This document shows, one piece after another, positions 1-64,000 of a stretch of 64,000 nucleotides of DNA. Made by a program: the position numbers and the translations under genes. The stretch lies in assembly GCA_963772455.1 (NCBI GenBank), contig CAVYXJ010000011.1, positions 32,001 through 96,000 on the forward strand, written 5' to 3'. The notes under the pieces are model-generated. The model was not told the DNA's origin and ran no database searches. It saw only the letters and a list, made by a program, of their open reading frames with translations. Origin of the DNA: Candidatus Bathyarchaeota archaeon (GTDB lineage: Archaea > Thermoproteota > Bathyarchaeia > Bathyarchaeales > Bathycorpusculaceae). Every line of letters begins with the position of its first letter. Within the stretch, counting starts at the first letter, position 1.

Positions 1-61
1 AATATAGAACCACAAAACCTCTAAACCAACCAACCCCCCATTCAAAAAAGGAGAAACAAAA

Positions 62-346
62 ATGCCTACAGCCTATATTCTTGTAAATACCGAAATCGGA
101 TCAGAAAAACATGTTCTTAAAGCCCTAAAAAAAATCGACGGCGTGCAAGAAGTTCATAACTTATGGGGTGTATACGACATCATTGTAAATGTCAAAGCTC
201 ACAACCTAGATGAACTAAAACACATAATAACCAACCGAATTGAAAAAATCGGAAAAATTACTTCAAAATTAACTATGATAATAAATGAAAAAAACCAAAA
301 TATAATTCAAGAACAAATTATTTTTGAAAACCCACTAATTCAATAA
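62..346 (+). CDS. Lrp/AsnC family ligand-binding (RAM) domain protein
   Basis: ORF 94 aa; AYILVN...GVQEVHNLWGVYDIIVNV pattern typical of stand-alone AsnC C-terminal domains; AGGAG upstream. Confidence 0.85.
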   Translation: MPTAYILVNTEIGSEKHVLKALKKIDGVQEVHNLWGVYDIIVNVKAHNLDELKHIITNRIEKIGKITSKLTMIINEKNQNIIQEQIIFENPLIQ

Positions 347-431
347 GATTGGTCCAAAAGTGTTTTAGGTTAACAACACTTTTTACCTTCCAACCTATTT
401 CTTTCTTTTAACTTGGAGAGAGCAGCCCCCA

Positions 432-1775
432 TTGACTCAACAGCAGACAATGCATATTGGTTTAGATGACACAGACTCGACGAAAGGAGGCTGCACAACT
501 TATTTAGCAGCGGTTTTAATTGAAAAATTAAAAAAATTCAATGTACAATTTGTAGATTATCCAGCTTTGATTAGACTCAATCCCAATGTGCCCTGGAAAA
601 CAAGAGGGAACGGAGCATTATGTCTAAGGTTCACATATCCAATAGAGTTTGAAGAACAAATAAAAAATATGGCAACGGAACTTTGGGAAAAATACTCCTC
701 CATCAAAGAGAGAGGTACTGATCCGGGAATAGTTTTCTACAAAAACAATAATATCCCAAACGAACTGCGTGCATTCGCAAAAAAAACCCAAACAACTATT
801 GTAACCCTTAAAGAAGCCATGGGGTTAATCAAAAAGTTAGGTGCTGAAGCGGCAGGATTTAACACTTGTCGAGGCATCATTGGCGCATTGGCGGCAATCG
901 GCGAAACCTTAGAAGAAGACTACACCTACGAGTTGATTGCTTACAGAAAACCAGAAAATGTAGGAACGAAAAGACAAGTTGATGAAGCATCAATTTTCGA
1001 GATGGACAAGTTAACATCACCATACACTTTCAACAATGTGGATTCTGAAAAGAAAAGGGTAATTATTACTCCACGAGGACCTGACCCAATTCTGTTCGGA
1101 ATAAGAGGAGAATCAGCAGAAATAGTAAAGAAAGCCTTTGAAATTGTTAAGCCTCTTGAACCTATTGAGCGATGGGCAATCTTCCGCAGTAACCAAGGCA
1201 CAGACGCCCACTTAAAACCCATTAAAGCCCTAATTGATCTTGAACCTTACAGCTCAATCATTGCTAAAGGCATTGTTTCCCAAAATCCCCGAGTCGTCCC
1301 ACTGCGCCATATCATCTTCTCAATTAAGGATGATACGGCTGAAGTGGATTGCGCTGCCTACGAGCCCACAGGTGACCTTCGAAAAATCGCACGAGAACTA
1401 GTTGTTGGCGACAAGGTTGAAGTTTACGGCGCCGTACACAAAGCAACCGCAACTAAACCATTAACAATTAATCTTGAAAAAATTAATATCATAAAGCTTA
1501 TGAACCAAGTAATATTTGAAAATCCACTTTGCCCTAACTGCGGTAAACACTTGAAATCAATGGGTAAAAATCAGGGTTTTCGATGTGAAAAATGCGGTTT
1601 CAAAAATGTTGAAATAAAAAAGACCACGTTGACTTTGACTAGACCCATCAAAGAATGTTTGTATTTTACTTCGACAAGATCGCAACGGCATCTGACTAAA
1701 CCTTCTCGACGATATGGACAAGAAAAGCACGATATTTCAAATTATAGAATGATTAGCGAATGGCATTATCCTTAG
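432..1775 (+). CDS. tiaS: tRNA(Ile2) 2-agmatinylcytidine synthetase
   Basis: IGLDDTDS..GGCTTY, RLNPNVPWKTRGNGA, PRGPDPILFGIRG, SNQGTDAHL, OB domain (AAYEPTG) and C-terminal Zn ribbon CPNC...CEKC. Confidence 0.95.
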   Translation: MTQQQTMHIGLDDTDSTKGGCTTYLAAVLIEKLKKFNVQFVDYPALIRLNPNVPWKTRGNGALCLRFTYPIEFEEQIKNMATELWEKYSSIKERGTDPGIVFYKNNNIPNELRAFAKKTQTTIVTLKEAMGLIKKLGAEAAGFNTCRGIIGALAAIGETLEEDYTYELIAYRKPENVGTKRQVDEASIFEMDKLTSPYTFNNVDSEKKRVIITPRGPDPILFGIRGESAEIVKKAFEIVKPLEPIERWAIFRSNQGTDAHLKPIKALIDLEPYSSIIAKGIVSQNPRVVPLRHIIFSIKDDTAEVDCAAYEPTGDLRKIARELVVGDKVEVYGAVHKATATKPLTINLEKINIIKLMNQVIFENPLCPNCGKHLKSMGKNQGFRCEKCGFKNVEIKKTTLTLTRPIKECLYFTSTRSQRHLTKPSRRYGQEKHDISNYRMISEWHYP

Positions 1776-2065
1776 CGCTAAGTTGCCAATGTTTTTAGTT
1801 TAAATTTTAAAAAGAAGCTTAAATTAGGATTTAAATTTGAGCAATGGGGAAAGGGATAAAAAGGCGCCATAACTATGTTATATTAGGAAAAAGCAAAACA
1901 GTCATCAATAATCTGGCACACCAGCCTCTCTTGCGATGAGCCAAGTGGATCAATATCGAACAGGTTTGGCGGAAATAGAAACTTTATGTATGCCAAAGGA
2001 AATCAACAAACAAAGAGACGCATCGATTTTTCCCTTGCTTGACCCAAAAGTTAGGAGAGTAAAAG

Positions 2066-2434
2066 ATGGCGAAAATCTCAACAATATTTAGAAAAGTAGG
2101 TTCATTAATTTTCACCAAACCAGCAACAGCTGGATATCCATTTACAAAGCCACAGGTACAAGATAGTTTTAGGGGGCAAATGCAACTTGATTATAAACTT
2201 TGCATTGGCTGTGGGATCTGCAAAAGAGACTGCCCAGGAAAAGCCGTAGATATGGTTGATTACTACGGAAAAAAACGTCCCCAATTCAGACTTGACAAAT
2301 GTCTCTTCTGCTACCAATGTGCTGAAAGCTGCCCAAAAAAAGCCATAAAGAAATCTTGCATCTACGAGTTAGCCACAACCGACAAATCTACATTAGTTAT
2401 GAAACCTAAACACGTCATTACATGCCAAGCATAA
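2066..2434 (+). CDS. 2x[4Fe-4S] protein, NuoI/EchF/HycF-like, stand-alone
   Basis: KPATAGYPF...FRG N-terminus, CIGCGICKRDCP and CLFCYQCAESCP motifs. Confidence 0.85.
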   Translation: MAKISTIFRKVGSLIFTKPATAGYPFTKPQVQDSFRGQMQLDYKLCIGCGICKRDCPGKAVDMVDYYGKKRPQFRLDKCLFCYQCAESCPKKAIKKSCIYELATTDKSTLVMKPKHVITCQA

Positions 2435-2726
2435 AAACAAGCAAAAAATGCTTGGCTTTTTTTAATCTTCTTTTTCTAAAAAAGGAATTTTCGTAATCTT
2501 TGATACGCCAAATCTGTTTTAGTATTGGTTGTAAAGAGGATTCAATGGTTTTTTGCGACTTTTTCTGGGAAATTCTCGTTAATTATCAGAATGTCGGATA
2601 TAACTGACTTGAAAAATAATACTATGACTGATTATCAAATACCAGAAAACCGCTGATAGCATTGAAATGATTTAAATCAATGAAAAACATAAAGCACTTT
2701 TACAACAAACAAAAATACACGGTCAA

Positions 2727-5549
2727 GTGGAGTGCCTGAAAACAGTGACTAAAACGTTTACAGAAGCAGATTATTCGCTACCATTCTTTAAACAAGAGGG
2801 TTTCGTTAGGAAGCTTTGTCCAAAATGCGGTGAACATTATTGGACTCAAGACGCTAAGCAAGAAACATGTGGTGAATCTGGTTCAGATGAATGCGGATGC
2901 TACACTTTTCTGGGCAATCCAGCTACAACCAAAAAATTCAGTCTATCCGAAATGCGGGAAGCGTTTCTCTCGTTCTTTGAAAAGAATGGCCACACACGGA
3001 TTAAGCCCTATCCTGTTGTGGCGCGTTGGAGAAAAGATATTTACTTAACACATGCAAGTATTATTGATTTTCAACCATACGTCACTGAAGGGATTGCACC
3101 GCCACCAGCAAACCCACTAGTAATCTCTCAACCATGTATCAGATTAACAGATATTTCAAACACAGGACCCACATTTGGTAGGCACTTAACTATATTTGAA
3201 ATGGGTGGAGCACACGCCTTTAACTATCCAGATAAAGAGATTTATTGGAAAGACGACACCGTTCGTTTCCATCATCGTTTTGCAACTGAATGTCTTGGCA
3301 TAAAATCTGAAGAAGTAATCTACAAAGAAGGCGTTTGGGTGGGCGGAGGAAATGCTGGTCCAGATGTAGAATGCATCTGCCGCGGCTTAGAAGTGGGCAC
3401 GCTTGTGTTTATGCAATACAAAGTTGTCGGTGATGACTTCGTCGAGTTACCTATCCGCACAGTAGATACGGGTTATGGCATTGACCGCTTTACTTGGATA
3501 AGCCAAGGTGTGCCAAGCCTATTCCAAGCAATTTACGGCAATTTGCTCGACAAGGTCATGTCAATGGCTGGAATAACCAATGTTGACAATGATTTTCTGA
3601 CCAAGGTAGCAAAGTATTCAGGCTTAGTGAGCGTTGACAAGAGAGCAAACAGACTTGTTGCCCGCAAACGTGTCTCAGAGCTCACAGGCATCGACTTAGC
3701 AACACTCGACAAAGAACTCATCCCAATAGAAAACACTTGGGCAGTAACCGACCACACCAAAACATTAAGTTTCATGCTCAGCGAAGGAGTTGTGCCATCT
3801 AACATACAAGAAGGATACTTGGCAAGACTACTTTTCAGAAGAGTTTACCGTTTAATGCGTACCCTAAACATTGAGCCAGCCAAACTCTATGATATCATTG
3901 ACATGCAAGCGAATTATTGGGGAAAAGATTTTCCACGCATAAAAGAAATGCAAAACGAAATTATCGAAATGCTAAAAGTCGAAGAGGAAAAGTTTGTTGA
4001 AACCCTCAAACGCGGCGAAGGCATGGTTAAGCGAATTGCAGCTGAATTAAAAACCAAAGGCACTGGCAAACTGCCCATGGACACATTAACAGAGCTTTAT
4101 GATTCGCATGGTCTTCCCCCAGAAATAGTTAAACAAGCTGCCGAGAAAGAAGGCGTGGAAGTGGAAGTTCCGGAAAATTTCTATGCATTAATTGCTAATC
4201 GCCATATGCAAGCACCAAAACCTGTTGAAGAAGAAGAGGCAAAGGCTGAACAAACGCTAACGAAGGCAGCAGAGAAGTTACCCGCAACTGAAATGCTTTA
4301 TTACTCGGACGTTTACCAAAAGGAATTCAACGCTAAAGTTCTCAAAATTATAAACGGAACATTTGTGGTATTAGATCAGAGTTGCATGTACCCCGAAGGC
4401 GGAGGACAACCAACTGACCTTGGCTGGTTAATTAGCGGTGAAAAGAAAAACGAAGTGATTGATGTCCAGAAAATCGGCAAAGTAATAGTACACAAGCTTA
4501 AAGATCCAGCAACTTTCAATGAAGGAAGCATTGTTCACGGTGTACTAGATTGGGAAAGGCGATACTTGCTCATGAAGGCTCACACAGTCACTCACCTTAT
4601 CAATGGAGCTGCAAGAAGGGTGTTGGGCGAGCACGTTTGGCAATCCGGTACCCAAAAAGGCTTAGAAACATCGAGACTTGACATTTCGCATTATCGACGA
4701 CTTAGCCAAGATGAAATTCATAAAATCGAAACTCTTGCAAACCAAGCCATTGGCGCCAACATGAAAGTTGAAACCACATGGCTTCCACGCAACGAAGCAG
4801 AATCTCGTTATGGTTTTAGACTCTATCAAGGTGGAGCAGTTCCAGGCAAAGATATCCGTGTTGTTAAAACTGGTGATTGGGATGTTGAGGCATGCGCTGG
4901 AACCCATTTGGGAAATACAGGCGAAGTGGGCTTTGTCAAAATCGTTTACACGGAACGCGTGCAGGATGGCGTTGAACGTTTAGGTTACGCAATTGGATTA
5001 AAAGCGTTAAAAGCTATGCAAAATCAAGAAGATTTACTGCAGAAGGTTTCTGAAGCTTTAACTGCTCCAATCGATAAACTTGACAAGACCGCTGAGAAAG
5101 TTGTTAAGGAACTCAAGGAAGCCAATGTAGAGAAACGTCGCTTAATCAAGGAGCTTGCATCAAAAGAAAGTGCAGTTGGTCAAACTCAAAACAACGAAAA
5201 TAACTTGGACATAGATGGAATAACTATCATCAAAAGAGACTTTGGTGAAGTAATCGACATTGATAGAATGCTCAGAACTGCAAGTGAAATAATAAAACAT
5301 AATGAGGCTACCGTTACAATATTTTATGGATCAGACAATAAAACATGCAAACTAATGGTAATGGCTGGGGAAATTGCAGTGAAAAAAGGTGTCAACGCAG
5401 GTAGCATCGTTAAAGAGGCTGCACCTGTTTTCGGCGGCGGAGGCGGTGGAAGACCAAGTTTTGCACAAGGCGGAGGAACAAAACCCGAAAAAATAGCAGA
5501 AGCGGTACAAACAGCGCAGGAATCAGTCAAGAAACAACTGAAACATTAG
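2727..5549 (+). CDS. alaS: Alanyl-tRNA synthetase, archaeal type
   Basis: YPVVARWRKD, ASIIDFQP, SQPCIR, VDTGYGIDR, editing HTVTH...ACAGTH, C-Ala GGGGG..FAQGGG; exact start may be a few codons downstream. Confidence 0.97.
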   Translation: MECLKTVTKTFTEADYSLPFFKQEGFVRKLCPKCGEHYWTQDAKQETCGESGSDECGCYTFLGNPATTKKFSLSEMREAFLSFFEKNGHTRIKPYPVVARWRKDIYLTHASIIDFQPYVTEGIAPPPANPLVISQPCIRLTDISNTGPTFGRHLTIFEMGGAHAFNYPDKEIYWKDDTVRFHHRFATECLGIKSEEVIYKEGVWVGGGNAGPDVECICRGLEVGTLVFMQYKVVGDDFVELPIRTVDTGYGIDRFTWISQGVPSLFQAIYGNLLDKVMSMAGITNVDNDFLTKVAKYSGLVSVDKRANRLVARKRVSELTGIDLATLDKELIPIENTWAVTDHTKTLSFMLSEGVVPSNIQEGYLARLLFRRVYRLMRTLNIEPAKLYDIIDMQANYWGKDFPRIKEMQNEIIEMLKVEEEKFVETLKRGEGMVKRIAAELKTKGTGKLPMDTLTELYDSHGLPPEIVKQAAEKEGVEVEVPENFYALIANRHMQAPKPVEEEEAKAEQTLTKAAEKLPATEMLYYSDVYQKEFNAKVLKIINGTFVVLDQSCMYPEGGGQPTDLGWLISGEKKNEVIDVQKIGKVIVHKLKDPATFNEGSIVHGVLDWERRYLLMKAHTVTHLINGAARRVLGEHVWQSGTQKGLETSRLDISHYRRLSQDEIHKIETLANQAIGANMKVETTWLPRNEAESRYGFRLYQGGAVPGKDIRVVKTGDWDVEACAGTHLGNTGEVGFVKIVYTERVQDGVERLGYAIGLKALKAMQNQEDLLQKVSEALTAPIDKLDKTAEKVVKELKEANVEKRRLIKELASKESAVGQTQNNENNLDIDGITIIKRDFGEVIDIDRMLRTASEIIKHNEATVTIFYGSDNKTCKLMVMAGEIAVKKGVNAGSIVKEAAPVFGGGGGGRPSFAQGGGTKPEKIAEAVQTAQESVKKQLKH

Positions 5550-5669
5550 ATTTTCTCGCAAAATATATCAAACCTAATATGGAAACATTGACAGAGCAAA
5601 AACATTACCCGAGACACCAATTTTATATACTGACCAAACGTTTACCGTTTAATCAACGGTGCAAATAGT

Positions 5670-6002
5670 ATGGACGAATTCAAAATTGTAATTATTGCAG
5701 CCATACTAGTTACTCTCGCAACTTTAGTAACCATAATCTACATTTCTGAAGATGCAATAAACAACGCGAAAATACCTGACGTTGAAAGAGGATTGGTAAG
5801 TTCAAAAGCCCTTGTTTCAGACAATCGCCCTGCGAATTATTCTGTTAACCTCTCAAGTGGTCAAAAATTGTATATTCTTAATAATGCTACGCTCTATGAC
5901 AGCTTAGTCATTAACCAAAGTTACGCTTTTGAGTGTCGCCTTGACTTCAACAACAAAATGACAATTATCGACCGCGCAACATTAATTATTCCTACTAATT
6001 GA
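5670..6002 (+). CDS. Hypothetical protein with N-terminal TM/signal anchor
   Basis: 110-aa ORF, hydrophobic N-terminus, beta-rich remainder. Confidence 0.65.
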   Translation: MDEFKIVIIAAILVTLATLVTIIYISEDAINNAKIPDVERGLVSSKALVSDNRPANYSVNLSSGQKLYILNNATLYDSLVINQSYAFECRLDFNNKMTIIDRATLIIPTN

Positions 6003-6074
6003 CCACTATAAGTTACTTTATCAATACTAACAGAATTTTTAGCTTGTGGTATTAATTTCTAATTTTGAGACACA

Positions 6075-6140
6075 AAATATATAAACACGAATGCACACCT
6101 GTGCTTCAGGTGAAGCGTGCAACAGCACGTTAGCACTGGT
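6075..6140 (+). promoter_or_regulatory. TATA-like box followed by three abutting inverted repeats (candidate operator or structured leader)
   Basis: AAATATATAAA about 6074-6085; GCACA-CC-TGTGC 6093-6104; GCTTCA-GG-TGAAGC 6103-6116; CGTGC-AACA-GCACG 6116-6129. Confidence 0.5.
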
Positions 6141-6146
6141 GAACAT

Positions 6147-6548
6147 ATGAGAAGAAGCCTAACAGTAACTCCTGAAAACGACAAAAAAATCCTACTAACA
6201 AAGGGACGATTCCTAACTGGAGACTCACCCTTCGACATCGACTACACTACATTAGTCAACATATTCATAGAACTAGGCCACAAACTAATGACAACAGCAT
6301 GGAACGACAACAACACCCACAACACCAACGTCACAATAGACAAAAAAGAGATCGTGGAATCCTTCAAAAAGCACGCTTTTAGCTCCGAACTCAAAGAAGA
6401 ATCAATAGGGGACCAAGTGACAGAAATAATCTTCAGAAAGCTAGTCGAACAATCAGGTCTAGCATCAAACGAGCAACACCCTACCGCTGCATTGCCTGTT
6501 GAACAACCAAACCAATCAGACACAAAAAACCAAAAATACATCTCATAG
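6147..6548 (+). CDS. Hypothetical protein with ribbon-helix-helix-like N-terminus, first gene of the grpE-dnaK operon
   Basis: ATG at 6147 preceded by GGTGA (ORF track starts at 6117); MRRSLTVTPENDKKI...YTTLVNIFIELG has a strand-helix-helix pattern. Confidence 0.65.
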   Translation: MRRSLTVTPENDKKILLTKGRFLTGDSPFDIDYTTLVNIFIELGHKLMTTAWNDNNTHNTNVTIDKKEIVESFKKHAFSSELKEESIGDQVTEIIFRKLVEQSGLASNEQHPTAALPVEQPNQSDTKNQKYIS

Positions 6549-6576
6549 AGTTAAAACTAAGAAGGACAAATCCAAA

Positions 6577-7119
6577 ATGGTTGACGAACAAGAATCTAAC
6601 CCAGATAATTTTGAAGTACGCCTTGAATGCGAAAAAAAACGTTCCGAAGATTACCTGACTAGGCTAAAGTATTTACAAGCAGATTTCGAAAACTTTAAGA
6701 AACGCAACGATCGAGAAGCGGAGCAAATAAAAAACTATGGCAACGAACGGTTAGTAATCCAACTATTAGATGTTGTTGACGAACTGGAATTAGCAATTAA
6801 GAACGGCGAAATCTCAACGTCACCTGAATCCTTGATAGAAGGTGTTGAATTGACTTTAAAGAAGCTAAGAAAAGTTCTTGAGCAAGAAGGAGTAACACCA
6901 ATAGAAAACCCTGAAGGGAAAGTTTTGGATCCCTCACGTCATAACGCTATTGCCGTTGTAGAGCGAGATGATGTAACGGACTCTACAGTAATTGAAGAAA
7001 TAAGAAAAGGATATATTATGAAAGGAAAGGTCATTCGACCAACAATTGTCAAGGTAGCTGTTAAACCAAAAAATAATAAAAATCAAAGTAACCAAACGGA
7101 GGAAAAAAATAATGAGTAA
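6577..7119 (+). CDS. grpE: Nucleotide exchange factor GrpE
   Basis: [48 protein letters not shown]; likely ATG at 6577 inside ORF 6499..7119. Confidence 0.95.
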
Positions 7120-9037
7120 TCAAAAAACAAATGAAAAAGTATTAGGAATAGATTTAGGAACAACCAATTCAGCAGCCGCCATCTATGAAGGCGGACATTC
7201 CACTGTAATCCCAAGCGCTGAAGGCCCAACTATGGCGGGAAAAATGTTTCCATCAGTTGTCGCCTTCACAAAAGATGGGCAGCTTCTAGTTGGAGAATCG
7301 GCAAAACGCCAAGCAACTACCAACAGTGAAGGAACCATTTTTGAAATAAAACGCAAAATGGGCACAGACTACAAAGTCAACATTTATGGAAAAGATTATA
7401 GTCCACAACAGATTTCAGCGTTCATTCTGCAGAAAATAAAGAAAGACGCCGAAACCTATCTTGGTGGATCCATAAGCAAAGCCGTAATTACGGTTCCAGC
7501 TCACTTCAACGACAACCAACGCCAAGCCACCAAAGATGCAGGTGAAATCGCAGGATTCCAAGTCATGCGTATTATCAATGAACCCACCGCGGCATGTCTT
7601 GCATACGGCATAGACAAAGTACAACAAGAAATGAAGATTCTCGTGTTCAGCTTCGGCGGAGGAACCCACGATGTGACTGTGATGGACTTTGGCAAAGGAG
7701 TCTTCCAAGTGCTCAGCACTAGCGGCGATACCCAATTAGGCGGAACAGATGTTGACAAAGCAGTAATGGACTATATTGTAGGCGAGTTCAAACGCCAAAC
7801 AGGCATAGAAGTTAGCGGCGACAAGATGGCAATGGCACGACTGAAAGAAGCTGCGGAAAAAGCAAAAATCGAACTCTCAACTCTAATGAGCACCGACATT
7901 GACCTACCATTCCTAACTGCAGATGCATCAGGACCAAAACACTTAAAATTATCATTAACCCGAACAAAACTGGAATCTTTAGCTCAACCCGTCGTTCAAA
8001 AAACCCAACGCACTCTAGAAAAAGCATTAGAGGACGCAAAATTGACGCCCCAAGGGATCGACAAAATAATTCTAATTGGCGGCATGACCAGAATGCCTCT
8101 AGTTCAGCGGTTCGTGGAGCAAATCTTGGGCAAAGCGCCAGAACGCGGAATTGACCCCATGGAAAGCGTTGCCATAGGTGCAGCAATCCAGGGCGCAGTC
8201 GTTTCTGGGGAAGTTACCGACCTTCTGTTACTTGATGTCACACCCTTATCGTTAGGGCTTGAGACTATGGGCGGCGTCATGACAAAAGTCATGGATAAAA
8301 ACACAACGATTCCAACAAAACGCAGCCAAGTCTTCACCACCGCTGCAGATTTCCAAACCGCGGTAACTATCCACGTACTCCAAGGCGAAAGACCAATGGC
8401 AGCAAACAATGTATCACTGGGCGAATTCAACTTAGTCGATTTGCCACCAGCGCCACGCGGGGTACCCCAAATAGAAGTGACCTTCGACATAGATGCAAAC
8501 GGAATACTAAACGTAACCGCCAAAGACCGAGCCACAGGAAAACAATCTAAAATTACTATATCAGCATCCACAAAATTGTCAAAAGAAGAGAAAGAAAAAC
8601 TAATCAAAGATGCAGAACAATTTGCCGAGCAAGACCGAAAAACTAAAGAAGACGCCGAAACACGCAACACCGCCGATAGCATGGTCTACACAGCTGAACG
8701 CACCAAATCTGACCTTGCAGGTAAACTCTCAACTGAAGAAACAGCTAAAATCGACACTGCAATTAACGAAGTCAAAAATGCGTTAGCAAGCAACGACATG
8801 GTACAAGTCAAAGCAAAATCTGATGCTCTACAAAAGGTTCTCCAAGAAGTAGGTACCAAAGTCTACCAACAAGCAGCAGCCGAAGCAGCTAAACAACAAG
8901 GACAACAGCCAGGCGATCAACAAGCAGGTCCACAAGGAGCGGGACCAGAAATGCCTCCAAGCGGCGGACCAGGACCTGAAGAGCAAGGTCCAGGCGAAGA
9001 AAAAGTAGTCGATTCCGAAGACTATAAGGTAAAATAA
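7112..9037 (+). CDS. dnaK: Chaperone DnaK (Hsp70)
   Basis: [62 protein letters not shown]. Confidence 0.98.
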
Positions 9038-9045
9038 AAACCAAA

Positions 9046-9070
9046 CTTTTCCTTTTTGTTTCAATTTTTT
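9046..9070 (+). terminator. Oligo-T archaeal terminator after dnaK
   Basis: CTTTTCCTTTTTGTTTCAATTTTTT directly after the stop codon. Confidence 0.45.
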
Positions 9071-9229
9071 AAAAAAAACTAAATTGCATTACAAATATAT
9101 CCACAAAATCAGTTTACAAAAAACCCTTCAACCCAAAAAAACAAGTGGAAAAAGGGGAAATGGTATAAAAGGCAGACTTGAGCATCCTATAAAAGACGTT
9201 AATAAAAATTTAATTTAGCGGTAAAACCA

Positions 9230-10348
9230 ATGGCTGAAAAACGAGATTATTATGAAGTTCTTAGCGTACAAAAAGGCGCATCCAAAGACGAAATCAAGGA
9301 CTCCTACCGTAAGTTAGCGATGCAATTTCATCCAGATCGCAACAAGGAGGCAGGAGCCGAAGAGAAATTCAAAGAAATCTCTGAAGCATATGCTGTTCTT
9401 AGCGACGACCAAAAACGACAACAATACGATCAGCTTGGCCATTCAGGTTTTGATCAAAGATATAAACAGGAAGATATTTTCCGAGGAGCAGACTTCGACT
9501 CTGTTTTCAGAGATATGGGTTTCGGAGATGTATTTCGAAGCATATTTGGTGGAGGCGGAGGCTTTGGCGGTTTTGGAGAAGAGCGCAACCGCGGACAGGA
9601 TCTCGCTTACAACCTTGAAATTACCCTCGAAGAAGCTGCCAGAGGTACCGAAAAAGAAATTGAAATCCCAAGGACCGAAAGATGCGAAGTATGCAATGGC
9701 TCTGGAGCAAATCCTGGCACTTCAGCTAAAATATGTCCGCGGTGTGGTGGCGAAGGTAAGATTCAGAACATGCGTAAAGCAGGCTTCGCTATGTACGTCC
9801 AAGTTACTGTTTGTCCATTGTGCAAAGGAAAAGGTAGACTAATAGAATCTCCATGCAACAACTGTCATGGCTCGGGATTAGTTCGAAGAAGACGCAAAAT
9901 CACCGTTAAAGTGCCTATGGGCATAGATGAGGGAACCCAACTTAGGCTACGAGGAGAAGGCGAAATGGCAGCTAACGACGGCGAACCAGGAGACCTCTAT
10001 GTTGTGGTTCACGTCAAGCAGAACCCCCAGTTTATGAGAGAAGGAGACGACCTCTGGCATGTAGCTTTCATCAATTACCCACAAGCTGCACTAGGCGCAG
10101 AAATTTCAATACCAACCTTAGATGGACCAACAACAATTAAGATCCATCCTGGAACGCAACCAGGCGAAACTATAACGATTAGAGGAAAAGGAATGCCAAG
10201 ATTCAGGGGTTACGGTAGAGGAGATTTACATGTACGCATAGGAGTTTCAGTTCCCGAGAAACTTACTGGTCCACAGAAAATACTTTTAGAACAATTAGCC
10301 AAAGAACTAGGTACAGATGTCTCAAAGAGCCATAAGTTCCGGCTGTAA
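9230..10348 (+). CDS. dnaJ: Chaperone DnaJ
   Basis: J domain with HPD, G/F region, four CxxCxGxG repeats, C-terminal domain. Confidence 0.97.
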   Translation: MAEKRDYYEVLSVQKGASKDEIKDSYRKLAMQFHPDRNKEAGAEEKFKEISEAYAVLSDDQKRQQYDQLGHSGFDQRYKQEDIFRGADFDSVFRDMGFGDVFRSIFGGGGGFGGFGEERNRGQDLAYNLEITLEEAARGTEKEIEIPRTERCEVCNGSGANPGTSAKICPRCGGEGKIQNMRKAGFAMYVQVTVCPLCKGKGRLIESPCNNCHGSGLVRRRRKITVKVPMGIDEGTQLRLRGEGEMAANDGEPGDLYVVVHVKQNPQFMREGDDLWHVAFINYPQAALGAEISIPTLDGPTTIKIHPGTQPGETITIRGKGMPRFRGYGRGDLHVRIGVSVPEKLTGPQKILLEQLAKELGTDVSKSHKFRL

Positions 10349-10455
10349 TTTCCATTTTTTCAATAAAAGTACCCCACCATATCGACGCCAACAATAAATA
10401 TTTAAACCATAATCAACAAATACAGATTAACTAAACTTTTAGGAGAAAGAAAAAA

Positions 10456-10875
10456 ATGGCAATTGACATAGCTTCTACATTAATTGGGCTTTTAGTTTCA
10501 ATCATTGTAATGGTTATCTTTGCAATGCCAGCGCTTTGGATTTCAGGAAGACTTTTAGCAGGCAAACAAAATGCAAAATTCACAGATGCTTTATGGATTG
10601 TCATATTAGGCGCAGTAATTTTCTACTTTTTCAACTTCTTCCTTACCGACATACTCTCAGGATTCACTACAATAATATCCTATATCGTATTGCTCATCAT
10701 TTGGTTAGGATTGGTAAAACACTTCTTTGACTGCGGATGGCTCAAGGCTTTGGCAATAAGCATCATAACAATTATAATCGCAATAATCTTCATGATAATC
10801 ATTGCATTCGTGCTGGCAATAATAGGGATCGGTGCAGGCTGGATTCCTATACCACAACAAATCAATAGTTTCTAA
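10456..10875 (+). CDS. Hypothetical 4-TM membrane protein
   Basis: 139 aa, four hydrophobic segments, KHFFDCGWLKAL loop; AGGAG upstream. Confidence 0.8.
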   Translation: MAIDIASTLIGLLVSIIVMVIFAMPALWISGRLLAGKQNAKFTDALWIVILGAVIFYFFNFFLTDILSGFTTIISYIVLLIIWLGLVKHFFDCGWLKALAISIITIIIAIIFMIIIAFVLAIIGIGAGWIPIPQQINSF

Positions 10876-11058
10876 AAACAATCTCCTTCTTTATTTTTTT
10901 AGATTTTTATATTGATTACGATTAGAAAATGAATAATATCGAGCTAACGCTTAATCAAAGTAAAATTTCAATCAGTTAGCCAACGTGATAAAAAAGATAA
11001 ATTCAACTTTAAGAAAAATCATTTTACAAAAAATAAAAAAAGAAAGATTGATTATGGT

Positions 11059-13017
11059 TTATTTTTTCTCGAGTTGCTTTCGCAGTTCTGCGTATGTTGC
11101 TTTGATATCTTCGATTGAGCCTTCGTCTTCAATGGTTGATGTGTCGCCAAGAGGTGCACCTGTTAGCACTGCTTTGAGAAGTCTTCTCATGATTTTGCCG
11201 CTGCGGGTCTTTGGCAATTTGTCAACTATTATGACTGCGTCTGGAGTTGCGATTGGACCGATTGTTGTTCTGACGTGTTTTGTGAGTTCTGCTCTGAGTT
11301 CGTCTGAGGGTGTGAATCCGCTGCGTAGTACAACGAATGCTACTGGGACTTCGCCTTTAACCGCGTCTTCTTTGCCCATGACTGCTGCTTCGCTGACTGC
11401 TGGGTGTGAGACTAATGCGCTTTCAAGTTCGACGGTGCCGATTCTGTGTCCTGCTACTTTTAGAACTTCGTCTGCTCTGCCAAGTAACCAGAAGTATCCA
11501 TCAGGGTCGCGTATTGCGTAGTCGCCAACATAATAGATTCCTGGCCATTTGCCGAAGTATGTTTGTTTGAAGCGGTCATTGTCTTTCCAGATTGTTTGCA
11601 GCATTCCTGGCCAAGGAGACTTTATTACTAGGTAGCCTTTGGTTCCTTGTGGCACTGATTGTCCTTTTTCGTCGACGATGTCTGCGTTAACTCCTGGCAA
11701 CGCAAGTGTGGCTGAACCTGGTTTTAGTGGTGTAAGTTCTATGCCTGTTGCGGGAGAAATCATGAATCCTCCTGTTTCTGTTTGCCACCAGGTGTCGATG
11801 ATTGGCAATTTTTCTTTGCCGATCACACGGTAGTACCATTTCCATGCTTCGGGGTTTATGGCTTCGCCGACTGAACCGAGTTCGCGTAGTGTGGACAGGT
11901 CGTGTTTGTTGACCCATTCTTCGCCGAATTTCATGAACATGCGGACTGCGGTTGGTGTGCCGTAGAGTATGGTGACGCCGTGGTTTTCGATCATTTGCCA
12001 CCAGCGGTCTTGAGCTGGATAGTCGGGTGTTCCTTCGAAGAGGAATGCGGTGACTCCCAAGCTTAAGGGTGAATAAACGTTGTATGTGTGACCAGTGATC
12101 CAACCGATGTCTGCAACACACCAGTAAATGTCTTCGTCTGTTGGGTTAAATGCCCATTTGAGTGTCCAGTAAGCCCAAACTAAGTATCCGCCTATGCCAT
12201 GTTGGACACCTTTTGGTTTGCCTGTAGTTCCTGAAGTGTAAAGTATGAACAGTGGGTCAGTTGATTTCATGCTTTCTGGTTCAACGTATGCATTTGCGCC
12301 TGCTGCTGTCAATGCGTCGTGGTACCAGACGTCTCTGCCCTCTTTCATTTGGACTGGTTGACCTGTGCGTTTTACAACGATAACTTTCTCAATGTTTGGC
12401 ATAAGTGATGATGCACGGTCTGCATTATCTTTGATTCCAACTGGTTTGCCTCTTCTGAATGAGCCATCTGCGGTTACAAGGATTTTTGCTCCGCAGTCGT
12501 TTACTCTGTCGGCTAATGCTTCAGCACTAAATCCTGAAAAGACCACAGTGTGAACTCCTCCGATTCTTGCGGTTGCAAGAAGAGTTATTGGCAGTTCAGG
12601 AATAACTGGCAAGAAAACAGCGACGCGGTCGCCTCTTTTGACGCCAGAATCTTTGAGTGCTTTTGCAAGTTTATTCACTTCACGGTATAGTTGATAATAA
12701 GTGTAAGTTTTTACTTCACCCATCTCGCCTTCCCAAATGTAGGCAAGCTTGTTTTTGCGATTGCCCTTCACGTGCCTGTCGATTGCGTTATAGCAGATGT
12801 TGAGTTCTCCATCAGGGAACCAATTAAAAAACGGCGGGTTCGAATCATCCAGCACTTTAGTTGGCGCTTTGAACCAGTCGATGGCTTTTGCTTTTTCTGC
12901 CCAGAATTCTTGAGGGTTCTTAATGGATTTTTCCCATTCTGCTTTGCGTATTTCTCCAGAAGAAACCTTTGCAATACTTGGACTGTATCTATCATTGAAA
13001 GGTAAACTATCGGACAT
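11059..13017 (-). CDS. acs: Acetate--CoA ligase (AMP-forming acetyl-CoA synthetase)
   Basis: YTSGTTGKPKG, ADIGWITGH, DTWWQTETG, LPKTRSGKIMRR. Confidence 0.96.
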   Translation of the reverse strand: MSDSLPFNDRYSPSIAKVSSGEIRKAEWEKSIKNPQEFWAEKAKAIDWFKAPTKVLDDSNPPFFNWFPDGELNICYNAIDRHVKGNRKNKLAYIWEGEMGEVKTYTYYQLYREVNKLAKALKDSGVKRGDRVAVFLPVIPELPITLLATARIGGVHTVVFSGFSAEALADRVNDCGAKILVTADGSFRRGKPVGIKDNADRASSLMPNIEKVIVVKRTGQPVQMKEGRDVWYHDALTAAGANAYVEPESMKSTDPLFILYTSGTTGKPKGVQHGIGGYLVWAYWTLKWAFNPTDEDIYWCVADIGWITGHTYNVYSPLSLGVTAFLFEGTPDYPAQDRWWQMIENHGVTILYGTPTAVRMFMKFGEEWVNKHDLSTLRELGSVGEAINPEAWKWYYRVIGKEKLPIIDTWWQTETGGFMISPATGIELTPLKPGSATLALPGVNADIVDEKGQSVPQGTKGYLVIKSPWPGMLQTIWKDNDRFKQTYFGKWPGIYYVGDYAIRDPDGYFWLLGRADEVLKVAGHRIGTVELESALVSHPAVSEAAVMGKEDAVKGEVPVAFVVLRSGFTPSDELRAELTKHVRTTIGPIATPDAVIIVDKLPKTRSGKIMRRLLKAVLTGAPLGDTSTIEDEGSIEDIKATYAELRKQLEKK

Positions 13018-13200
13018 ATGATATCATTTCCTATTAGATGCTGGGAACAAATAGCCTTTGAGAATATAAGTTTTTTCAACTAAAAAGGTAAAAACAAAAA
13101 AAGAATAGCCCCTTTTGCTTAAACAAGATAAGAATCCTACTGAATAAGAAAACAGAAAGGACTGCGAAATAAGAAAAAATAAAAAGGAAATGGAAGATTT

Positions 13201-13788
13201 TTATTGTTTGACTGGAAAGATTGGCAGGACTGTTTTCTGGTTTGCTTCGTTTAAGACTTCTGCGAGTCCAAGATAAACTGCGCTTCCGCCGCAAATGACG
13301 CCTTCGATGCCAGTGATTGTGTTGAACCAAACTGGGTTGCCAAGTAGTTCGCGTGTTGTTAGCATGAAGAACAGTATTGCCAAGCTCATGAATACGAATT
13401 GTAGTGTGCGGTTTGCTTTTAGGGTGCCAAAGAACATTGCGAAGGTGAATATGCCCCACATGAAGAAGTAGGCTGCCATCGATACGTCATTTGGTGCAGC
13501 GAATCCAGGTGAAATGAATGTTAATTTTGGCAAGACAAGCAGAAGAACAAGTGACCACCAGAAGAAACCGTAAGCGCTAAAAGCTACTGTCCCGAATGTG
13601 TTGCCTTTTTTAAATTCCATGATACCGACGATTATCTGTGCGAGCCCACCGAAAGCTATGCCCATAGCTAGAATCATTGTGTCAAGAGGATTAAAGACGC
13701 CTGCGTTATGCAAGTTTAGCAGTACTGTTGTTAGTCCGAAGCCTAATAGTCCAAGAGGAGCAGGATTAGCTAATTTCTGTATACTCAT
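13201..13788 (-). CDS. satP: Acetate uptake transporter, GPR1/FUN34/YaaH (SatP) family
   Basis: [22 protein letters not shown] signature, GNTFG..AF..YG.FW; start reassigned to ATG at 13788; adjacent to acs. Confidence 0.92.
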
Positions 13789-13834
13789 TGATATTTCCCC
13801 GATTTGATAGTTTAACTGAATTCTACATACTTTT

Positions 13835-16621
13835 TTATAAAGCTTTGGAAATTGATTTGTTTCGCGATCTTGAAGATGCATATTTGCCAACTTCTAAAGT
13901 AGCAAAAACTATTCCTGCAAAGAAAGCAGCTACTGCCCAATCAATCAGTTCCGGCGTATGTACATAAAAGACGGATTGTAGAGTTGGTACGTACAAAATT
14001 ACCAATTGCAAAGCAAAAGATAAGAGAATTGCAATCCAAAGCCACTTATTTTTAAACACTCCAACCTTGAATACAGGATATTTCAATGATCGCATTGAAA
14101 GAGCTATTACAAGCTCCATAGCAATCATGGCTGTAAGCAACTGCGTTCTGGCTTCCAAAAGATGAAAATCACTTGTCCATGGCATATGTGAAAAGTAAGC
14201 CACCAATAACAAAGCAGCCATTAGAGCAGGCATAACACTCAGGTAAACCTTGACATCCTTAGTAAACACGCTTTCATTTGGTTTGCGAGGCTTGCGCTCC
14301 ATTAAATCAGGATCTCCCGGGTCAACGCCCAAAGCAATGGCGGGTAACCCATCGGTAACAAGATTCATCCAAAGCAATTGTACTGCCATCAATGCAATTG
14401 CTGCGTTATTTATTGATTCCAGCCCTTGAACGGTTGAGTTTAATCCAGGCGAAAACACACTAGCAAGATAAGGTACCGACACAACAACTATGAACATAAC
14501 CAAGATTTCCATAATGTTACATTGCAACAAATATGTTAGGTATTTCTTAATGTTATCAAAAATTTCACGTCCTTCCCTCACAGCTTTAACTATGCTAGCA
14601 AAATTATCATCCGCCAAAACCATGTCTGCCGCTTCTTTAGTGACTTCTGTTCCTGAGATGCCCATTGCAATCCCGATATCGCTAATTTTAAGCGCTGGAG
14701 CATCATTCACGCCGTCCCCAGTCATAGCGACCACTTGATCTTTCTTCTTCCAAGCTTTTACTATTCGTACTTTGTGTTCAGGGGCAACGCGGGCATAAAT
14801 GACTACTTCTTCCACAACTTCAGCTAGTTGTTCATCTGTCATTTGTTCAAGTTCTTGTCCAGTTAACACACGACTTGCGATGTCTTTTTCATCTAACAAC
14901 TTGAGTTCTTTGCCGACAGCAGTTGCTGTGAGTTTATGGTCACCTGTAATCATGACTACGCGTATACCTGCTTTTTTACAGATGGCTATGGCATCTTTGA
15001 CTTCGGGCCGTGGTGGATCAATCATACTCATTATGCCAACAAAAATAAAACCTTCTTCCATTTCTTCTTTAAATTCTTCTGCGGAATTGGGAAGTTCTTT
15101 GTAGGCGAATGCTAAATTACGAAGAGCTTGTGAAGCAAATTCTTCTGCAACTTTGAAGTGTTTAATTTGGATCTCTTTACTAAACTCCCGTACTTCGTTG
15201 CCTAAAAGAATTTTATTGCAACATTCAAAAACCATTTCCGGAGCGCCTTTCATATAAGCAATTCTTTTACTGTTTACAGAATGGATTGTTGTCATACGTT
15301 TTCGCTCCGAAGAGAAAGGGACTTCAAAAACCCGAGGTTCTTGATCTTCAAGGGTTTCTTTGCTTAGCTCTGCTTTTTCGGCAGCAACAACTAATGCGCC
15401 TTCCGTTGGGTCACCTCTAATAATCCATTTCCCTGTTTGGGTGTCCTGTTCAAGACCTGAGTCATTGCATAAAACTGCGACTTTAAGAAGAAATTTGAGG
15501 TTTTCGTCAGGGGAAACTTTTTTGTCTTCAACTTGGAATTCGCCTTCTGGATCGTATCCAATACCTGAAACTTTGATATGTTGCTCATTTACGTAAATTC
15601 TTTGAACGGTCATTTCGCCCTTGGTCATTGTTCCTGTCTTATCGCTACAAATAACGCTTGTACTGCCAAGCGTCTCCACCGCAGGCAATCGTTTAACGAT
15701 AGAATTAACTTTAGCCATCCGGTACATACCAATTGCAAGCGCACCTGTAACTATAGCTGGCAACGCCTCAGGCACAGCTGCAACGGCTAAACTGATAGCC
15801 CACAAAACCATGTCCAATACTGGTCGGTGTTCAACAACTACTCCAACAACACCAACACTTACAGCAACAACCAAAGCTAAAATGCCAATCCATTTACCAA
15901 CCCCACTCAAACGCCTCTCTAAAGGGGTATGCTCTTCAGGAGCGGCTTGAACCATCTCTGCTATCTTGCCAAACTCAGTATTCATACCTGAAGTTGTAAC
16001 CACAGCCTTGCCTCTGCCGTAAACAACAACAGTTCCCGTATAGACTATATTGCGTCGATCGTTTAACTGGGTTTGTTCAGGCAACGTAATGCTTAATTTG
16101 TTAACTGGTGAAGATTCACCTGTCAATGAGGCTTCATCTGTTTTCATTGTAAAAGCTTCTATAAGTCTTGCATCTGAAGGTACTTTGTCGCCGGTATAAA
16201 GTAGAATAATGTCTCCTGGGACTAGTTGAGCGGCTGGAATTCTAACTTCTTTTCCATCCCGAAGCACACTTGCAGTAGGAGCTGTCATTTTTTTAAGAGC
16301 TTCAACAGCTTTTTCGCTACGGTATTCTTGGGTGAAACCTAATGTTGCACTTGCTATAACTATTGCCAGAATTATTGCTGCATCAGTGATTTCTCCAACC
16401 GCAAAAGAAAGCCCAATAGCAACAAGAAGAATAATCATAAGAATATCAGTGAATTGCCCCAACAAAAGCTTAAGAGAAGACTTTCCTTTTTCTTTTTTAA
16501 GTTCGTTAGGTCCAAACTGTAATAGACGCTCTTGGGCTTGAAGAGTGGTTAATCCTTTGAGAGTTACTTTTAAGTCGAGCAAGGTTTCTTCAATAGTTTT
16601 ATTATGCCATTGTTTCGTCAT
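13835..16621 (-). CDS. P-type ATPase, type IIA (Ca2+-transporting-like)
   Basis: [45 protein letters not shown]. Confidence 0.95.
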
Positions 16622-17180
16622 TATTTTCTTCCTCGACAGAATGTTTTTGATGGTAAATTTTACTATGCTTGTAAAGTGAAACGGTCCCTATTAACAAAAT
16701 TATTAGGCTTAACAAGTAGAGAATCCAGGTGAAAACTGGTCCGTTGTTGGAGATATGCTTTTGCCATTGCCATGGAAAATCTTCAGGTTGCCGCAGTGGC
16801 CAAGCCCCGATTACCAGATAAATAAAACCAAAAGCCGTCAATAATATCGCTATGTATTGCTTGTTGTGGGATACTTCTGGCTTTATTCCACGTATACAGT
16901 AAAAGCAAAGCATAAACGCTCCAACGATCAACGCGGGGAAACTTGTTAGAAAGAAGATTGGATCGATAAAACTACGGGGAAGCAATGTGTTGATTGCTGT
17001 TGGAGGGTAACTAGTCATGTCTTTACCCCAGTCAGTTATAGTCCACTGGCTAAGAATAACTGACGACATATAGAATACTCCATAAGCAGCCAAAAACAGA
17101 GCCAAAGATGCCTCATGGTTTCTCAAATAATTGGAAATTCTGTAAGCAAAAACACGCGGTTGAAACTCACTCATTGGCAA
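16602..17180 (-). CDS. Hypothetical membrane protein (about 4 TM)
   Basis: 192-aa hydrophobic ORF overlapping the ATPase start. Confidence 0.75.
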   Translation of the reverse strand: MPMSEFQPRVFAYRISNYLRNHEASLALFLAAYGVFYMSSVILSQWTITDWGKDMTSYPPTAINTLLPRSFIDPIFFLTSFPALIVGAFMLCFYCIRGIKPEVSHNKQYIAILLTAFGFIYLVIGAWPLRQPEDFPWQWQKHISNNGPVFTWILYLLSLIILLIGTVSLYKHSKIYHQKHSVEEENNDETMA

Positions 17181-17432
17181 ATCCTTGCTATATAAGATAT
17201 TTTTAGTGCACCCTCAAGATATATTAGTTTTGAAAATTGTCAATTTGAACATATCTCTTTTGTCTATTGCTTTCTTATAGTCATATATATTGGATATTTT
17301 CAAGAATCTTTTAGAACCTTCAATAATTCACCCAGGCTTTTTAAGCCATCTAAACCCTCAAAACCAACCATATACAAAAAGTTCTAATGTTTTAAAACTC
17401 ACTACTATAACAATGCCCAAAAAGGTGTTGTT

Positions 17433-18134
17433 ATGAAATTCGAGACCAAAATGCAAGAGATAATACCGCGCACTCAGGACGTAACAAGTTTCAGGTTTTC
17501 CAGACCGACCGATTTAGATTACAAACCAGGGCAGTTTATGTTTGTAACACTAAAACAAGGTGAGAAAGAATTGAGCAAACACTTCAGCTTCAGCAGCAGC
17601 CCAACAGAAAAAGAACATATAGAATTCACGAAGAAATTCACCGATCATGAATATTCATTGGCCTTGAAAGCGGCAAAAATTGGCGATTGGGCAAGAATAG
17701 ATGCGCCATATGGTCAATTTACTTTTGAAGGAGAATACCCAAAAATCGCGTTGCTTGGAGGCGGCATAGGAATAACTCCTTTTTTGAGCATCTGCAAAAA
17801 CGCAACGGACAAGGCTTTGAAAAGTAAAATCACGCTTTTCTATGGGTGCAAGACAGAAAAAGATTTAGCATTCAGAAGTGAACTTGAGAATTTAGCAGAT
17901 AAAAACAAGAATCTGAATCTTGTTTTAATGGTTTCCGAACCTACAGTTCAATGGAAAGGAGCAACAGGCATTATTAACTCTGAGAAAGTAAAACAGCATC
18001 TTCCCGATTATAGAGAAACCATGTTTTTTACTTGTGGACCGCCACCTATGGTCGAAGCTATGGAAAAACTCGTATTAAACTTGGGGTTACCTAAAGAAAA
18101 TTTAAAAAGGGAATACTTTACGGGCTACCAATAA
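17433..18134 (+). CDS. FAD/NAD(P)H-binding oxidoreductase, ferredoxin-NADP reductase family
   Basis: YKPGQF, HFSFSS, GGGIGITPF, CGPPPM, terminal EYF. Confidence 0.9.
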   Translation: MKFETKMQEIIPRTQDVTSFRFSRPTDLDYKPGQFMFVTLKQGEKELSKHFSFSSSPTEKEHIEFTKKFTDHEYSLALKAAKIGDWARIDAPYGQFTFEGEYPKIALLGGGIGITPFLSICKNATDKALKSKITLFYGCKTEKDLAFRSELENLADKNKNLNLVLMVSEPTVQWKGATGIINSEKVKQHLPDYRETMFFTCGPPPMVEAMEKLVLNLGLPKENLKREYFTGYQ

Positions 18135-18145
18135 AGAAAATGGGG

Positions 18146-19429
18146 TTAAGGATAGAACCTACGTGTTGTTCGTGGGAATGGAATAGCGTCGATAATATTG
18201 TCTAAGTCAAGCATCCAAACTAGCAGGCGTTCTAAGCCCATGCCAAAACCAACATGTGGTACAGTGCCGTAACGTCGCAGGTCAAGGTACCACTCGTAAT
18301 CTTCAGGTTTCAAACCTTGCGCCTTCATACGTTCGGTGAGTATGTCTTTGTTTTCTTCTCTTGCGCCGCCTGTACTGATTTCGCCTATTCTTGGAACCAT
18401 CATATCAACCGACATTGCAACCTCTGGGTGGTCGCTGTAAGTTTTGCAGTAGAAAGCCTTGATTTCTGTTGGGTAATCATAGACGAAGAAAGGTCTACCA
18501 AAGTCTTCAGCTAAAACCTTCTCGTCTTCGTATCCTAAGTCTGATCCCCATTCTAAAACTGGGTTTTTAGGTTTAAGACGCTCGATTGCTTCTTTATATG
18601 TTATTCTTGGAAAAGGCGTTTGAACAGCTTTTAGCTTTTCGATGTCAGCCCCTAGCTCCTTGAATTCTTTTTGGCATTTTTCTCCAATAGCATGACAAAT
18701 ATATGACATTAAGTTCTCTTCAAACTGCATCAAATCGTTCATGTCTGCAAAAGGCCATTCTCCTTCCATGTGCCAATATTCAGTTAAATGTCTGATTGTT
18801 CGACTTTTCTCTGCTCGAAAAGATGGAGCAATGCAATAGACATTTTCTAAGGAGTAAATTAGTATTTCAAGGTAAAGTTGACTGCTTTGAGTCAAGAATA
18901 AGTCTTGATCAAAATATTTTAAGCCAAACAGTGTTGACCCGCCTTCAACCGCTGCTGAAATGAACATAGGGGGAGAAACTTCAGTGTACTCTTGGCTTTT
19001 GAAGTACTCTCTTGCCGCTTCTAAAACTTCAGCCCTAACCTTCATAACTAAATTCATTTTTCTACTTCGCAGCCAAAGGTGACGCATGTCCCGAATAAAT
19101 TCTTCACTTTTGTCTTTGGAAATTGGGAAGGTTTCTGCTAAACCCACTATATTTAACGAGTCAATACTGATTTCAAAACCACCTGGAGCACGTTTATCCT
19201 CTTTTGAGACCCCTTCAACAGTGAGTGAGGATTCGATTGTGAGTTTTTGTGCTTCGGTCCAACTTGGACTGGTTTTCTTTATTGTACATTGGATTATTCC
19301 CGTTGAATCACGTATAACTATGAAAATAAGTTCTTTTCCTTCACGTTTGCGATAGACCCAACCGCGAACCAGAACTTTCTGGTTTGTAAAGCAACCTTCC
19401 AAGATTTTTATTATTTTAACCAAAGCCAT
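18146..19429 (-). CDS. asnS: Asparaginyl-tRNA synthetase
   Basis: OB fold VRGWV, EGGSTLF, LTQSSQLYLE, FRAEKSRT.RHLTEYW, RRYGTVPH.GFGMGLER. Confidence 0.9.
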   Translation of the reverse strand: MALVKIIKILEGCFTNQKVLVRGWVYRKREGKELIFIVIRDSTGIIQCTIKKTSPSWTEAQKLTIESSLTVEGVSKEDKRAPGGFEISIDSLNIVGLAETFPISKDKSEEFIRDMRHLWLRSRKMNLVMKVRAEVLEAAREYFKSQEYTEVSPPMFISAAVEGGSTLFGLKYFDQDLFLTQSSQLYLEILIYSLENVYCIAPSFRAEKSRTIRHLTEYWHMEGEWPFADMNDLMQFEENLMSYICHAIGEKCQKEFKELGADIEKLKAVQTPFPRITYKEAIERLKPKNPVLEWGSDLGYEDEKVLAEDFGRPFFVYDYPTEIKAFYCKTYSDHPEVAMSVDMMVPRIGEISTGGAREENKDILTERMKAQGLKPEDYEWYLDLRRYGTVPHVGFGMGLERLLVWMLDLDNIIDAIPFPRTTRRFYP

Positions 19430-19697
19430 CGGGCATCATCCATTTCCATTTAATACTTAATTTCCAACCTAAATGCCTATCGATTGACAGTTAAAACTTT
19501 GGGAATAATTTATGGGCCTAAACTCTGGTGTAACCCGTCCAATCGCTCAATGTTCTTTAGTAGAACGGCTTAGGTAAAGGAAATCTAACACACATTATCC
19601 ATCAGGGAGGATGGAATATCGAAACCCTTATTTGCAAATCGATCTGAAATAAATAGATTATGGGCAGTAATTTTGTAAATATTGGGATGGGGGAGAA

Positions 19698-20576
19698 ATG
19701 CAAGAAGACTTAGTTGTTAAATTAGCAAGTTTTGGGTTCACGGTGAACCAAGCAAAAGTATATTTGAGTATCGTGCAATCCGGGAAAACTCGCGTTGGAA
19801 GAATATCAAGAGGTACCCAGCTACATCGACAAGACATCTATAAGCTGTTACCTAAACTTGAAAAATTGGGATTAATCACAAAAACCATCGACAAACCTTT
19901 CATGATTGAAGCAATTCCAATCGAAAAAGCCTTGGAAACGCTTATCTTAAAAGAAAAAGACAAAGCAAATCAAAGAATTTCTCAATTAGAAAACAACCTC
20001 AAAGAAATGGTAACAGCTATTCAAATGCAACCAGAGATCAAAGAAGAAGCGCGATTTACTCTCCTAACAAGTGACGAAGCCATTAAGAACCGAGGCCGCC
20101 TAATTTTTAAGAAGTCAAAAAAAGATTTCAAAATAGTCGTCAGCATGGAACACATAACAAAAACTAATTTACATTATTTCCGTGAATTTCTCCAATTAAT
20201 AGCTGACCACAATGCAAGACTAGAATTAATTATTGTTACAACTGAAGACAAAGAAGAAGTAAAGCAAATTGTTGAAAAAATAGCACCTAACAATGGACAA
20301 TTCAAAGTAAAGTTCATAGATAATAGTATTTGTAAAAACTACCAAGTCATAGACAATAGAGAAGTTTGGATTTCAACTCAGCAAAATACAGAAAATGGGT
20401 TCCCATGTTTGCTATGGACAAACGACTTAAACATTGTTGGAACTTACAGAGAAAACTTCCAAAGGACGTGGACAAATCCAAAAGCCATTACAGTTAACCC
20501 AACCGACATAATCCAAGCATTTCAATCATTTGCTCCAAAGCAATTAAATAATGAAAAGTGCATGCCAGCGGTTTAA
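19698..20576 (+). CDS. TrmB family transcriptional regulator
   Basis: N-terminal GFT.NQAKVY...HRQDIYKLL..LEKLGL HTH, coiled coil, C-terminal PLD-like effector domain. Confidence 0.85.
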   Translation: MQEDLVVKLASFGFTVNQAKVYLSIVQSGKTRVGRISRGTQLHRQDIYKLLPKLEKLGLITKTIDKPFMIEAIPIEKALETLILKEKDKANQRISQLENNLKEMVTAIQMQPEIKEEARFTLLTSDEAIKNRGRLIFKKSKKDFKIVVSMEHITKTNLHYFREFLQLIADHNARLELIIVTTEDKEEVKQIVEKIAPNNGQFKVKFIDNSICKNYQVIDNREVWISTQQNTENGFPCLLWTNDLNIVGTYRENFQRTWTNPKAITVNPTDIIQAFQSFAPKQLNNEKCMPAV

Positions 20577-20591
20577 AATATAATATCTTTT

Positions 20592-21836
20592 TTATTTTTC
20601 TTTAACGCTAGGCTCATAAACTCTCCAATAGACAAAAATGGATAGAGGAATCGCTGCCACTGCTAATAGTAAAAATGGAAGTGAAGGAGAAACAAAAGCA
20701 TAAAGCAAACCCACAATGATTTGCAGGACCGCTTGCATTATAAACATGAAAAATTGCATACACCCCATCACAGTTCCTCTTAACCCTCGGGGAACTAAAT
20801 CACCCATCAAAACTTGGTAACTATTCAGTTGAAGCAAATTTCCCAGACCAAAGAAGAAAAATGCTAGAAGAAGCATGTTAAAATCAGCGTTCACAAAAAG
20901 AAACATCCCTGGTACATATAACAAATAACCTAAAATCAAAAATTTTTTTCGCCCTAGGACATCCATGCTAAACCCCGCAATTATTCCAGGAACAGCGATA
21001 CTTAGGTATCTAAAGGCTACAACAATAGCCCATTGCTCCAACGAAATTTTAAGAATTGAAGTAGCATAAACCACAAAATAAGTTTGGCAACTAACCACCA
21101 ATCCATTTATTATTATAATGGCCAAAAAAAGGTTAAAAGCTGATGAAGGAACTTTGCGCCAAACATTTATTCCTTCTTTTACTGACTTAGGGTAGATTCG
21201 AAGTACATTAATTAAACTTGGTCTTTCACTTTTCTCTAATGATGGCAAGGTTTCTTTCAGTTTTAGTCTTAAGATTGCAATAGAAAAATACGCTATAGAA
21301 ACTATGGTGTAACCAATGCGCATGCCCAAATCGAAATTGAAAGTTGCAACTAAATATTGTGCTATTAATGGAGCAGGCAACAAAACAAGTGTTGTAATTA
21401 CTGATTGGAAACTAAAACCTGAACCACGATTTTCAGGCGGTAAAGAATCAATAACCATTGACATTAAAGCTGGACCGTAAATGGAACATAAATTTTGAAT
21501 AAGTAGTCCTATTAGAATAAACTGCCATGAAGGGGCAAAAACGAAGAATAAGCTTCCAATAGCTAAACCAAAAGTCATTGAGACTATAAGCCATCTTCTG
21601 CCATGCTTATCTGCCAAATAGCCACCAGGAAACTGGACAAGGGCAACTGCAATGGAGCCTGCGAAACCTATAATTGAAAGTAGAAATGCATTGGCGCCTA
21701 AATTAAGATAAAAAAGGCTTGCGTATGTATCTGGAATGGGTTGTGCAGCGAATAAAATAATCCAGGTAACGGTTATGAGCAGGAAGTTGCCTCTTAGAAC
21801 CGCAGAATCTCCTCGGAAAAGATTTGACAACTTCAT
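20592..21836 (-). CDS. MFS transporter
   Basis: 12 TM, GGYLADKHGRR motif A and its repeat DVLGRKK. Confidence 0.92.
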   Translation of the reverse strand: MKLSNLFRGDSAVLRGNFLLITVTWIILFAAQPIPDTYASLFYLNLGANAFLLSIIGFAGSIAVALVQFPGGYLADKHGRRWLIVSMTFGLAIGSLFFVFAPSWQFILIGLLIQNLCSIYGPALMSMVIDSLPPENRGSGFSFQSVITTLVLLPAPLIAQYLVATFNFDLGMRIGYTIVSIAYFSIAILRLKLKETLPSLEKSERPSLINVLRIYPKSVKEGINVWRKVPSSAFNLFLAIIIINGLVVSCQTYFVVYATSILKISLEQWAIVVAFRYLSIAVPGIIAGFSMDVLGRKKFLILGYLLYVPGMFLFVNADFNMLLLAFFFFGLGNLLQLNSYQVLMGDLVPRGLRGTVMGCMQFFMFIMQAVLQIIVGLLYAFVSPSLPFLLLAVAAIPLSIFVYWRVYEPSVKEK

Positions 21837-21970
21837 TTGTAATGAAAAACCAACTAAGAATTATTTAAACAAAAATGAAATTGAAAACATATTTTGAGAA
21901 AGCAATTCGTCTATTATACCCCGCAATTCTTAAATCGCCCTTGTCATGAGGATAATTAGATTAATAAAAA

Positions 21971-23341
21971 ATGCAAAGAATCCTCGAAGAAAAAACTAAG
22001 CTTAAGACCTTGAAGATTTCAGCTTTTGCAATATTTAGCGTAGTTATAATTGAAGTCACTTTAGGTTTACTGATCAATAGTTTAGCAATAATGAGTGATG
22101 GTTTGCATGCCCTATTAGATGCTGTTTCTAGCGTCATGTTGTTTTTTGCTGTACGCGCAGCAATGAAACCTCCAGATGAAGAGCATACTTACGGGCACGA
22201 AAAGTTCGAAACTATTGGCGGCTTAATCGGAGGCATAGTACTAATTGCTGTTGCATTCCTAATATTCTACGAATCTGCCCTACGTATTATAAGTCCGCCC
22301 CAACTTAATCCAGGAATAGAATATGCAGGTTTCATAGCAATAGGCTACGCTCTTTTCATTGCCTCTCTAAGAGTAACCGTTTTCAAAAAGTTCCAACACG
22401 TTCAAAGCACATCCATGAAAGCAGGATTTTACGATGCTATTTCAGATTTAAGCTCGACGCTGATAGCTCTTTTGGGTTTTGGCTTAGCTATTTTGGGATT
22501 TACAGGAGGAGATGCCTTTGCATCCATATTTCTTGGAGCTATGCTTACTTATTTAAGCTTAAAACTTGTAAAATTTAGCGTGATGGAACTAAGCGACACT
22601 GCATCAAAAGAACTTTTGGAAAAAACAAAAAAGATAATTCTTTCATGCGATGGAGTCGTTAAAACCGAGAACCTTAAAGTTCGAAAAGTAAGCTCAAAAG
22701 TCTTTGTTGATGCATCAGTGCAAGTTCCAACTCTAATGAGTTTGCAAGATGCACATTCTTTAGCTACAAAAATTGAAAGTTGCTTAAAAGATGGCTTCGG
22801 AAACGTTGACTCAACCATTCATATTGAACCTTCTGACAAAGAACACAAAATGGATCAGTTAGTCGAAAAATTAGCAATAGTTGATGGGGTCAAAGAGGTA
22901 CATGAAATTTCCACTATATATGTAGCTGGTAAACTATACATTACGTTACACGCGTATGTTAACCCTGAACTATCGGTTGAAGATGCTCATAAAATCGCTG
23001 AAGACATAGAACGTAGAATAAAAACTGAAATTATATCTCTTGAAAACGTTACTGTACATGTTGAACCTGCAGGAGTTGCGATCCCTGCAAGCGATGTCAA
23101 TGAAGGCGAACTTAGAGAAATTGTTAATGAAGTTGCTAATGGCATTATTGGCATCCTTCGCATTAAACGAGTGTTAACTTACGTTGCTGGAGGTAAACGT
23201 TACATCAACATAGATTGTTGCTTCACTAAACAAGTGCAGATTAAGGATGCTCACAAAATAGCCTCGCAGGTTGAAAAGGAAACGAAGGAACACTTTGCAA
23301 ATGCGGTAGTTACAGTTCACATTGAACCAGAATGCCCTTAA
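21971..23341 (+). CDS. Cation diffusion facilitator with three tandem C-terminal ZT_dimer domains
   Basis: SLAIMSDGLH, PPDEEHTYGHEKFE; three repeats each containing DAH and ending in (T/V)(I/V)H(I/V)EP. Confidence 0.92.
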   Translation: MQRILEEKTKLKTLKISAFAIFSVVIIEVTLGLLINSLAIMSDGLHALLDAVSSVMLFFAVRAAMKPPDEEHTYGHEKFETIGGLIGGIVLIAVAFLIFYESALRIISPPQLNPGIEYAGFIAIGYALFIASLRVTVFKKFQHVQSTSMKAGFYDAISDLSSTLIALLGFGLAILGFTGGDAFASIFLGAMLTYLSLKLVKFSVMELSDTASKELLEKTKKIILSCDGVVKTENLKVRKVSSKVFVDASVQVPTLMSLQDAHSLATKIESCLKDGFGNVDSTIHIEPSDKEHKMDQLVEKLAIVDGVKEVHEISTIYVAGKLYITLHAYVNPELSVEDAHKIAEDIERRIKTEIISLENVTVHVEPAGVAIPASDVNEGELREIVNEVANGIIGILRIKRVLTYVAGGKRYINIDCCFTKQVQIKDAHKIASQVEKETKEHFANAVVTVHIEPECP

Positions 23342-23501
23342 AAACAAAAAAATCCGGATTGCTATTCATGAAAACGAGATTTAAAGGATAACTTAACTTT
23401 TATTAGAATTAATCGATTTTAATAAAATGCATTCTTACTGAAAGAATTAATATTTAATTGATCAAAATAAAAAAAATAAAAAAGGAAGATATTTTGGTTG
23501 T

Positions 23502-24245
23502 CTATTTTTTGCGACGGTACGTGATTGTTCCAAAAGCAACTGCTACTAAAACTAAAGCTATGCCAATTGCAGCTACACTTGAAAACTCTGGTACTGATGG
23601 TGTTGGTTCAGTTGAACCTGTTGGGGTAAATACTGCTTGATAGCTGAACATATTTCCGTATCCGTGGTTGACATTGTATGGATTATCAGTAGGTGTAGCA
23701 GTGTATGGATATCCGCCGTGACTTAGGTTTGGTCCTTCAATTACCCAATGTGAAAATGTCCAACCGCTTGCTGGTGTTGCTGTCAACATTAGATTTTCGG
23801 CAGCTGCTAAAGCGTAAGTACCTGGCGCTGGGCTAACAGTACCTCCTGCGGAACCTACAACAACGACAATGGCGGCAGTTGATAAGTCAGGTGTTAATGT
23901 GGATCCTGGGGGTGGTAGAACCGGCTGGAAATTTGCTTGCACAGTGTATGTACTTCCTCCAGCGACGGGGAACGTGATTGGATTATCTGTAGCAACGTTG
24001 GATCCTTCTGCAGTATCAAGAATCCAGTTGACGAAAATAAAGTCAGCATCAGCTGTTGCAGTAAATGTTACAGAAGTGCCATCAGCATAAGAAGTGGTTC
24101 CCGCAGCAGGGTCAGTAGTTCCTCCAACTGAATCTAGAACGATTACTGTAGCTTGTCCTTGGGCATTAACACTTGCATTTACAACTGCTAAAACTAGCAA
24201 TGTCATTAGCAAAGTCAAAGCAAAAATTTTTTTAGATTTCATCAT
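23502..24245 (-). CDS. PEF-CTERM cell-surface protein with two InlB B-repeat-like domains
   Basis: Signal peptide; two GGT..P..GT.....LTATP..F..W repeats; C-terminal VPEF + TM + RRKK. Confidence 0.85.
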   Translation of the reverse strand: MMKSKKIFALTLLMTLLVLAVVNASVNAQGQATVIVLDSVGGTTDPAAGTTSYADGTSVTFTATADADFIFVNWILDTAEGSNVATDNPITFPVAGGSTYTVQANFQPVLPPPGSTLTPDLSTAAIVVVVGSAGGTVSPAPGTYALAAAENLMLTATPASGWTFSHWVIEGPNLSHGGYPYTATPTDNPYNVNHGYGNMFSYQAVFTPTGSTEPTPSVPEFSSVAAIGIALVLVAVAFGTITYRRKK

Positions 24246-24319
24246 TTTATTATTTCTCCAATATAAAGCATGCTTGCTTGTTTCAATTTAACCAAATATT
24301 TCTATATTTAATTATGTGA

Positions 24320-24333
24320 TTGTGTCTACACAA
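24320..24333. promoter_or_regulatory. Inverted repeat in the divergent promoter region
   Basis: TTGTGT-CT-ACACAA. Confidence 0.35.
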
Positions 24334-24507
24334 CAACAAGCTGAAGTCTATTTTTTTTTAAGAAAAGAGGTCTTTGTATTAGAAAACAAAATTCAAAGTA
24401 ATCCTAATCTGCTTGATTGGCAAGTATTTCTTCAAAAATCTATTTCACATAAACCTTTAATGCTCAATATGCTATTAAATACATAAAATTGAGAGAGTGT
24501 AGGGAGA

Positions 24508-26736
24508 ATGCTATCTCGATCAGCTGTAGTTAAACTTAAAGCAATTTTAATAATTGACTTAATGATTGTAGGAGCAGCCGCAGGAGTTTATTTCTATCTT
24601 CAAAACGAAGGGATCCTAACCAGCGCGGCAAAACCAGCCACATTTACTCTAACAGATCTAACAATCAATCCGCTTGAAGCATACTTGGGCGATGCAGTTC
24701 AAATTTCTGTTAATTTAACAAATATTGGCGATTTAGAAGGCAACCAAACTATAAATCTTGAAATAAATAATACCGTCAAAGATACAACTAACGTTACTCT
24801 TGCGGCTAATTCAACTGAAATCGTGGAATTTACATACATTGAGACGGCTGAAGGAAACTATACCGTTAAAGTTGGCGATTTAACAGCTGCTTTGATCATT
24901 AAACCTGCTTTACCTGAATCAAGCAAAATTTTATTGTCTAATTTAATTAGTACTCCATATGAAGTCTGGGCTAATGAAAACGTTACAATTACTGCAAGCG
25001 CAGTGAACCCGTCAAGTGAATTAGACAAATTGACTGTAAAAATTATGATTGATGATGTAGTTGTGGGTACTCAAGTTATTTCCTTAGAAGCTGGAGCAAA
25101 TCAAATCGTTCAATTCACAATTAATGCATCGTCAGCAGCAGAAGGAAAGCACGTTGTAAAACTAAATACTCTTAAAGGCTCCTTTGTCATCGTAAAGACG
25201 GGTTATCATACACTTATTATTAATCGGTCAGGAGGCGGCTCCACTCCTCTTCCTTTTACGTTAAACGGGGAAAATCGTCAGACAGTTTACCAAGCGGTTT
25301 TACCGGTTGGAGAATACAGTATTTCTGTTCCAGATCCATTTAGTGTAGGGACTGGAGTGCTGGGTTTTACTTATTGGAGCGATGGCGTGAAAACTCCATC
25401 AAGAACTTTCACTTTAAGTGAACGACTGATACTTGTTGTTACTTATACTTTGATTAGCGGATATGCATCTTGTCCTTCACTTTATGTTTGGAATGGGACA
25501 GGGTATTCCTACGTTACAGATGTTTCAAACCCAGGATGGCTAGGATACATTAGCCACATTAACTCTGATGGAACAATTGTATTTGGTGGTGGAAACCCAT
25601 GGGATTACGTAAAAATAGACAAGAACTTATTGGCAACTAATAACGGCAATTTCGATTTAACTCTTGCTCAGCAATGGGACGAACTCTATTATTTAGATTC
25701 AGCATACATGATGGCAGTGGACCATCCTATTGGAACTAACGTTTACACATCGATGACAAACTATCTCAACAAAGGATCAACTGGTCAGATCTATACAGTA
25801 ACAAACGGCACACTCCTATCGCCGATAAACGCTACGAACGAACAAGGTAAAAACGTTTTAACTCAAATTCTATATAAGGATGGTTTATACACTCCAGGCA
25901 TAAATGGAGATCAAAGTTTATCTTGGAACAATATCACGATGAATCAATTAACTTTAGATCTGGGCAATTTGTCCTCTGCACCGCAAATAAAGCTTCTAAT
26001 GACTGGAATGGTTGATTGGGGTTTGGCAGATCCATATTATGCATGGATAAACAGTTTCAAAGAGGCCGCAGCCCAAGGACTTGTACCAAATGGGACCGAA
26101 ATTATGCCCGCACCATACATGGAAGTCAAAGATGTAAATGGAAACTGGATACGTGTTTCACAAGAGAGACAAATACCAATACCTTCAGATTACAATGCCA
26201 GAACATTCACCGTGGACTTAACGAATCTGTTTCCATCTAACGCAAATGATTGCCAAGTCCGACTTACCAATTTCTGGAACGTAACCTATGATTACATTGG
26301 AATAGATACAACCCTTCAACAAAATATAACAATACAAAAACTTATGCCAACTTCAGCAATACTCAGTCAAATGTGGGATACCCAATCTACCGCTTCAGGA
26401 GCTTTTACACGATATGGAGATGTCACACAACTGATTCAAAATGCTGATGACATATACGTCATTGGAAGACAAGGCGACCAAGTTAACATGCAATTCTCAA
26501 CTGCCAACATAGCACCGGTTGCCCAGAACATGGAACGGGACTACTTCTTTGTCGTGGCATGCTGGTTTAAAGATCCTCTTGGAAATTGGGGTTACGGATT
26601 CGACTTTACTGTTGACCCGATGCCGTTTATGGATATGAGTGGATTCCCCTACACACCTACAGAGAGCTACCCATACGATGCTGCACACTTAGAATATATG
26701 CAAGAGTATAACACTCGAATAATTACTGCTCCATAA
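24508..26736 (+). CDS. Membrane-anchored exported protein: two CARDB/Ig-like domains plus a C-terminal domain like that of bacterial FG-GAP/ASPIC-UnbV proteins
   Basis: N-terminal TM; VNLTNIGDLEG...GNYTVKVG; SCPSLYVWNG, AVDHP, FTRYGDV, PMPF..MSGFPY, EYNTR. Confidence 0.75.
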   Translation: MLSRSAVVKLKAILIIDLMIVGAAAGVYFYLQNEGILTSAAKPATFTLTDLTINPLEAYLGDAVQISVNLTNIGDLEGNQTINLEINNTVKDTTNVTLAANSTEIVEFTYIETAEGNYTVKVGDLTAALIIKPALPESSKILLSNLISTPYEVWANENVTITASAVNPSSELDKLTVKIMIDDVVVGTQVISLEAGANQIVQFTINASSAAEGKHVVKLNTLKGSFVIVKTGYHTLIINRSGGGSTPLPFTLNGENRQTVYQAVLPVGEYSISVPDPFSVGTGVLGFTYWSDGVKTPSRTFTLSERLILVVTYTLISGYASCPSLYVWNGTGYSYVTDVSNPGWLGYISHINSDGTIVFGGGNPWDYVKIDKNLLATNNGNFDLTLAQQWDELYYLDSAYMMAVDHPIGTNVYTSMTNYLNKGSTGQIYTVTNGTLLSPINATNEQGKNVLTQILYKDGLYTPGINGDQSLSWNNITMNQLTLDLGNLSSAPQIKLLMTGMVDWGLADPYYAWINSFKEAAAQGLVPNGTEIMPAPYMEVKDVNGNWIRVSQERQIPIPSDYNARTFTVDLTNLFPSNANDCQVRLTNFWNVTYDYIGIDTTLQQNITIQKLMPTSAILSQMWDTQSTASGAFTRYGDVTQLIQNADDIYVIGRQGDQVNMQFSTANIAPVAQNMERDYFFVVACWFKDPLGNWGYGFDFTVDPMPFMDMSGFPYTPTESYPYDAAHLEYMQEYNTRIITAP

Positions 26737-26859
26737 CCCTATTTTCTTCTTTAGAACTGATAAAGCCCTTTCAAAAATTGTCGAGCCAAGATTTATGTAA
26801 GATTTAAATGACATTATATTGTTATTTGCTCTAATCAACCTTCCAATGGGATCCCTTGA

Positions 26860-27561
26860 ATGTCGTTGATACCTGAAATCTCTAATCCTTATTTAGGAGC
26901 CTTTGCAGGGGGCTTGCTGTATGGATTAGTTGTTTGTACGGCATCGTGTCTTCCGATCGTTACAAGTTATATTGCAGGTGTTGGCGCTGGTTTTGGAAAG
27001 GGTGTAAAGATAACATTAATTTTCAATTCTGGAAGAGTTTTGGCTTACACTTTGATTGGCGCCTTAATAGGATTGTTTAGCGGTTTGTTTAGGCTTTTTA
27101 TTTCAGACTCTGCCATTTCTCCCTTTCAAATTTACTCTTCTCTCGCATTCGGAATAGTTACAATAATAATTGGCATTAGCATCTTTTTTAAAGCTAGAAA
27201 ACCATGCAACTGTAACGTTCAAGACGCAAAAAACATTATTACTACACGAAAAACAGGCAGATTCGGATTTGACATTGGCGCCTTTTCACTTGGTTTATCC
27301 AGAGGATTAATTGTTTGTCCACCATTGATTGCACTTTTAGTTTATTCGTTACCTTTCTCCAATCCTCTTGGAAGCATTGGAATAGCTGTATTATTTGGTT
27401 TAGGAACAACTCTTTCGCCAATTTTATTATTGGGCGGGGTTACTGGATGGCTTTTGAATAAGGCACCGCTTTTTCGGAAATGGATTTCGATAGCAGGCGG
27501 ATCGGTACTGATAGTTCTTGGAATAATCACAATGATTAGTTCATTAACTCAATTACCTTGA
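26860..27561 (+). CDS. DsbD_2/CcdA-like (TauE-annotated) membrane protein
   Basis: 6 TM, GLVVCTASCLP, FNSGRVLAY, GLIVCPPL, FGLGT. Confidence 0.85.
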   Translation: MSLIPEISNPYLGAFAGGLLYGLVVCTASCLPIVTSYIAGVGAGFGKGVKITLIFNSGRVLAYTLIGALIGLFSGLFRLFISDSAISPFQIYSSLAFGIVTIIIGISIFFKARKPCNCNVQDAKNIITTRKTGRFGFDIGAFSLGLSRGLIVCPPLIALLVYSLPFSNPLGSIGIAVLFGLGTTLSPILLLGGVTGWLLNKAPLFRKWISIAGGSVLIVLGIITMISSLTQLP

Positions 27562-27562
27562 C

Positions 27563-28579
27563 GTGGAAAATATGGCTGGAGAAATAATAGGAGACATATT
27601 GCGGCTAACAGTGCTTGGGGGATTAGGAGTAGCTGGGGTAATCTCAGTTTTAATTTGGAAGAAAAACATGTCCACTCGGGTAACTTTTCTTAGGTTTGTT
27701 ATCCAAGCTATCGCCGTAGCCGCTATATTCTATGTCCTATCTTATACGGTACCACCAGTAACTGGAGGATTGCCCCCAATCCTTTTTGTTTACTTGTTAA
27801 TTATAATATTGACAATGACCATATTTGTGGGTAGGTTTTTCTGTGGTTGGCTATGCCCTTTCGCACTTATAATGGACTTGGAAAGTCTCATAAGAAAAGC
27901 CCTTAAAATACCTCACCGAATCATTCCAGACAAACTAAACAAAATCCTTCACCAATCACGATATATCATATTGCTGTTCTTTTTGTTGCTACCGATATTG
28001 TTGTGGCTTTTAGATCCTCAGCCAATTATGGTTTCGCCTTTAATGGCTCAACTCTTAGCAGGTCACTTCCGCCCGTACAGCATATTACTTGACCCGCTTA
28101 TTCCTTTCATTGTACCATGGAAAGGTCAGATTATCATAGATCAAGTAAACTTGACATATCCTTATGCTCTCGACTTTATCACCTACTTAGGAGAAAACAT
28201 TGGGCAGGTCGTTGCCATAATATTTGTTGGTTTGACTTTGGCAGGTTCATTTATATTTAGACGCGTCTGGTGTAGATTTTGCCCAACTGGCGCTTCTTTG
28301 GCAGTTGTAAATAGATTTAAGGGTTTAAAATGGGCTCCTCTGCTTCATATTAACAAAGATGAGGAGAAATGCACTAAATGTGGAGTTTGCAAACGAGTTT
28401 GTCCAGTTCAAGTTAACGAAGTGTACGAGCAGAAGGGTGGAAAAATAAAAACCTCCCAATGTATGGTCTGTGCACGCTGCGTAGAAATGTGTCCTTATGA
28501 AGGCACCTTAAAGGTTAAGTTGGGTAACAAAACATTGTTTAAATCAAGAAACTGGTTGGAACAATCAAAAAGTGAATGA
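27563..28579 (+). CDS. NapH/MauN-like membrane polyferredoxin
   Basis: GRFFCGWLCPF and RVWCRFCPTG motifs, TM helices, CTKCGVCKRVCP and CMVCARCVEMCP. Confidence 0.9.
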   Translation: MENMAGEIIGDILRLTVLGGLGVAGVISVLIWKKNMSTRVTFLRFVIQAIAVAAIFYVLSYTVPPVTGGLPPILFVYLLIIILTMTIFVGRFFCGWLCPFALIMDLESLIRKALKIPHRIIPDKLNKILHQSRYIILLFFLLLPILLWLLDPQPIMVSPLMAQLLAGHFRPYSILLDPLIPFIVPWKGQIIIDQVNLTYPYALDFITYLGENIGQVVAIIFVGLTLAGSFIFRRVWCRFCPTGASLAVVNRFKGLKWAPLLHINKDEEKCTKCGVCKRVCPVQVNEVYEQKGGKIKTSQCMVCARCVEMCPYEGTLKVKLGNKTLFKSRNWLEQSKSE

Positions 28580-29919
28580 GGAAAATAAAAATGAATGAAA
28601 CTGTTGGAAAAAGATACATGCCTGAAGTAACCAGAAAAGAAATCGATGAACTCAAAACCACAATTAAAGCTGCTTCCCAAAAGGTAATGGCTGAAAACAT
28701 TGAACGCATGAAAAAAGCTGACCCTAAAAGACCTGAAGCCATGAAGTATTTTGATGAAATCTCAAACCTATTTGGCAAACGACAAGAGGAAATACAGGCT
28801 GAGAAAGAGAAGGGCAAAAAAGTCATCGGTTACATGTGTCTGTTTGCTCCAACAGAGTTAATTTTAGCAGCCGACGCCATTCCAGTCAGAGTTAATTCAG
28901 GATGGTATGACACGTCTAAGTTAGGAGACAGAGTTGTCCCCGTTGAGGTTTGCCCGGTAATACGATCAACAATCGGTGCAAAAATGATTGAGCTCTCACC
29001 TTTCCTTGAACAAAGCGATGCACTTATCAGTGTTCTAACTTGCGACGGCATGACCAAACTCGGTGAAATTTTAAGTGATTACAAAACTATTTGGGGAATG
29101 AATGTACCGCGAGTTAAAGATTCCACTCAGTCACTGCGCTTCTGGAATGACGAAATAAAACATATGAAAACTCAAATTGAACAGTTTACAGGAAACAAAA
29201 TTACACGTAAAAACCTCAAAGAAGCCATCGAAATGAGTCACAGAGCAACAAAAGCATTCCGTCGCCTACAAGAATTGCGTAAGGGATTACCTGTAATTAT
29301 GGGCAGAGATGCAATGCTGGTTAATCAAACATTTTTATGGGACGACAAACGCAGGTGGACAGAGAAAACCGAGGCTTTATGTGATGAATTAGAAAAAAGA
29401 GCGGAACGAAAAGATTGGGTTTGCCCGCCTGATACACCAAGAGTAATGATTACAGGCACACCTATGTTTTGGCCCGACAACTGGAAACTCCCAAGCCTAG
29501 TTGAAGAAGCAAATCCGCAAGGCATCATTGTTGCCGATGAACTATGTTCAGGTGAAAGAATCTTAAACGACCCTGTTGGCGTCGATGAATGGTCAATGGA
29601 TGATATGCTAAACGCAATTGGAGAACGCTATTTAATGGCATCAACTTGCCCATGCTTTACAAGCAAAGACGGAAACGAAGACAGAATCAATTGGCTCTTG
29701 AATAAAGTAAAAGAATGGAATGTTCAAGGAGTCATTTACTACGTGGTTCGAGGTTGCATGCTCTATGCAATGGAATACACACGCGTCAAGAAAGCTCTAG
29801 ATAAAATAAATATTCCAGTATACTACCTTGACACCGAATATACGCGTGAAGATGTTGGACAAATGAAAACCCGCGTTGAAGCATTTCTTGAAATGTTAAC
29901 TGCAAGAGTAGAAATGTAA
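28576..29919 (+). CDS. 2-hydroxyacyl-CoA dehydratase-fold protein, double-cubane cluster protein (DCCP)-like reductase
   Basis: RPEAMKYFD...KEKGKKVIGYMC, EVCPVIRS, TCDG, DELCSG, TCPCFT, RGCMLY, GQMKTRVEAFLEM. Confidence 0.85.
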   Translation: MRKIKMNETVGKRYMPEVTRKEIDELKTTIKAASQKVMAENIERMKKADPKRPEAMKYFDEISNLFGKRQEEIQAEKEKGKKVIGYMCLFAPTELILAADAIPVRVNSGWYDTSKLGDRVVPVEVCPVIRSTIGAKMIELSPFLEQSDALISVLTCDGMTKLGEILSDYKTIWGMNVPRVKDSTQSLRFWNDEIKHMKTQIEQFTGNKITRKNLKEAIEMSHRATKAFRRLQELRKGLPVIMGRDAMLVNQTFLWDDKRRWTEKTEALCDELEKRAERKDWVCPPDTPRVMITGTPMFWPDNWKLPSLVEEANPQGIIVADELCSGERILNDPVGVDEWSMDDMLNAIGERYLMASTCPCFTSKDGNEDRINWLLNKVKEWNVQGVIYYVVRGCMLYAMEYTRVKKALDKINIPVYYLDTEYTREDVGQMKTRVEAFLEMLTARVEM

Positions 29920-29928
29920 GGTGAAATT

Positions 29929-30714
29929 ATGATAACTGTTGGAATAGACCTTGGCACCCAAAGAGTACAAGTAGTTGTCTTAAAAGATGGTTCAGTAGCC
30001 TCTAGAGCTCAATTGCTATCGGGGTTCGATCCTACAAAAGCAGCTGAACAAGCTATAGATGAAGCGCTAAAAAAAGCAAACATTAAGTTTTCAGAAGTGG
30101 CAAGTTTTGCTGCAACAGGTTCAGCCGTAGATATGGCTCCTTATTCCGCTAGCACTGTAAGCATGATGAATGCAGATGCAAAAGCAGGCGTATTTTTATT
30201 TCCCAAAGCACGCACGATTATTGATGTCGGTGCAGAAGAGGCAAGAGCAGTAAAATGCGACGATAGAGGTGTAATGGTTGATTTTGTCGTCAACGAACGA
30301 TGTGCAGCAGGTGCAGGAGCATTTATCGAAGCGATGGCAAGAGCATTGGAAGTTAAATTGGAGGATATGGGTCCATTGGCACTTAAAGCAGAACGTGCAA
30401 GCCCCATTAATGCTTCATGTGTAATTTTTGGAGAATCAGATGTAGTTTCCCTCATACATCGTCAAGAATCCAAACCAGAAATTGCAAGGGCAGTTTACGA
30501 TGCGATGGCTGATCGAATTTCATCGATGGTTCACAGATTAGGCATAAACCCAGAAATCATTCTGGTCGGCGGTGTAGCAAAAGATGTCGGTTTTGTTGCA
30601 TCGTTAAATCGAAAACTTGGCGTTAACGTAATTATCCCTGACTACCCTGAATATGCAGGTGCTTTAGGTGCAGCAATTATCGCAGCAACGCGAGTAAAGG
30701 AGTCTTCAAAATGA
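29929..30714 (+). CDS. ASKHA-type ATP-dependent activase, BzdP/BcrD-like
   Basis: GIDLG, IIDVGAEEARA, NERCAAGAG, SCVIFGESD, GGVAKD. Confidence 0.88.
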   Translation: MITVGIDLGTQRVQVVVLKDGSVASRAQLLSGFDPTKAAEQAIDEALKKANIKFSEVASFAATGSAVDMAPYSASTVSMMNADAKAGVFLFPKARTIIDVGAEEARAVKCDDRGVMVDFVVNERCAAGAGAFIEAMARALEVKLEDMGPLALKAERASPINASCVIFGESDVVSLIHRQESKPEIARAVYDAMADRISSMVHRLGINPEIILVGGVAKDVGFVASLNRKLGVNVIIPDYPEYAGALGAAIIAATRVKESSK

Positions 30715-31622
30715 AGGAATTAGAAGCGGTAAAAGGTGTAGAATTTTGGCGTTGGAAAGAATATCACCGGATCATGCCAAACAAAAAATGGTCAAGTAAA
30801 GATCTAATCACAGCTGGAGTCGATGTTGGATCTGTAGGTTCTAAAGCAGCAGTAATGATAAACGGTGAGGCATATTCTTGGGGAATAACTCGCACTGGGT
30901 CTAACAGTCCTGAAAGCGCCACAAAAGCTCTTGAATACGCAATGGAAGGCACAGGACTCAAAGCAAGTGATATAAAATATATTGTCGGCACAGGTTATGG
31001 ACGAGTTAACGTGCCTATGGCAAATAAGGCTATAACTGAAATTGCCTGTCATGCAAAAGGTGCGAACTTTATTTGGGGTCCAAGCGTTCGGACAGTGTTG
31101 GATGTTGGTGGGCAGGACATAAAAGCAATTCGCATAGACGAAACAGGGCGAGTTGTCTCTTTTCTAATGAATGATAAATGTGCTGCTGGAACAGGAAGAG
31201 GTATGGAAGTATTTGCAGATTTGCTTCAGATTCCAATTGAAGAGATAGGTGATATTTCACTTAAAGTTGAAAAGGAACCTGAACCGGTGAGCTGCACGTG
31301 TGTAGCCTTCGCTAAAACAGAAGCAATGGGATTATTGCGAAAAGGTTGGTCTAAAGAAAAAGTCCTTGCTGCTTATACACGCGCTATGGCAGTTCGAATG
31401 GCTAACTTAATTAACAGAGTAGGCTTAGAGAGAGAACTGGTAGTGACCGGCGGTCAATCCAAGAACATTGGAATTGTAAGCAGAATAGAAGCCATTTTAG
31501 GAGTGAAGTGTCTTCCAATCCCTAAGTGGCGAGATGAAGGTGCATTAGATCCCATGGTTGCAGGCGCATTAGGTGCTGCGATTTTTGCTAAATCGCTTTA
31601 TGAAAAGTCTCAAAAATCATAG
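30711..31622 (+). CDS. ASKHA-type ATP-dependent activase, BzdQ/BcrA-like
   Basis: EFWRWKE extension, AGVDVGSV, GTGYGRVNVP, EIACHAKG, DVGGQD, NDKCAAGTGRGMEV. Confidence 0.88.
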   Translation: MKELEAVKGVEFWRWKEYHRIMPNKKWSSKDLITAGVDVGSVGSKAAVMINGEAYSWGITRTGSNSPESATKALEYAMEGTGLKASDIKYIVGTGYGRVNVPMANKAITEIACHAKGANFIWGPSVRTVLDVGGQDIKAIRIDETGRVVSFLMNDKCAAGTGRGMEVFADLLQIPIEEIGDISLKVEKEPEPVSCTCVAFAKTEAMGLLRKGWSKEKVLAAYTRAMAVRMANLINRVGLERELVVTGGQSKNIGIVSRIEAILGVKCLPIPKWRDEGALDPMVAGALGAAIFAKSLYEKSQKS

Positions 31623-31630
31623 GTGATTAA

Positions 31631-31918
31631 TTGATTACCTATTTTGGTTACTGTGACGGTTCAGGTGAATACTACATTGTCATCGATTCAAACAAATGCA
31701 ACGGCTGTGGCAAATGTGTAAAAAAATGTCCTCAAACTGCACTTAAACTTGAAACAGAGCTTATCGACCTTGAAGATAAAACAGTTGCCGTAATCAAAGA
31801 GGAACATAGAAAAAAAATTAAATATACTTGCGCTTCCTGCAAACCTGAAAAAGACAATACTCCTTGCATTTTAGCTTGTGAGAAAAAAGCCGTTAAATGT
31901 GTTTGGAACCCAAATTAA
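31631..31918 (+). CDS. Ferredoxin resembling those of bzd-type benzoyl-CoA reductase clusters
   Basis: FGYCDGSGEYYIVID..KCNGCGKCVKKCP, second site CASC...PCILAC. Confidence 0.85.
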   Translation: MITYFGYCDGSGEYYIVIDSNKCNGCGKCVKKCPQTALKLETELIDLEDKTVAVIKEEHRKKIKYTCASCKPEKDNTPCILACEKKAVKCVWNPN

Positions 31919-32340
31919 TCTGACCAAATCGAAGTATATCTTAATTTATTAATAAAAAACATCATCGTGAAAAGAGATATTAAATGAAAAACAAAACAAA
32001 AAAAATCAGATACTTGTACTAAAAGTCACAATTACTTATTCACTCCAGTAATCTCAACTGTCGTCTTTCCTTTGTTAATCGGGCGATTAAAAAATAGGCA
32101 TTCTGTTCCAGAAAAATCGCCAAAGTTTCATAAAGAAGAATCGAAGAAATCTTCATAGCTAAAATTCAAGTTACCAATAAAGAAAATGAGTATTTTCATA
32201 TAGAAGTTTGCAAAAAAACATTATATTTCATAAAAGAAATGCCTGTTCGAAAGAAAAAAGTCTGTTTTTGAATTTTTAATTTCTGTGTTTTAAGTTCATA
32301 TGTAACGGTTATTTTTCTTCTTCAGCTAACAAAGTATAAA

Positions 32341-32360
32341 AATATGACAATTGTCATATT
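32341..32360. promoter_or_regulatory. Perfect 20-bp palindrome (candidate operator)
   Basis: AATATGACAATTGTCATATT, between a TATA-like GTATAAA and the start codon at 32367. Confidence 0.55.
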
Positions 32361-32366
32361 ATTATT

Positions 32367-33179
32367 GTGGGGAAAACAAAAACGAAAATCAAAAACATCA
32401 CAATATCACTGTTACTAATATTCATCACATTTCCACTCATTATTCCGCCATTAGCTTCCGCTTCAAACAGCAATCAATGGAATATCGTAATTACAAATCT
32501 TGATGGAACAACCTTGAATTTGAGTTATGACGATATTTTGGTCATGCCTAAGACTGTTGTTAGTGCAGACCTTTTATGCTATGGCAACCTTGTTTCTAGC
32601 GGATCATGGGGAGGGGTCAGATTATCAGACCTCATAAATATAGCAATAATTGACCCATCAGTTGTAAGTGTAGATTTTACTGCTCAAGATGGATATTCAG
32701 TCTCCATACCAATCAATACCGCAATAAGAACAGACGTCATAGTTGCTTACGACTTAGAGGGTTCGCAGCTAAACGAAGTTTATCGATTAGTCGTTCCTGA
32801 TGCAAACGGAGACATTTGGATATCTGCGATAACTACAATAAAAATGAGCATATCCTCGGCTGATCAAATCCAATCTGGAACTAGTGGACAAATCATAATA
32901 AATCAATACCAAGCAATAATTAACACGACAACACCAGCTCCTCTTCAGCAACCACCTCAAGGTGAAACTCAACCAATAGTTCCGAGTAACAAGACAGATA
33001 ATGAACCTGTTACAACTCCAACCATCAATACAATCCCGCAAGCTGACAAGAAAATAACAGAACAAATTAATTCAATTCCTCAAATAGAATATATTCTAAT
33101 TTTATTTGGAGTAATTGTTTTAGTTTCCTTAGTAGGCTTTGTTTTTATCAGCCGAAAGAAACCCAAAAAACTAACATAA
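32367..33179 (+). CDS. Exported molybdopterin-binding (sulfite oxidase-family) domain protein with C-terminal TM anchor
   Basis: LLCYG...WGGVRLSDL, AQDGYSVSIP, YRLVVP...G..WIS; P/T/Q linker; TM + RKKPKK. Confidence 0.8.
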   Translation: MGKTKTKIKNITISLLLIFITFPLIIPPLASASNSNQWNIVITNLDGTTLNLSYDDILVMPKTVVSADLLCYGNLVSSGSWGGVRLSDLINIAIIDPSVVSVDFTAQDGYSVSIPINTAIRTDVIVAYDLEGSQLNEVYRLVVPDANGDIWISAITTIKMSISSADQIQSGTSGQIIINQYQAIINTTTPAPLQQPPQGETQPIVPSNKTDNEPVTTPTINTIPQADKKITEQINSIPQIEYILILFGVIVLVSLVGFVFISRKKPKKLT

Positions 33180-33290
33180 AGTATCGACAATCAATACACT
33201 AACACTATCACTGTGATCTTATTTCTTAATTCGTTAGCTTTATTTATTGAAAGCGTTAATTGACTGTCAGACGATGAGGAGTAGAAGAAA

Positions 33291-33842
33291 TTGGACAAGA
33301 ATCCGCAATCAAAAGATGATGCCCTCGAGGCGTTAGACTTTATCGTAAACGTTCTAAAAGAACATGAAAAAGACCTCGACAAACTCATCAATGAGCTTGC
33401 AACAGTCACCGAACAAATTGGCGACACGGGCGAATTAAGCGGCAAGGTTGATAAAGTTGAAACAAAAATAGAAACACTACAAAAAGAAGTAACAAACCTA
33501 ATTGGACAACTATCATCAAAATCCAAGGAAACATTGCCACTAGAAAATAACAAGATACAACAAGATGAAGTGAATGAAGTCGTTAAAACCTTCGACCATT
33601 CTGTAATTATTAACTGCAAACAATGGGAAGATTTCCTAAATTTGGCAGTGAAAGCTCAAACTCTATCTTTTAGCTATAATGAGGAAGAAAAGATTTTTCA
33701 AGCTAATGCAATTAAGGGTAACCAATTTATCACCTATAACGGTGAACTTCCGAAGCTTTCTTCTATTTTGAAGATGTGGCTGTCTAAACAGTTGGATATT
33801 CCAGACCGTAACATTTTGGAAGGAAAATTAACTGTAGGATAA
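33291..33842 (+). CDS. Hypothetical coiled-coil protein
   Basis: 183 aa, EALDFIVNVLKEHEKDLDKL heptads; GAGGAG upstream. Confidence 0.75.
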   Translation: MDKNPQSKDDALEALDFIVNVLKEHEKDLDKLINELATVTEQIGDTGELSGKVDKVETKIETLQKEVTNLIGQLSSKSKETLPLENNKIQQDEVNEVVKTFDHSVIINCKQWEDFLNLAVKAQTLSFSYNEEEKIFQANAIKGNQFITYNGELPKLSSILKMWLSKQLDIPDRNILEGKLTVG

Positions 33843-33909
33843 ATCATTATTTTTACTTCTTATTTTCGCTTCATAAATTATATATTAATTTTCTGTCATC
33901 ATGAATCTT

Positions 33910-34052
33910 GTTAGTGATTGGAGGGTTGGTTAAGGTTGAAGGTTAACCAGTATGCCAAGATACAATTTCCGTTTTCGAAGCCTTCTCCTTTCTCCTCGAT
34001 ACGGATGGCTATTGGATGCCAATACACATAACCGCCCTTCATAAACACTAAC
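33910..34052 (+). ncRNA. Candidate structured RNA (long closing stem with internal hairpins)
   Basis: GTTAGTG/CACTAAC, GGAGGG/CCCTTC and TGGTTA/TAACCG nested pairing; inner CCGT..TCGA/TCGA.ACGG and TATTGG/CCAATA. Confidence 0.3.
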
Positions 34053-34225
34053 TAAAAATATCCAAAATGAATTCTAAGATATCTACAATTTAGATTTATT
34101 TGAATTGGTTTGACTCAGTCAGGGATCTTGCGATTTGCCTTCATAATTTTTTATGTAGAATAAGGATTATTATTTATTATCCGAGCAAAAAGATACGTTT
34201 TTATTAAAAAAACTCGGACGCTAAT

Positions 34226-35365
34226 TTGGACAAAGTATTTAATTGCTACTTCATACCTCTCCGTTTACGCTGGTGCAAGAATCGCTTGGAATCTGTTAAG
34301 CCAAAATTGAGTTGGAAGACTGCGGTTTTTCCTTTACTTGGTTTAACAGGTTTTTTCATTTACATTTACTTGTTCCAAGTGGATATTTTAGGCATCATAG
34401 CCACTGCCCAAACTGCTAATCCATTGATTTACGCAGTAGCCATTTTATTTGGTTTACTGGAAGTTTTGTTTTTTACTATTTCTTGGCGGGAACTAACCAA
34501 TTTCCTCTCAATAAAAATGAGTATTGGTAGAGCTTACCTATACGTTTGGTATGGTCTATATGTTGACACAATTGTTCCAGCACAATCTATAAGCGGGGAG
34601 GTGACCCGAACCTACCTGCTTATTCGAGATAAATGTGGACCGTTTGGAAAAATCGTGGCATCACTCTTCGCACACAGGCTTTTGGGCATGGCAGTAAACG
34701 TTATTGCATTAATCGTTGGGATAATAATGCTTTATTTTGGTGGGCAAGCCTCTCCGCTAGTTTTTAACCTAATAATAATTGTGGCTACCGCAATAACAGC
34801 AGTTATCGCTTTGATGGTTATACTCTCGTACAAGCAACAGTGGACACTTAAAGTAATCACTTGGACTACAAGACTTGCACAAAAAATAACATTTGGAAGA
34901 TGGAAACCAGGAAAACTAAAAGATCAAGCAATCGAAATCACAGATCACTTTCATAACGCAATGAAAGAGTTTCGTCATAACCCAAAATCTGTTGTCACCT
35001 CATTGTTTTTCTTATCAGTAACCTGGATTTTTAGTTTAAGCGTCCCTTACTTAGTATTCCTATCGCTTGATCATCCTGTTTCATGGAGCATGATTCTCAT
35101 AACTTCATCTATAGTTCTAGCTGTAAAAGCAATTCCAGTAGGAATACCCTTTGAAGTGGGGCTTCCGGAAGCCGTGATGACGACACTTTACTTTTCAATG
35201 GGGGTTTCTGCCGCACTTGCAGCCACTGCGACAATCCTTGTAAGAATTATTACTTTGTGGATGCGCTTCTTTATTGGCTTTGCTGCCCAACAATATCTCG
35301 AATTAAGACCAGCCATATCCGCAACTACAAACCCAGAAAAAACTAAAATCCATCCTCAACTCTAA
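34226..35365 (+). CDS. Flippase-like (UPF0104 / LPG-synthase TM) membrane protein
   Basis: SISGEVTR, IPVG.P..VGLPE, RIITLW; true start probably about 34286. Confidence 0.88.
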   Translation: MDKVFNCYFIPLRLRWCKNRLESVKPKLSWKTAVFPLLGLTGFFIYIYLFQVDILGIIATAQTANPLIYAVAILFGLLEVLFFTISWRELTNFLSIKMSIGRAYLYVWYGLYVDTIVPAQSISGEVTRTYLLIRDKCGPFGKIVASLFAHRLLGMAVNVIALIVGIIMLYFGGQASPLVFNLIIIVATAITAVIALMVILSYKQQWTLKVITWTTRLAQKITFGRWKPGKLKDQAIEITDHFHNAMKEFRHNPKSVVTSLFFLSVTWIFSLSVPYLVFLSLDHPVSWSMILITSSIVLAVKAIPVGIPFEVGLPEAVMTTLYFSMGVSAALAATATILVRIITLWMRFFIGFAAQQYLELRPAISATTNPEKTKIHPQL

Positions 35366-35385
35366 TATTATTTTAGACCCACTAA

Positions 35386-35835
35386 ATGGAAGTAAAAATC
35401 GAAACCGCAACCATCACATTCCTCGACAAACTTTTCGAAATTGAGGAACAATGTTTTGATCAAGAAGCCTTCTCAAAACGCCAAATATCCTACTTACTAA
35501 CCGACTACAATACAATAGCTTTGTTGGCTAAAATAGACAAAGATATTGCAGGATTTATCATTGCCCAAGTTGAAGTCGAAGAAAACACTGAGTTCGGTCA
35601 TATAATAACAATCAATGTAGCACCAAACTATCGCCGTAAAGGAACCGCTACTAAATTTCTAATTGAAATAGAAAACCTTCTAAAACAAAAGGGCATAACC
35701 CAGTGTCGCTTAGAAGTTCGAGAAGATAACAAACCTGCTATAAAACTTTACCAAAAACTTTGTTATCAAACGGTGGGGGTTCTTGAAAACTATTATGGAA
35801 GAAAACATGGTCTATATCTAAAAAAAGTTTTATAA
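35386..35835 (+). CDS. RimI/Ard1-like GNAT N-acetyltransferase
   Basis: HIITINVAPNYRRKG, LEVREDN.PAIKLY, ENYY. Confidence 0.9.
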   Translation: MEVKIETATITFLDKLFEIEEQCFDQEAFSKRQISYLLTDYNTIALLAKIDKDIAGFIIAQVEVEENTEFGHIITINVAPNYRRKGTATKFLIEIENLLKQKGITQCRLEVREDNKPAIKLYQKLCYQTVGVLENYYGRKHGLYLKKVL

Positions 35836-35922
35836 ATTAATAATCCGTCGCTTTTAAGCGCTATCTCAGTACGGAACAATGTTTAAAAGAAATGATGCGG
35901 TACAAACCGATGGTGGGGAGAG

Positions 35923-36192
35923 ATGGGAGAAACCCGAGGAAGAAAATCAAACGAGCAGACCCTTGTCCAAACCATAGTTGTTTTAATCCGCAACACCACT
36001 TGGCGATGTGGTAAGCTTGAAAAATCCATAGTCAAGCACCTCTATAAGCGTCATGAAAATTTTGGCAAACCAGGTGTCTCGATTAGGGACATTATGCTCA
36101 ATCTAAACATTACAGGCGAGAAAAAAGATGAATGTTTAGATGCGTTACGTAGGCTTGAAAAAAGAAATATTGTGAAATTAACGCTGCTCTAA
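35923..36192 (+). CDS. Small hypothetical, possibly winged-helix protein
   Basis: 89 aa; GVSIRDIM...DALRRLEKRNIV; GGGGAG upstream. Confidence 0.65.
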   Translation: MGETRGRKSNEQTLVQTIVVLIRNTTWRCGKLEKSIVKHLYKRHENFGKPGVSIRDIMLNLNITGEKKDECLDALRRLEKRNIVKLTLL

Positions 36193-36250
36193 TTTTCTCT
36201 TTATTTTTGCAAGCTATTTCGAAAAAGGTCTTAATAAAATATTTTGTGAT

Positions 36251-37630
36251 TTATTTTAGTAGCTCAGTCTCGCTTGGGGGTTGCTTTATCAAACCATGTC
36301 TCATTAACAACTCAGTTGATTCCCTCGCATTACTAATTATTGCAGAAGCACGTTCATACAGCTCTTGCCTGCTGGGTTTTATTCGAGCAACGCCTTGTTC
36401 AATAGATTTCAAAGCACAGGCAACGGCTTCTTTGGGAAATACTTCCCACTCATCCATCCTTGGCAAAATATCTTTTTCGTTCATTCCTCGTTCTTCGGCA
36501 TATTTTGCCAGTTCTTGGGCTGCTGCAATACACATATCATCAGTAATTGTTTTTGCTTTAACATCTAGCACGCCGCGGAAGATTCCTGGAAAACCAAGGC
36601 TGTTATTGACTTGATTTGGAAAATCACTTCGTCCAGTTGCAACAATTCTCGCTCCTGCCTCTTGAGCATCCCAGGGCCAAATTTCAGGAATAGGATTAGC
36701 GCAAGCAAAAACTATTGAATCTGTAGCCATTGTTTTTATCCACTCTTTTTTTATTGTATTTGGACCTGGTCTTGAAGCTGCGACTACTGCATCTACGCCT
36801 TTGAATGCAGCTGCAACATCGCCCGTTCGACCTTCACTGTTGGTTTTTTGGGTAACGTCGTATTTCCAAGGGTCTTCTTCTTGTGTGACATCTGCCCTTC
36901 CTTTGTAAATTATACCTTTGCTATCAGCAAGAATTATATTTCCTGGTTTTACACCCCACTTCATTAGCACATAAGCCGTCCTGATATTTGCGGCTCCTGA
37001 ACCTACAAGAGTAATGAGGCTTTCCTTAGGCTTCTTACCTACGAGTTTGAAAGCATTAATCAAACCTGCTAAAATCACAGTCGCCGTTCCTTGTTGATCA
37101 TCATGCCAAACTGGAATTTGCATATGCTCACGTGCTTTCTCAAGCACATGGAAACATTTTGGTTTCTCAATATCTTCAAGATTGATACCGCCAAAAGTCG
37201 GCTCTAATGCTCTACAAATCTTAACAATTTCATCAGGATCCTTAGTTCGCAGGCAAATTGGAAACGCATCAACGCCTCCCAGATACTTGAACAAAAGAGC
37301 CTTTCCTTCCATAACAGGCAACGCAGCTTCAGGACCAATATCACCTAGACCCAGAACACGTGTTCCGTCGGTTACTATTGCTACATAGTTCCAGCGATTG
37401 GTTAATTCGAATGATTTATCGGGGTTTGCTTGAATTTCTTTGCAAGGTGATGCTACACCTGGTGTGTACCAGATTGCAAAGTCGTCTGTGTTTCTGATAA
37501 CACATTTGGGAATGACCTGCATTTTTCCCTCGTAGAACTTGTGCATTGGAGAAGAAAGTTGCGCTGGCTTTTTGGCTTTTGCAAGCAACTCTTCTACGGT
37601 TGGTTTATCATCAATATTATCAGGAACCAT
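36251..37630 (-). CDS. NAD(P)-dependent malic enzyme
   Basis: YTPGVA, TDGTRVLGLGDIG, PVMEGKA, INLEDI, HDDQQGT, GRSDFPNQVNN. Confidence 0.95.
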   Translation of the reverse strand: MVPDNIDDKPTVEELLAKAKKPAQLSSPMHKFYEGKMQVIPKCVIRNTDDFAIWYTPGVASPCKEIQANPDKSFELTNRWNYVAIVTDGTRVLGLGDIGPEAALPVMEGKALLFKYLGGVDAFPICLRTKDPDEIVKICRALEPTFGGINLEDIEKPKCFHVLEKAREHMQIPVWHDDQQGTATVILAGLINAFKLVGKKPKESLITLVGSGAANIRTAYVLMKWGVKPGNIILADSKGIIYKGRADVTQEEDPWKYDVTQKTNSEGRTGDVAAAFKGVDAVVAASRPGPNTIKKEWIKTMATDSIVFACANPIPEIWPWDAQEAGARIVATGRSDFPNQVNNSLGFPGIFRGVLDVKAKTITDDMCIAAAQELAKYAEERGMNEKDILPRMDEWEVFPKEAVACALKSIEQGVARIKPSRQELYERASAIISNARESTELLMRHGLIKQPPSETELLK

Positions 37631-37809
37631 TCAAGACAACTCTGATTAAAGGTGAAAAAACACTGCTGAGCATTTAAGTTTTTATTAAAAATTGTAAGTT
37701 AACGATATTCTAACTACAATTAAGCAATAAGTAGAATGTGCTAAGAGAAATAATTAAAGAGATAAAAAATCAAAAAAAGAAAATTTTTCTAAACTAACAC
37801 ATTGAAAGT

Positions 37810-38418
37810 TTAGTATCTTGGTCTGTAGCCGCCGCCGCTACCGCCGCTGCCGCCGCCGCGTCGATCTCCGCCGCCTCTACTGTCTCTTCCGCCGCCGTAA
37901 CCGCCGCCGCCACCGCCGTATCCTCCGCCGCCACGTCTGTCTCTTCCGCCGCCGTAACCGCCGCCGCCACCACCGAATCCTCGTCCGCCGCCTCTTCCGC
38001 CGCTTCTAAATGGTCTACGTTCTTGCTCGTATGTCTTGCTTGAAACGTTGTTTTCTGTGTTGACTTCTACTGTGAGTGGCTCTTTTGCTGTGTCTAATTT
38101 GCCGTATTTTCCTATGTTTAAGCGTATGTTGCCTTTGAATAGTGTAACATAACCGTTTTCAATGCGTACGGTATCTGCTTCGTTGACTTTCTCAATGTTA
38201 TCATCCCATAGGGTTAAGTAAACTACGCCAGTTTCGTCTCCGATAAGTGCATCGCTAACTTTGTGTGCAGATCCATCTCTGCCCATTGGAATTTCTCTAA
38301 CTTCAGTTTTGGATACTACTTTGGCCGTAACGTTAACCGCTTTTGATTGTGGGGTTAAGTCTCCGACTTTTGCTTCTACTGGTTCCTTTTTGTTTTCGAA
38401 AAAACCTTCAACAGCCAA
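37810..38418 (-). CDS. ssb: Single-OB-fold single-stranded DNA-binding protein (crenarchaeal SSB type) with Gly/Arg/Tyr-rich tail
   Basis: VNVTAKV, IGDETG..LTLW, IENGYVTLFKG.IRLNIGKYG; low-complexity C-terminus. Confidence 0.88.
   Translation of the reverse strand: MAVEGFFENKKEPVEAKVGDLTPQSKAVNVTAKVVSKTEVREIPMGRDGSAHKVSDALIGDETGVVYLTLWDDNIEKVNEADTVRIENGYVTLFKGNIRLNIGKYGKLDTAKEPLTVEVNTENNVSSKTYEQERRPFRSGGRGGGRGFGGGGGGYGGGRDRRGGGGYGGGGGGYGGGRDSRGGGDRRGGGSGGSGGGYRPRY
37880..37971. repeat. Exact 35-bp direct repeat within the GGC-rich SSB tail
   Basis: CTGTCTCTTCCGCCGCCGTAACCGCCGCCGCCACC at 37880-37914 and 37937-37971 (period 57 = 19 codons). Confidence 0.85.
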
Positions 38419-38535
38419 TTGATTTCACCTATTTTTTAGTCTGAGACACAACTTAGATTTCTCTACACTTAAGTGTTTCGCTTTGCCAAGCTTTGGATGT
38501 TTTATACGTTGTGCATATTAATGTTGTAGTTATTT

Positions 38536-39345
38536 TTGGTTGTTATGAATAAAAATACTTTAACCGCCGTATTGATTGCAGTCGCGGTTATTGTTACTTG
38601 CTTGATTTTGGTAATTATTACGATTCTTGGGCAAATATCTATTGAACCTGCTTCACCAACGGTATACACTTACCAAATTATCAAAACATATCCTCATGAT
38701 ACAAATGCATTTACTGAAGGCTTAGTTTTCGACAATGGAGTTTTATATGAGAGTACCGGAGAATATGGATTTTCTTCTTTACGTCGAGTCAATCTCGAAA
38801 CTGGAGATGTGCAAGACAATATTTTATTGTCTGAACAATATTTTGGCGAAGGTTTAGCTGTTGTTAATAATTCACTTATTCAATTGACATGGCGAGAAAA
38901 AACAGGTTTTATCTACAACAAAGAATCCTTAGATTTGGTTGGAAATTTCAGTTATTCCTCTGAAGGATGGGGCTTAACTTACGATGGCAGTAACTTGATC
39001 ATAAGTGATGGCACTTCAAAGCTGACTTTCCTTGACCCAACTACTTTTCAAATTACTAGACAAGTGAGCGTCCATGATGGAAATTCTTCCATCACAAACA
39101 TTAACGAATTAGAATACATTAACGGAGATATTTACGCAAATATTTGGATGCAACAAAAAATAGCAATTATTAATCCTCAAACCGGCATAGTAAAGGGCTG
39201 GATTGACTTAACAGGCATCTATCAATCAAGCAACATAGACGATGTTTTAAATGGGATAGCATATGATTCCCAAACCAATAGATTATTAATTACAGGAAAA
39301 GATTGGCCAAATCTCTTTGAAATAACAATAAAACCAATAAATTAA
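38536..39345 (+). CDS. Glutaminyl-peptide cyclotransferase (type I, beta-propeller), membrane-anchored
   Basis: YPHD.NAFTEGL, ESTG, FGEGL, QLTW, EGWGL, SDG, NELE, ANIW, LNGIAY; N-terminal TM. Confidence 0.93.
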   Translation: MVVMNKNTLTAVLIAVAVIVTCLILVIITILGQISIEPASPTVYTYQIIKTYPHDTNAFTEGLVFDNGVLYESTGEYGFSSLRRVNLETGDVQDNILLSEQYFGEGLAVVNNSLIQLTWREKTGFIYNKESLDLVGNFSYSSEGWGLTYDGSNLIISDGTSKLTFLDPTTFQITRQVSVHDGNSSITNINELEYINGDIYANIWMQQKIAIINPQTGIVKGWIDLTGIYQSSNIDDVLNGIAYDSQTNRLLITGKDWPNLFEITIKPIN

Positions 39346-39446
39346 GGTTCATTTTCCGATAAAATGAAAATGCTTTTTCGTTTAGGAATCTCTCATTTGA
39401 CCCTAATCAAAAAGAATTTAAACAGTAATTAAAAAATCTGTTAGGT

Positions 39447-40193
39447 TTATTGTGTTTTGGATTTCAAACTTTGACTTGTTTTTAAAATCTTGGTTGACAA
39501 AGTTATTATTGTGGCTGATAAAAAGATGCTAAGTGTTATGAGAACTATGTTTGAAAATTCTGGAATGCTTGTCGAGGGTTGTGGGGTAATTGAAATTTTA
39601 GCAGTATTTGTAGGGGTTGGAGAAACTGAAGATCCAGGAATGACAGCTGTTATTTCTTCAGTTATGTCTGTATGATCAATTAGATTTGCGGAACCTCCAG
39701 CTGCAGGGTGATCTGAGAGTTCTGAAGTTAGAGCCAATTCAGTTGATCCTGGGCTTGAGACTCTAAATGTTAATGTAGCTATTATTCCGCTTCCGGTGAA
39801 AGAAGATGCAGAACCTGTCGATGTGGCTAAAAGATGATATTGTCCAGTTGATTGTGATGCAATATCATCGACTACTTCAATTGGATAGCCTGAAGTTTCA
39901 TGAAGAACTCCTCCTGAGTGAGATTCGACTCCCAATTGTGATGTGGCACTTACTACTGAGAGGATAGTTGGGTTCCAGCTAAGTGTTACGTCTAAGCCGA
40001 AGAGATTTTGGACATTTGAGATTCTTATATTAATGGTTAAAGTGTCACCAACACTCGGTTTATTTGTTGAGGCTTCTGCCTTAACGGTTGTTCCTTGTGC
40101 AAAAACACTGCTTACAAAGATAAATGAAAATAAAATACAAATTAGAATTGTAAAAGAAATTTTGGACATTAACATGCTCGGGTGCTTCATCAT
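39447..40193 (-). CDS. Cohesin-domain surface protein with PEF-CTERM-like sorting signal
   Basis: VGDTLTINIRISNVQNLFGLDVTLSWNPTIL...GSGIIATLTF cohesin pattern; S/T/P linker; IPEF + TM + Lys-rich tail. Confidence 0.85.
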   Translation of the reverse strand: MMKHPSMLMSKISFTILICILFSFIFVSSVFAQGTTVKAEASTNKPSVGDTLTINIRISNVQNLFGLDVTLSWNPTILSVVSATSQLGVESHSGGVLHETSGYPIEVVDDIASQSTGQYHLLATSTGSASSFTGSGIIATLTFRVSSPGSTELALTSELSDHPAAGGSANLIDHTDITEEITAVIPGSSVSPTPTNTAKISITPQPSTSIPEFSNIVLITLSIFLSATIITLSTKILKTSQSLKSKTQ

Positions 40194-41116
40194 TTTTCAC
40201 TTTTTACCCGTTCTTTAAGAGTCACTATTTTATCCCGCCCACTCATATATCTTGTTATGGAACCTTTCGTCTCCAAACCTGACAGAAGTTGGCTAGTTTT
40301 AGCTTTTGAAAATCTACTTTGCTCAGTTATTTCTGATTGCCGCATACTGCCTCCGAACGATTTAAGAATTTTTAAGACTTTGTCTTCTTCGCTCATTATT
40401 GGAGAGACTATTGTGTTTGATGAGAATCCGTTATTTTTTCGCCTTTTATAAACTAAGAACCCTATTAAAGATAAAAAGAAAACTCCGGCTACAACTGCCA
40501 CTAGTATTGAGTAAAATTGCCAGTTACTTGCAAAATCGTTTTCATTTTGAGTATAACTTGTTAAAACGATGTTTACTTTGTTGGTTACTAAGTCTTGGGT
40601 TCTCATCCACTTTATCGTATTTGCTGAATTTTGGCTGGCATAGGGGACTGGAGATAACGATTTAATAGAGAATTCCGAAGGGTAGGTTAACTGCAGTGCA
40701 GCATCTCCGTAAAGGCGACTAAAGAAATTGTTAACTTGGAAAACATCTCCAAAGGTAAGTAAATTGTCTTGAATGGCACTGAAGTTTAACCAAACAAAGG
40801 AGTATTCTGTAATTTTTGAGTCCAAGGAAATTGTAGTGTTTATCTGCAAAGAGTCTTCATCTACAGTCATTGTTCGGTTAGTTATACTTGCAGCCAAATC
40901 AACTAAATCAAATACTTTCTGTTGAAAAATATCAAACGATTCTACCGTGGCGTTTGCATCCGAAAACTGTGTTATAAGCCAAATAGCTGAACCATTGCTT
41001 CTCACTTGAATATTATATTCGAAATAATTTTGTCCTTGCACACTTTGTAATTGGAGAAAGAGTAGAAGCATAAGTAAGCAGAGGATTAAGCATGATTTTT
41101 GGCGGAAGACTCTCAT
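40190..41116 (-). CDS. Membrane-anchored regulator: exported domain, TM, cytoplasmic winged HTH
   Basis: Signal peptide; TM followed by KRRK; SEEDKVLKIL...GGSMRQSEI...SKAKTSQLLSGLE..G.I. Confidence 0.85.
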   Translation of the reverse strand: MRVFRQKSCLILCLLMLLLFLQLQSVQGQNYFEYNIQVRSNGSAIWLITQFSDANATVESFDIFQQKVFDLVDLAASITNRTMTVDEDSLQINTTISLDSKITEYSFVWLNFSAIQDNLLTFGDVFQVNNFFSRLYGDAALQLTYPSEFSIKSLSPVPYASQNSANTIKWMRTQDLVTNKVNIVLTSYTQNENDFASNWQFYSILVAVVAGVFFLSLIGFLVYKRRKNNGFSSNTIVSPIMSEEDKVLKILKSFGGSMRQSEITEQSRFSKAKTSQLLSGLETKGSITRYMSGRDKIVTLKERVKSEK

Positions 41117-41290
41117 TACTATTCAAGTATGGAAACGTTCATCATACTTAAATTTATTATATTGTTATTCCTTTGGAGAGCGCTGTATTTCTTATTAGTT
41201 GCTGTGATCAAAAGAGGTTTTCTTCCGAAAAATTAAAAGTAACGTCGATTTACCGCTACTAATGCTTTATTTACCTTATTTCTTAATATT

Positions 41291-41340
41291 AGACATATTT
41301 GAACATTATTGAACGATTATGAACTGTTAATAACCTTATT
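41291..41340. promoter_or_regulatory. Phased 10-bp direct repeats (candidate wHTH binding array)
   Basis: GAACATTATT / GAACGATTAT / GAACTGTTAA / TAACCTTATT at 41301, 41311, 41321, 41331. Confidence 0.55.
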
Positions 41341-41407
41341 TATTAAAATTAGGCTTAGAAAGGCTTTTATTTCTTCAATACATTGAGTTCTTCAATGAGG
41401 AATTAGA

Positions 41408-42199
41408 ATGAATAGAAAAAGCATTATCGTTGCGATTATTGGAATTCTTCTTATTAGTAGTGTAGCATTCAATCTAGTTGATGCTTTGCCTTTGGATAAC
41501 ATTGCCAACAGATTAACTCAAGCAACTTGGATTCGCATTAACGGCAATATAGATCATTTAACATTATCAGACACCCCTATGGAGGTACGAGGACAACTTC
41601 AAACTCAAGCCCGAGTAGCGGTACATCAATCGGGTGATACTAAACAATTTACCGCGGCAACAGCTATTTGGACAACCGAAACAACTACTGCGGCAGAAAA
41701 AGCGAAACAATCAAATGAATTTACATACACATACTACATTGCAAGACTACCAAATGCCTTAGTCTCCGATACTAATTCAAAGATTACTACACCAGCAAGT
41801 TACGTTTTAGCTGGAACATGGAAGGTCGCGACAGTCGTAATAACCGTTACTACCCAGACCAATGAGGATGGCACTGTAACAAGACATCGAGCACAAGATA
41901 TCACACCATCCGAATGTAAGGGAACATTAACCGTAACTGATAACACTTTCAGTCTAAAAATTGATGGGGTTGGAGAATTAACAGGTTCAATATACCGTTC
42001 CATTACACGCTCATGGTTTAACCCATTCAAAATGACAGATGACGCAACTACTAACACAGTAACTAGAAGCGATGTAAAAGCAATTGCACAAAACTACGGT
42101 GTTATGCCAGGTTGGGGAAACTTTAACTCAAACATGGACTTCAACAATAACTTCCGAGTAGACATAGCTGATATTTCGACAGTCGCAGCCAATATGTAA
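41408..42199 (+). CDS. Secreted protein with C-terminal dockerin-like domain
   Basis: Signal peptide, Thr-rich beta domain, VTRSDVKAIAQNYG.MPGWGNFNSNMDFNNNFRVDIADISTVAAN. Confidence 0.75.
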   Translation: MNRKSIIVAIIGILLISSVAFNLVDALPLDNIANRLTQATWIRINGNIDHLTLSDTPMEVRGQLQTQARVAVHQSGDTKQFTAATAIWTTETTTAAEKAKQSNEFTYTYYIARLPNALVSDTNSKITTPASYVLAGTWKVATVVITVTTQTNEDGTVTRHRAQDITPSECKGTLTVTDNTFSLKIDGVGELTGSIYRSITRSWFNPFKMTDDATTNTVTRSDVKAIAQNYGVMPGWGNFNSNMDFNNNFRVDIADISTVAANM

Positions 42200-42307
42200 A
42201 AATCAGTTTCTAATAATTTTCACCCTATTTTCTTTTTTTGCTTTCTAAACTTGCTTTATGGTTAAGTTAATACGTTTATTTATCTAAGAAATCTTGATGG
42301 GCTTATA

Positions 42308-42490
42308 ATGGTTGGGAATAGAAAAAATAATGAGTCTATTGATGCGCCAAAAGAAGTAACATTGCCTTGTGGTTGCGTATATCAGGATAAGGGTTGGATG
42401 CTTACTCGAAGCAGAGAATGTGAATATCACAAACGAAAAAGAACCACTAAGCGTCCTTATAGACCCAAGGCTGAATGCGTAAGACCATAA
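42308..42490 (+). CDS. Small basic Cys-containing hypothetical protein
   Basis: 60 aa, LPCGC...CEYH; unsupported beyond the ORF itself. Confidence 0.4.
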   Translation: MVGNRKNNESIDAPKEVTLPCGCVYQDKGWMLTRSRECEYHKRKRTTKRPYRPKAECVRP

Positions 42491-42597
42491 AAACGAAGCT
42501 GTCGATAGCCTATTTTCTTGTGGGAAAATGATTTCAGTGCGTTTCGAAGGGTCTTTCCACAATCCATTTAACCAACAAAACCAATTCCCTTAGCGTC

Positions 42598-43731
42598 ATG
42601 TTAAACTCCCAACCAGACTCTTCGCCAAAACCTCAAAGTCAAACTAGACGATTCCTAAAGATTCTTATTCAAATAGTGGCGATGGTTGTAATCTTTGCAG
42701 TTCTGTTCTGGTACATCGGAGTTGGCTCACTATATGAGGCAATGCTAAACATCAAAGTTGAGTATTTGGCACTTGCATTCCTCATGTACTTTGGCATCAA
42801 CATATTCTTTACGATAAGGCTGAGGCGTGTTTTAGCTAAAGGCGGAGTAAAAACGTCGTTTGGCAAAACCCTTCTTGCCCAGTACGCTGGAATGCTAACT
42901 AGCGACGTTACTCCTGGTCGCTCAGGATACATTTTGACGCCTGTTTACCTTCGGGATCAAAATGTCCCCGCTTCAAAAGCACTCTCAAGCGTTCTTGGAA
43001 TCCAAACTATAGAGTTCCTAGTCAAGGTCGTCGGCGGAATAGGAGCAGCCATATTCTTGATTAAGATGGTGCCCTCTGGAAACTGGCCACCAACAACTAT
43101 TCTGGGTGTCAACGTAACGTTCTTCGTTATAGGTCTAGGCATTGCTTTAATGTTGACTGGCGCACTGTTACTCGCCGCTATTTCATGGTCAGAGCGTGCC
43201 GTACACATCTTCCATCGAATCGCAAACAGCCGTTACCTGAAAAGATTTACAGGCGGCATAATGGGTAAACTTGACGATTTTAAGGACAGTTCACAAAAAA
43301 CTCGTTCTGCAATCCCTGAAATTTTTGGGTTAACGATGATTTGCTGGGTGCTGAAGGGGTTTGAATGGTTCTTCTTAGCTGAGGCATTGGGCATCTCAAT
43401 TAACAGCAACCCTGCAATTGCTTGGCTTGGATTCTTCCTCATTCACCCGTTGGTCACGGCGTTGGCGTTTGTCCCAATCACTCCTGCGGGAACAGGTATC
43501 CAAGAGTTTGGAATCATCGGGATTTTGAGTTTGCTTTTCCTTAACCCTGCCACCACTTTTGTTGCTCCAGGCATAACGGTGTTGGCAGCTATCGGTGCAT
43601 TCGCAATCCTAGCGAGAGGTTTGCTAATTATAGAGGACTTGGCTGGTGTACCGCAAATCGTAAAGTCAACTACCCTGATTTTTTCAAAGAAAAAACATGC
43701 GGAAATAGCTCCTCCACCTTTGCCTTCTTAG
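42598..43731 (+). CDS. Flippase-like (UPF0104 / LPG-synthase TM) membrane protein, second paralog
   Basis: SDVTPGRSG, PITPAGTGIQE, multiple TM. Confidence 0.88.
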   Translation: MLNSQPDSSPKPQSQTRRFLKILIQIVAMVVIFAVLFWYIGVGSLYEAMLNIKVEYLALAFLMYFGINIFFTIRLRRVLAKGGVKTSFGKTLLAQYAGMLTSDVTPGRSGYILTPVYLRDQNVPASKALSSVLGIQTIEFLVKVVGGIGAAIFLIKMVPSGNWPPTTILGVNVTFFVIGLGIALMLTGALLLAAISWSERAVHIFHRIANSRYLKRFTGGIMGKLDDFKDSSQKTRSAIPEIFGLTMICWVLKGFEWFFLAEALGISINSNPAIAWLGFFLIHPLVTALAFVPITPAGTGIQEFGIIGILSLLFLNPATTFVAPGITVLAAIGAFAILARGLLIIEDLAGVPQIVKSTTLIFSKKKHAEIAPPPLPS

Positions 43732-43782
43732 CTATACACCTAAAGTCAATACGCTCTTAAACAGTCTGGGCATTAATTTAGT

Positions 43783-44364
43783 GTGAGAGAAATCAAGATG
43801 TATTCGAAGTCAGCCGTTAGGCAAGCTTTACCCGCTGATTTGGAAAGAGTAAAAGAGATTATTGACTTGTCTTTTCCAAGGTTATTTCGCTACTTTGCCC
43901 AGCACAGCGTAAAATCCGAAGAAGGAAAAGTGCTTATATTTGAAAACCACGACGTAGTCTTAGGATTCGCAAAATTAATAGAGTTCAAGGTTGGCAACAT
44001 CAAGTACGGCTGTATCCTTTGGATTGCGGTTCACCCTGATTATCGGCGCCAAGGAATCGCACTTATCTTGACAAACAAGGGTGTAGGAACTCTGAAAAAA
44101 GAAGGTGTACAAGCGGTTTTTGCTTCTACACAATGGAGAAATAACGCTGCGAAAGCAACCTTGAATAAGGCAGGCTTTGGGCAGGTGGGTTTTTTGGGGT
44201 TGTGGCGGGTTTTCGGTTGGCGAGTGTTTAGTTTTTATCGTAAGATTTGGTATGCACCTATCGAAATTGTATATATAAAAGATTTTTATGAGTTAAATTG
44301 GTCGGGAGAGCAGGATTTGAACCTGCGACAGCTCGGTATCTGTGGCCTAGACAGGCTAGAATGA
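43783..44364 (+). CDS. GNAT N-acetyltransferase (3' end probably extended by a +1 insertion near 44285; likely true stop at 44296)
   Basis: WIAVHPDYRRQGIA, STQWRN; as given it reads antisense through the tRNA 3' half. Confidence 0.8.
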   Translation: MREIKMYSKSAVRQALPADLERVKEIIDLSFPRLFRYFAQHSVKSEEGKVLIFENHDVVLGFAKLIEFKVGNIKYGCILWIAVHPDYRRQGIALILTNKGVGTLKKEGVQAVFASTQWRNNAAKATLNKAGFGQVGFLGLWRVFGWRVFSFYRKIWYAPIEIVYIKDFYELNWSGEQDLNLRQLGICGLDRLE

Positions 44365-44452
44365 AGCCCACCATGGGTAGACCTCTACAGCTTCTCCACC
44401 AGCTAAACTAGTTAGCCAGCTCGAGAGCTCTGCCAGGCTGAGCTACCTCCCG
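44299..44452 (-). tRNA. tRNA-Tyr(GTA) with two introns (30/31, 30 nt, 44392-44421; 37/38, 47 nt, 44338-44384), CCA encoded
   Basis: Spliced: CGGGAGG TA GCTC AGCCTGGCA GAGC T CTCGG CT GTA GA CCGAG CTGTC GCAGG TTCAAAT CCTGC TCTCCCG A CCA (77 nt); C1:G72/A73 Tyr identity; both junctions fold as BHB. Confidence 0.93.
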
Positions 44453-44575
44453 ACAAAGACCATAAAGACAAAAGAAAAGAATTTATGTGTTTTGGAATTT
44501 TTCACAGTCCTTACGACCAATACTAAACATTTTAATCTTTTAGAAATATGTGTTTCAGAGAAGAGGCGCAATAAA

Positions 44576-45542
44576 TTGGCAAAAACCATTGGCATTGTTA
44601 CATCTGGAGGAGATGCACCGGGAATGAATGCTGCTATTCGAGCAGTTACACGGGTTGGTTACTCAATGGGTTTTCAGGTAATCGGGTTTGAACGCGGCTG
44701 GGATGGATTACTAACTAATTGTTTTAAAAAGTTAACTCCCCGCAGCGTCGGAGGAATAATTCAACTTGGCGGCACCATTCTTCATACATTAAGATGCCCC
44801 GCGTTTGAGCAACCCGACGGAGTTGAAACAGGAGCAGAAACACTACGACAAAATAACGTTGATGGTTTAGTGGTTATTGGTGGAGACGGTTCATTTAGAG
44901 GTGCCTTGGAACTAGGCAAGAAAAGTGACGCTTTAATACTTGGAATTCCAGCCACAATCGATAATGACATCTATGGCACTGAAGAAACAATTGGCTTTGA
45001 TACTGCCGTAAATACAGGTGTAACAATAATCGACAAAATTAGAGACACTGCAATTTCTCACGAACGCATTTTTATTGTTGAAGTTATGGGACGTAAAAGA
45101 GGCTTTTTGGCTTTGGAAGTAGGAATGTGTGTGGGTGCGGAAGTAATTTTGATTCCTGAAAACCCTGTATCTTCTAAAAAAATTTGCAGTATTATGGATG
45201 AAAACGCCAGAAAAGGTAAAAGAGCGGGGATAATCGTTGCTGCGGAGGGTTTTGGTGATTCAAACAAATTGGCACATGAAATACAGAGTCAAACAGACTT
45301 TGAAGTTAGGCTTTCCATTCTTGGTTATGCTCAACGTGGAGGTAGCCCAACAGCTCGTAGCAGGTTGCTGGCGAGTTTGTTTGCTGAGAGAGCTGTTGAA
45401 TTGTTGTGTGAAGGAAAAGGCATGTTGGCAGTTGGATTACAGAAGGGCTCAGTCACTAGCTTATGATCTTGAACAAAGTGCAAATAACCAGAAAACGTTG
45501 GATTTGCGTTTGTTGAAAGTAGCTGATTTGCTGGCAATTTAG
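44576..45542 (+). CDS. pfkA: 6-phosphofructokinase (PfkA family, ATP-type motif); +1 frameshift at about 45461 near the C-terminus
   Basis: TSGGDAPGMNAAIR, GGDGS, PATIDND, IGFDTA, EVMGR, LGYAQRGG; C-terminus YDLEQ..KTLDLRLLKVADLLAI continues in the next frame. Confidence 0.9.
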
Positions 45543-45577
45543 TTTTATTATAAGTTTGGATTTGGAAAGTGACTAGC

Positions 45578-45860
45578 ATGACAAAGATAATTAATTTGCC
45601 TTTGCGGGTTTACGAAGATTTAGTTAAGACTTCTGAGGAGTTGTCGTTAATGGCTAAAAAGCCGATTTCGACATCAATGGCTAGTTGATTTGCTAATTGA
45701 AATTTATCATGCACACCTCAACAACCCTTGCTCACTTGACTCTTTCAGCCAACAGTTAAGAAGCCTAAACGTTATGTCCCCAGATGAATTTGATAAGTAC
45801 TGGGATGAACCCATAAAGACAGAGGAAACAAAAGGCAAGGTAAAAGCAAAAAAACCCTAA
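45578..45860 (+). CDS. Uncalled 93-aa hypothetical (RHH-like N-terminus) split by one extra base at 45683
   Basis: MTKIINLPLRVYEDLVKTSEELSLMAKKPISTSMA / VDLLIEIYHAHLNNPCSLDSFSQQLRSLNVMSPDEFDKYWDE...KKP*; length 283 = 94x3+1. Confidence 0.65.
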
Positions 45861-45991
45861 TCGAGATTTACGTTTCAAAATCAGGTCTATCTCAAGTTGG
45901 GTTTAGAATACTGGCGAAGAAGAAAAAATAATTGAATAACAATTTTCTGGCTGATAGAAGAAACAAGGTTATGCTTCAGAAGAAAAATCGG

Positions 45992-46020
45992 TTTCCGGAC
46001 CAAAACTGGTCCGCTGGAAA
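45992..46020 (-). terminator. Hairpin downstream of the NTPase gene
   Basis: CGGACCA-AAAC-TGGTCCG 45996-46013. Confidence 0.35.
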
Positions 46021-46028
46021 TACAAGTT

Positions 46029-46589
46029 TTAAATCATGTCAAAAACGTGTTTAGCTAGTTTGTCGGTTAGGTTTTCTCTATTTGAGAAAGTTACATTAAA
46101 AATTTCTGCGTCAACTCTTCGTTTAATCTGAGTTACTAATAGGTCTTTAGCTTTTCCATGTACAACTATTAACATCAATTTTTTGCTCTCTAACGCTTGC
46201 GTAACTGCTTGTTTGAACTTCTGGGAGAATAATTCCATGGGGCCAATCTCGTCGATGACTACGACGTCACTTTTTTCGAGGGCTTGCGTTATGGCTGTTG
46301 TTCCAATATTGTCAAGGTCCTTGAGGTTGACATTGTACTTGCCTACTTGGAGACCGCCTTGTCCTTTAACGTGAGCTAACCATCCATGTTTGTTGTTGGT
46401 TAAATCCGAGATTTCAAAGCCCACACGCACATTGCCTTCTCGTACTTCTCGTGTAACCATACCGCCTACTCTGACGCCTTTTGTTTTTAAGGCGTCCACT
46501 GTCTTAGTAACCACTGTAGTTTTTCCAACTCCAGGAGCACCAGTCAAAATCAAAACTCTCGACATCGACATCTTCATCTTTTGCACCAA
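46029..46589 (-). CDS. Nucleoside-triphosphatase THEP1 (NTPase_1)
   Basis: TGAPGVGKTT, GGMVTREVR..RVGF, VGKY.V, IDEIGPMEL. Confidence 0.93.
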   Translation of the reverse strand: MVQKMKMSMSRVLILTGAPGVGKTTVVTKTVDALKTKGVRVGGMVTREVREGNVRVGFEISDLTNNKHGWLAHVKGQGGLQVGKYNVNLKDLDNIGTTAITQALEKSDVVVIDEIGPMELFSQKFKQAVTQALESKKLMLIVVHGKAKDLLVTQIKRRVDAEIFNVTFSNRENLTDKLAKHVFDMI

Positions 46590-46652
46590 CCTACCATAAA
46601 TCTAATATGTTGATTAAATTGTTTTCATACCAACATCCATGGAGTAGGCCAA

Positions 46653-47873
46653 ATGTCGGATAAAGAAGACTATGTTGCAGATTTTCCCAGCGAAATAATC
46701 AAAGAAGGAAAAATCCAAGTCTTAGTGCCCAAACTCGAAGCCTATGGTGTCGTGCCTTCTGATTATGCGCCTTCCAAAGCTCCAGTGTTCTACAATCCTG
46801 TCATGGAATTCAACCGTGACTTAACCGTTTTAGTTTTCAAAGCCTACCAACATATCGTTAATCATGAAATCAGCATTTGCGAGCCCTTCACTAGTCAGGG
46901 AATAAGGGGTATTCGGTTCGCCGCCGAAGTCAATGGAGTGACAAAGGTGCTGCTAAGCGACATTAGCACAACCGCATTGGAACTTGCAAAGCACAATGTT
47001 GAGTTAAACAAGTTGGAAAACATAATAACTCTCAAGCATAAAGATGCTAACTGTATTTTAAGCTCCAACGCTTCCCCAAAAAAACGTTTTGACATAATTG
47101 ACATCGACCCTTTCGGAACTCCAGTGCCATATTTGGATTCAGCATTTAGAGCTCTGAAAAACAATGGGTTGTTGGCTGCTACCGCTACGGATTTAGCGCC
47201 TTTGTGTGGTGTGCATGCGAAGGCTTGTGTAAGAAAATACGGAGGCAAACCCTTGCGAACAGAGTATTGCCATGAATTAGCGGTGCGGCTGTTGGCTGGC
47301 TGCATGGCTTCATTGGCAGCAAAGCATGATATCGGAATCCGAATACTATTCAGCCACAGCACAGACCATTACATCCGCGTCTACGCCCAGATTGGTTATG
47401 GTTGCCAAAAAGGAGATGAAAGCCTCAAAAATACAGGATATTTCCTCCACTGTTTTAGTTGTCTTCACCGAGAGATAATACATAATATTTTTGGCAAAAT
47501 CGACCAGTGCCCTGAATGCGGCTCAAAAATGGAGTTTTCTGGACCCTTATGGATAGGTAGCTTATCCGACCCGGTCTTTGTTGATCAAATTATCAAAGAA
47601 AGCCAGAATACTGCGTTTAAGAATAGTGCTAAAATTACAAAACTCCTAACATTAATCAAAAACGAAGGTAACCTGCCACCATCCTACTATGTGATTGATA
47701 AATTAAGCGGAAAACTTAAGCTACCTTCACCAAGCATCCAAGCGGTTTTAACATGCCTTAAACAACATGGTTTCCAAGCAACTTCAACGCATTTCAATAC
47801 TCGAGGGATCAAAACAGAAGCTTCAGCATTAATTATGCAAAAAATACTCAGAGAAATCGCAATAACAAAATAA
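46653..47873 (+). CDS. trm1: tRNA (guanine26-N2)-dimethyltransferase
   Basis: PVFYNPVMEFNRD, GIRGIRF, DIDPFGTP, TATD, HELAVR, GPLWIG, THF. Confidence 0.95.
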   Translation: MSDKEDYVADFPSEIIKEGKIQVLVPKLEAYGVVPSDYAPSKAPVFYNPVMEFNRDLTVLVFKAYQHIVNHEISICEPFTSQGIRGIRFAAEVNGVTKVLLSDISTTALELAKHNVELNKLENIITLKHKDANCILSSNASPKKRFDIIDIDPFGTPVPYLDSAFRALKNNGLLAATATDLAPLCGVHAKACVRKYGGKPLRTEYCHELAVRLLAGCMASLAAKHDIGIRILFSHSTDHYIRVYAQIGYGCQKGDESLKNTGYFLHCFSCLHREIIHNIFGKIDQCPECGSKMEFSGPLWIGSLSDPVFVDQIIKESQNTAFKNSAKITKLLTLIKNEGNLPPSYYVIDKLSGKLKLPSPSIQAVLTCLKQHGFQATSTHFNTRGIKTEASALIMQKILREIAITK

Positions 47874-47938
47874 CTGATATGTTTTGCAACAAAAGTTTAA
47901 AGAGCAAAACCGTGTTTCTAACAGGTAAGTGAGCTCTC

Positions 47939-48743
47939 TTGAATGATAAAATCACTGTGATAGGCGCAGGCATGATGGGTAGCGCCATAATTAAAAGCCT
48001 AATTAAAGGCAACTTCTGGTGGCAAGATAACTGCTGTAGATATTGCACCTGAAAAACTCAAAGACCTGGAAAAGCTTGGAGTAAAAATTACATCGGATAG
48101 CCGAAAAGCAGTCGCTGATTCAGACATCGTTTTCATCATTGTTAAACCCGGAGATGTTGAAAAGGTTCTCAAAGAAATTGCCAAAGAAATAAGGGGTAAA
48201 CTTCTCATTTCTGTTGCGGCTACTTTGCCTCTTGCTTTTCTCCGTAAAAACGCATCTGAATCTCGGATTGTGCGAATTATGCCTAATCTTGGTGCTTTGG
48301 TTCAAGCTTCGTATACAGCTTATTGTTGCGAACCAAATGTTACTAACGAAGATAAAGAAAAAGTCAAAATGCTTCTAAATATGATGGGAATCTGCGATGA
48401 AATGGATGAGAAGTACATGGATGCAATCACCGCTGTCAGCGGTAGCGGACCAGGCTACATATCGATCATAATTGAAGCGTTAACTTATGCAGGGTTGAAA
48501 GTTGGGTTGCCAAGAAATATCGCCCTATCAGCAGCAGCTCAAACTGTAATGGGCACGGGTAAACTAGTTATCGATTTGCATGAAGATCCAGCGAAAATTA
48601 AGGATATGACTACTACCCCAGGAGGAACAACAATTGAAGCTATCTACCAGATTGAACAATCTCAAATTCGACCTGCAATGATTCGCGCTATTGAAGAAGC
48701 CACCAAAAAAAGCCAGACTATTAGAGAAAAACTAAATGTATGA
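47939..48743 (+). CDS. proC: Pyrroline-5-carboxylate reductase; +1 frameshift at about 48017
   Basis: N-terminal IGAGMMGSAI in one frame; VKP, ISVAA, RIMPN, TAVSGSGP, TTPGGTTI in the next; length 805 = 268x3+1. Confidence 0.9.
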
Positions 48744-48756
48744 TAGCGAATTTTAA

Positions 48757-49413
48757 ATGTTTGAAGCAGTAATATTTGACTGGGATGGAACCCTTGCCGA
48801 TACTCGAAAAGTAATTGTAGTTTCATTCCAAAAAGCACTCAAGGAAATTAACATCGAAGTTCCAACTCAATTTATTGAACGAAGGATCGGGGTTGGTGCA
48901 TCAGAGACTTTCCGAGAAATTCTCTCCGCCGCAAATAGGAGTGTTGACGAAAAAATCGTAAAACAGCTTGTTGAAACGAAAAGCAAAGTGCAAATCGAAT
49001 TAGCAAGTGAGGTTACATTGTTTGATGGCAGCCGAGAGCTTTTAGAGTCACTTCGGGACAAGGTGAAAGTTGGTTTGGCATCTATGAATAATCGCAGCGT
49101 GATTATGAATCTGCTACAAACTAATGGACTTGAAAACTGTTTTGATGTGGTTCTAACTGTTGAGGCAGTTTTCCATTCTAAACCTGACCCGGAAATCTTT
49201 CTTAAAACAGCTGAACAACTCAAGGCTAAACCGCAGGTATGTGTGGTTTTTGAGGATTCTATATTTGGCATTAAAGCAGCTAAATCCGCAAACATGAGTT
49301 GCATTGCAGTTACAACAGGCGTTTACAAGGAAGAAGAACTTAAAGTGGAAAAGCCTGATTTAATCGTTGAATCCTTGAGAGATAATAAAATTTTACCGTT
49401 CATTTTAAAATAA
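48757..49413 (+). CDS. HAD-family hydrolase (beta-PGM-like)
   Basis: FDWDGTL, KPDPEIF, FEDS..GIKAA. Confidence 0.9.
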   Translation: MFEAVIFDWDGTLADTRKVIVVSFQKALKEINIEVPTQFIERRIGVGASETFREILSAANRSVDEKIVKQLVETKSKVQIELASEVTLFDGSRELLESLRDKVKVGLASMNNRSVIMNLLQTNGLENCFDVVLTVEAVFHSKPDPEIFLKTAEQLKAKPQVCVVFEDSIFGIKAAKSANMSCIAVTTGVYKEEELKVEKPDLIVESLRDNKILPFILK

Positions 49414-49510
49414 AATATTAATTTTGTGGTAGCGGGCTAGCAACAACATAGCTTTAAACATTTTTCGATGAACTATACATTATTCTCAAAAGACTGTAGG
49501 AAGAATTGTT

Positions 49511-49780
49511 GTGACTGTTCAGCTTAAAAGAAGGAATAGACCATCGGTGTTTCAAGTACTGCTCTTAGACAAAGATGACGGTGAAGACGTTGAAGTTCAA
49601 GAAGCAAAAAAAGTGGATTTTTTCCAAGTTAAAGAACATCTTAAAAACGGAGGATCTGTCTTCATTACAAGTAAAGGCTCAGAAAAACTTTCTTTTCCAA
49701 AAGCTAAAGCACAACAAAACTATAACAGATCTAGACGAACTTGTGGATTTCTCTTTCGACAGCATCTGAGAAGACCATAA
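49511..49780 (+). CDS. Small hypothetical protein
   Basis: 89 aa; VKEHLKNGGSVFITS. Confidence 0.6.
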   Translation: MTVQLKRRNRPSVFQVLLLDKDDGEDVEVQEAKKVDFFQVKEHLKNGGSVFITSKGSEKLSFPKAKAQQNYNRSRRTCGFLFRQHLRRP

Positions 49781-49784
49781 TTGT

Positions 49785-49849
49785 GTGATGTGCATCCATT
49801 AATTTCCTTTACCCCTCTCTCTTCCAAATATCTTTTGGGTGCACGTCAC
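49785..49849 (+). other. 14-bp RNA stem with G.U pairs and a pyrimidine-rich loop
   Basis: GTGATGTGCATCCA (49785-49798) / TGGGTGCACGTCAC (49836-49849). Confidence 0.5.
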
Positions 49850-49903
49850 TCCCTCTTATACAAGAAAAATTATTTTTAATATTTAAAAAGAGTCAATAGA
49901 TCG

Positions 49904-50965
49904 CTATTTTTTCTTTCTTAATGATTCAGGAACATATCCGCATCGAGGGTCAGAACCTAAAATGTCACCAGTGTAAAATAACGCTGCGGATCTGCAGCCA
50001 CCACATAGTTCTTTGTATTCGCAAACGCCGCATTTACCCTTGATGTTCGTCTTATCTTTAATTTTGTTGAAGAATTCACTTTTTTGCATGTTATCCCAAA
50101 TCTCGGCGATATGTTTGTCCTTAATGTTTCCAACCCGATAAGCGTCGTTGTAACTGCAGGGAATCGCATCGCCGTTTTCCGCTATACTAAGAAATTTGCC
50201 AAAAAAGCATCTGCCTAAAAAGAAGTTGGAATACCATTTTTGAAAGTCAGGCATGCCGCGTTGCTTGGCAACTCGAGCATAAAAGGGAATATACACGTTG
50301 ATTCCGGGTTTTCCCTTATATTCTTCTGTTAAATTGTAAAGTTTGTTGCATAACCACTCGTACTGGGCAGGAGTTGGGTCAGCTTTAAGGCAGTTTTTAC
50401 TATAGGGAATTAAACCATGGAAGACTACCCAACGCGCATCATATTTCTTAGCTAATTCCAGCACATGCCGCATGTCTTCTTCATTAACGTTAGTAACTTT
50501 GTCGGCGTTAGCGAAAGTGTAAACAAGGCAATTAAGGAGTTTTTCTTTTGAAAACCTCTTTATCGCTGAGAGGGCTGCTTTGTAAGCGCCTTTGCCACGG
50601 ATAGCATCATTTGTTTCTTGCGCGCCATCGATGCTAACTGAGAGTTTAGTTTGGTTCTTAACGATTTTTTGATAAGCTGCTTTCCCCAGGAGGCGCCCGT
50701 CAGTTATGATGCTTGTATTTAATCCTAATTTTGTAGCATAATCGAGAACTTCAAAGAGGTCCTTTCGTAGAAAGGGTTGCCCTCCGGTAATTCCAAAGAA
50801 ACCTGCGCCAAAATCAGCTACTTGGTCAACTATTTTCAATGCGTCTTTAGTGTTTAATTCATCTGGAGCTGCTTTTTTTCCTGCTGAAGTACAATGGACA
50901 CAGTTACTCTCGCATTCGAAAGTGCATCTCCAGGGTACAATCAATACTGGACCTTTAACTACCAA
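49904..50965 (-). CDS. Radical SAM protein with SPASM domain (NirJ/Ahb/PqqE-like)
   Basis: CESNCVHC (Cx3Cx2C), TGGQP, SIDG; C-terminal C..PC..CGVCEYKELCGGCR..DPRC. Confidence 0.92.
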   Translation of the reverse strand: MVVKGPVLIVPWRCTFECESNCVHCTSAGKKAAPDELNTKDALKIVDQVADFGAGFFGITGGQPFLRKDLFEVLDYATKLGLNTSIITDGRLLGKAAYQKIVKNQTKLSVSIDGAQETNDAIRGKGAYKAALSAIKRFSKEKLLNCLVYTFANADKVTNVNEEDMRHVLELAKKYDARWVVFHGLIPYSKNCLKADPTPAQYEWLCNKLYNLTEEYKGKPGINVYIPFYARVAKQRGMPDFQKWYSNFFLGRCFFGKFLSIAENGDAIPCSYNDAYRVGNIKDKHIAEIWDNMQKSEFFNKIKDKTNIKGKCGVCEYKELCGGCRSAALFYTGDILGSDPRCGYVPESLRKKK

Positions 50966-51106
50966 GTCGACTTCTCCAAGAGGATATTCTATTTGAACAT
51001 TTTTTTGCTATTTAATGCTTCACATTCCAATTTCAAATTCGATGACGTAAACTATGGAACAGAATTCTTAAATCTCTAAGAAAACTTCTAACTCAATAGT
51101 GATTTC

Positions 51107-51526
51107 ATGGCAAAACTTAAAGCAAGTGCAAAACTTTTAGAAAATGTCCGTTTAGTAACCGGTAATGGTCGAGGTCACAACGTAATCTGTGATTTATCTG
51201 AAGCTGCCGGAGGAACCAACGCAGGCCCAACACCTTTAGAGTTAGCTTTGATGGCACTTGCTGGCTGTGGAGTTATTATCTACGCAGACGTATGCAAGAA
51301 CAGCAAAATTGACCCTGGCAACATTGAGATCTTGGTTGATGCAGAAAAAGCCTCTGATTCACCAACCCTAAAAGGAGTAACCATGAAAGTAAACATTGCG
51401 TCAAAAACACGAAAAGCTCTTGTCGAAGCAGCTTGGAGAAGAACTGAAGCAGGTTGTCCAGTACTTCTTGTTTACAAAGAAAAAATACCTGTAAAAGTTG
51501 ACGTAGAAATAAAAACCGCAGAGTAA
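51107..51526 (+). CDS. OsmC family protein
   Basis: GGTNAGPTPLELALMALAGC...EAGCPV. Confidence 0.9.
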   Translation: MAKLKASAKLLENVRLVTGNGRGHNVICDLSEAAGGTNAGPTPLELALMALAGCGVIIYADVCKNSKIDPGNIEILVDAEKASDSPTLKGVTMKVNIASKTRKALVEAAWRRTEAGCPVLLVYKEKIPVKVDVEIKTAE

Positions 51527-51613
51527 AAACTGTATTACTCTCAAATTTTTTTATTTATGGTTCTTATTTACATTTTTCAACAAAATTTTTTAGGAACGCT
51601 CCCTTATTATTGA

Positions 51614-51802
51614 GTGAGGAGAAGGAGAATGGAAGCGGACATTTTGTTTAGCATGCGAGAGATTAATTGTAATCATCGGAAACAGGAATTGTACACTCAA
51701 AGACGTTTTGATATCTTAAACGGGTTTGAATTTAAATTAACTAGATGCATTAATTGCCATAAAATTGTAGAGTTAGAAACAAAGAAATTTTCTAAGTGTT
51801 AG
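51614..51802 (+). CDS. Small Cys/His (Zn-ribbon-like) protein
   Basis: CNH...RCINCHK; likely ATG at 51628 after AGGAG. Confidence 0.55.
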   Translation: MRRRRMEADILFSMREINCNHRKQELYTQRRFDILNGFEFKLTRCINCHKIVELETKKFSKC

Positions 51803-52214
51803 TCTTTTGGTCTTTGGAGTATAGGTAGAGTTTGCCTTTTTTTAGCTGATCTAGTGCATTTTGTGTTTCTAATGATGTTAGTTTGCAAGTTTTTGGGTTT
51901 TTTAGAAATGGAAGTTCTTCAGGTGCATTCTGGATGATATGAAGATCTTCCCATGTAACTTTGAGGTCTTCTGAGGGTATATTTGTGTTAACATCCATGG
52001 CCCATGCGCCTGCATCTAATTCGTCACCTTCCGGTAGGGCTGTGAATGGACCAAGCAGACTTTTATCCTCAAGGTTGTATAGGAAAATTATTGAACCAAC
52101 CTTGATTTGATCTTCGTTGGGCTTAGTTTTTTCATCCGCACAGGTGTATCGTTTATTGCTTAGGCATTGCTGTTGGGATGTTTTGTTACAATAAAATACA
52201 TATCCGTCATACAT
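51792..52214 (-). CDS. DCD (development and cell death)-like / EVE-PUA-like domain protein
   Basis: GYVFYCNKTSQQQCL...IKVGSIIFLYN...LLGPFTA resembles the DCD core. Confidence 0.7.
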   Translation of the reverse strand: MYDGYVFYCNKTSQQQCLSNKRYTCADEKTKPNEDQIKVGSIIFLYNLEDKSLLGPFTALPEGDELDAGAWAMDVNTNIPSEDLKVTWEDLHIIQNAPEELPFLKNPKTCKLTSLETQNALDQLKKGKLYLYSKDQKTNT

Positions 52215-52350
52215 AACTTGTTAAAACCTTCTTCTATAATTGGAAACCATTCGGCGTTTATTTCCTTTTCTTTTTTGCATTTACAAAATAAGCGCTCAAA
52301 TTAGAAAATTATATTAAACATTGCTTATGTTGCTAATTTGTACAGGTGGA

Positions 52351-53767
52351 ATGAGCTTTCAAGACTGTTTCAGTTGCTAAGTTCGGCGGGAGTCTTCTTG
52401 ATGTCGAAGGCAAAGGAATCCCAAAAATAATCAAGCGAATAGCTGAAATCAAAGATAACGATGCTCATGGATCAATAGCTGTTTTTTCGGCACCAATGGG
52501 CTGCACAGATGCTCTCATAAAAATAGGGGAGTCTTATGCGCAAGCTTGTCAACAACCTTTGGATCCTGTTTTTGAAGTCTATCACAAATTAGCCGGGATT
52601 TATGTTAAAGGAAAATGGCTAAAACATGCCAAAGAGGAATTAGCTAATTACAAGGCTTTGACCCAAGCTACCCTAGACTCAGTGAACAAACGTTTCAGCG
52701 GAAATATCAAAGCCCGAACGCTCACCTTAGGAGGGGAGCTTGCCATGTCTATGCTTATGGATTACATTCTAAAAAGTCATGAAATAGATTCATTTAATCT
52801 TTCCATGGAAGACTGGCCGATTGTTACTGACGACAATTTTGAAGATGCCTTACCAAATTTTGAGTTAAGTAAGAAAAAGATCCATACCCTAATCGCTCCC
52901 TTAGAAGAGAACAAAGTTGTTTCGATGGCAGGTTTCTTGGGAGTCACAACAGACGGACTCGAAACAATCTTAGGTAGGGGTGGATCAGACTTAACTGCTG
53001 TTTTCACTTCTTGCCTTCTTAAAGATGTTTACGCAATAAAAACTCTACTTTATAAAGACGTCCCGATTCAAAGCGCTGATCCCAAGGTTGTGAGAGGACA
53101 AAAAACTGAACACGTTAGTGCATTAACCTACAATGAAGCACATAAAGCTTCGATGATGGGTATGAAAATTGTACAGAGCCCAGCTATTGCAATGGCAAGA
53201 CGTTTTAGTCAACCATTAGTAGTTGTACCAATCGATGAACCAAAAATGCAATCTGTCATTGAAGCTGAAACAACAGGTGGAGAAGTTGTAAAATGCCTAA
53301 CTGGCAAGTCCGGCTGCGCAATTCTCTCCATGAATGATGAGAAAAGCCGCTCGCTCGAAGATTCCTTGCGTATATGGGAACGAAGAAACGACTTCATGGA
53401 TTTAGGCGCTGAAACTATGGAAACAGGAGAGCGCATCCGCGATTTCCTTTTCTTAGATTCAGAATTTCTAAAGAAAAACGAAGAAAAAATCAAGGGGTTC
53501 GATGAAAAAATGCGAATAAATTATGGTTTAGGTGTTGTTACGTTAATTGGTGATCGAATGAAGGATTCACCTGGTGTAGCTTCTTTAGCCATAAGTGCTA
53601 TTTCAGGCATCAATATTAAACGTGGAATCTTTGCACCGCACACATCGCAGATTATTTTAGTTGTTGAGGAAAAAAATGTTAACGCAACGGTCGCTGCAAT
53701 TCATCAGAAAAAACAAGAACTTAACAAAGGTCCTACCTGGCCTATGGGTTTTCAGTCATCAGCTTGA
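52351..53767 (+). CDS. lysC: Aspartate kinase; +1 frameshift in codon 3 (ATGAGCTTTC)
   Basis: VAKFGGS upstream of the called ORF in frame; VFSAP, LGRGGSD.TA, ADP, C-terminal ACT (IGDRMKDSPGVA); 1417 = 472x3+1. Confidence 0.88.
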
Positions 53768-53849
53768 CAAATCAAAATGATCTTACTTTCTGAATATTTT
53801 AAACTAATTTGATACCACTTTCAATGACCTCTCCCAAAACACTCAACGT

Positions 53850-53863
53850 CGGGTGAACACCCG
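53850..53863. promoter_or_regulatory. GC-rich inverted repeat just upstream of a TATA-like box
   Basis: CGGGTG-AA-CACCCG followed by CCTTTTAAG. Confidence 0.45.
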
Positions 53864-53907
53864 CCTTTTAAGCATTATTCAGAATATCTGAGTTTCTGTG
53901 AACAAAT

Positions 53908-54114
53908 GTGACCCAAAATGAGATCATAATAGAAAAAGAACTATTGGTAGACTTGAAATTACATAATATATCTGCAGAGATGCTAAAAGAGTTCGCGACA
54001 AAAATTGTGAAACCCTATTTTGGCGGCAATATGAACAAAGCCATCAGAAGTCTAATGGAAAAAGCTGTCGAAGAAGAAACAATAATTAACAAAGCTTATG
54101 ATCATCGAAAGTAA
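53908..54114 (+). CDS. Small ribbon-helix-helix-like protein
   Basis: VDLKLHNISAEMLKEF...GNMNKAIRSLMEKAV. Confidence 0.6.
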   Translation: MTQNEIIIEKELLVDLKLHNISAEMLKEFATKIVKPYFGGNMNKAIRSLMEKAVEEETIINKAYDHRK

Positions 54115-54288
54115 TTTGTATAAAGCATGATTTGATTTTTTATTAAGTATGCAAAACACAAAAACTTGAAATGATTGCAGTATTCTTCACACTTTTTGAA
54201 TTGAGGTTGAAGGTAGCTTTTGTGATTGTGCTTAGGCAGTCACAGAGTCTTAAAGCCAAGTCTATCCAAAAATAAGATGGTGTTTTAA

Positions 54289-54567
54289 TTGGAAAAAAAT
54301 ATGATGAAATATCAAGTTTTAATCAAAACAATCTCAGGTAAAGGCGGAGATTTTTGGGAAGCTTTCAAAAAGATGCCGACAGAACCAATGAAAGGAGTAA
54401 TGATCGAGTCCTCATGGAGTTTGTTTGGATATTGGGATTTCGCTCTTTTCTTCAAAGCCGACAGTAATGATAACAGCCTTCATTTCGTTGGTGAAATATT
54501 ACGGGCTATGCCAGGTATTGCAGAAACCAGTACTTCACCAATGACTATGCTTAAAGAACACAAATAA
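54289..54567 (+). CDS. GYD/Lrp-RAM-like ferredoxin-fold protein
   Basis: SSWSLFGYWDF...PGIAETST. Confidence 0.75.
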   Translation: MEKNMMKYQVLIKTISGKGGDFWEAFKKMPTEPMKGVMIESSWSLFGYWDFALFFKADSNDNSLHFVGEILRAMPGIAETSTSPMTMLKEHK

Positions 54568-54621
54568 AATAGGCAACTTTCACCGATTTTTATTTTAAAT
54601 CTTTTTTTTAGATGAATTTGA

Positions 54622-54897
54622 TTAGTTTCTAGCTGATGTCTGGGTTCTTGTCGCTTCAAGTAGAGCTTGTTCTGATAGGAAATCTGCTAATTTTTCCAGT
54701 TCATCGGGTGTTGTTTTATGTTTTGTGGCAACATGATTGGCTATTGCTTTGTTCATCGCTTTTAAATCTGGGACAACTAAAATTTCCGTGCCGCATAAAC
54801 ATTTTATGATTGGCATCCTTTTTTTATGGACGGGGAATCTCCTCTGGCGACTTTTGTTTGTAGAGAATTTAGTGTTATTAGTTCTTTTTTTAGTCAC
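54622..54897 (-). CDS. Small Zn-binding-like hypothetical (CxC...H...H)
   Basis: PIIKCLCGTEILVVPDLKAMNKAIANHVATKH. Confidence 0.7.
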   Translation of the reverse strand: MTKKRTNNTKFSTNKSRQRRFPVHKKRMPIIKCLCGTEILVVPDLKAMNKAIANHVATKHKTTPDELEKLADFLSEQALLEATRTQTSARN

Positions 54898-55134
54898 CAG
54901 CTTTTCCTCGTTATTGGATATTGAAATAAATCTTAGTGATATCTGATATAAGAAGTATTAGTATGCACGATACTTATATTGAATATTTACTTTGAAATTC
55001 ATAAATTTCTACAAAAAAAACCACAAGCATCTGGGATAAAGCAAAGTGCTATAAAATCGCTTATTTAAATATATAAAAAAATATTTTTGATTGAAAATCA
55101 TTAATGCATAACTTGAATGGTAAATTTTTTATTA

Positions 55135-55257
55135 CTAAGCATGAATTATCTCTGGTTCCATACCCAAGTAATGTTTTGAGTGACAATCTGCTTTTGGGCA
55201 GCCCTCGCAACTATCGAAAGTGGATTTCTGGCATGGAAGAATGTAAGCGCGATCCAT
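55135..55257 (-). CDS. Uncalled 40-aa Cys-rich microprotein
   Basis: MDRAYILPCQKSTFDSCEGCPKADCHSKHYLGMEPEIIHA*; purine-rich GGGAAGTGA upstream; GC-richer than flanks. Confidence 0.5.
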   Translation of the reverse strand: MDRAYILPCQKSTFDSCEGCPKADCHSKHYLGMEPEIIHA

Positions 55258-55392
55258 TATTTTTTTTCACTTCCTTATTTCAGTATTGTGTAATGTGTCT
55301 TAATATAATATGCACATTTAAGGTTTCTGCACCAATTATTCACAAAACAGTTCCACAAATCATTCTTGCAGCTAATCTACCATACAATATTG

Positions 55393-55599
55393 CTATTCAC
55401 GATTTTCATCTGAACTTTCCAAATCCAAAACTTGAAGTTGCAAATCCTTGTTAATAATAAGCTCAACCTGACAAACTGGGCATTGAATTATTTCTCCAAC
55501 AGCAGAATATTTTACGAAATCTTCTTTATCAGAAAAAATATAACTGCATTCAGGACATTGTGCTGTCAAGATTAGAACCTTAGTAACCAGTTTTAGCAT
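55393..55599 (-). CDS. LysW/ArgW-like Zn-ribbon protein (divergent C-terminus)
   Basis: CPEC...VGEIIQCPVCQVEL...acidic tail ending in Glu (SDENRE instead of EDWGE). Confidence 0.65.
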   Translation of the reverse strand: MLKLVTKVLILTAQCPECSYIFSDKEDFVKYSAVGEIIQCPVCQVELIINKDLQLQVLDLESSDENRE

Positions 55600-55668
55600 A
55601 TCAACCTAATAAAATGATCTGCATCCAAAATTTCAAATAAATCTTCAAATACAAAAAAAGAAGAAAGT

Positions 55669-56049
55669 TTATTCTATGTGCCATTTCTTTGCTACTTTGA
55701 CAATAACAAAGACTACTAAAGCGACAATTATGAAAGTAATTAACGCTACCAGAAAGTCGCCTATGCCAAAGACTTGACTTAGCAGTGTTGCAGAATAAGA
55801 TGCTAGATCTGACATGCCTGGAATAATTAAGCCTAGCAACGGAATAATGAAGTCTTTGACAAGCGCTTGAATCAAGGTGCCAGCATATAAAGCTAAGATA
55901 AAAGCCACAGCTAAACCAAATATTTTATACTTTGATAGAAAATCCTTGAACTCGTTTACGAATCCTTTTGGCGGTGTCGGTGGTGGAGCTTTTTCTAAAG
56001 CAGCACTAATCTTCTTTAATTCTGTTAAAATTTCGTCTTCTTTATCCAA
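55669..56049 (-). CDS. mscL: Large-conductance mechanosensitive channel
   Basis: EFKDFL, LAVAFI, LVKDFIIP, GDFLVALITFIIVA. Confidence 0.88.
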   Translation of the reverse strand: MDKEDEILTELKKISAALEKAPPPTPPKGFVNEFKDFLSKYKIFGLAVAFILALYAGTLIQALVKDFIIPLLGLIIPGMSDLASYSATLLSQVFGIGDFLVALITFIIVALVVFVIVKVAKKWHIE

Positions 56050-56199
56050 ATTAACGAACTCCTTAGAGATAATTGGTTCAATTTTTTTATAAGACTTTCC
56101 TTTTTCTAGCAGTAAACATTAATGAAAAAAATACTGTATTAAAAAAAATTTTATTAATTGGAAATTTGAATTGTTTTAGGAGAATTTTTATTTGTGAAT

Positions 56200-56325
56200 T
56201 TAGCTATCAACTAAATGAGCAGTGCCGTCGGGGCAGTAGACTTTTTCACCAACGATTACTCGACAATAACGTTGTTTGCATAAGTGCAGTTGATTTGAGC
56301 ATCCTTCACAGTTTTTACTTAACAT
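56200..56325 (-). CDS. Uncalled 41-aa Cys-rich microprotein
   Basis: MLSKNCEGCSNQLHLCKQRYCRVIVGEKVYCPDGTAHLVDS*; GAGGCGA upstream. Confidence 0.6.
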   Translation of the reverse strand: MLSKNCEGCSNQLHLCKQRYCRVIVGEKVYCPDGTAHLVDS

Positions 56326-56486
56326 TTTATCGCCTCTTTTAATTCAATCTTTAGTAATAATACATCTTACTTAATAAAGAATATGAATTTTAGATTACTA
56401 AGAAAGAAATTCAAGAATTATTACAACAAAATTGGTACAAAAATAGGAAATGACATGATAAATTGAGATTTTGAGTCCCAAAAAAA

Positions 56487-58549
56487 TTAAAATTTAATGA
56501 AGAGAGAAATGATAGGTAATGAATAAAGCCTGTGGTGATTAGGTAAGAGACTCTTCCAGGTTAACGTTGGCTTATCCTCCTTGTTGACCAAGTCATTTTC
56601 TAACAGCCCAACTTCCTTGGCGTCTTCAAGCTCTTCTTTAAGCTTTTCAATCTCGACTATAGAAGTTGACTGTTTTTCGAGTTCCTCAGCAATTCCCTTA
56701 ATTGTTGGAGTACCTTGTTTTTTTGCGTTTTGTACCGCTTTAATTAAGAGCTGGCTCTTAGTTGGAAGTTTGTTATAGAGTATAAGCAATGATGATTTTT
56801 CCTGCAAGTTCAATATTAACCTATAAATTATTAATACCATAAGTAGAATCATTGATGCTGCTGAGAGGGCTAAGCCGTTTTGGCTAATTGCCAAGGCGAT
56901 TGATGTCCAGGTTTTGATGGGTTGCCAGTAGTCGTTGACTTCTTTTGCAATTGGCAATAGTAGTTTCTCTGATTCTGAAACATCACTTGTTGATTTCGGA
57001 TATGTGACTAGGCTGAGTTTCACATGTTTTTGTTGGGTTTGATTATTTACGGTGAAAGTTGCGGTTTCGTACCAGTAGAGAACAACTTGGGTCTGGTTTG
57101 TGCTGTGATATTGGAATGCAAAGTAGCGTCCAACTATGGGTGGATTTGCTTGGGTTTGGATATCTGTTAGGTCAAGTTGAGTTACTTTTGGCTGTATCCC
57201 TTGACTGAGAGGATAGTTAATGAGACAGGTTTCCCAGCGATGAAGTGGTCCAGTAGTGGCTGCAAGTTCAACTGCTACCCAAATTGTGGGTTTAGCTGAA
57301 TCTGTTGAGCCATAGGCATAAACGAGGGATGCATCTTCGCCTGAGAGTTCTTCAAAGTTGGTGTCTCGGTAAACGTAGCTAAGGTTGTATCCAGGGATTT
57401 GTGGTAATGGGAGAATTTGGGTGTTGGGTTGCATGCCTGAGGGTGTTTGAACTAATATTTCGGCGGGTCCTTCAGTTAGAGCAAAGACCGGCGCTTGAAT
57501 AGACAGCAACAAACCGATGACTATCGCGATGCCAGCAATTTTTACTATGTCATTTTTGGTTAACTTCATTTTTGGGTATTTGATTATTTTTCCGCAACTG
57601 GAGCAGAAGTCTTCATTCGAAGTTGTGTTACAACTTAGGACAGGGTTGTTTTGGTTTAGGCTTTTTCACGAATTTTTCAGTTGTTATTAGAAGAATCAAT
57701 GTACCTATGAACATCAAAACTGTTGCACCCATGGTATGAAAGACTTGTAGAGCAAGTGATTCACCATAGCTGTTGCCAATTGCAAGAATGGAAGTTATTC
57801 GTATAATGTTTAAGCACGATAATTAGGGGTATGCCCATTATGAGAATTAAGAATTTACTCCACAATTTGCCTCTGGTGATGTACGCGATGAAGACCGCGA
57901 AAATTACAAATCCTATTAAACTGTATACTCCTGAACACGCGACGTCTACGCTGAAATTCATTATTGTTTGATCGGGTCTTGTAAGTGTTATTATTGGACT
58001 ACCATATTGAGCGGAAATCGTTGACGCCATTCCAAACGCGTTCGCTAAAGCATTTGACGCATGAGCGCTGAGGTCCGAGAGGGTTGAGCCAACGCTATAG
58101 AGGATTTCTGTTGGCGGTGGAGTTAAGAAAAATAAGAAAACAATTGGAAATGCAAGTTGTTTTAGAGTTTGAGCACCAAACAAAATAAGAATTAAGCCAG
58201 ATATTAGAATTGGAAGAGTAAGCATATGATACTCAAGGGGTGTAAAAGTATACGAGCCAAACCAATATGCCAAAACAGCTATGGCACACAACAGAATCCC
58301 AACGATGACTGCGAAATTCTTTGCGAAAATAGATGGAGATAGTTAATCCCTCATGTTTGAAATGATGCATTAACCATTGCTCTTTTGCGATACAATAAGT
58401 AGCCAAATAGGAAAGGAATTGCTAAAATGTGGTAAGTTGATTCATCTCCTAGAGCATTTCTGAAAATAAGGTTTAGGTCCTGCAGAAAAAAAGCAACAAC
58501 GACCGCAACCATAAAAAAAGATTTTATGGCAATAGCTATGTTATGTTGT
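56487..58549 (-). CDS. Exosortase/archaeosortase fused to Zn-ribbon, EpsI-like and wHTH-like domains; broken by at least 4 single-base insertions, start uncertain
   Basis: Joined reading: ...STYHILAIPF...VDVACSGVYSL...LNIIRIT...VFH (Cys/Arg/His triad) - CPSC..CSSC - LHRWETCL, QVVLYWY - helical tail; shifts at about 58357, 58340, 57810, 57635. Confidence 0.8.
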
Positions 58550-58830
58550 CATAGGTACTTTATATTGAGGTTTTTGTGTTGCAAGTTATGGACCTTATTT
58601 GTGAGCTGAATATCTTTATTGTTCAGGATTTTAAGTTAGTGGTTTTCAAGTGAAAATGTACATTTTTTTGAATGAAGGGAACTTTTGTTCCCAATTATAT
58701 TGAAGCTTCACCTTTCTCTCCATCCGTAAGATGGGTTTGAAGTTTAAAAGGCATATTTCAATATTGGATGTATATCAATACTTGAAAAATATTAATTTTG
58801 GATTCGAGCCAGTTTGAACACAAGGAAACG

Positions 58831-58857
58831 TCACTGTCTTAGTCTAAGAACCAGTGA
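58831..58857. promoter_or_regulatory. Imperfect inverted repeat in the divergent intergenic region
   Basis: TCACTG-TCTTAG-T-CTAAGA-AC-CAGTGA. Confidence 0.35.
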
Positions 58858-59040
58858 TAATAGTTTGTGCAGGTATAGCAAATTGGATTAAAACCAGGCA
58901 GATTAATCCATTGATTTTCCTAAAGAGAAGAGTTTTTTCGGGGTTTTTTCTTTGTATTTATTGCAGTTTAGGTTAATTGAGCATTTGCACAACGGTAATA
59001 ACAACTTTTTCTGAAGAGTTTAATAGACCCCTTGTGATAT

Positions 59041-59682
59041 TTGCGATGTAATAGAGGTTTTTCTCTGTTTGCCATTGGTCATTTTGCGTTGGGATACTTA
59101 GTAGGAAAAGGTTCCAGTAAACTTGCCAATGTTAAATTGAATTTACCTCTTCTATTTGCAGCCTCGGTGCTTCCAGATATTGACTTGTTATTTAGCTTCC
59201 TTATGCATCGGGGACCTACACACTCGTTAATTGCCATAACAGCCTTGATGATTCCATTTTTCATTATTTATCGCAGACAGGCTATCCCATACTACGCTGC
59301 CTTGCTTTCTCATATTTTTCTTGGTGACTATTTCACAGGGGGAATTGAACTTCTCTGGCCTGCGTCTCATGGTTGGTTTGGAGCATTAAACTTTGAAGTA
59401 ACTAGTTTACCTAGTGCGTCCGTAGAACTTGGGCTTTTCATTGTGACATTACCAATAATGTTCAAACTTGGAGATCTTCAGGTTTTTCTAAAACCCAACA
59501 ATAGAAATTGGATTCTAATAATATCATTGGGCGCAACCCTTGTACCTTTGCTCTCTCTTGGTCGTAGTGTAGAAAACTCTCTCCCTCTACTTCTTGCTTT
59601 ACCAAGCGTTTTCTACATAAGTCTATTTGCTTACTCGATGTTCGTTTGGTTAAGAGGTTGGCACAAAGTGGATCGAAAATAG
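59041..59682 (+). CDS. Membrane-bound metal-dependent hydrolase (YdjM-like)
   Basis: AIGHFALG, LPDID, HRGPTHS, SHIFLGD, LLWP. Confidence 0.88.
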   Translation: MRCNRGFSLFAIGHFALGYLVGKGSSKLANVKLNLPLLFAASVLPDIDLLFSFLMHRGPTHSLIAITALMIPFFIIYRRQAIPYYAALLSHIFLGDYFTGGIELLWPASHGWFGALNFEVTSLPSASVELGLFIVTLPIMFKLGDLQVFLKPNNRNWILIISLGATLVPLLSLGRSVENSLPLLLALPSVFYISLFAYSMFVWLRGWHKVDRK

Positions 59683-59689
59683 AATCCTT

Positions 59690-60070
59690 TAGGGAGAAAT
59701 GCTTGGCAACTTAAAACGTCATTCCAAACACGAGACCCCTTAACTATCAAGTAAATACGAGATTCGTCTGGAGCTTTAAGAACGCGGGCGAAGACTCCGA
59801 TGCGGTCAACTCACGCGTTTACAGGTTTGTATCCATTAACTTCGACAAGGTCTTTTAGATCTTTGTCTGTTACGCCAAGCTCAAGGCGACGTTATCGCCT
59901 TTGTCTAACTACTCGGTTCTGGATATGGATTCATTGTTTTGCAGTGTCCAAATCATTAACGAAAACAAAGATTACGAAACCTAAAATCGCTATTATGAAA
60001 CTCGTTACTGTTACAGCTAAAACAACATAGTTCATCCAAAACAGAGATGCAAACTTTTCATCTGACAACA
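59690..60070 (-). pseudogene. Degenerate coding-like stretch: short TM peptide followed by an interrupted reading frame
   Basis: LSDEKFASLFWMNYVVLAVTVTSFIIAILGFVIFVF..* then ELGVTDKDLKDLVEVNGYKPVNA*VDRIGVFARVLKAPDESRIYLIVKG with in-frame stops. Confidence 0.35.
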
Positions 60071-60228
60071 ATGTTGTCGAAGGGTTAATGCTGTTTCAAT
60101 CAATTAACTAAAACCCTCGCCAAGCCAACATACAAAAGAGAAATACGCCCCAACCTCCGCTTACTAATGACTCTCCAATAAATTCTGTGTATTGCCTTAT
60201 GAACAGGTTGTTTTTGAATAGTCCTTCT

Positions 60229-60480
60229 TCAAATATTCTTATGTTCTCTCTTTCCACGTTTGATAGTTCCTTTTAGGGTCTCTACTATCGCCGCTTCTTT
60301 TTTAACTGGAGCTGAGATTTGTTTTTTTGCAAAGTGACTTGGATAGAGAGCTTTATGAGATTCGCGTGAAATTGGGCTCCAAAAATGTTGTTTGCAAGAT
60401 GGTTCTGGACAATCTTGAGCTGTTGCTTCACGTTTAACAGCTTCTTCTAACTCTAGTTTAACCTTAGTCTTTTTGTTCAT
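60229..60480 (-). CDS. Small basic protein with C2H2-like motif
   Basis: CPEPSCKQHF......SHKALYPSH; GGAG upstream. Confidence 0.55.
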   Translation of the reverse strand: MNKKTKVKLELEEAVKREATAQDCPEPSCKQHFWSPISRESHKALYPSHFAKKQISAPVKKEAAIVETLKGTIKRGKREHKNI

Positions 60481-60537
60481 GTTTCAGGCTCCAAAAATTT
60501 TGTAATAATTCTCTTATAAGGCTTGGTGTTTTCGCAG

Positions 60538-61809
60538 TTATTGTTTTTTGGTTAGTTCTTCTAGGATTTCTTTAGCTCGGTCAACTCGAACTTTGCGTTC
60601 TTTAACCATTCGTTCTGCCACCAAATCTACCATTTGATCTTTGGCGCCTGCTGTAACGGCAATATTTCTGGCATGCAAGGACATATGACCACGTTGAATT
60701 CCTTCACTTGATAAAGCTCGCAGGGCACCTAGGTTTTGAGCCAGACCCACAGAAGCTAAAACTTCACCGAATTCGTTGGCCGATTTCACGTTAAGAATTT
60801 TCATGGCGATTCGGGCGATTGGATGCGTTTTTACTGCCCCACCGATTAATCCAACAGCCATGGGTAACTCGATTGAACCTTCTAGGTCTCCATTTTTGTT
60901 TTTAACCCATTTTGATAATGTTGTGTAAGGTCCATTGAATGCTGCGTATGCATGTCCTCCTGCTTCGATGGCTCTGTGGTCATTTCCTGTGGCTAAAACG
61001 ACAGCGATTATTCCGTTCATGGCACCTTTGTTGTGGGTGGCCGCTCGGTAAGGGTCAGCTGCAGCAAAAGCGGAAGCATAAGCTATGCCTTCTACTACTG
61101 CTTCGCCGCCTACTGCTTGTTTTGGAACTGTGCACCATGCCTTCGCGAGTCGTTTAACTGCCAAGTTGGATATTATACGCAAATAAACATGTCCACTTGT
61201 AAGCTGCTCAATCATAGGAGAAACGGCTTCAGCCATTGTGTTAACAGCGTTTGCGCCCATCGCATCTCGGCAATCCACAAACAAGTGGACGATAAGCATT
61301 TGTCCCATAGTGGTTTGGATAACTCGGGCGTCGAGGTCTTTTGCTCCGCCGCCAAACGAGTTGAGAACTGGATCTTGTTCGTTTGCTTTTTTGAGGATTT
61401 CGACTTTGGCTGCCAAAACTTGATTTTTCGCAATTTCTGCATCTTTGATTTTGACAACTTGGATTTGTCCAATCATGATTGGTGTTGTGCTACTTGTGTG
61501 GAATCCTCCACCGTCGCGAATCATCTTTGCTGCGTAGCTTGCTGCAGCGATTACGCTTGGCTCTTCAGTAGCCATTGGAATTAAGTAGTCTTTTCCGTTA
61601 ATTTGGAAGTTTACACCGATGCCCATTGGTTCGGGAAAAACGCCGATGACGTTTTCTACCATATGGTCAGCTACATCCAAGGGTAGCGAACCTGTGTTTT
61701 CGAGTAATCGAATTTCATCTTCGGTTAAACCTGCAAAATCTTTAATGATTGCTAACCGCTCTTTTGGCGGAAGCTTGTAGAAGCCTGAAATTACTGAAGA
61801 CTTAGCCAT
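60538..61809 (-). CDS. mvaA: HMG-CoA reductase, class II
   Basis: ENVIG, PMATEEPSVIAA, DAMGAN, RAATHNKG, GIQRGHMSLH. Confidence 0.95.
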   Translation of the reverse strand: MAKSSVISGFYKLPPKERLAIIKDFAGLTEDEIRLLENTGSLPLDVADHMVENVIGVFPEPMGIGVNFQINGKDYLIPMATEEPSVIAAASYAAKMIRDGGGFHTSSTTPIMIGQIQVVKIKDAEIAKNQVLAAKVEILKKANEQDPVLNSFGGGAKDLDARVIQTTMGQMLIVHLFVDCRDAMGANAVNTMAEAVSPMIEQLTSGHVYLRIISNLAVKRLAKAWCTVPKQAVGGEAVVEGIAYASAFAAADPYRAATHNKGAMNGIIAVVLATGNDHRAIEAGGHAYAAFNGPYTTLSKWVKNKNGDLEGSIELPMAVGLIGGAVKTHPIARIAMKILNVKSANEFGEVLASVGLAQNLGALRALSSEGIQRGHMSLHARNIAVTAGAKDQMVDLVAERMVKERKVRVDRAKEILEELTKKQ

Positions 61810-61885
61810 TCTCTATCACATTGCAAGTGAGTGTTTGACTTTTCGCATTTAAACTTTAACCAAGCTGATTTTCAAAACATTGTGG

Positions 61886-62905
61886 TTATAGTGTTGTTTG
61901 ACCGTTAGTTCTGGGCATTGCAATTGCTGAGATGCCTAAGCGTTTATTGATTTCTATAGCTAGAGCGTCGCCGTTGCTGCGATAATTATCGGTGATCACT
62001 TGCTTTGCTCCTGATCGTTTAACATATTCAATTAATCCGTCAAAGTCCGAGTGGTCACTTAGCGCTACTAAATGTTCTCGATCGCCTATTTGTCGACTGG
62101 GAAAGCGGAATTCCCATCCACTCAAACAGATGCGAGCATTACGCAATCCTACGTGTTGTCTTTGATTCATATGGTAAAATGCGACGCAGGGTAAGTTTTC
62201 TTCTAAAAGTTCCTGTCCTTCGTTATCAGAGGAAAGTGAAAGACAGCCTAAACGCATACCATGATGCTCACAAACTTTTGTAACTTCATAAACTCTTTCA
62301 GGCATGACAAAGGGTACCTCAACATCTGCGTCTCTTAGAAGTTGCATTGCTTCTTGCAATTTGCCATGATAACCAAAAACGTAAACTGTGCCACCTCGCA
62401 GACGTTTCTCAATCATTGAAACAAAGAGTTCACGTACATTTACATCGAAATTGCGCCTGCATGAAGGACTTCCATATGTGGCCTCAACAACTAAAACATC
62501 GCAATCCACAACTGGTGTACCGTCTAATCTGAAATCACCCGTCCAAACAATTCTGATACCTCCTGCGTCTTCAACTAAAACTTGTGCTGCACCCAAAATG
62601 TGGTCTGCTTTTATAAAACTGATTTTCTCGTCTTTGTACTTTAAGACTTTTCCGTATTCTAAGGTTTTTACTGCTGCACAATCTTTGAGTTTGAGAGATC
62701 CGTTGAGGGTTTCTGTGAGGTCTCTTGTGGCTTTAGTCATTAAAACTTTCTCGCATTTCTTTAGGCTGCTGCGTAAACCGTAGAGGTGGTCGGCGTGTGC
62801 ATGGGTTACAACTCGTAATGGTCTTGATGCGTCAAAGGCGTCGCAGGCGACATTGTCCCCTAACAAGACGGCGCCAGTTTTAGTTACTAAAGCTCTTTCA
62901 GCCAA
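61886..62905 (-). CDS. MBL-fold beta-CASP nuclease-like protein
   Basis: THAHADH, HILGA, TGD, EATYG, SDHSD; probable TTG start at 62905. Confidence 0.88.
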   Translation of the reverse strand: MAERALVTKTGAVLLGDNVACDAFDASRPLRVVTHAHADHLYGLRSSLKKCEKVLMTKATRDLTETLNGSLKLKDCAAVKTLEYGKVLKYKDEKISFIKADHILGAAQVLVEDAGGIRIVWTGDFRLDGTPVVDCDVLVVEATYGSPSCRRNFDVNVRELFVSMIEKRLRGGTVYVFGYHGKLQEAMQLLRDADVEVPFVMPERVYEVTKVCEHHGMRLGCLSLSSDNEGQELLEENLPCVAFYHMNQRQHVGLRNARICLSGWEFRFPSRQIGDREHLVALSDHSDFDGLIEYVKRSGAKQVITDNYRSNGDALAIEINKRLGISAIAMPRTNGQTTL

Positions 62906-62919
62906 ACTTTGTCTTCTCT

Positions 62920-63318
62920 TTAAGTTTTTTCTGCCAACCAATCGATGAGTTGTTCAGGATTATCAGTTTCAATATTAACTCTAATTGGGCCTAAAGGTGA
63001 TTCGGCTGATTCTTCAGAAAAAGAGATGTGTCCTACAAAAGCCACTTGTTTGTTTAGGTAGAAAGAAATCATGTTGCCTCTGATTGATTTGAAAAGCAGT
63101 CTTCTTGATGCATCGCGAATTCGATCGTTGCGAAGTAGATTACGAAGTTTGACAAGTGAATCTTGTCCTTTAGCAATGGCAGTCAATGAGCTACCTTTTA
63201 TGGAGGGCTTAATAATTATTGTTGCATTATCGAGAAAGTTGTTGACTGCCGCTTTTACATTCTCTTCGTTTTCGGTAGGGTTAATTTGAGTTTCAACAAA
63301 AACTGTTACTTCAACCAT
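62920..63318 (-). CDS. UPF0201/DUF54 family RNA-binding protein
   Basis: PTENEENVKAA, RIRDASR, LNKQVA, ESPLGPI, DWLA. Confidence 0.88.
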   Translation of the reverse strand: MVEVTVFVETQINPTENEENVKAAVNNFLDNATIIIKPSIKGSSLTAIAKGQDSLVKLRNLLRNDRIRDASRRLLFKSIRGNMISFYLNKQVAFVGHISFSEESAESPLGPIRVNIETDNPEQLIDWLAEKT

Positions 63319-63872
63319 TTCTTCTCAACCTCCTTCAATGAATCCTGTATTTTTCCTTTAACAACCTCTAAACTATTATCGTTCACTATAATCTGTTCAG
63401 CCATAGCAATTACGTTTCCTAAACCAACTGTGAGTTCACGAATATCTCGTTCATTGAATACTTTCCACTCAGTTGGGTCATCACTTCTGTGCCTTTTGGA
63501 AAGGCGATTAAAACGGATTTCGGGTGAGGCATGTATTGCTAAAAGGCTGAATTTGGAAAAATGTTCTTTGAATATGTCAGCTTCAAATAGGCTTCTTAAA
63601 CCATCTACTAGGATTTTGTTGCTTGCTTGTTCTAAAATTTTTGGGACACATTTTTGGGCGATAACAAAGTTACCTTCTTTTTGGCGCAATTCAAGCATAA
63701 CTTTCCCAACATTCTGAGGAGTCAACTCAAAGCCACGCTTAAGTGTCTCTTGCCTGACAACATCGCCCATAACCACAACAGCATAACCCAAGTCGCGAGC
63801 GGTATCAACAACCAAAGATTTTCCTGAACCAGGCATCCCAGTTAAACCAATAACTAATTTGTCAGCTTTCAC
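63306..63872 (-). CDS. UPF0200 family P-loop kinase (dephospho-CoA kinase/adenylate kinase-like)
   Basis: GMPGSGKS, MGDVVR, DGLRS, R.R.DD, RDIREL..G; probable GTG start at 63872. Confidence 0.88.
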   Translation of the reverse strand: MKADKLVIGLTGMPGSGKSLVVDTARDLGYAVVVMGDVVRQETLKRGFELTPQNVGKVMLELRQKEGNFVIAQKCVPKILEQASNKILVDGLRSLFEADIFKEHFSKFSLLAIHASPEIRFNRLSKRHRSDDPTEWKVFNERDIRELTVGLGNVIAMAEQIIVNDNSLEVVKGKIQDSLKEVEKKWLK

Positions 63873-64000
63873 GTTATCTTGACCCTTTTCGGTTGTATAG
63901 CAGGATACTTGATTAAAAAGTCTATTGCACATACTTAATACTGGTAAGTTCTTTCTTCAAAAGCATCTTCAACGTATCACTGTTAAGCTGGCTACTCAAG

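Follow-up and report, generated by a model that had tools for sequence, protein, structure and literature searches.

A conserved gene cluster of Bathyarchaeia that probably encodes an ATP-driven, very-low-potential iron-sulfur reductase of composite origin

The locus described here is best compared with the double-cubane protein DCCP and its ATPase DCCP-R from Carboxydothermus hydrogenoformans (PDB 6ENO, 7YYL; Jeoung and Dobbek) and with the bzd-type class I benzoyl-CoA reductase BzdNOPQ (BzdNO: PDB 8S02). According to the DCCP review, a seven-cysteine motif defines DCCPs, the catalytic classes I and II have the seventh cysteine close to the opening that lies over the cluster, and YjiM/YjiL are assigned to class II; 2-hydroxyacyl-CoA dehydratases are described there as heterodimeric, combining two distinct HGD-D subunits that carry [4Fe-4S] clusters. 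Neither "membrane" nor "heterodimer" occurs as a word in the text of that review. In the BzdNO paper, BzdN is reported to contain an [8Fe-9S] cluster, and it is proposed that this double cubane was turned into a cofactor for electron transfer and storage.

We analysed a window of 64,000 nucleotides from a Candidatus Bathyarchaeota genome (contig CAVYXJ010000011.1), within which seven genes of the plus strand form the locus in Table 1. We consider it likely, with a probability of roughly 0.8, that this locus encodes an ATP-driven iron-sulfur reductase that works at very low potential and is put together from two modules of separate history. The operon is conserved in Bathyarchaeia, archaea abundant in sediment, and is misassigned in databases and papers to a benzoate-ring reductase. 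The listing of open reading frames places all seven genes where the initial annotation had drawn them. Gaps of 123, 1, 9 and 8 nt follow g1, g2, g4 and g6, respectively, and the pairs g3-g4 and g5-g6 each overlap by 4 nt; the annotation's description of co-oriented genes, of which the last six overlap or lie at most 9 nt apart, is exact. Domain matches also bear out the families named there for all seven products (CARDB, DsbD/CcdA-like, NapH-like, dehydratase-fold, two activases and ferredoxin), and the motifs it had quoted (RPEAMKYFD, KGKKVIGYMC, TCDG, ELCSG, CPC, GC, DVGAEE and FWRW) were all found.

Table 1. Genes of the locus, in positions of the window
Gene	Position	Strand	Product
g1	24508..26736	+	742-aa surface protein, CARDB repeats
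g2	26860..27561	+	DsbD_2/CcdA-like polytopic membrane protein
g3	27563..28579	+	NapH-like membrane polyferredoxin
g4	28576..29919	+	seven-Cys double-cubane-type putative catalytic subunit (DCCP clade, "type B")
g5	29929..30714	+	BzdP-type ("delta-like") archerase subunit
g6	30711..31622	+	BzdQ-type ("alpha-like") archerase subunit
g7	31631..31918	+	95-aa ferredoxin, nine cysteines

The product of g4 matches the HGD-D family (PF06050) with 318 bits and the double-cubane model NF040772 with 340.9 bits, slightly under a cut-off of 350 that only 3 of the 25 type-B matches in a 401-genome sample of the phylum pass. On the bzdN model it reaches 98.7 bits (cut-off 453.8) and on BcrC 60.9 bits. Among PDB entries, DCCP (6ENO/7YYL) gives 273 bits over almost the whole length, residues 49-441 aligning to residues 36-421 of 6ENO (E = 3.7e-80), versus only 92 bits for BzdN (8S02_B). 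The variants listed for 80 sequences retain the seven cysteines (88, 126, 156, 324, 358, 360 and 394). In the tree, g4 falls inside a 17-row DCCP clade (SH-aLRT 99) together with E. coli YjiM and the canonical paralogue, and this clade stands apart from BzdN and BzdO. Forcing g4 together with BzdN, a group chosen after seeing the tree, was 116.5 log-likelihood units worse (p-AU 7e-51). Judged by these comparisons of sequence, g4 belongs to the DCCP clade and is neither BzdN nor BzdO. The initial annotation had called the catalytic subunit DCCP-type, with a grouping with BzdN/O as the outcome that would speak against it; model scores, tree and AU test all side with the former. A partner encoded elsewhere in the genome was likewise to count against it. 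A second HGD-D gene does lie on a different contig of the same genome and touches this point, but it encodes another seven-Cys DCCP and has no BzdO-like character.

The match of g4 to the HGD-D fold, together with HadI as the top-scoring PDB entry for g5 (169 bits; MbdQ 158.7, MbdP 110.7), might recall a 2-hydroxyacyl-CoA dehydratase-type system. Such a reading is hardly credible: the locus has a single HGD-D subunit in place of a heterodimer, g4 carries the double-cubane set of cysteines and falls far short of the HadC and HadB models (103.9 and 29.3 bits; cut-offs 700 and 750), and two ATPases with a dedicated ferredoxin suggest a stoichiometric supply of electrons over catalytic activation.

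The two BcrAD_BadFG ATPases encoded by g5 and g6 are only 30% identical to each other, and both retain the two cluster cysteines. The g6 product matches TIGR03192 (BzdQ) with 360.1 bits, against a cut-off of 380.2 that its orthologues in 8 genomes exceed; the match covers model positions 9-292 and includes the N-terminal extension with FWRW. It has the canonical GGQD site (DVGGQDIK in all 76 orthologues), shares 62% identity with BzdQ of a genuine archaeal bzd cluster and lies in a Q clade (SH-aLRT 100) containing 6 rows linked to Bzd, 13 linked to DCCP and, from one fusion protein, the C-terminal half. The g5 product (192.8 bits on TIGR00241) carries GAEE at the position where other activases carry GGQD, and D[VI]GAEEAR is present in 78 of 78 orthologues. 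It shows 46% identity with the protein at the P position of the genuine archaeal bzd cluster, has IDVGAEE in common with it and belongs to a 57-row clade of mostly GA-type motif rows (SH-aLRT 95). DCCP-linked and Bzd-linked P proteins form one 49-row clade (SH-aLRT 99), in which they are not resolved as sisters. The view of g5 and g6 as BzdP- and BzdQ-type is thus upheld by the archaeal identities, the common IDVGAEE and the TIGR03192 match, but not by bacterial P: MbdP, the only solved bacterial P subunit, has GGQT instead of GAEE and matches g5 more weakly than MbdQ or HadI, so that the P orthology of g5 refers to archaeal clusters only. In the natural P-Q fusion proteins P0123 and P0124, one half has GAED or GAEE and the other GGQD; g5 and g6 would likewise form a P:Q heterodimer. 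The g7 product matches Fer4 families and is 50% identical to an archaeal bzd-cluster ferredoxin (L124:12171-12455), and we regard it as equivalent to the ferredoxin encoded downstream of bzdQ in such clusters.

The reference bzd cluster comes from the same archaeal order and was called genuine by NCBIfam cut-offs: BzdO (544.6 bits; cut-off 448.6), BzdQ (384.1; 380.2), Oah and Had exceed theirs, while BzdN, with 445.1, stays slightly below 453.8. The order N, O, P, Q, ferredoxin was found in all six archaeal bzd loci examined (L124, L128, L148-L151), the matching ferredoxin being immediately after Q in five. Membrane genes are absent from these loci, where a NapH-like gene was searched for with its model and not found.

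With genuine bzd clusters in the same order, and with g6 near the BzdQ equivalog cut-off, which some orthologues pass, the locus could be taken for a class I benzoyl-CoA (aryl-CoA) reductase that is divergent or lacks components, in keeping with KEGG-style BcrC/BcrD/BcrA labels. The JGI label for the gene is indeed BcrC/BadD/HgdB, and the Bathyarchaeum tardum paper lists BcrA, BcrD and BcrC, with BcrB not detected; the initial annotation had foreseen such mislabelling. We give this reading scarcely any chance. The initial annotation had seen no BzdN/O pair, and none was found in the genome, nor was BzdO, a BcrB-type active-site subunit or the ring hydrolase Oah, although at a completeness of 92% this absence is not absolute. 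BzdO is also missing from all 25 genomes that carry this DCCP type in the 401-genome sample, g4 scores on bzdN far under its cut-off and sits in the DCCP clade, and benzoate, according to the same paper, inhibited the growth of Bathyarchaeum tardum, a cultured relative carrying "BcrACD". Of the 401 genomes sampled, 34 have a Q-type gene, always as a single copy. In 25 of them it is found at a distance of about 0.8 kb from a type-B DCCP gene, another 8 also encode BzdO, and in the last one it stands at a contig start. The two partners, type-B DCCP and BzdO, were found together in no genome.

Upstream of g4, the surface protein g1 gives 36.4 bits on PF07705 (CARDB) and has a hydrophobic N-terminal membrane anchor; its C-terminal domain of about 430 aa is without a known family, and an Atlas search with residues 310-742 returned hypothetical-protein clusters only. 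The g2 product (PF13386, DsbD_2, 82.3 bits) has the transmembrane motifs CTASCLP and CPPL, and the g3 product combines Fer4_5 (PF12801, 53.7 bits) with a dicluster domain, reaching 87.2 bits on NapH/MauN TIGR02163, under the cut-off of 213; it carries one CX3CP, one CX2CP and two CX2CX2CX3C motifs. The commonest variants listed retain the cysteines of both (56 and 69 aligned sequences, respectively). When its topology is judged by eye with the positive-inside rule, g3 has its Fe-S domain and its two CXnCP motifs on the cytoplasmic side.

A tblastn survey of 80 loci from other Bathyarchaeia species found g4 and g5 in all of them, g6 in 77 (plus 3 cross-hits where the contig ends) and g7 in 76. 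A g3 match was obtained in 77 loci: in 73 it lies immediately before g4 in the same orientation, and in the other 4 it is a paralogue on the opposite strand. The survey found g2 and g1 in 60 and 58 loci, so that roughly one locus in four lacks each of them. A gap no longer than 20 nt separates g3-g4 in 61/63, g4-g5 in 74/76, g5-g6 in 71/74, g6-g7 in 41/50 and g2-g3 in 32/46 loci, and g1-g2 in only 2/37, where the median is 123 nt. In an ORF set requiring at least 70% of the query to be covered, g1 directly precedes g3 in 13 loci without g2. The gene set is conserved beyond chance, since it recurs in 80 loci of other species, and g1 is its most loosely attached member. A lack of conserved membrane neighbours, which would have refuted the initial annotation, was not observed for g3. 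A CDF cation transporter gene was seen upstream in 35 of the 80 loci.

A related cluster was found on the Sulfurovum plasmid NZ_CP087125 (L116), encoding a DsbD_2 protein, a 722-aa Fer4_5 membrane protein, a NapH-like protein, a DCCP-like protein and one activase, with a 28%-identical homologue of g2. In the tree, the DCCP of this cluster and the archaeal type B are sister groups (SH-aLRT 99). Among 80 related bacterial metagenome loci (L154-L233), the NapH-like gene immediately precedes the DCCP gene in 62 of the 63 that have room for it, and a single activase gene immediately follows in 67 of the 69 that have room on that side; DsbD_2 occurs in 48/80, and two activases in 0/80. TonB-dependent receptor gene matches were also noted in 46 of these loci and an RND pump in 27.

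It could be argued that g1-g3 are unrelated neighbours and that the functional unit is g4-g7 only, considering the 123 nt between g1 and the rest, the frequent absence of g1 and g2, and the lack of g3-g4 fusions (5 NapH-like matches among longer proteins, 0 with PF06050). However, the 4-nt overlap of g3 and g4, the tightness of this junction across archaea, its recurrence in bacteria and the bacterial DsbD_2 genes make this quite improbable. Taken together, the DCCP-clade g4, the Bzd-matching g5-g7, the partner exclusivity of Q and the NapH-like gene of single-activase bacteria indicate that the system is built from two separately inherited modules. The initial annotation had spoken of a module-swapped, membrane-linked reductase; the partner counts of Q genes and the synteny of g3 in both domains agree with it.

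Extrapolating from sequence to function, we suppose that g5-g7 provide the energising set that bzd-type class I benzoyl-CoA reductases have in BzdP, BzdQ and their ferredoxin. The g7 ferredoxin would pass an electron to a [4Fe-4S] cluster bridging the P:Q heterodimer, where ATP hydrolysis would push it uphill; since P has GAEE and not GGQD, the hydrolysis would probably take place mainly at the canonical site of Q. The acceptor module would comprise g2-g4, that is, the Cys-lined DsbD_2 membrane protein, the NapH-like polyferredoxin and the double-cubane protein; Sulfurovum-like bacteria carry the same module with one, presumably homodimeric, activase. The g4 product, presumably a homodimer with [8Fe-9S] clusters, would take the energised electron and reduce a substrate other than benzoyl-CoA, the reaction being tied to the membrane via g3 and often g2 and g1 as well.

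One might also suppose that the double cubane of g4 is non-catalytic and, like the [8Fe-9S] cluster of BzdN, stores ATP-energised electrons, which it would hand to the NapH-like polyferredoxin as a substitute for BzdO; the polyferredoxin would then drive a difficult reduction at or across the membrane, with a metal chelate or the DsbD_2 cysteines as conceivable targets, in the service of the cell surface. The storage role proposed for BzdN in the BzdNO paper is in line with this, as are the TonB-dependent receptor, RND pump and CDF transporter genes mentioned above and the fact that the NapH-like gene tracks the DCCP clade, single-activase bacteria included, and not the ATPase type, being absent from the bzd loci searched. 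On the other hand, g4 retains the seventh cysteine of the catalytic classes, no trans-membrane path is evident with the Fe-S parts of g3 on the cytoplasmic side, no NapH-DCCP fusion was found, and the ATP spent would be wasted if electrons at about -600 mV were fed into ordinary [4Fe-4S] clusters. We therefore keep such a relay as a doubtful but serious possibility and prefer a reductase in which g4 itself is catalytic.

Among the known systems for comparison, the E. coli yjiM locus has the single activase YjiL and no membrane partners; YjiM, which exceeds the NF040772 cut-off in control genomes, is 29% identical to g4 and shorter (383 aa), but has seven cysteines and shares its clade. The Sulfurovum-type cluster differs from our locus in its canonical GGQD activase, the lack of a cluster ferredoxin, the additional 722-aa protein, the frequent receptor and pump matches and a DCCP with six of the seven cysteines; the DsbD_2, NapH-like and DCCP-like genes, with overlapping junctions, are common to both. 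In contrast to BzdNOPQ, the locus has one DCCP-clade subunit instead of BzdO and a BzdN orthologue, its genome lacks ring-hydrolase pathway genes, and it includes membrane genes; homologous P, Q and ferredoxin follow in the same order, with the P-site GAEE of archaeal clusters and the N-terminal extension of Q. Finally, whereas DCCP-R is a homodimer from one gene, our locus has BzdP- and BzdQ-type ATPase genes, a dedicated ferredoxin and closely linked NapH-like and DsbD_2 membrane proteins; g4, although slightly below the NF040772 cut-off, has the same seven-Cys motif as DCCP and is likewise paired with an archerase-type ATPase having two cluster cysteines.

All seven plus-strand reading frames proposed in the initial annotation were recovered by our ORF listing at their reported positions (see the table), with 123 nt separating g1 from g2 and the following junctions measuring, in order, 1 nt, a 4-nt overlap, 9 nt, another 4-nt overlap and 8 nt. 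Pfam and NCBIfam models recognized g1 as a CARDB protein, g2 as DsbD_2, g4 as a single HGD-D protein, g5 and g6 as two BcrAD_BadFG ATPases sharing 30% identity, and g7 as a ferredoxin of 95 aa. The window lies on contig C11 of a 2.45-Mb genome with a completeness of 92%. Close relatives of g4 carry Bathyarchaeota or Bathyarchaeia in their titles, and the complete operon is also present in G023 and G171, two genomes of the phylum that belong to a different class. On sequence grounds, we conclude that the operon represents a genuine, conserved variant of the double-cubane protein (DCCP) systems with a modular build, combining a Bzd-type, putatively heterodimeric ATPase with conserved membrane partners, and that it is regularly misannotated.

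Positions of the features discussed, with NCBIfam scores for the archaeal reference cluster
Feature	Sequence	Positions	Strand	Score (bits)	Cut-off (bits)	Remark
CDF cation-efflux transporter	window	21971-23341	+			
Operon g1-g7	window	24508..31918	+			
g1, CARDB surface protein	window	24508..26736	+			
g2, DsbD_2 protein	window	26860..27561	+			
g3, NapH-like protein	window	27563..28579	+			
g4, DCCP-type subunit	window	28576..29919	+			
g5, P-type ATPase	window	29929..30714	+			
g6, Q-type ATPase	window	30711..31622	+			
g7, ferredoxin	window	31631..31918	+			
Coiled-coil-like protein	window	33291-33842	+			
Type-A DCCP locus (L005)	contig C13, window's genome (G000)	7524-10677	-			
Type-A gene, one frame	L005	8643-9788				
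Type-A gene, other frame	L005	9559-9942				overlaps the preceding frame
bzd cluster L124	G228	4665-14987				same order as the window, other family; genuine bzd by NCBIfam scores
Oah	L124			535.7	464.45	
Had	L124			456.2	338.65	
BzdN	L124			445.1	453.8	just under cut-off
BzdO	L124			544.6	448.6	
BzdQ	L124			384.1	380.2	
P-position ATPase	L124					
Ferredoxin	L124					94 aa
NAD(P)-binding Fe-S flavoprotein	L124					large

The operon has two looser neighbours: a CDF transporter with a duplicated C-terminal domain, lying upstream in 35 of 80 loci, and a coiled-coil-like protein of 183 aa without family assignment, lying downstream in 52 of 80. The operon also occurs, with g4 identities of 76–85%, in records titled Methanocella sp. 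(L042, genome G401) and Candidatus Limnocylindrales (L074, genome G402). Each of these two genomes possesses both a type-A DCCP (the canonical archaeal paralogue) and a type-B DCCP (the g4 orthologue), as in the window's genus. These could be cases of mis-binning, mislabelling or recent transfer; because of the shared type pair, neither locus was used as an outside sampling centre for other phyla.

The view of g4 as a DCCP-type subunit was supported by model and PDB scores, by tree position and by cysteine content. In the phylogenetic check it fell with the DCCP clade and not with BzdN or BzdO. Its NF040772 (double_cubane) score of 340.9 bits is under the curated threshold of 350. In our sample of 401 genomes from the phylum, 25 type-B matches spanned 323.7–362.2 bits on this model, three of them passing 350, and stood clearly apart from the next match at 258.9 bits. 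Rival models gave g4 98.7 (bzdN), 103.9 (HadC) and 60.9 bits (BcrC). Among PDB sequences, the DCCP of C. hydrogenoformans (6ENO, 7YYL) matched g4 with an E-value of about 4e-80 and 273 bits, residues 49–441 aligning onto 36–421; BzdN (8S02_B) reached 92 bits, HadC 69.5 and MbdN 54.7. We built a tree of 55 HGD-D proteins from the loci gathered here, using a quick IQ-TREE run with SH-aLRT as the only support measure. Thirteen type-B proteins composed one clade (SH-aLRT 99) with a Sulfurovum protein as its sister (99), and together these joined E. coli YjiM and the type-A paralogue in a 17-row clade (99), with BzdN and BzdO placed elsewhere. Forcing type B together with BzdN, a group named after the tree had already been viewed, cost 116.5 log-likelihood units (p-AU 7e-51). 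Like YjiM and type A, each of the 13 type-B rows, g4 included, carries Cys at all seven positions of the DCCP motif, and the variants listed for 80 sequences keep Cys there too. According to the available text of PMC7317905 and of a preprint (bioRxiv 10.1101/2022.07.06.499078), six of the seven are cluster ligands and one lies near the opening above the cluster.

The likeness of g5 and g6 to the P and Q subunits of Bzd-type archerases stood up to comparison with archaeal bzd clusters and to clade membership. On TIGR03192 (BzdQ), g6 reached 360.1 bits against a cut-off of 380.2. The match begins at model position 9, so the N-terminal FWRW extension belongs to the BzdQ model; a generic activase model aligns to g6 only from residue 33. 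Among solved relatives, g5 matched MbdP (110.7 bits) less well than MbdQ (158.7) and HadI (169), which counts against a strict "BzdP" label, the bacterial comparison being MbdP and not BzdP. Since NCBIfam holds no BzdP model, a P reference was sought by gene context, and the 401-genome survey yielded loci with P-/Q-like genes after a different HGD-D pair. In one of them, L124, the P-position protein is 46% identical to g5 and shares IDVGAEE with it, BzdQ is 62% identical to g6 and the ferredoxin 50% identical to g7. The N-O-P-Q order with a matching downstream ferredoxin recurs in five further archaeal bzd loci (L128, L148, L149, L150 and L151), the ferredoxin directly following Q in four of them and lying about 3.7 kb further on in L128. 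The profile models used detected no g2 or g3 homologue in the bzd loci. Plasmid clusters of Rhizobium and Azoarcus were discarded as Bzd references, their subunit scores being far under the Bzd cut-offs. Six other Thermoproteota loci (L122, L123, L125, L126, L127 and L129) contain adjacent divergent HGD-D pairs with no activase within the stretch fetched; several of these pairs have five or six of the double-cubane cysteines in their first member, and in G228 such a pair lies about 10 kb from the bzd cluster. These pairs may represent further P/Q-dependent enzymes.

An activase tree of 101 rows united six Bzd-linked Q, 13 DCCP-linked Q and the C-terminal half of one fusion protein in a Q clade (SH-aLRT 100) to which g6 belongs. 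Bzd-linked and DCCP-linked P were both taken in by a 57-row clade (95) with mostly GA-type motifs, and g5 and the L124 P-position protein fell within one 49-row clade (99). The two kinds of P were each monophyletic (99 and 93), their mutual position not being resolved by the tree. The phosphate-2 motif reads GGQD in HadI, MbdQ, HgdC and DCCP-R, GGQT in MbdP, the fifth solved relative, and GAEE in g5. In Bathyarchaeia, D[VI]GAEEAR was found in 78/78 P orthologues and DVGGQDIK in 76/76 Q orthologues, with the two cluster cysteines retained in each subunit. From a library of 1.84 billion proteins we took the 150 cluster representatives that matched g5 best; they included 101 single-domain proteins, with GA-type motifs in 65, GGQD in 24 and other motifs in 11, one lying outside the alignment. 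We infer that the P site is catalytically weakened. Tandem fusions exist in nature: P0123 (571 aa) carries GAED then GGQD, and P0124 (604 aa) GAEE then GGQD. The C-terminal half of P0123 joins the DCCP-linked Q clade (SH-aLRT 95), and its N-terminal half branches next to the DCCP-linked P clade at an open fork (83). Such fusions argue for a 1:1 P:Q dimer.

The window's genome has just two of these ATPase genes, both in this operon. In 77 of 80 loci g4 is followed by a pair of distinct ATPase genes; the contigs of the other three end after g5. We rejected a scheme with one ATPase for each of two DCCP paralogues: only 5 of the 11 genomes of the genus possess the second paralogue, yet g4 is followed by both ATPases wherever a locus leaves room.

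As initially described, there is no BzdN/BzdO pair: the genome contains two HGD-D genes, both DCCP-type. BzdO was not found in it, the best TIGR03191 match being g4 itself with 24.9 bits, and Oah (TIGR03200) had no match at E <= 1e-5 in this 92% complete genome. The other HGD-D gene, of type A, scores 457 bits on NF040772. It is flanked by a SelD gene (NF010705, 332 bits; cut-off 291) on one side and by a DsrE/TusD-like gene on the other; a LysR regulator adjoins them, and no activase is nearby. Its split into two overlapping frames may reflect a frameshift or an assembly error. The order DsrE/DCCP/SelD recurs in G300 and G318; the short locus of G354 did not show it. This context agrees with a DCCP–SelD statistical association reported in the accessible part of bioRxiv 10.1101/2022.07.06.499078.

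Across the 401 genomes, type-B DCCP occurred in 25 and BzdO (E <= 1e-40) in eight, seven of the latter over the cut-off; related genomes are not independent, and such counts describe a pattern and carry no statistic. The archaeal bzd clusters come from families other than the window's, within its order and phylum. Q-type genes (E <= 1e-80) were found singly in 34 genomes: 25 have a type-B DCCP gene on the same strand at a distance of about 0.8 kb, eight are in BzdO genomes, and the remaining one, in G348, lies where a contig starts. For six of the eight BzdO genomes the bzd loci were fetched, and there BzdO is followed by P and Q. BzdO and type-B DCCP coexisted in none of the 401 genomes. The picture is of a BzdP/Q/ferredoxin energising module that serves either BzdNO or a DCCP, never both in one sampled genome, and such module sharing bears on the evolution of the BCR/HAD/DCCP family. 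Some Thermoproteota may truly reduce benzoyl-CoA, the window's family not being among them.

The membrane genes proved to be conserved neighbours, as had been supposed. By tblastn, g3 was found in 77 of 80 Bathyarchaeia loci, co-oriented and directly upstream in 73 and as an opposite-strand paralogue (38–39% identity) in four; g2 was found in 60/80 and g1 in 58/80. The g3–g4 gap was at most 20 nt in 61 of 63 loci, with a median of -4. A Fer4_5 domain and 87.2 bits on TIGR02163 (NapH/MauN; cut-off 213) characterize g3, whose CX3CP, CX2CP and two ferredoxin motifs are kept in the commonest variants listed (69 aligned sequences). Its five longer relatives are all NapH-like with an N-terminal extension of no assigned family, and none showed a Rosetta-stone fusion to an HGD-D or DsbD_2 domain. 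For g2, PF13386 gave 82.3 and PF02683 41.1 bits, and the motifs CTASCLP and CPPL recur among the commonest variants listed. The operon holds no thioredoxin-like gene, and g2 may be a transporter, PGAP calling its Sulfurovum homologue a TauE/SafE exporter. Where the ORF set of a locus holds no g2, g1 directly precedes g3 in 13 cases. The hits of an Atlas search with g1 residues 310-742 were all hypothetical-protein clusters (best score 0.90), with a weak UnbV_ASPIC lead (0.81).

A bacterial version of the cluster is found on a plasmid of Sulfurovum mangrovi (NZ_CP087125), where DsbD_2, a 722-aa Fer4_5 membrane protein, a NapH-like protein, a DCCP-like protein (321.9 bits on NF040772) and one activase follow each other with overlapping junctions, flanked by TonB-dependent receptors and an RND pump. 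The 722-aa protein has no similarity to g1; it contains a weak C-terminal DUF4198-like region (E 0.00066, under the Pfam cut-off). We surveyed 80 metagenome loci whose DCCP is 52–91% identical to the Sulfurovum protein. A NapH-like gene lay directly upstream in 62 of the 63 loci with room, and one activase directly downstream in 67 of 69; none of the 80 had two activases. DsbD_2 was present in 48/80, a TonB-receptor match in 46/80 and an RND efflux permease match in 27/80. Such neighbours, together with the DUF4198-like region, hint at an imported substrate, perhaps metal-bound. The bacterial gene order supports, by comparison from an independent side, the putative membrane link. Given the bacterial loci with g3 and DCCP and the bzd loci lacking g2 and g3, we conclude that the membrane proteins travel with the DCCP clade and not with the ATPase type. 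Among the host genera of the bacterial version is Sulfurovum, of which a cultured strain has been sequenced.

Double-cubane proteins are widespread and their natural function is not known, according to the available portions of PMC11971306, PMC9351452 and PMC7317905. The variant described here brings a context conserved in two domains of life, comprising a membrane polyferredoxin, a Cys-lined membrane protein and surface or outer-membrane uptake proteins, and thereby allows concrete hypotheses on function. We drew the mechanism by homology with DCCP:DCCP-R and BzdNOPQ, as presented in the accessible sections of PMC9351452 and PMC11971306. Reduced ferredoxin g7 would pass an electron to a [4Fe-4S] cluster bridging P and Q, ATP hydrolysis would push it onto the double cubane of a g4 dimer, and the substrate would be reduced there. 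For its part, g3 could feed electrons in, take them out (as BzdO does from BzdN) or anchor the enzyme where a transported substrate appears. We lean toward g3 acting with or after g4, because ferredoxin accompanies P/Q in bzd clusters without g3 and g3 accompanies DCCP in bacteria without a cluster ferredoxin. A relay in which the double cubane hands electrons on to g3, instead of itself reducing the substrate, is rather unlikely in our estimation. It is tempting to go further and suppose that electrons energised by ATP run from the double cubane through the polyferredoxin and the Cys-lined channel and there, or on the far side of the cytoplasmic membrane, power a reduction out of reach of an ordinary ferredoxin, with the CARDB protein in archaea and TonB-dependent receptors in bacteria as capture devices; we hold this to be a rather improbable scenario. 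An example would be the release or redox change of a metal in a very stable imported chelate. If true, such electron export would be the first physiological role for double-cubane proteins and a new bioenergetic principle, namely ATP-driven export of electrons at potentials below ferredoxin.

Mislabelling of the operon as benzoyl-CoA reductase, which had been anticipated, is documented by gene names, by the literature and by model scores. Ten matches in the phylum sample exceeded the TIGR03192 cut-off, and eight of them were DCCP-linked Q from genomes without BzdO; thus, the model fails to separate the DCCP and Bzd contexts. Going by these scores, annotation pipelines will name DCCP-linked Q genes "benzoyl-CoA reductase, bzd-type, subunit Q". 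As far as its available text goes, the paper on Bathyarchaeum tardum names three adjacent genes BcrACD, with BcrB not detected and benzoate inhibiting growth. In its supplement, BcrA, BcrD and BcrC have accession numbers that run consecutively, an order that would fit g6, g5 and g4. Benzoyl-CoA reductase also figures among the genes for aromatic degradation that a 2025 review cites for Bathyarchaeia. Misread in this way, the genes are taken as evidence for anaerobic aromatic degradation in these archaea. Since genuine bzd clusters exist in other families of the same order, the two are to be told apart by BzdO.

Finally, we would like to compare the operon with known systems. Among the matches listed for literature since 2019 using "double-cubane", titles and abstracts name neither Bathyarchaeia nor a membrane partner, and the sole paper found with both "double-cubane" and "Bathyarchae" concerns MCR activation. 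The literature searched, including the accessible text of PMC7317905, PMC9351452, PMC11971306 and the Haft preprint, gave no description of P/Q pairing with a DCCP or of the membrane link; a search for an MbdPQ structure had no literature match, the acronym matches being unrelated. In the DCCP review (PMC7317905), DCCP genes have a single archerase gene as their partner, and the words "membrane" and "heterodimer" are absent from its available text. Known DCCPs are homodimers with an [8Fe-9S] cluster and ATP-dependent reduction of acetylene, azide and hydrazine; by its sequence, g4 would be a protein of this kind. In the DCCP/DCCP-R system, one cognate gene for a homodimeric archerase adjoins the DCCP gene, whereas here there are two different ATPase genes. 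The bzd-type reductase, in turn, has a BzdN + BzdO heterodimer and the Oah pathway, neither of which the window's genome has, but its P/Q/ferredoxin set resembles g5–g7.
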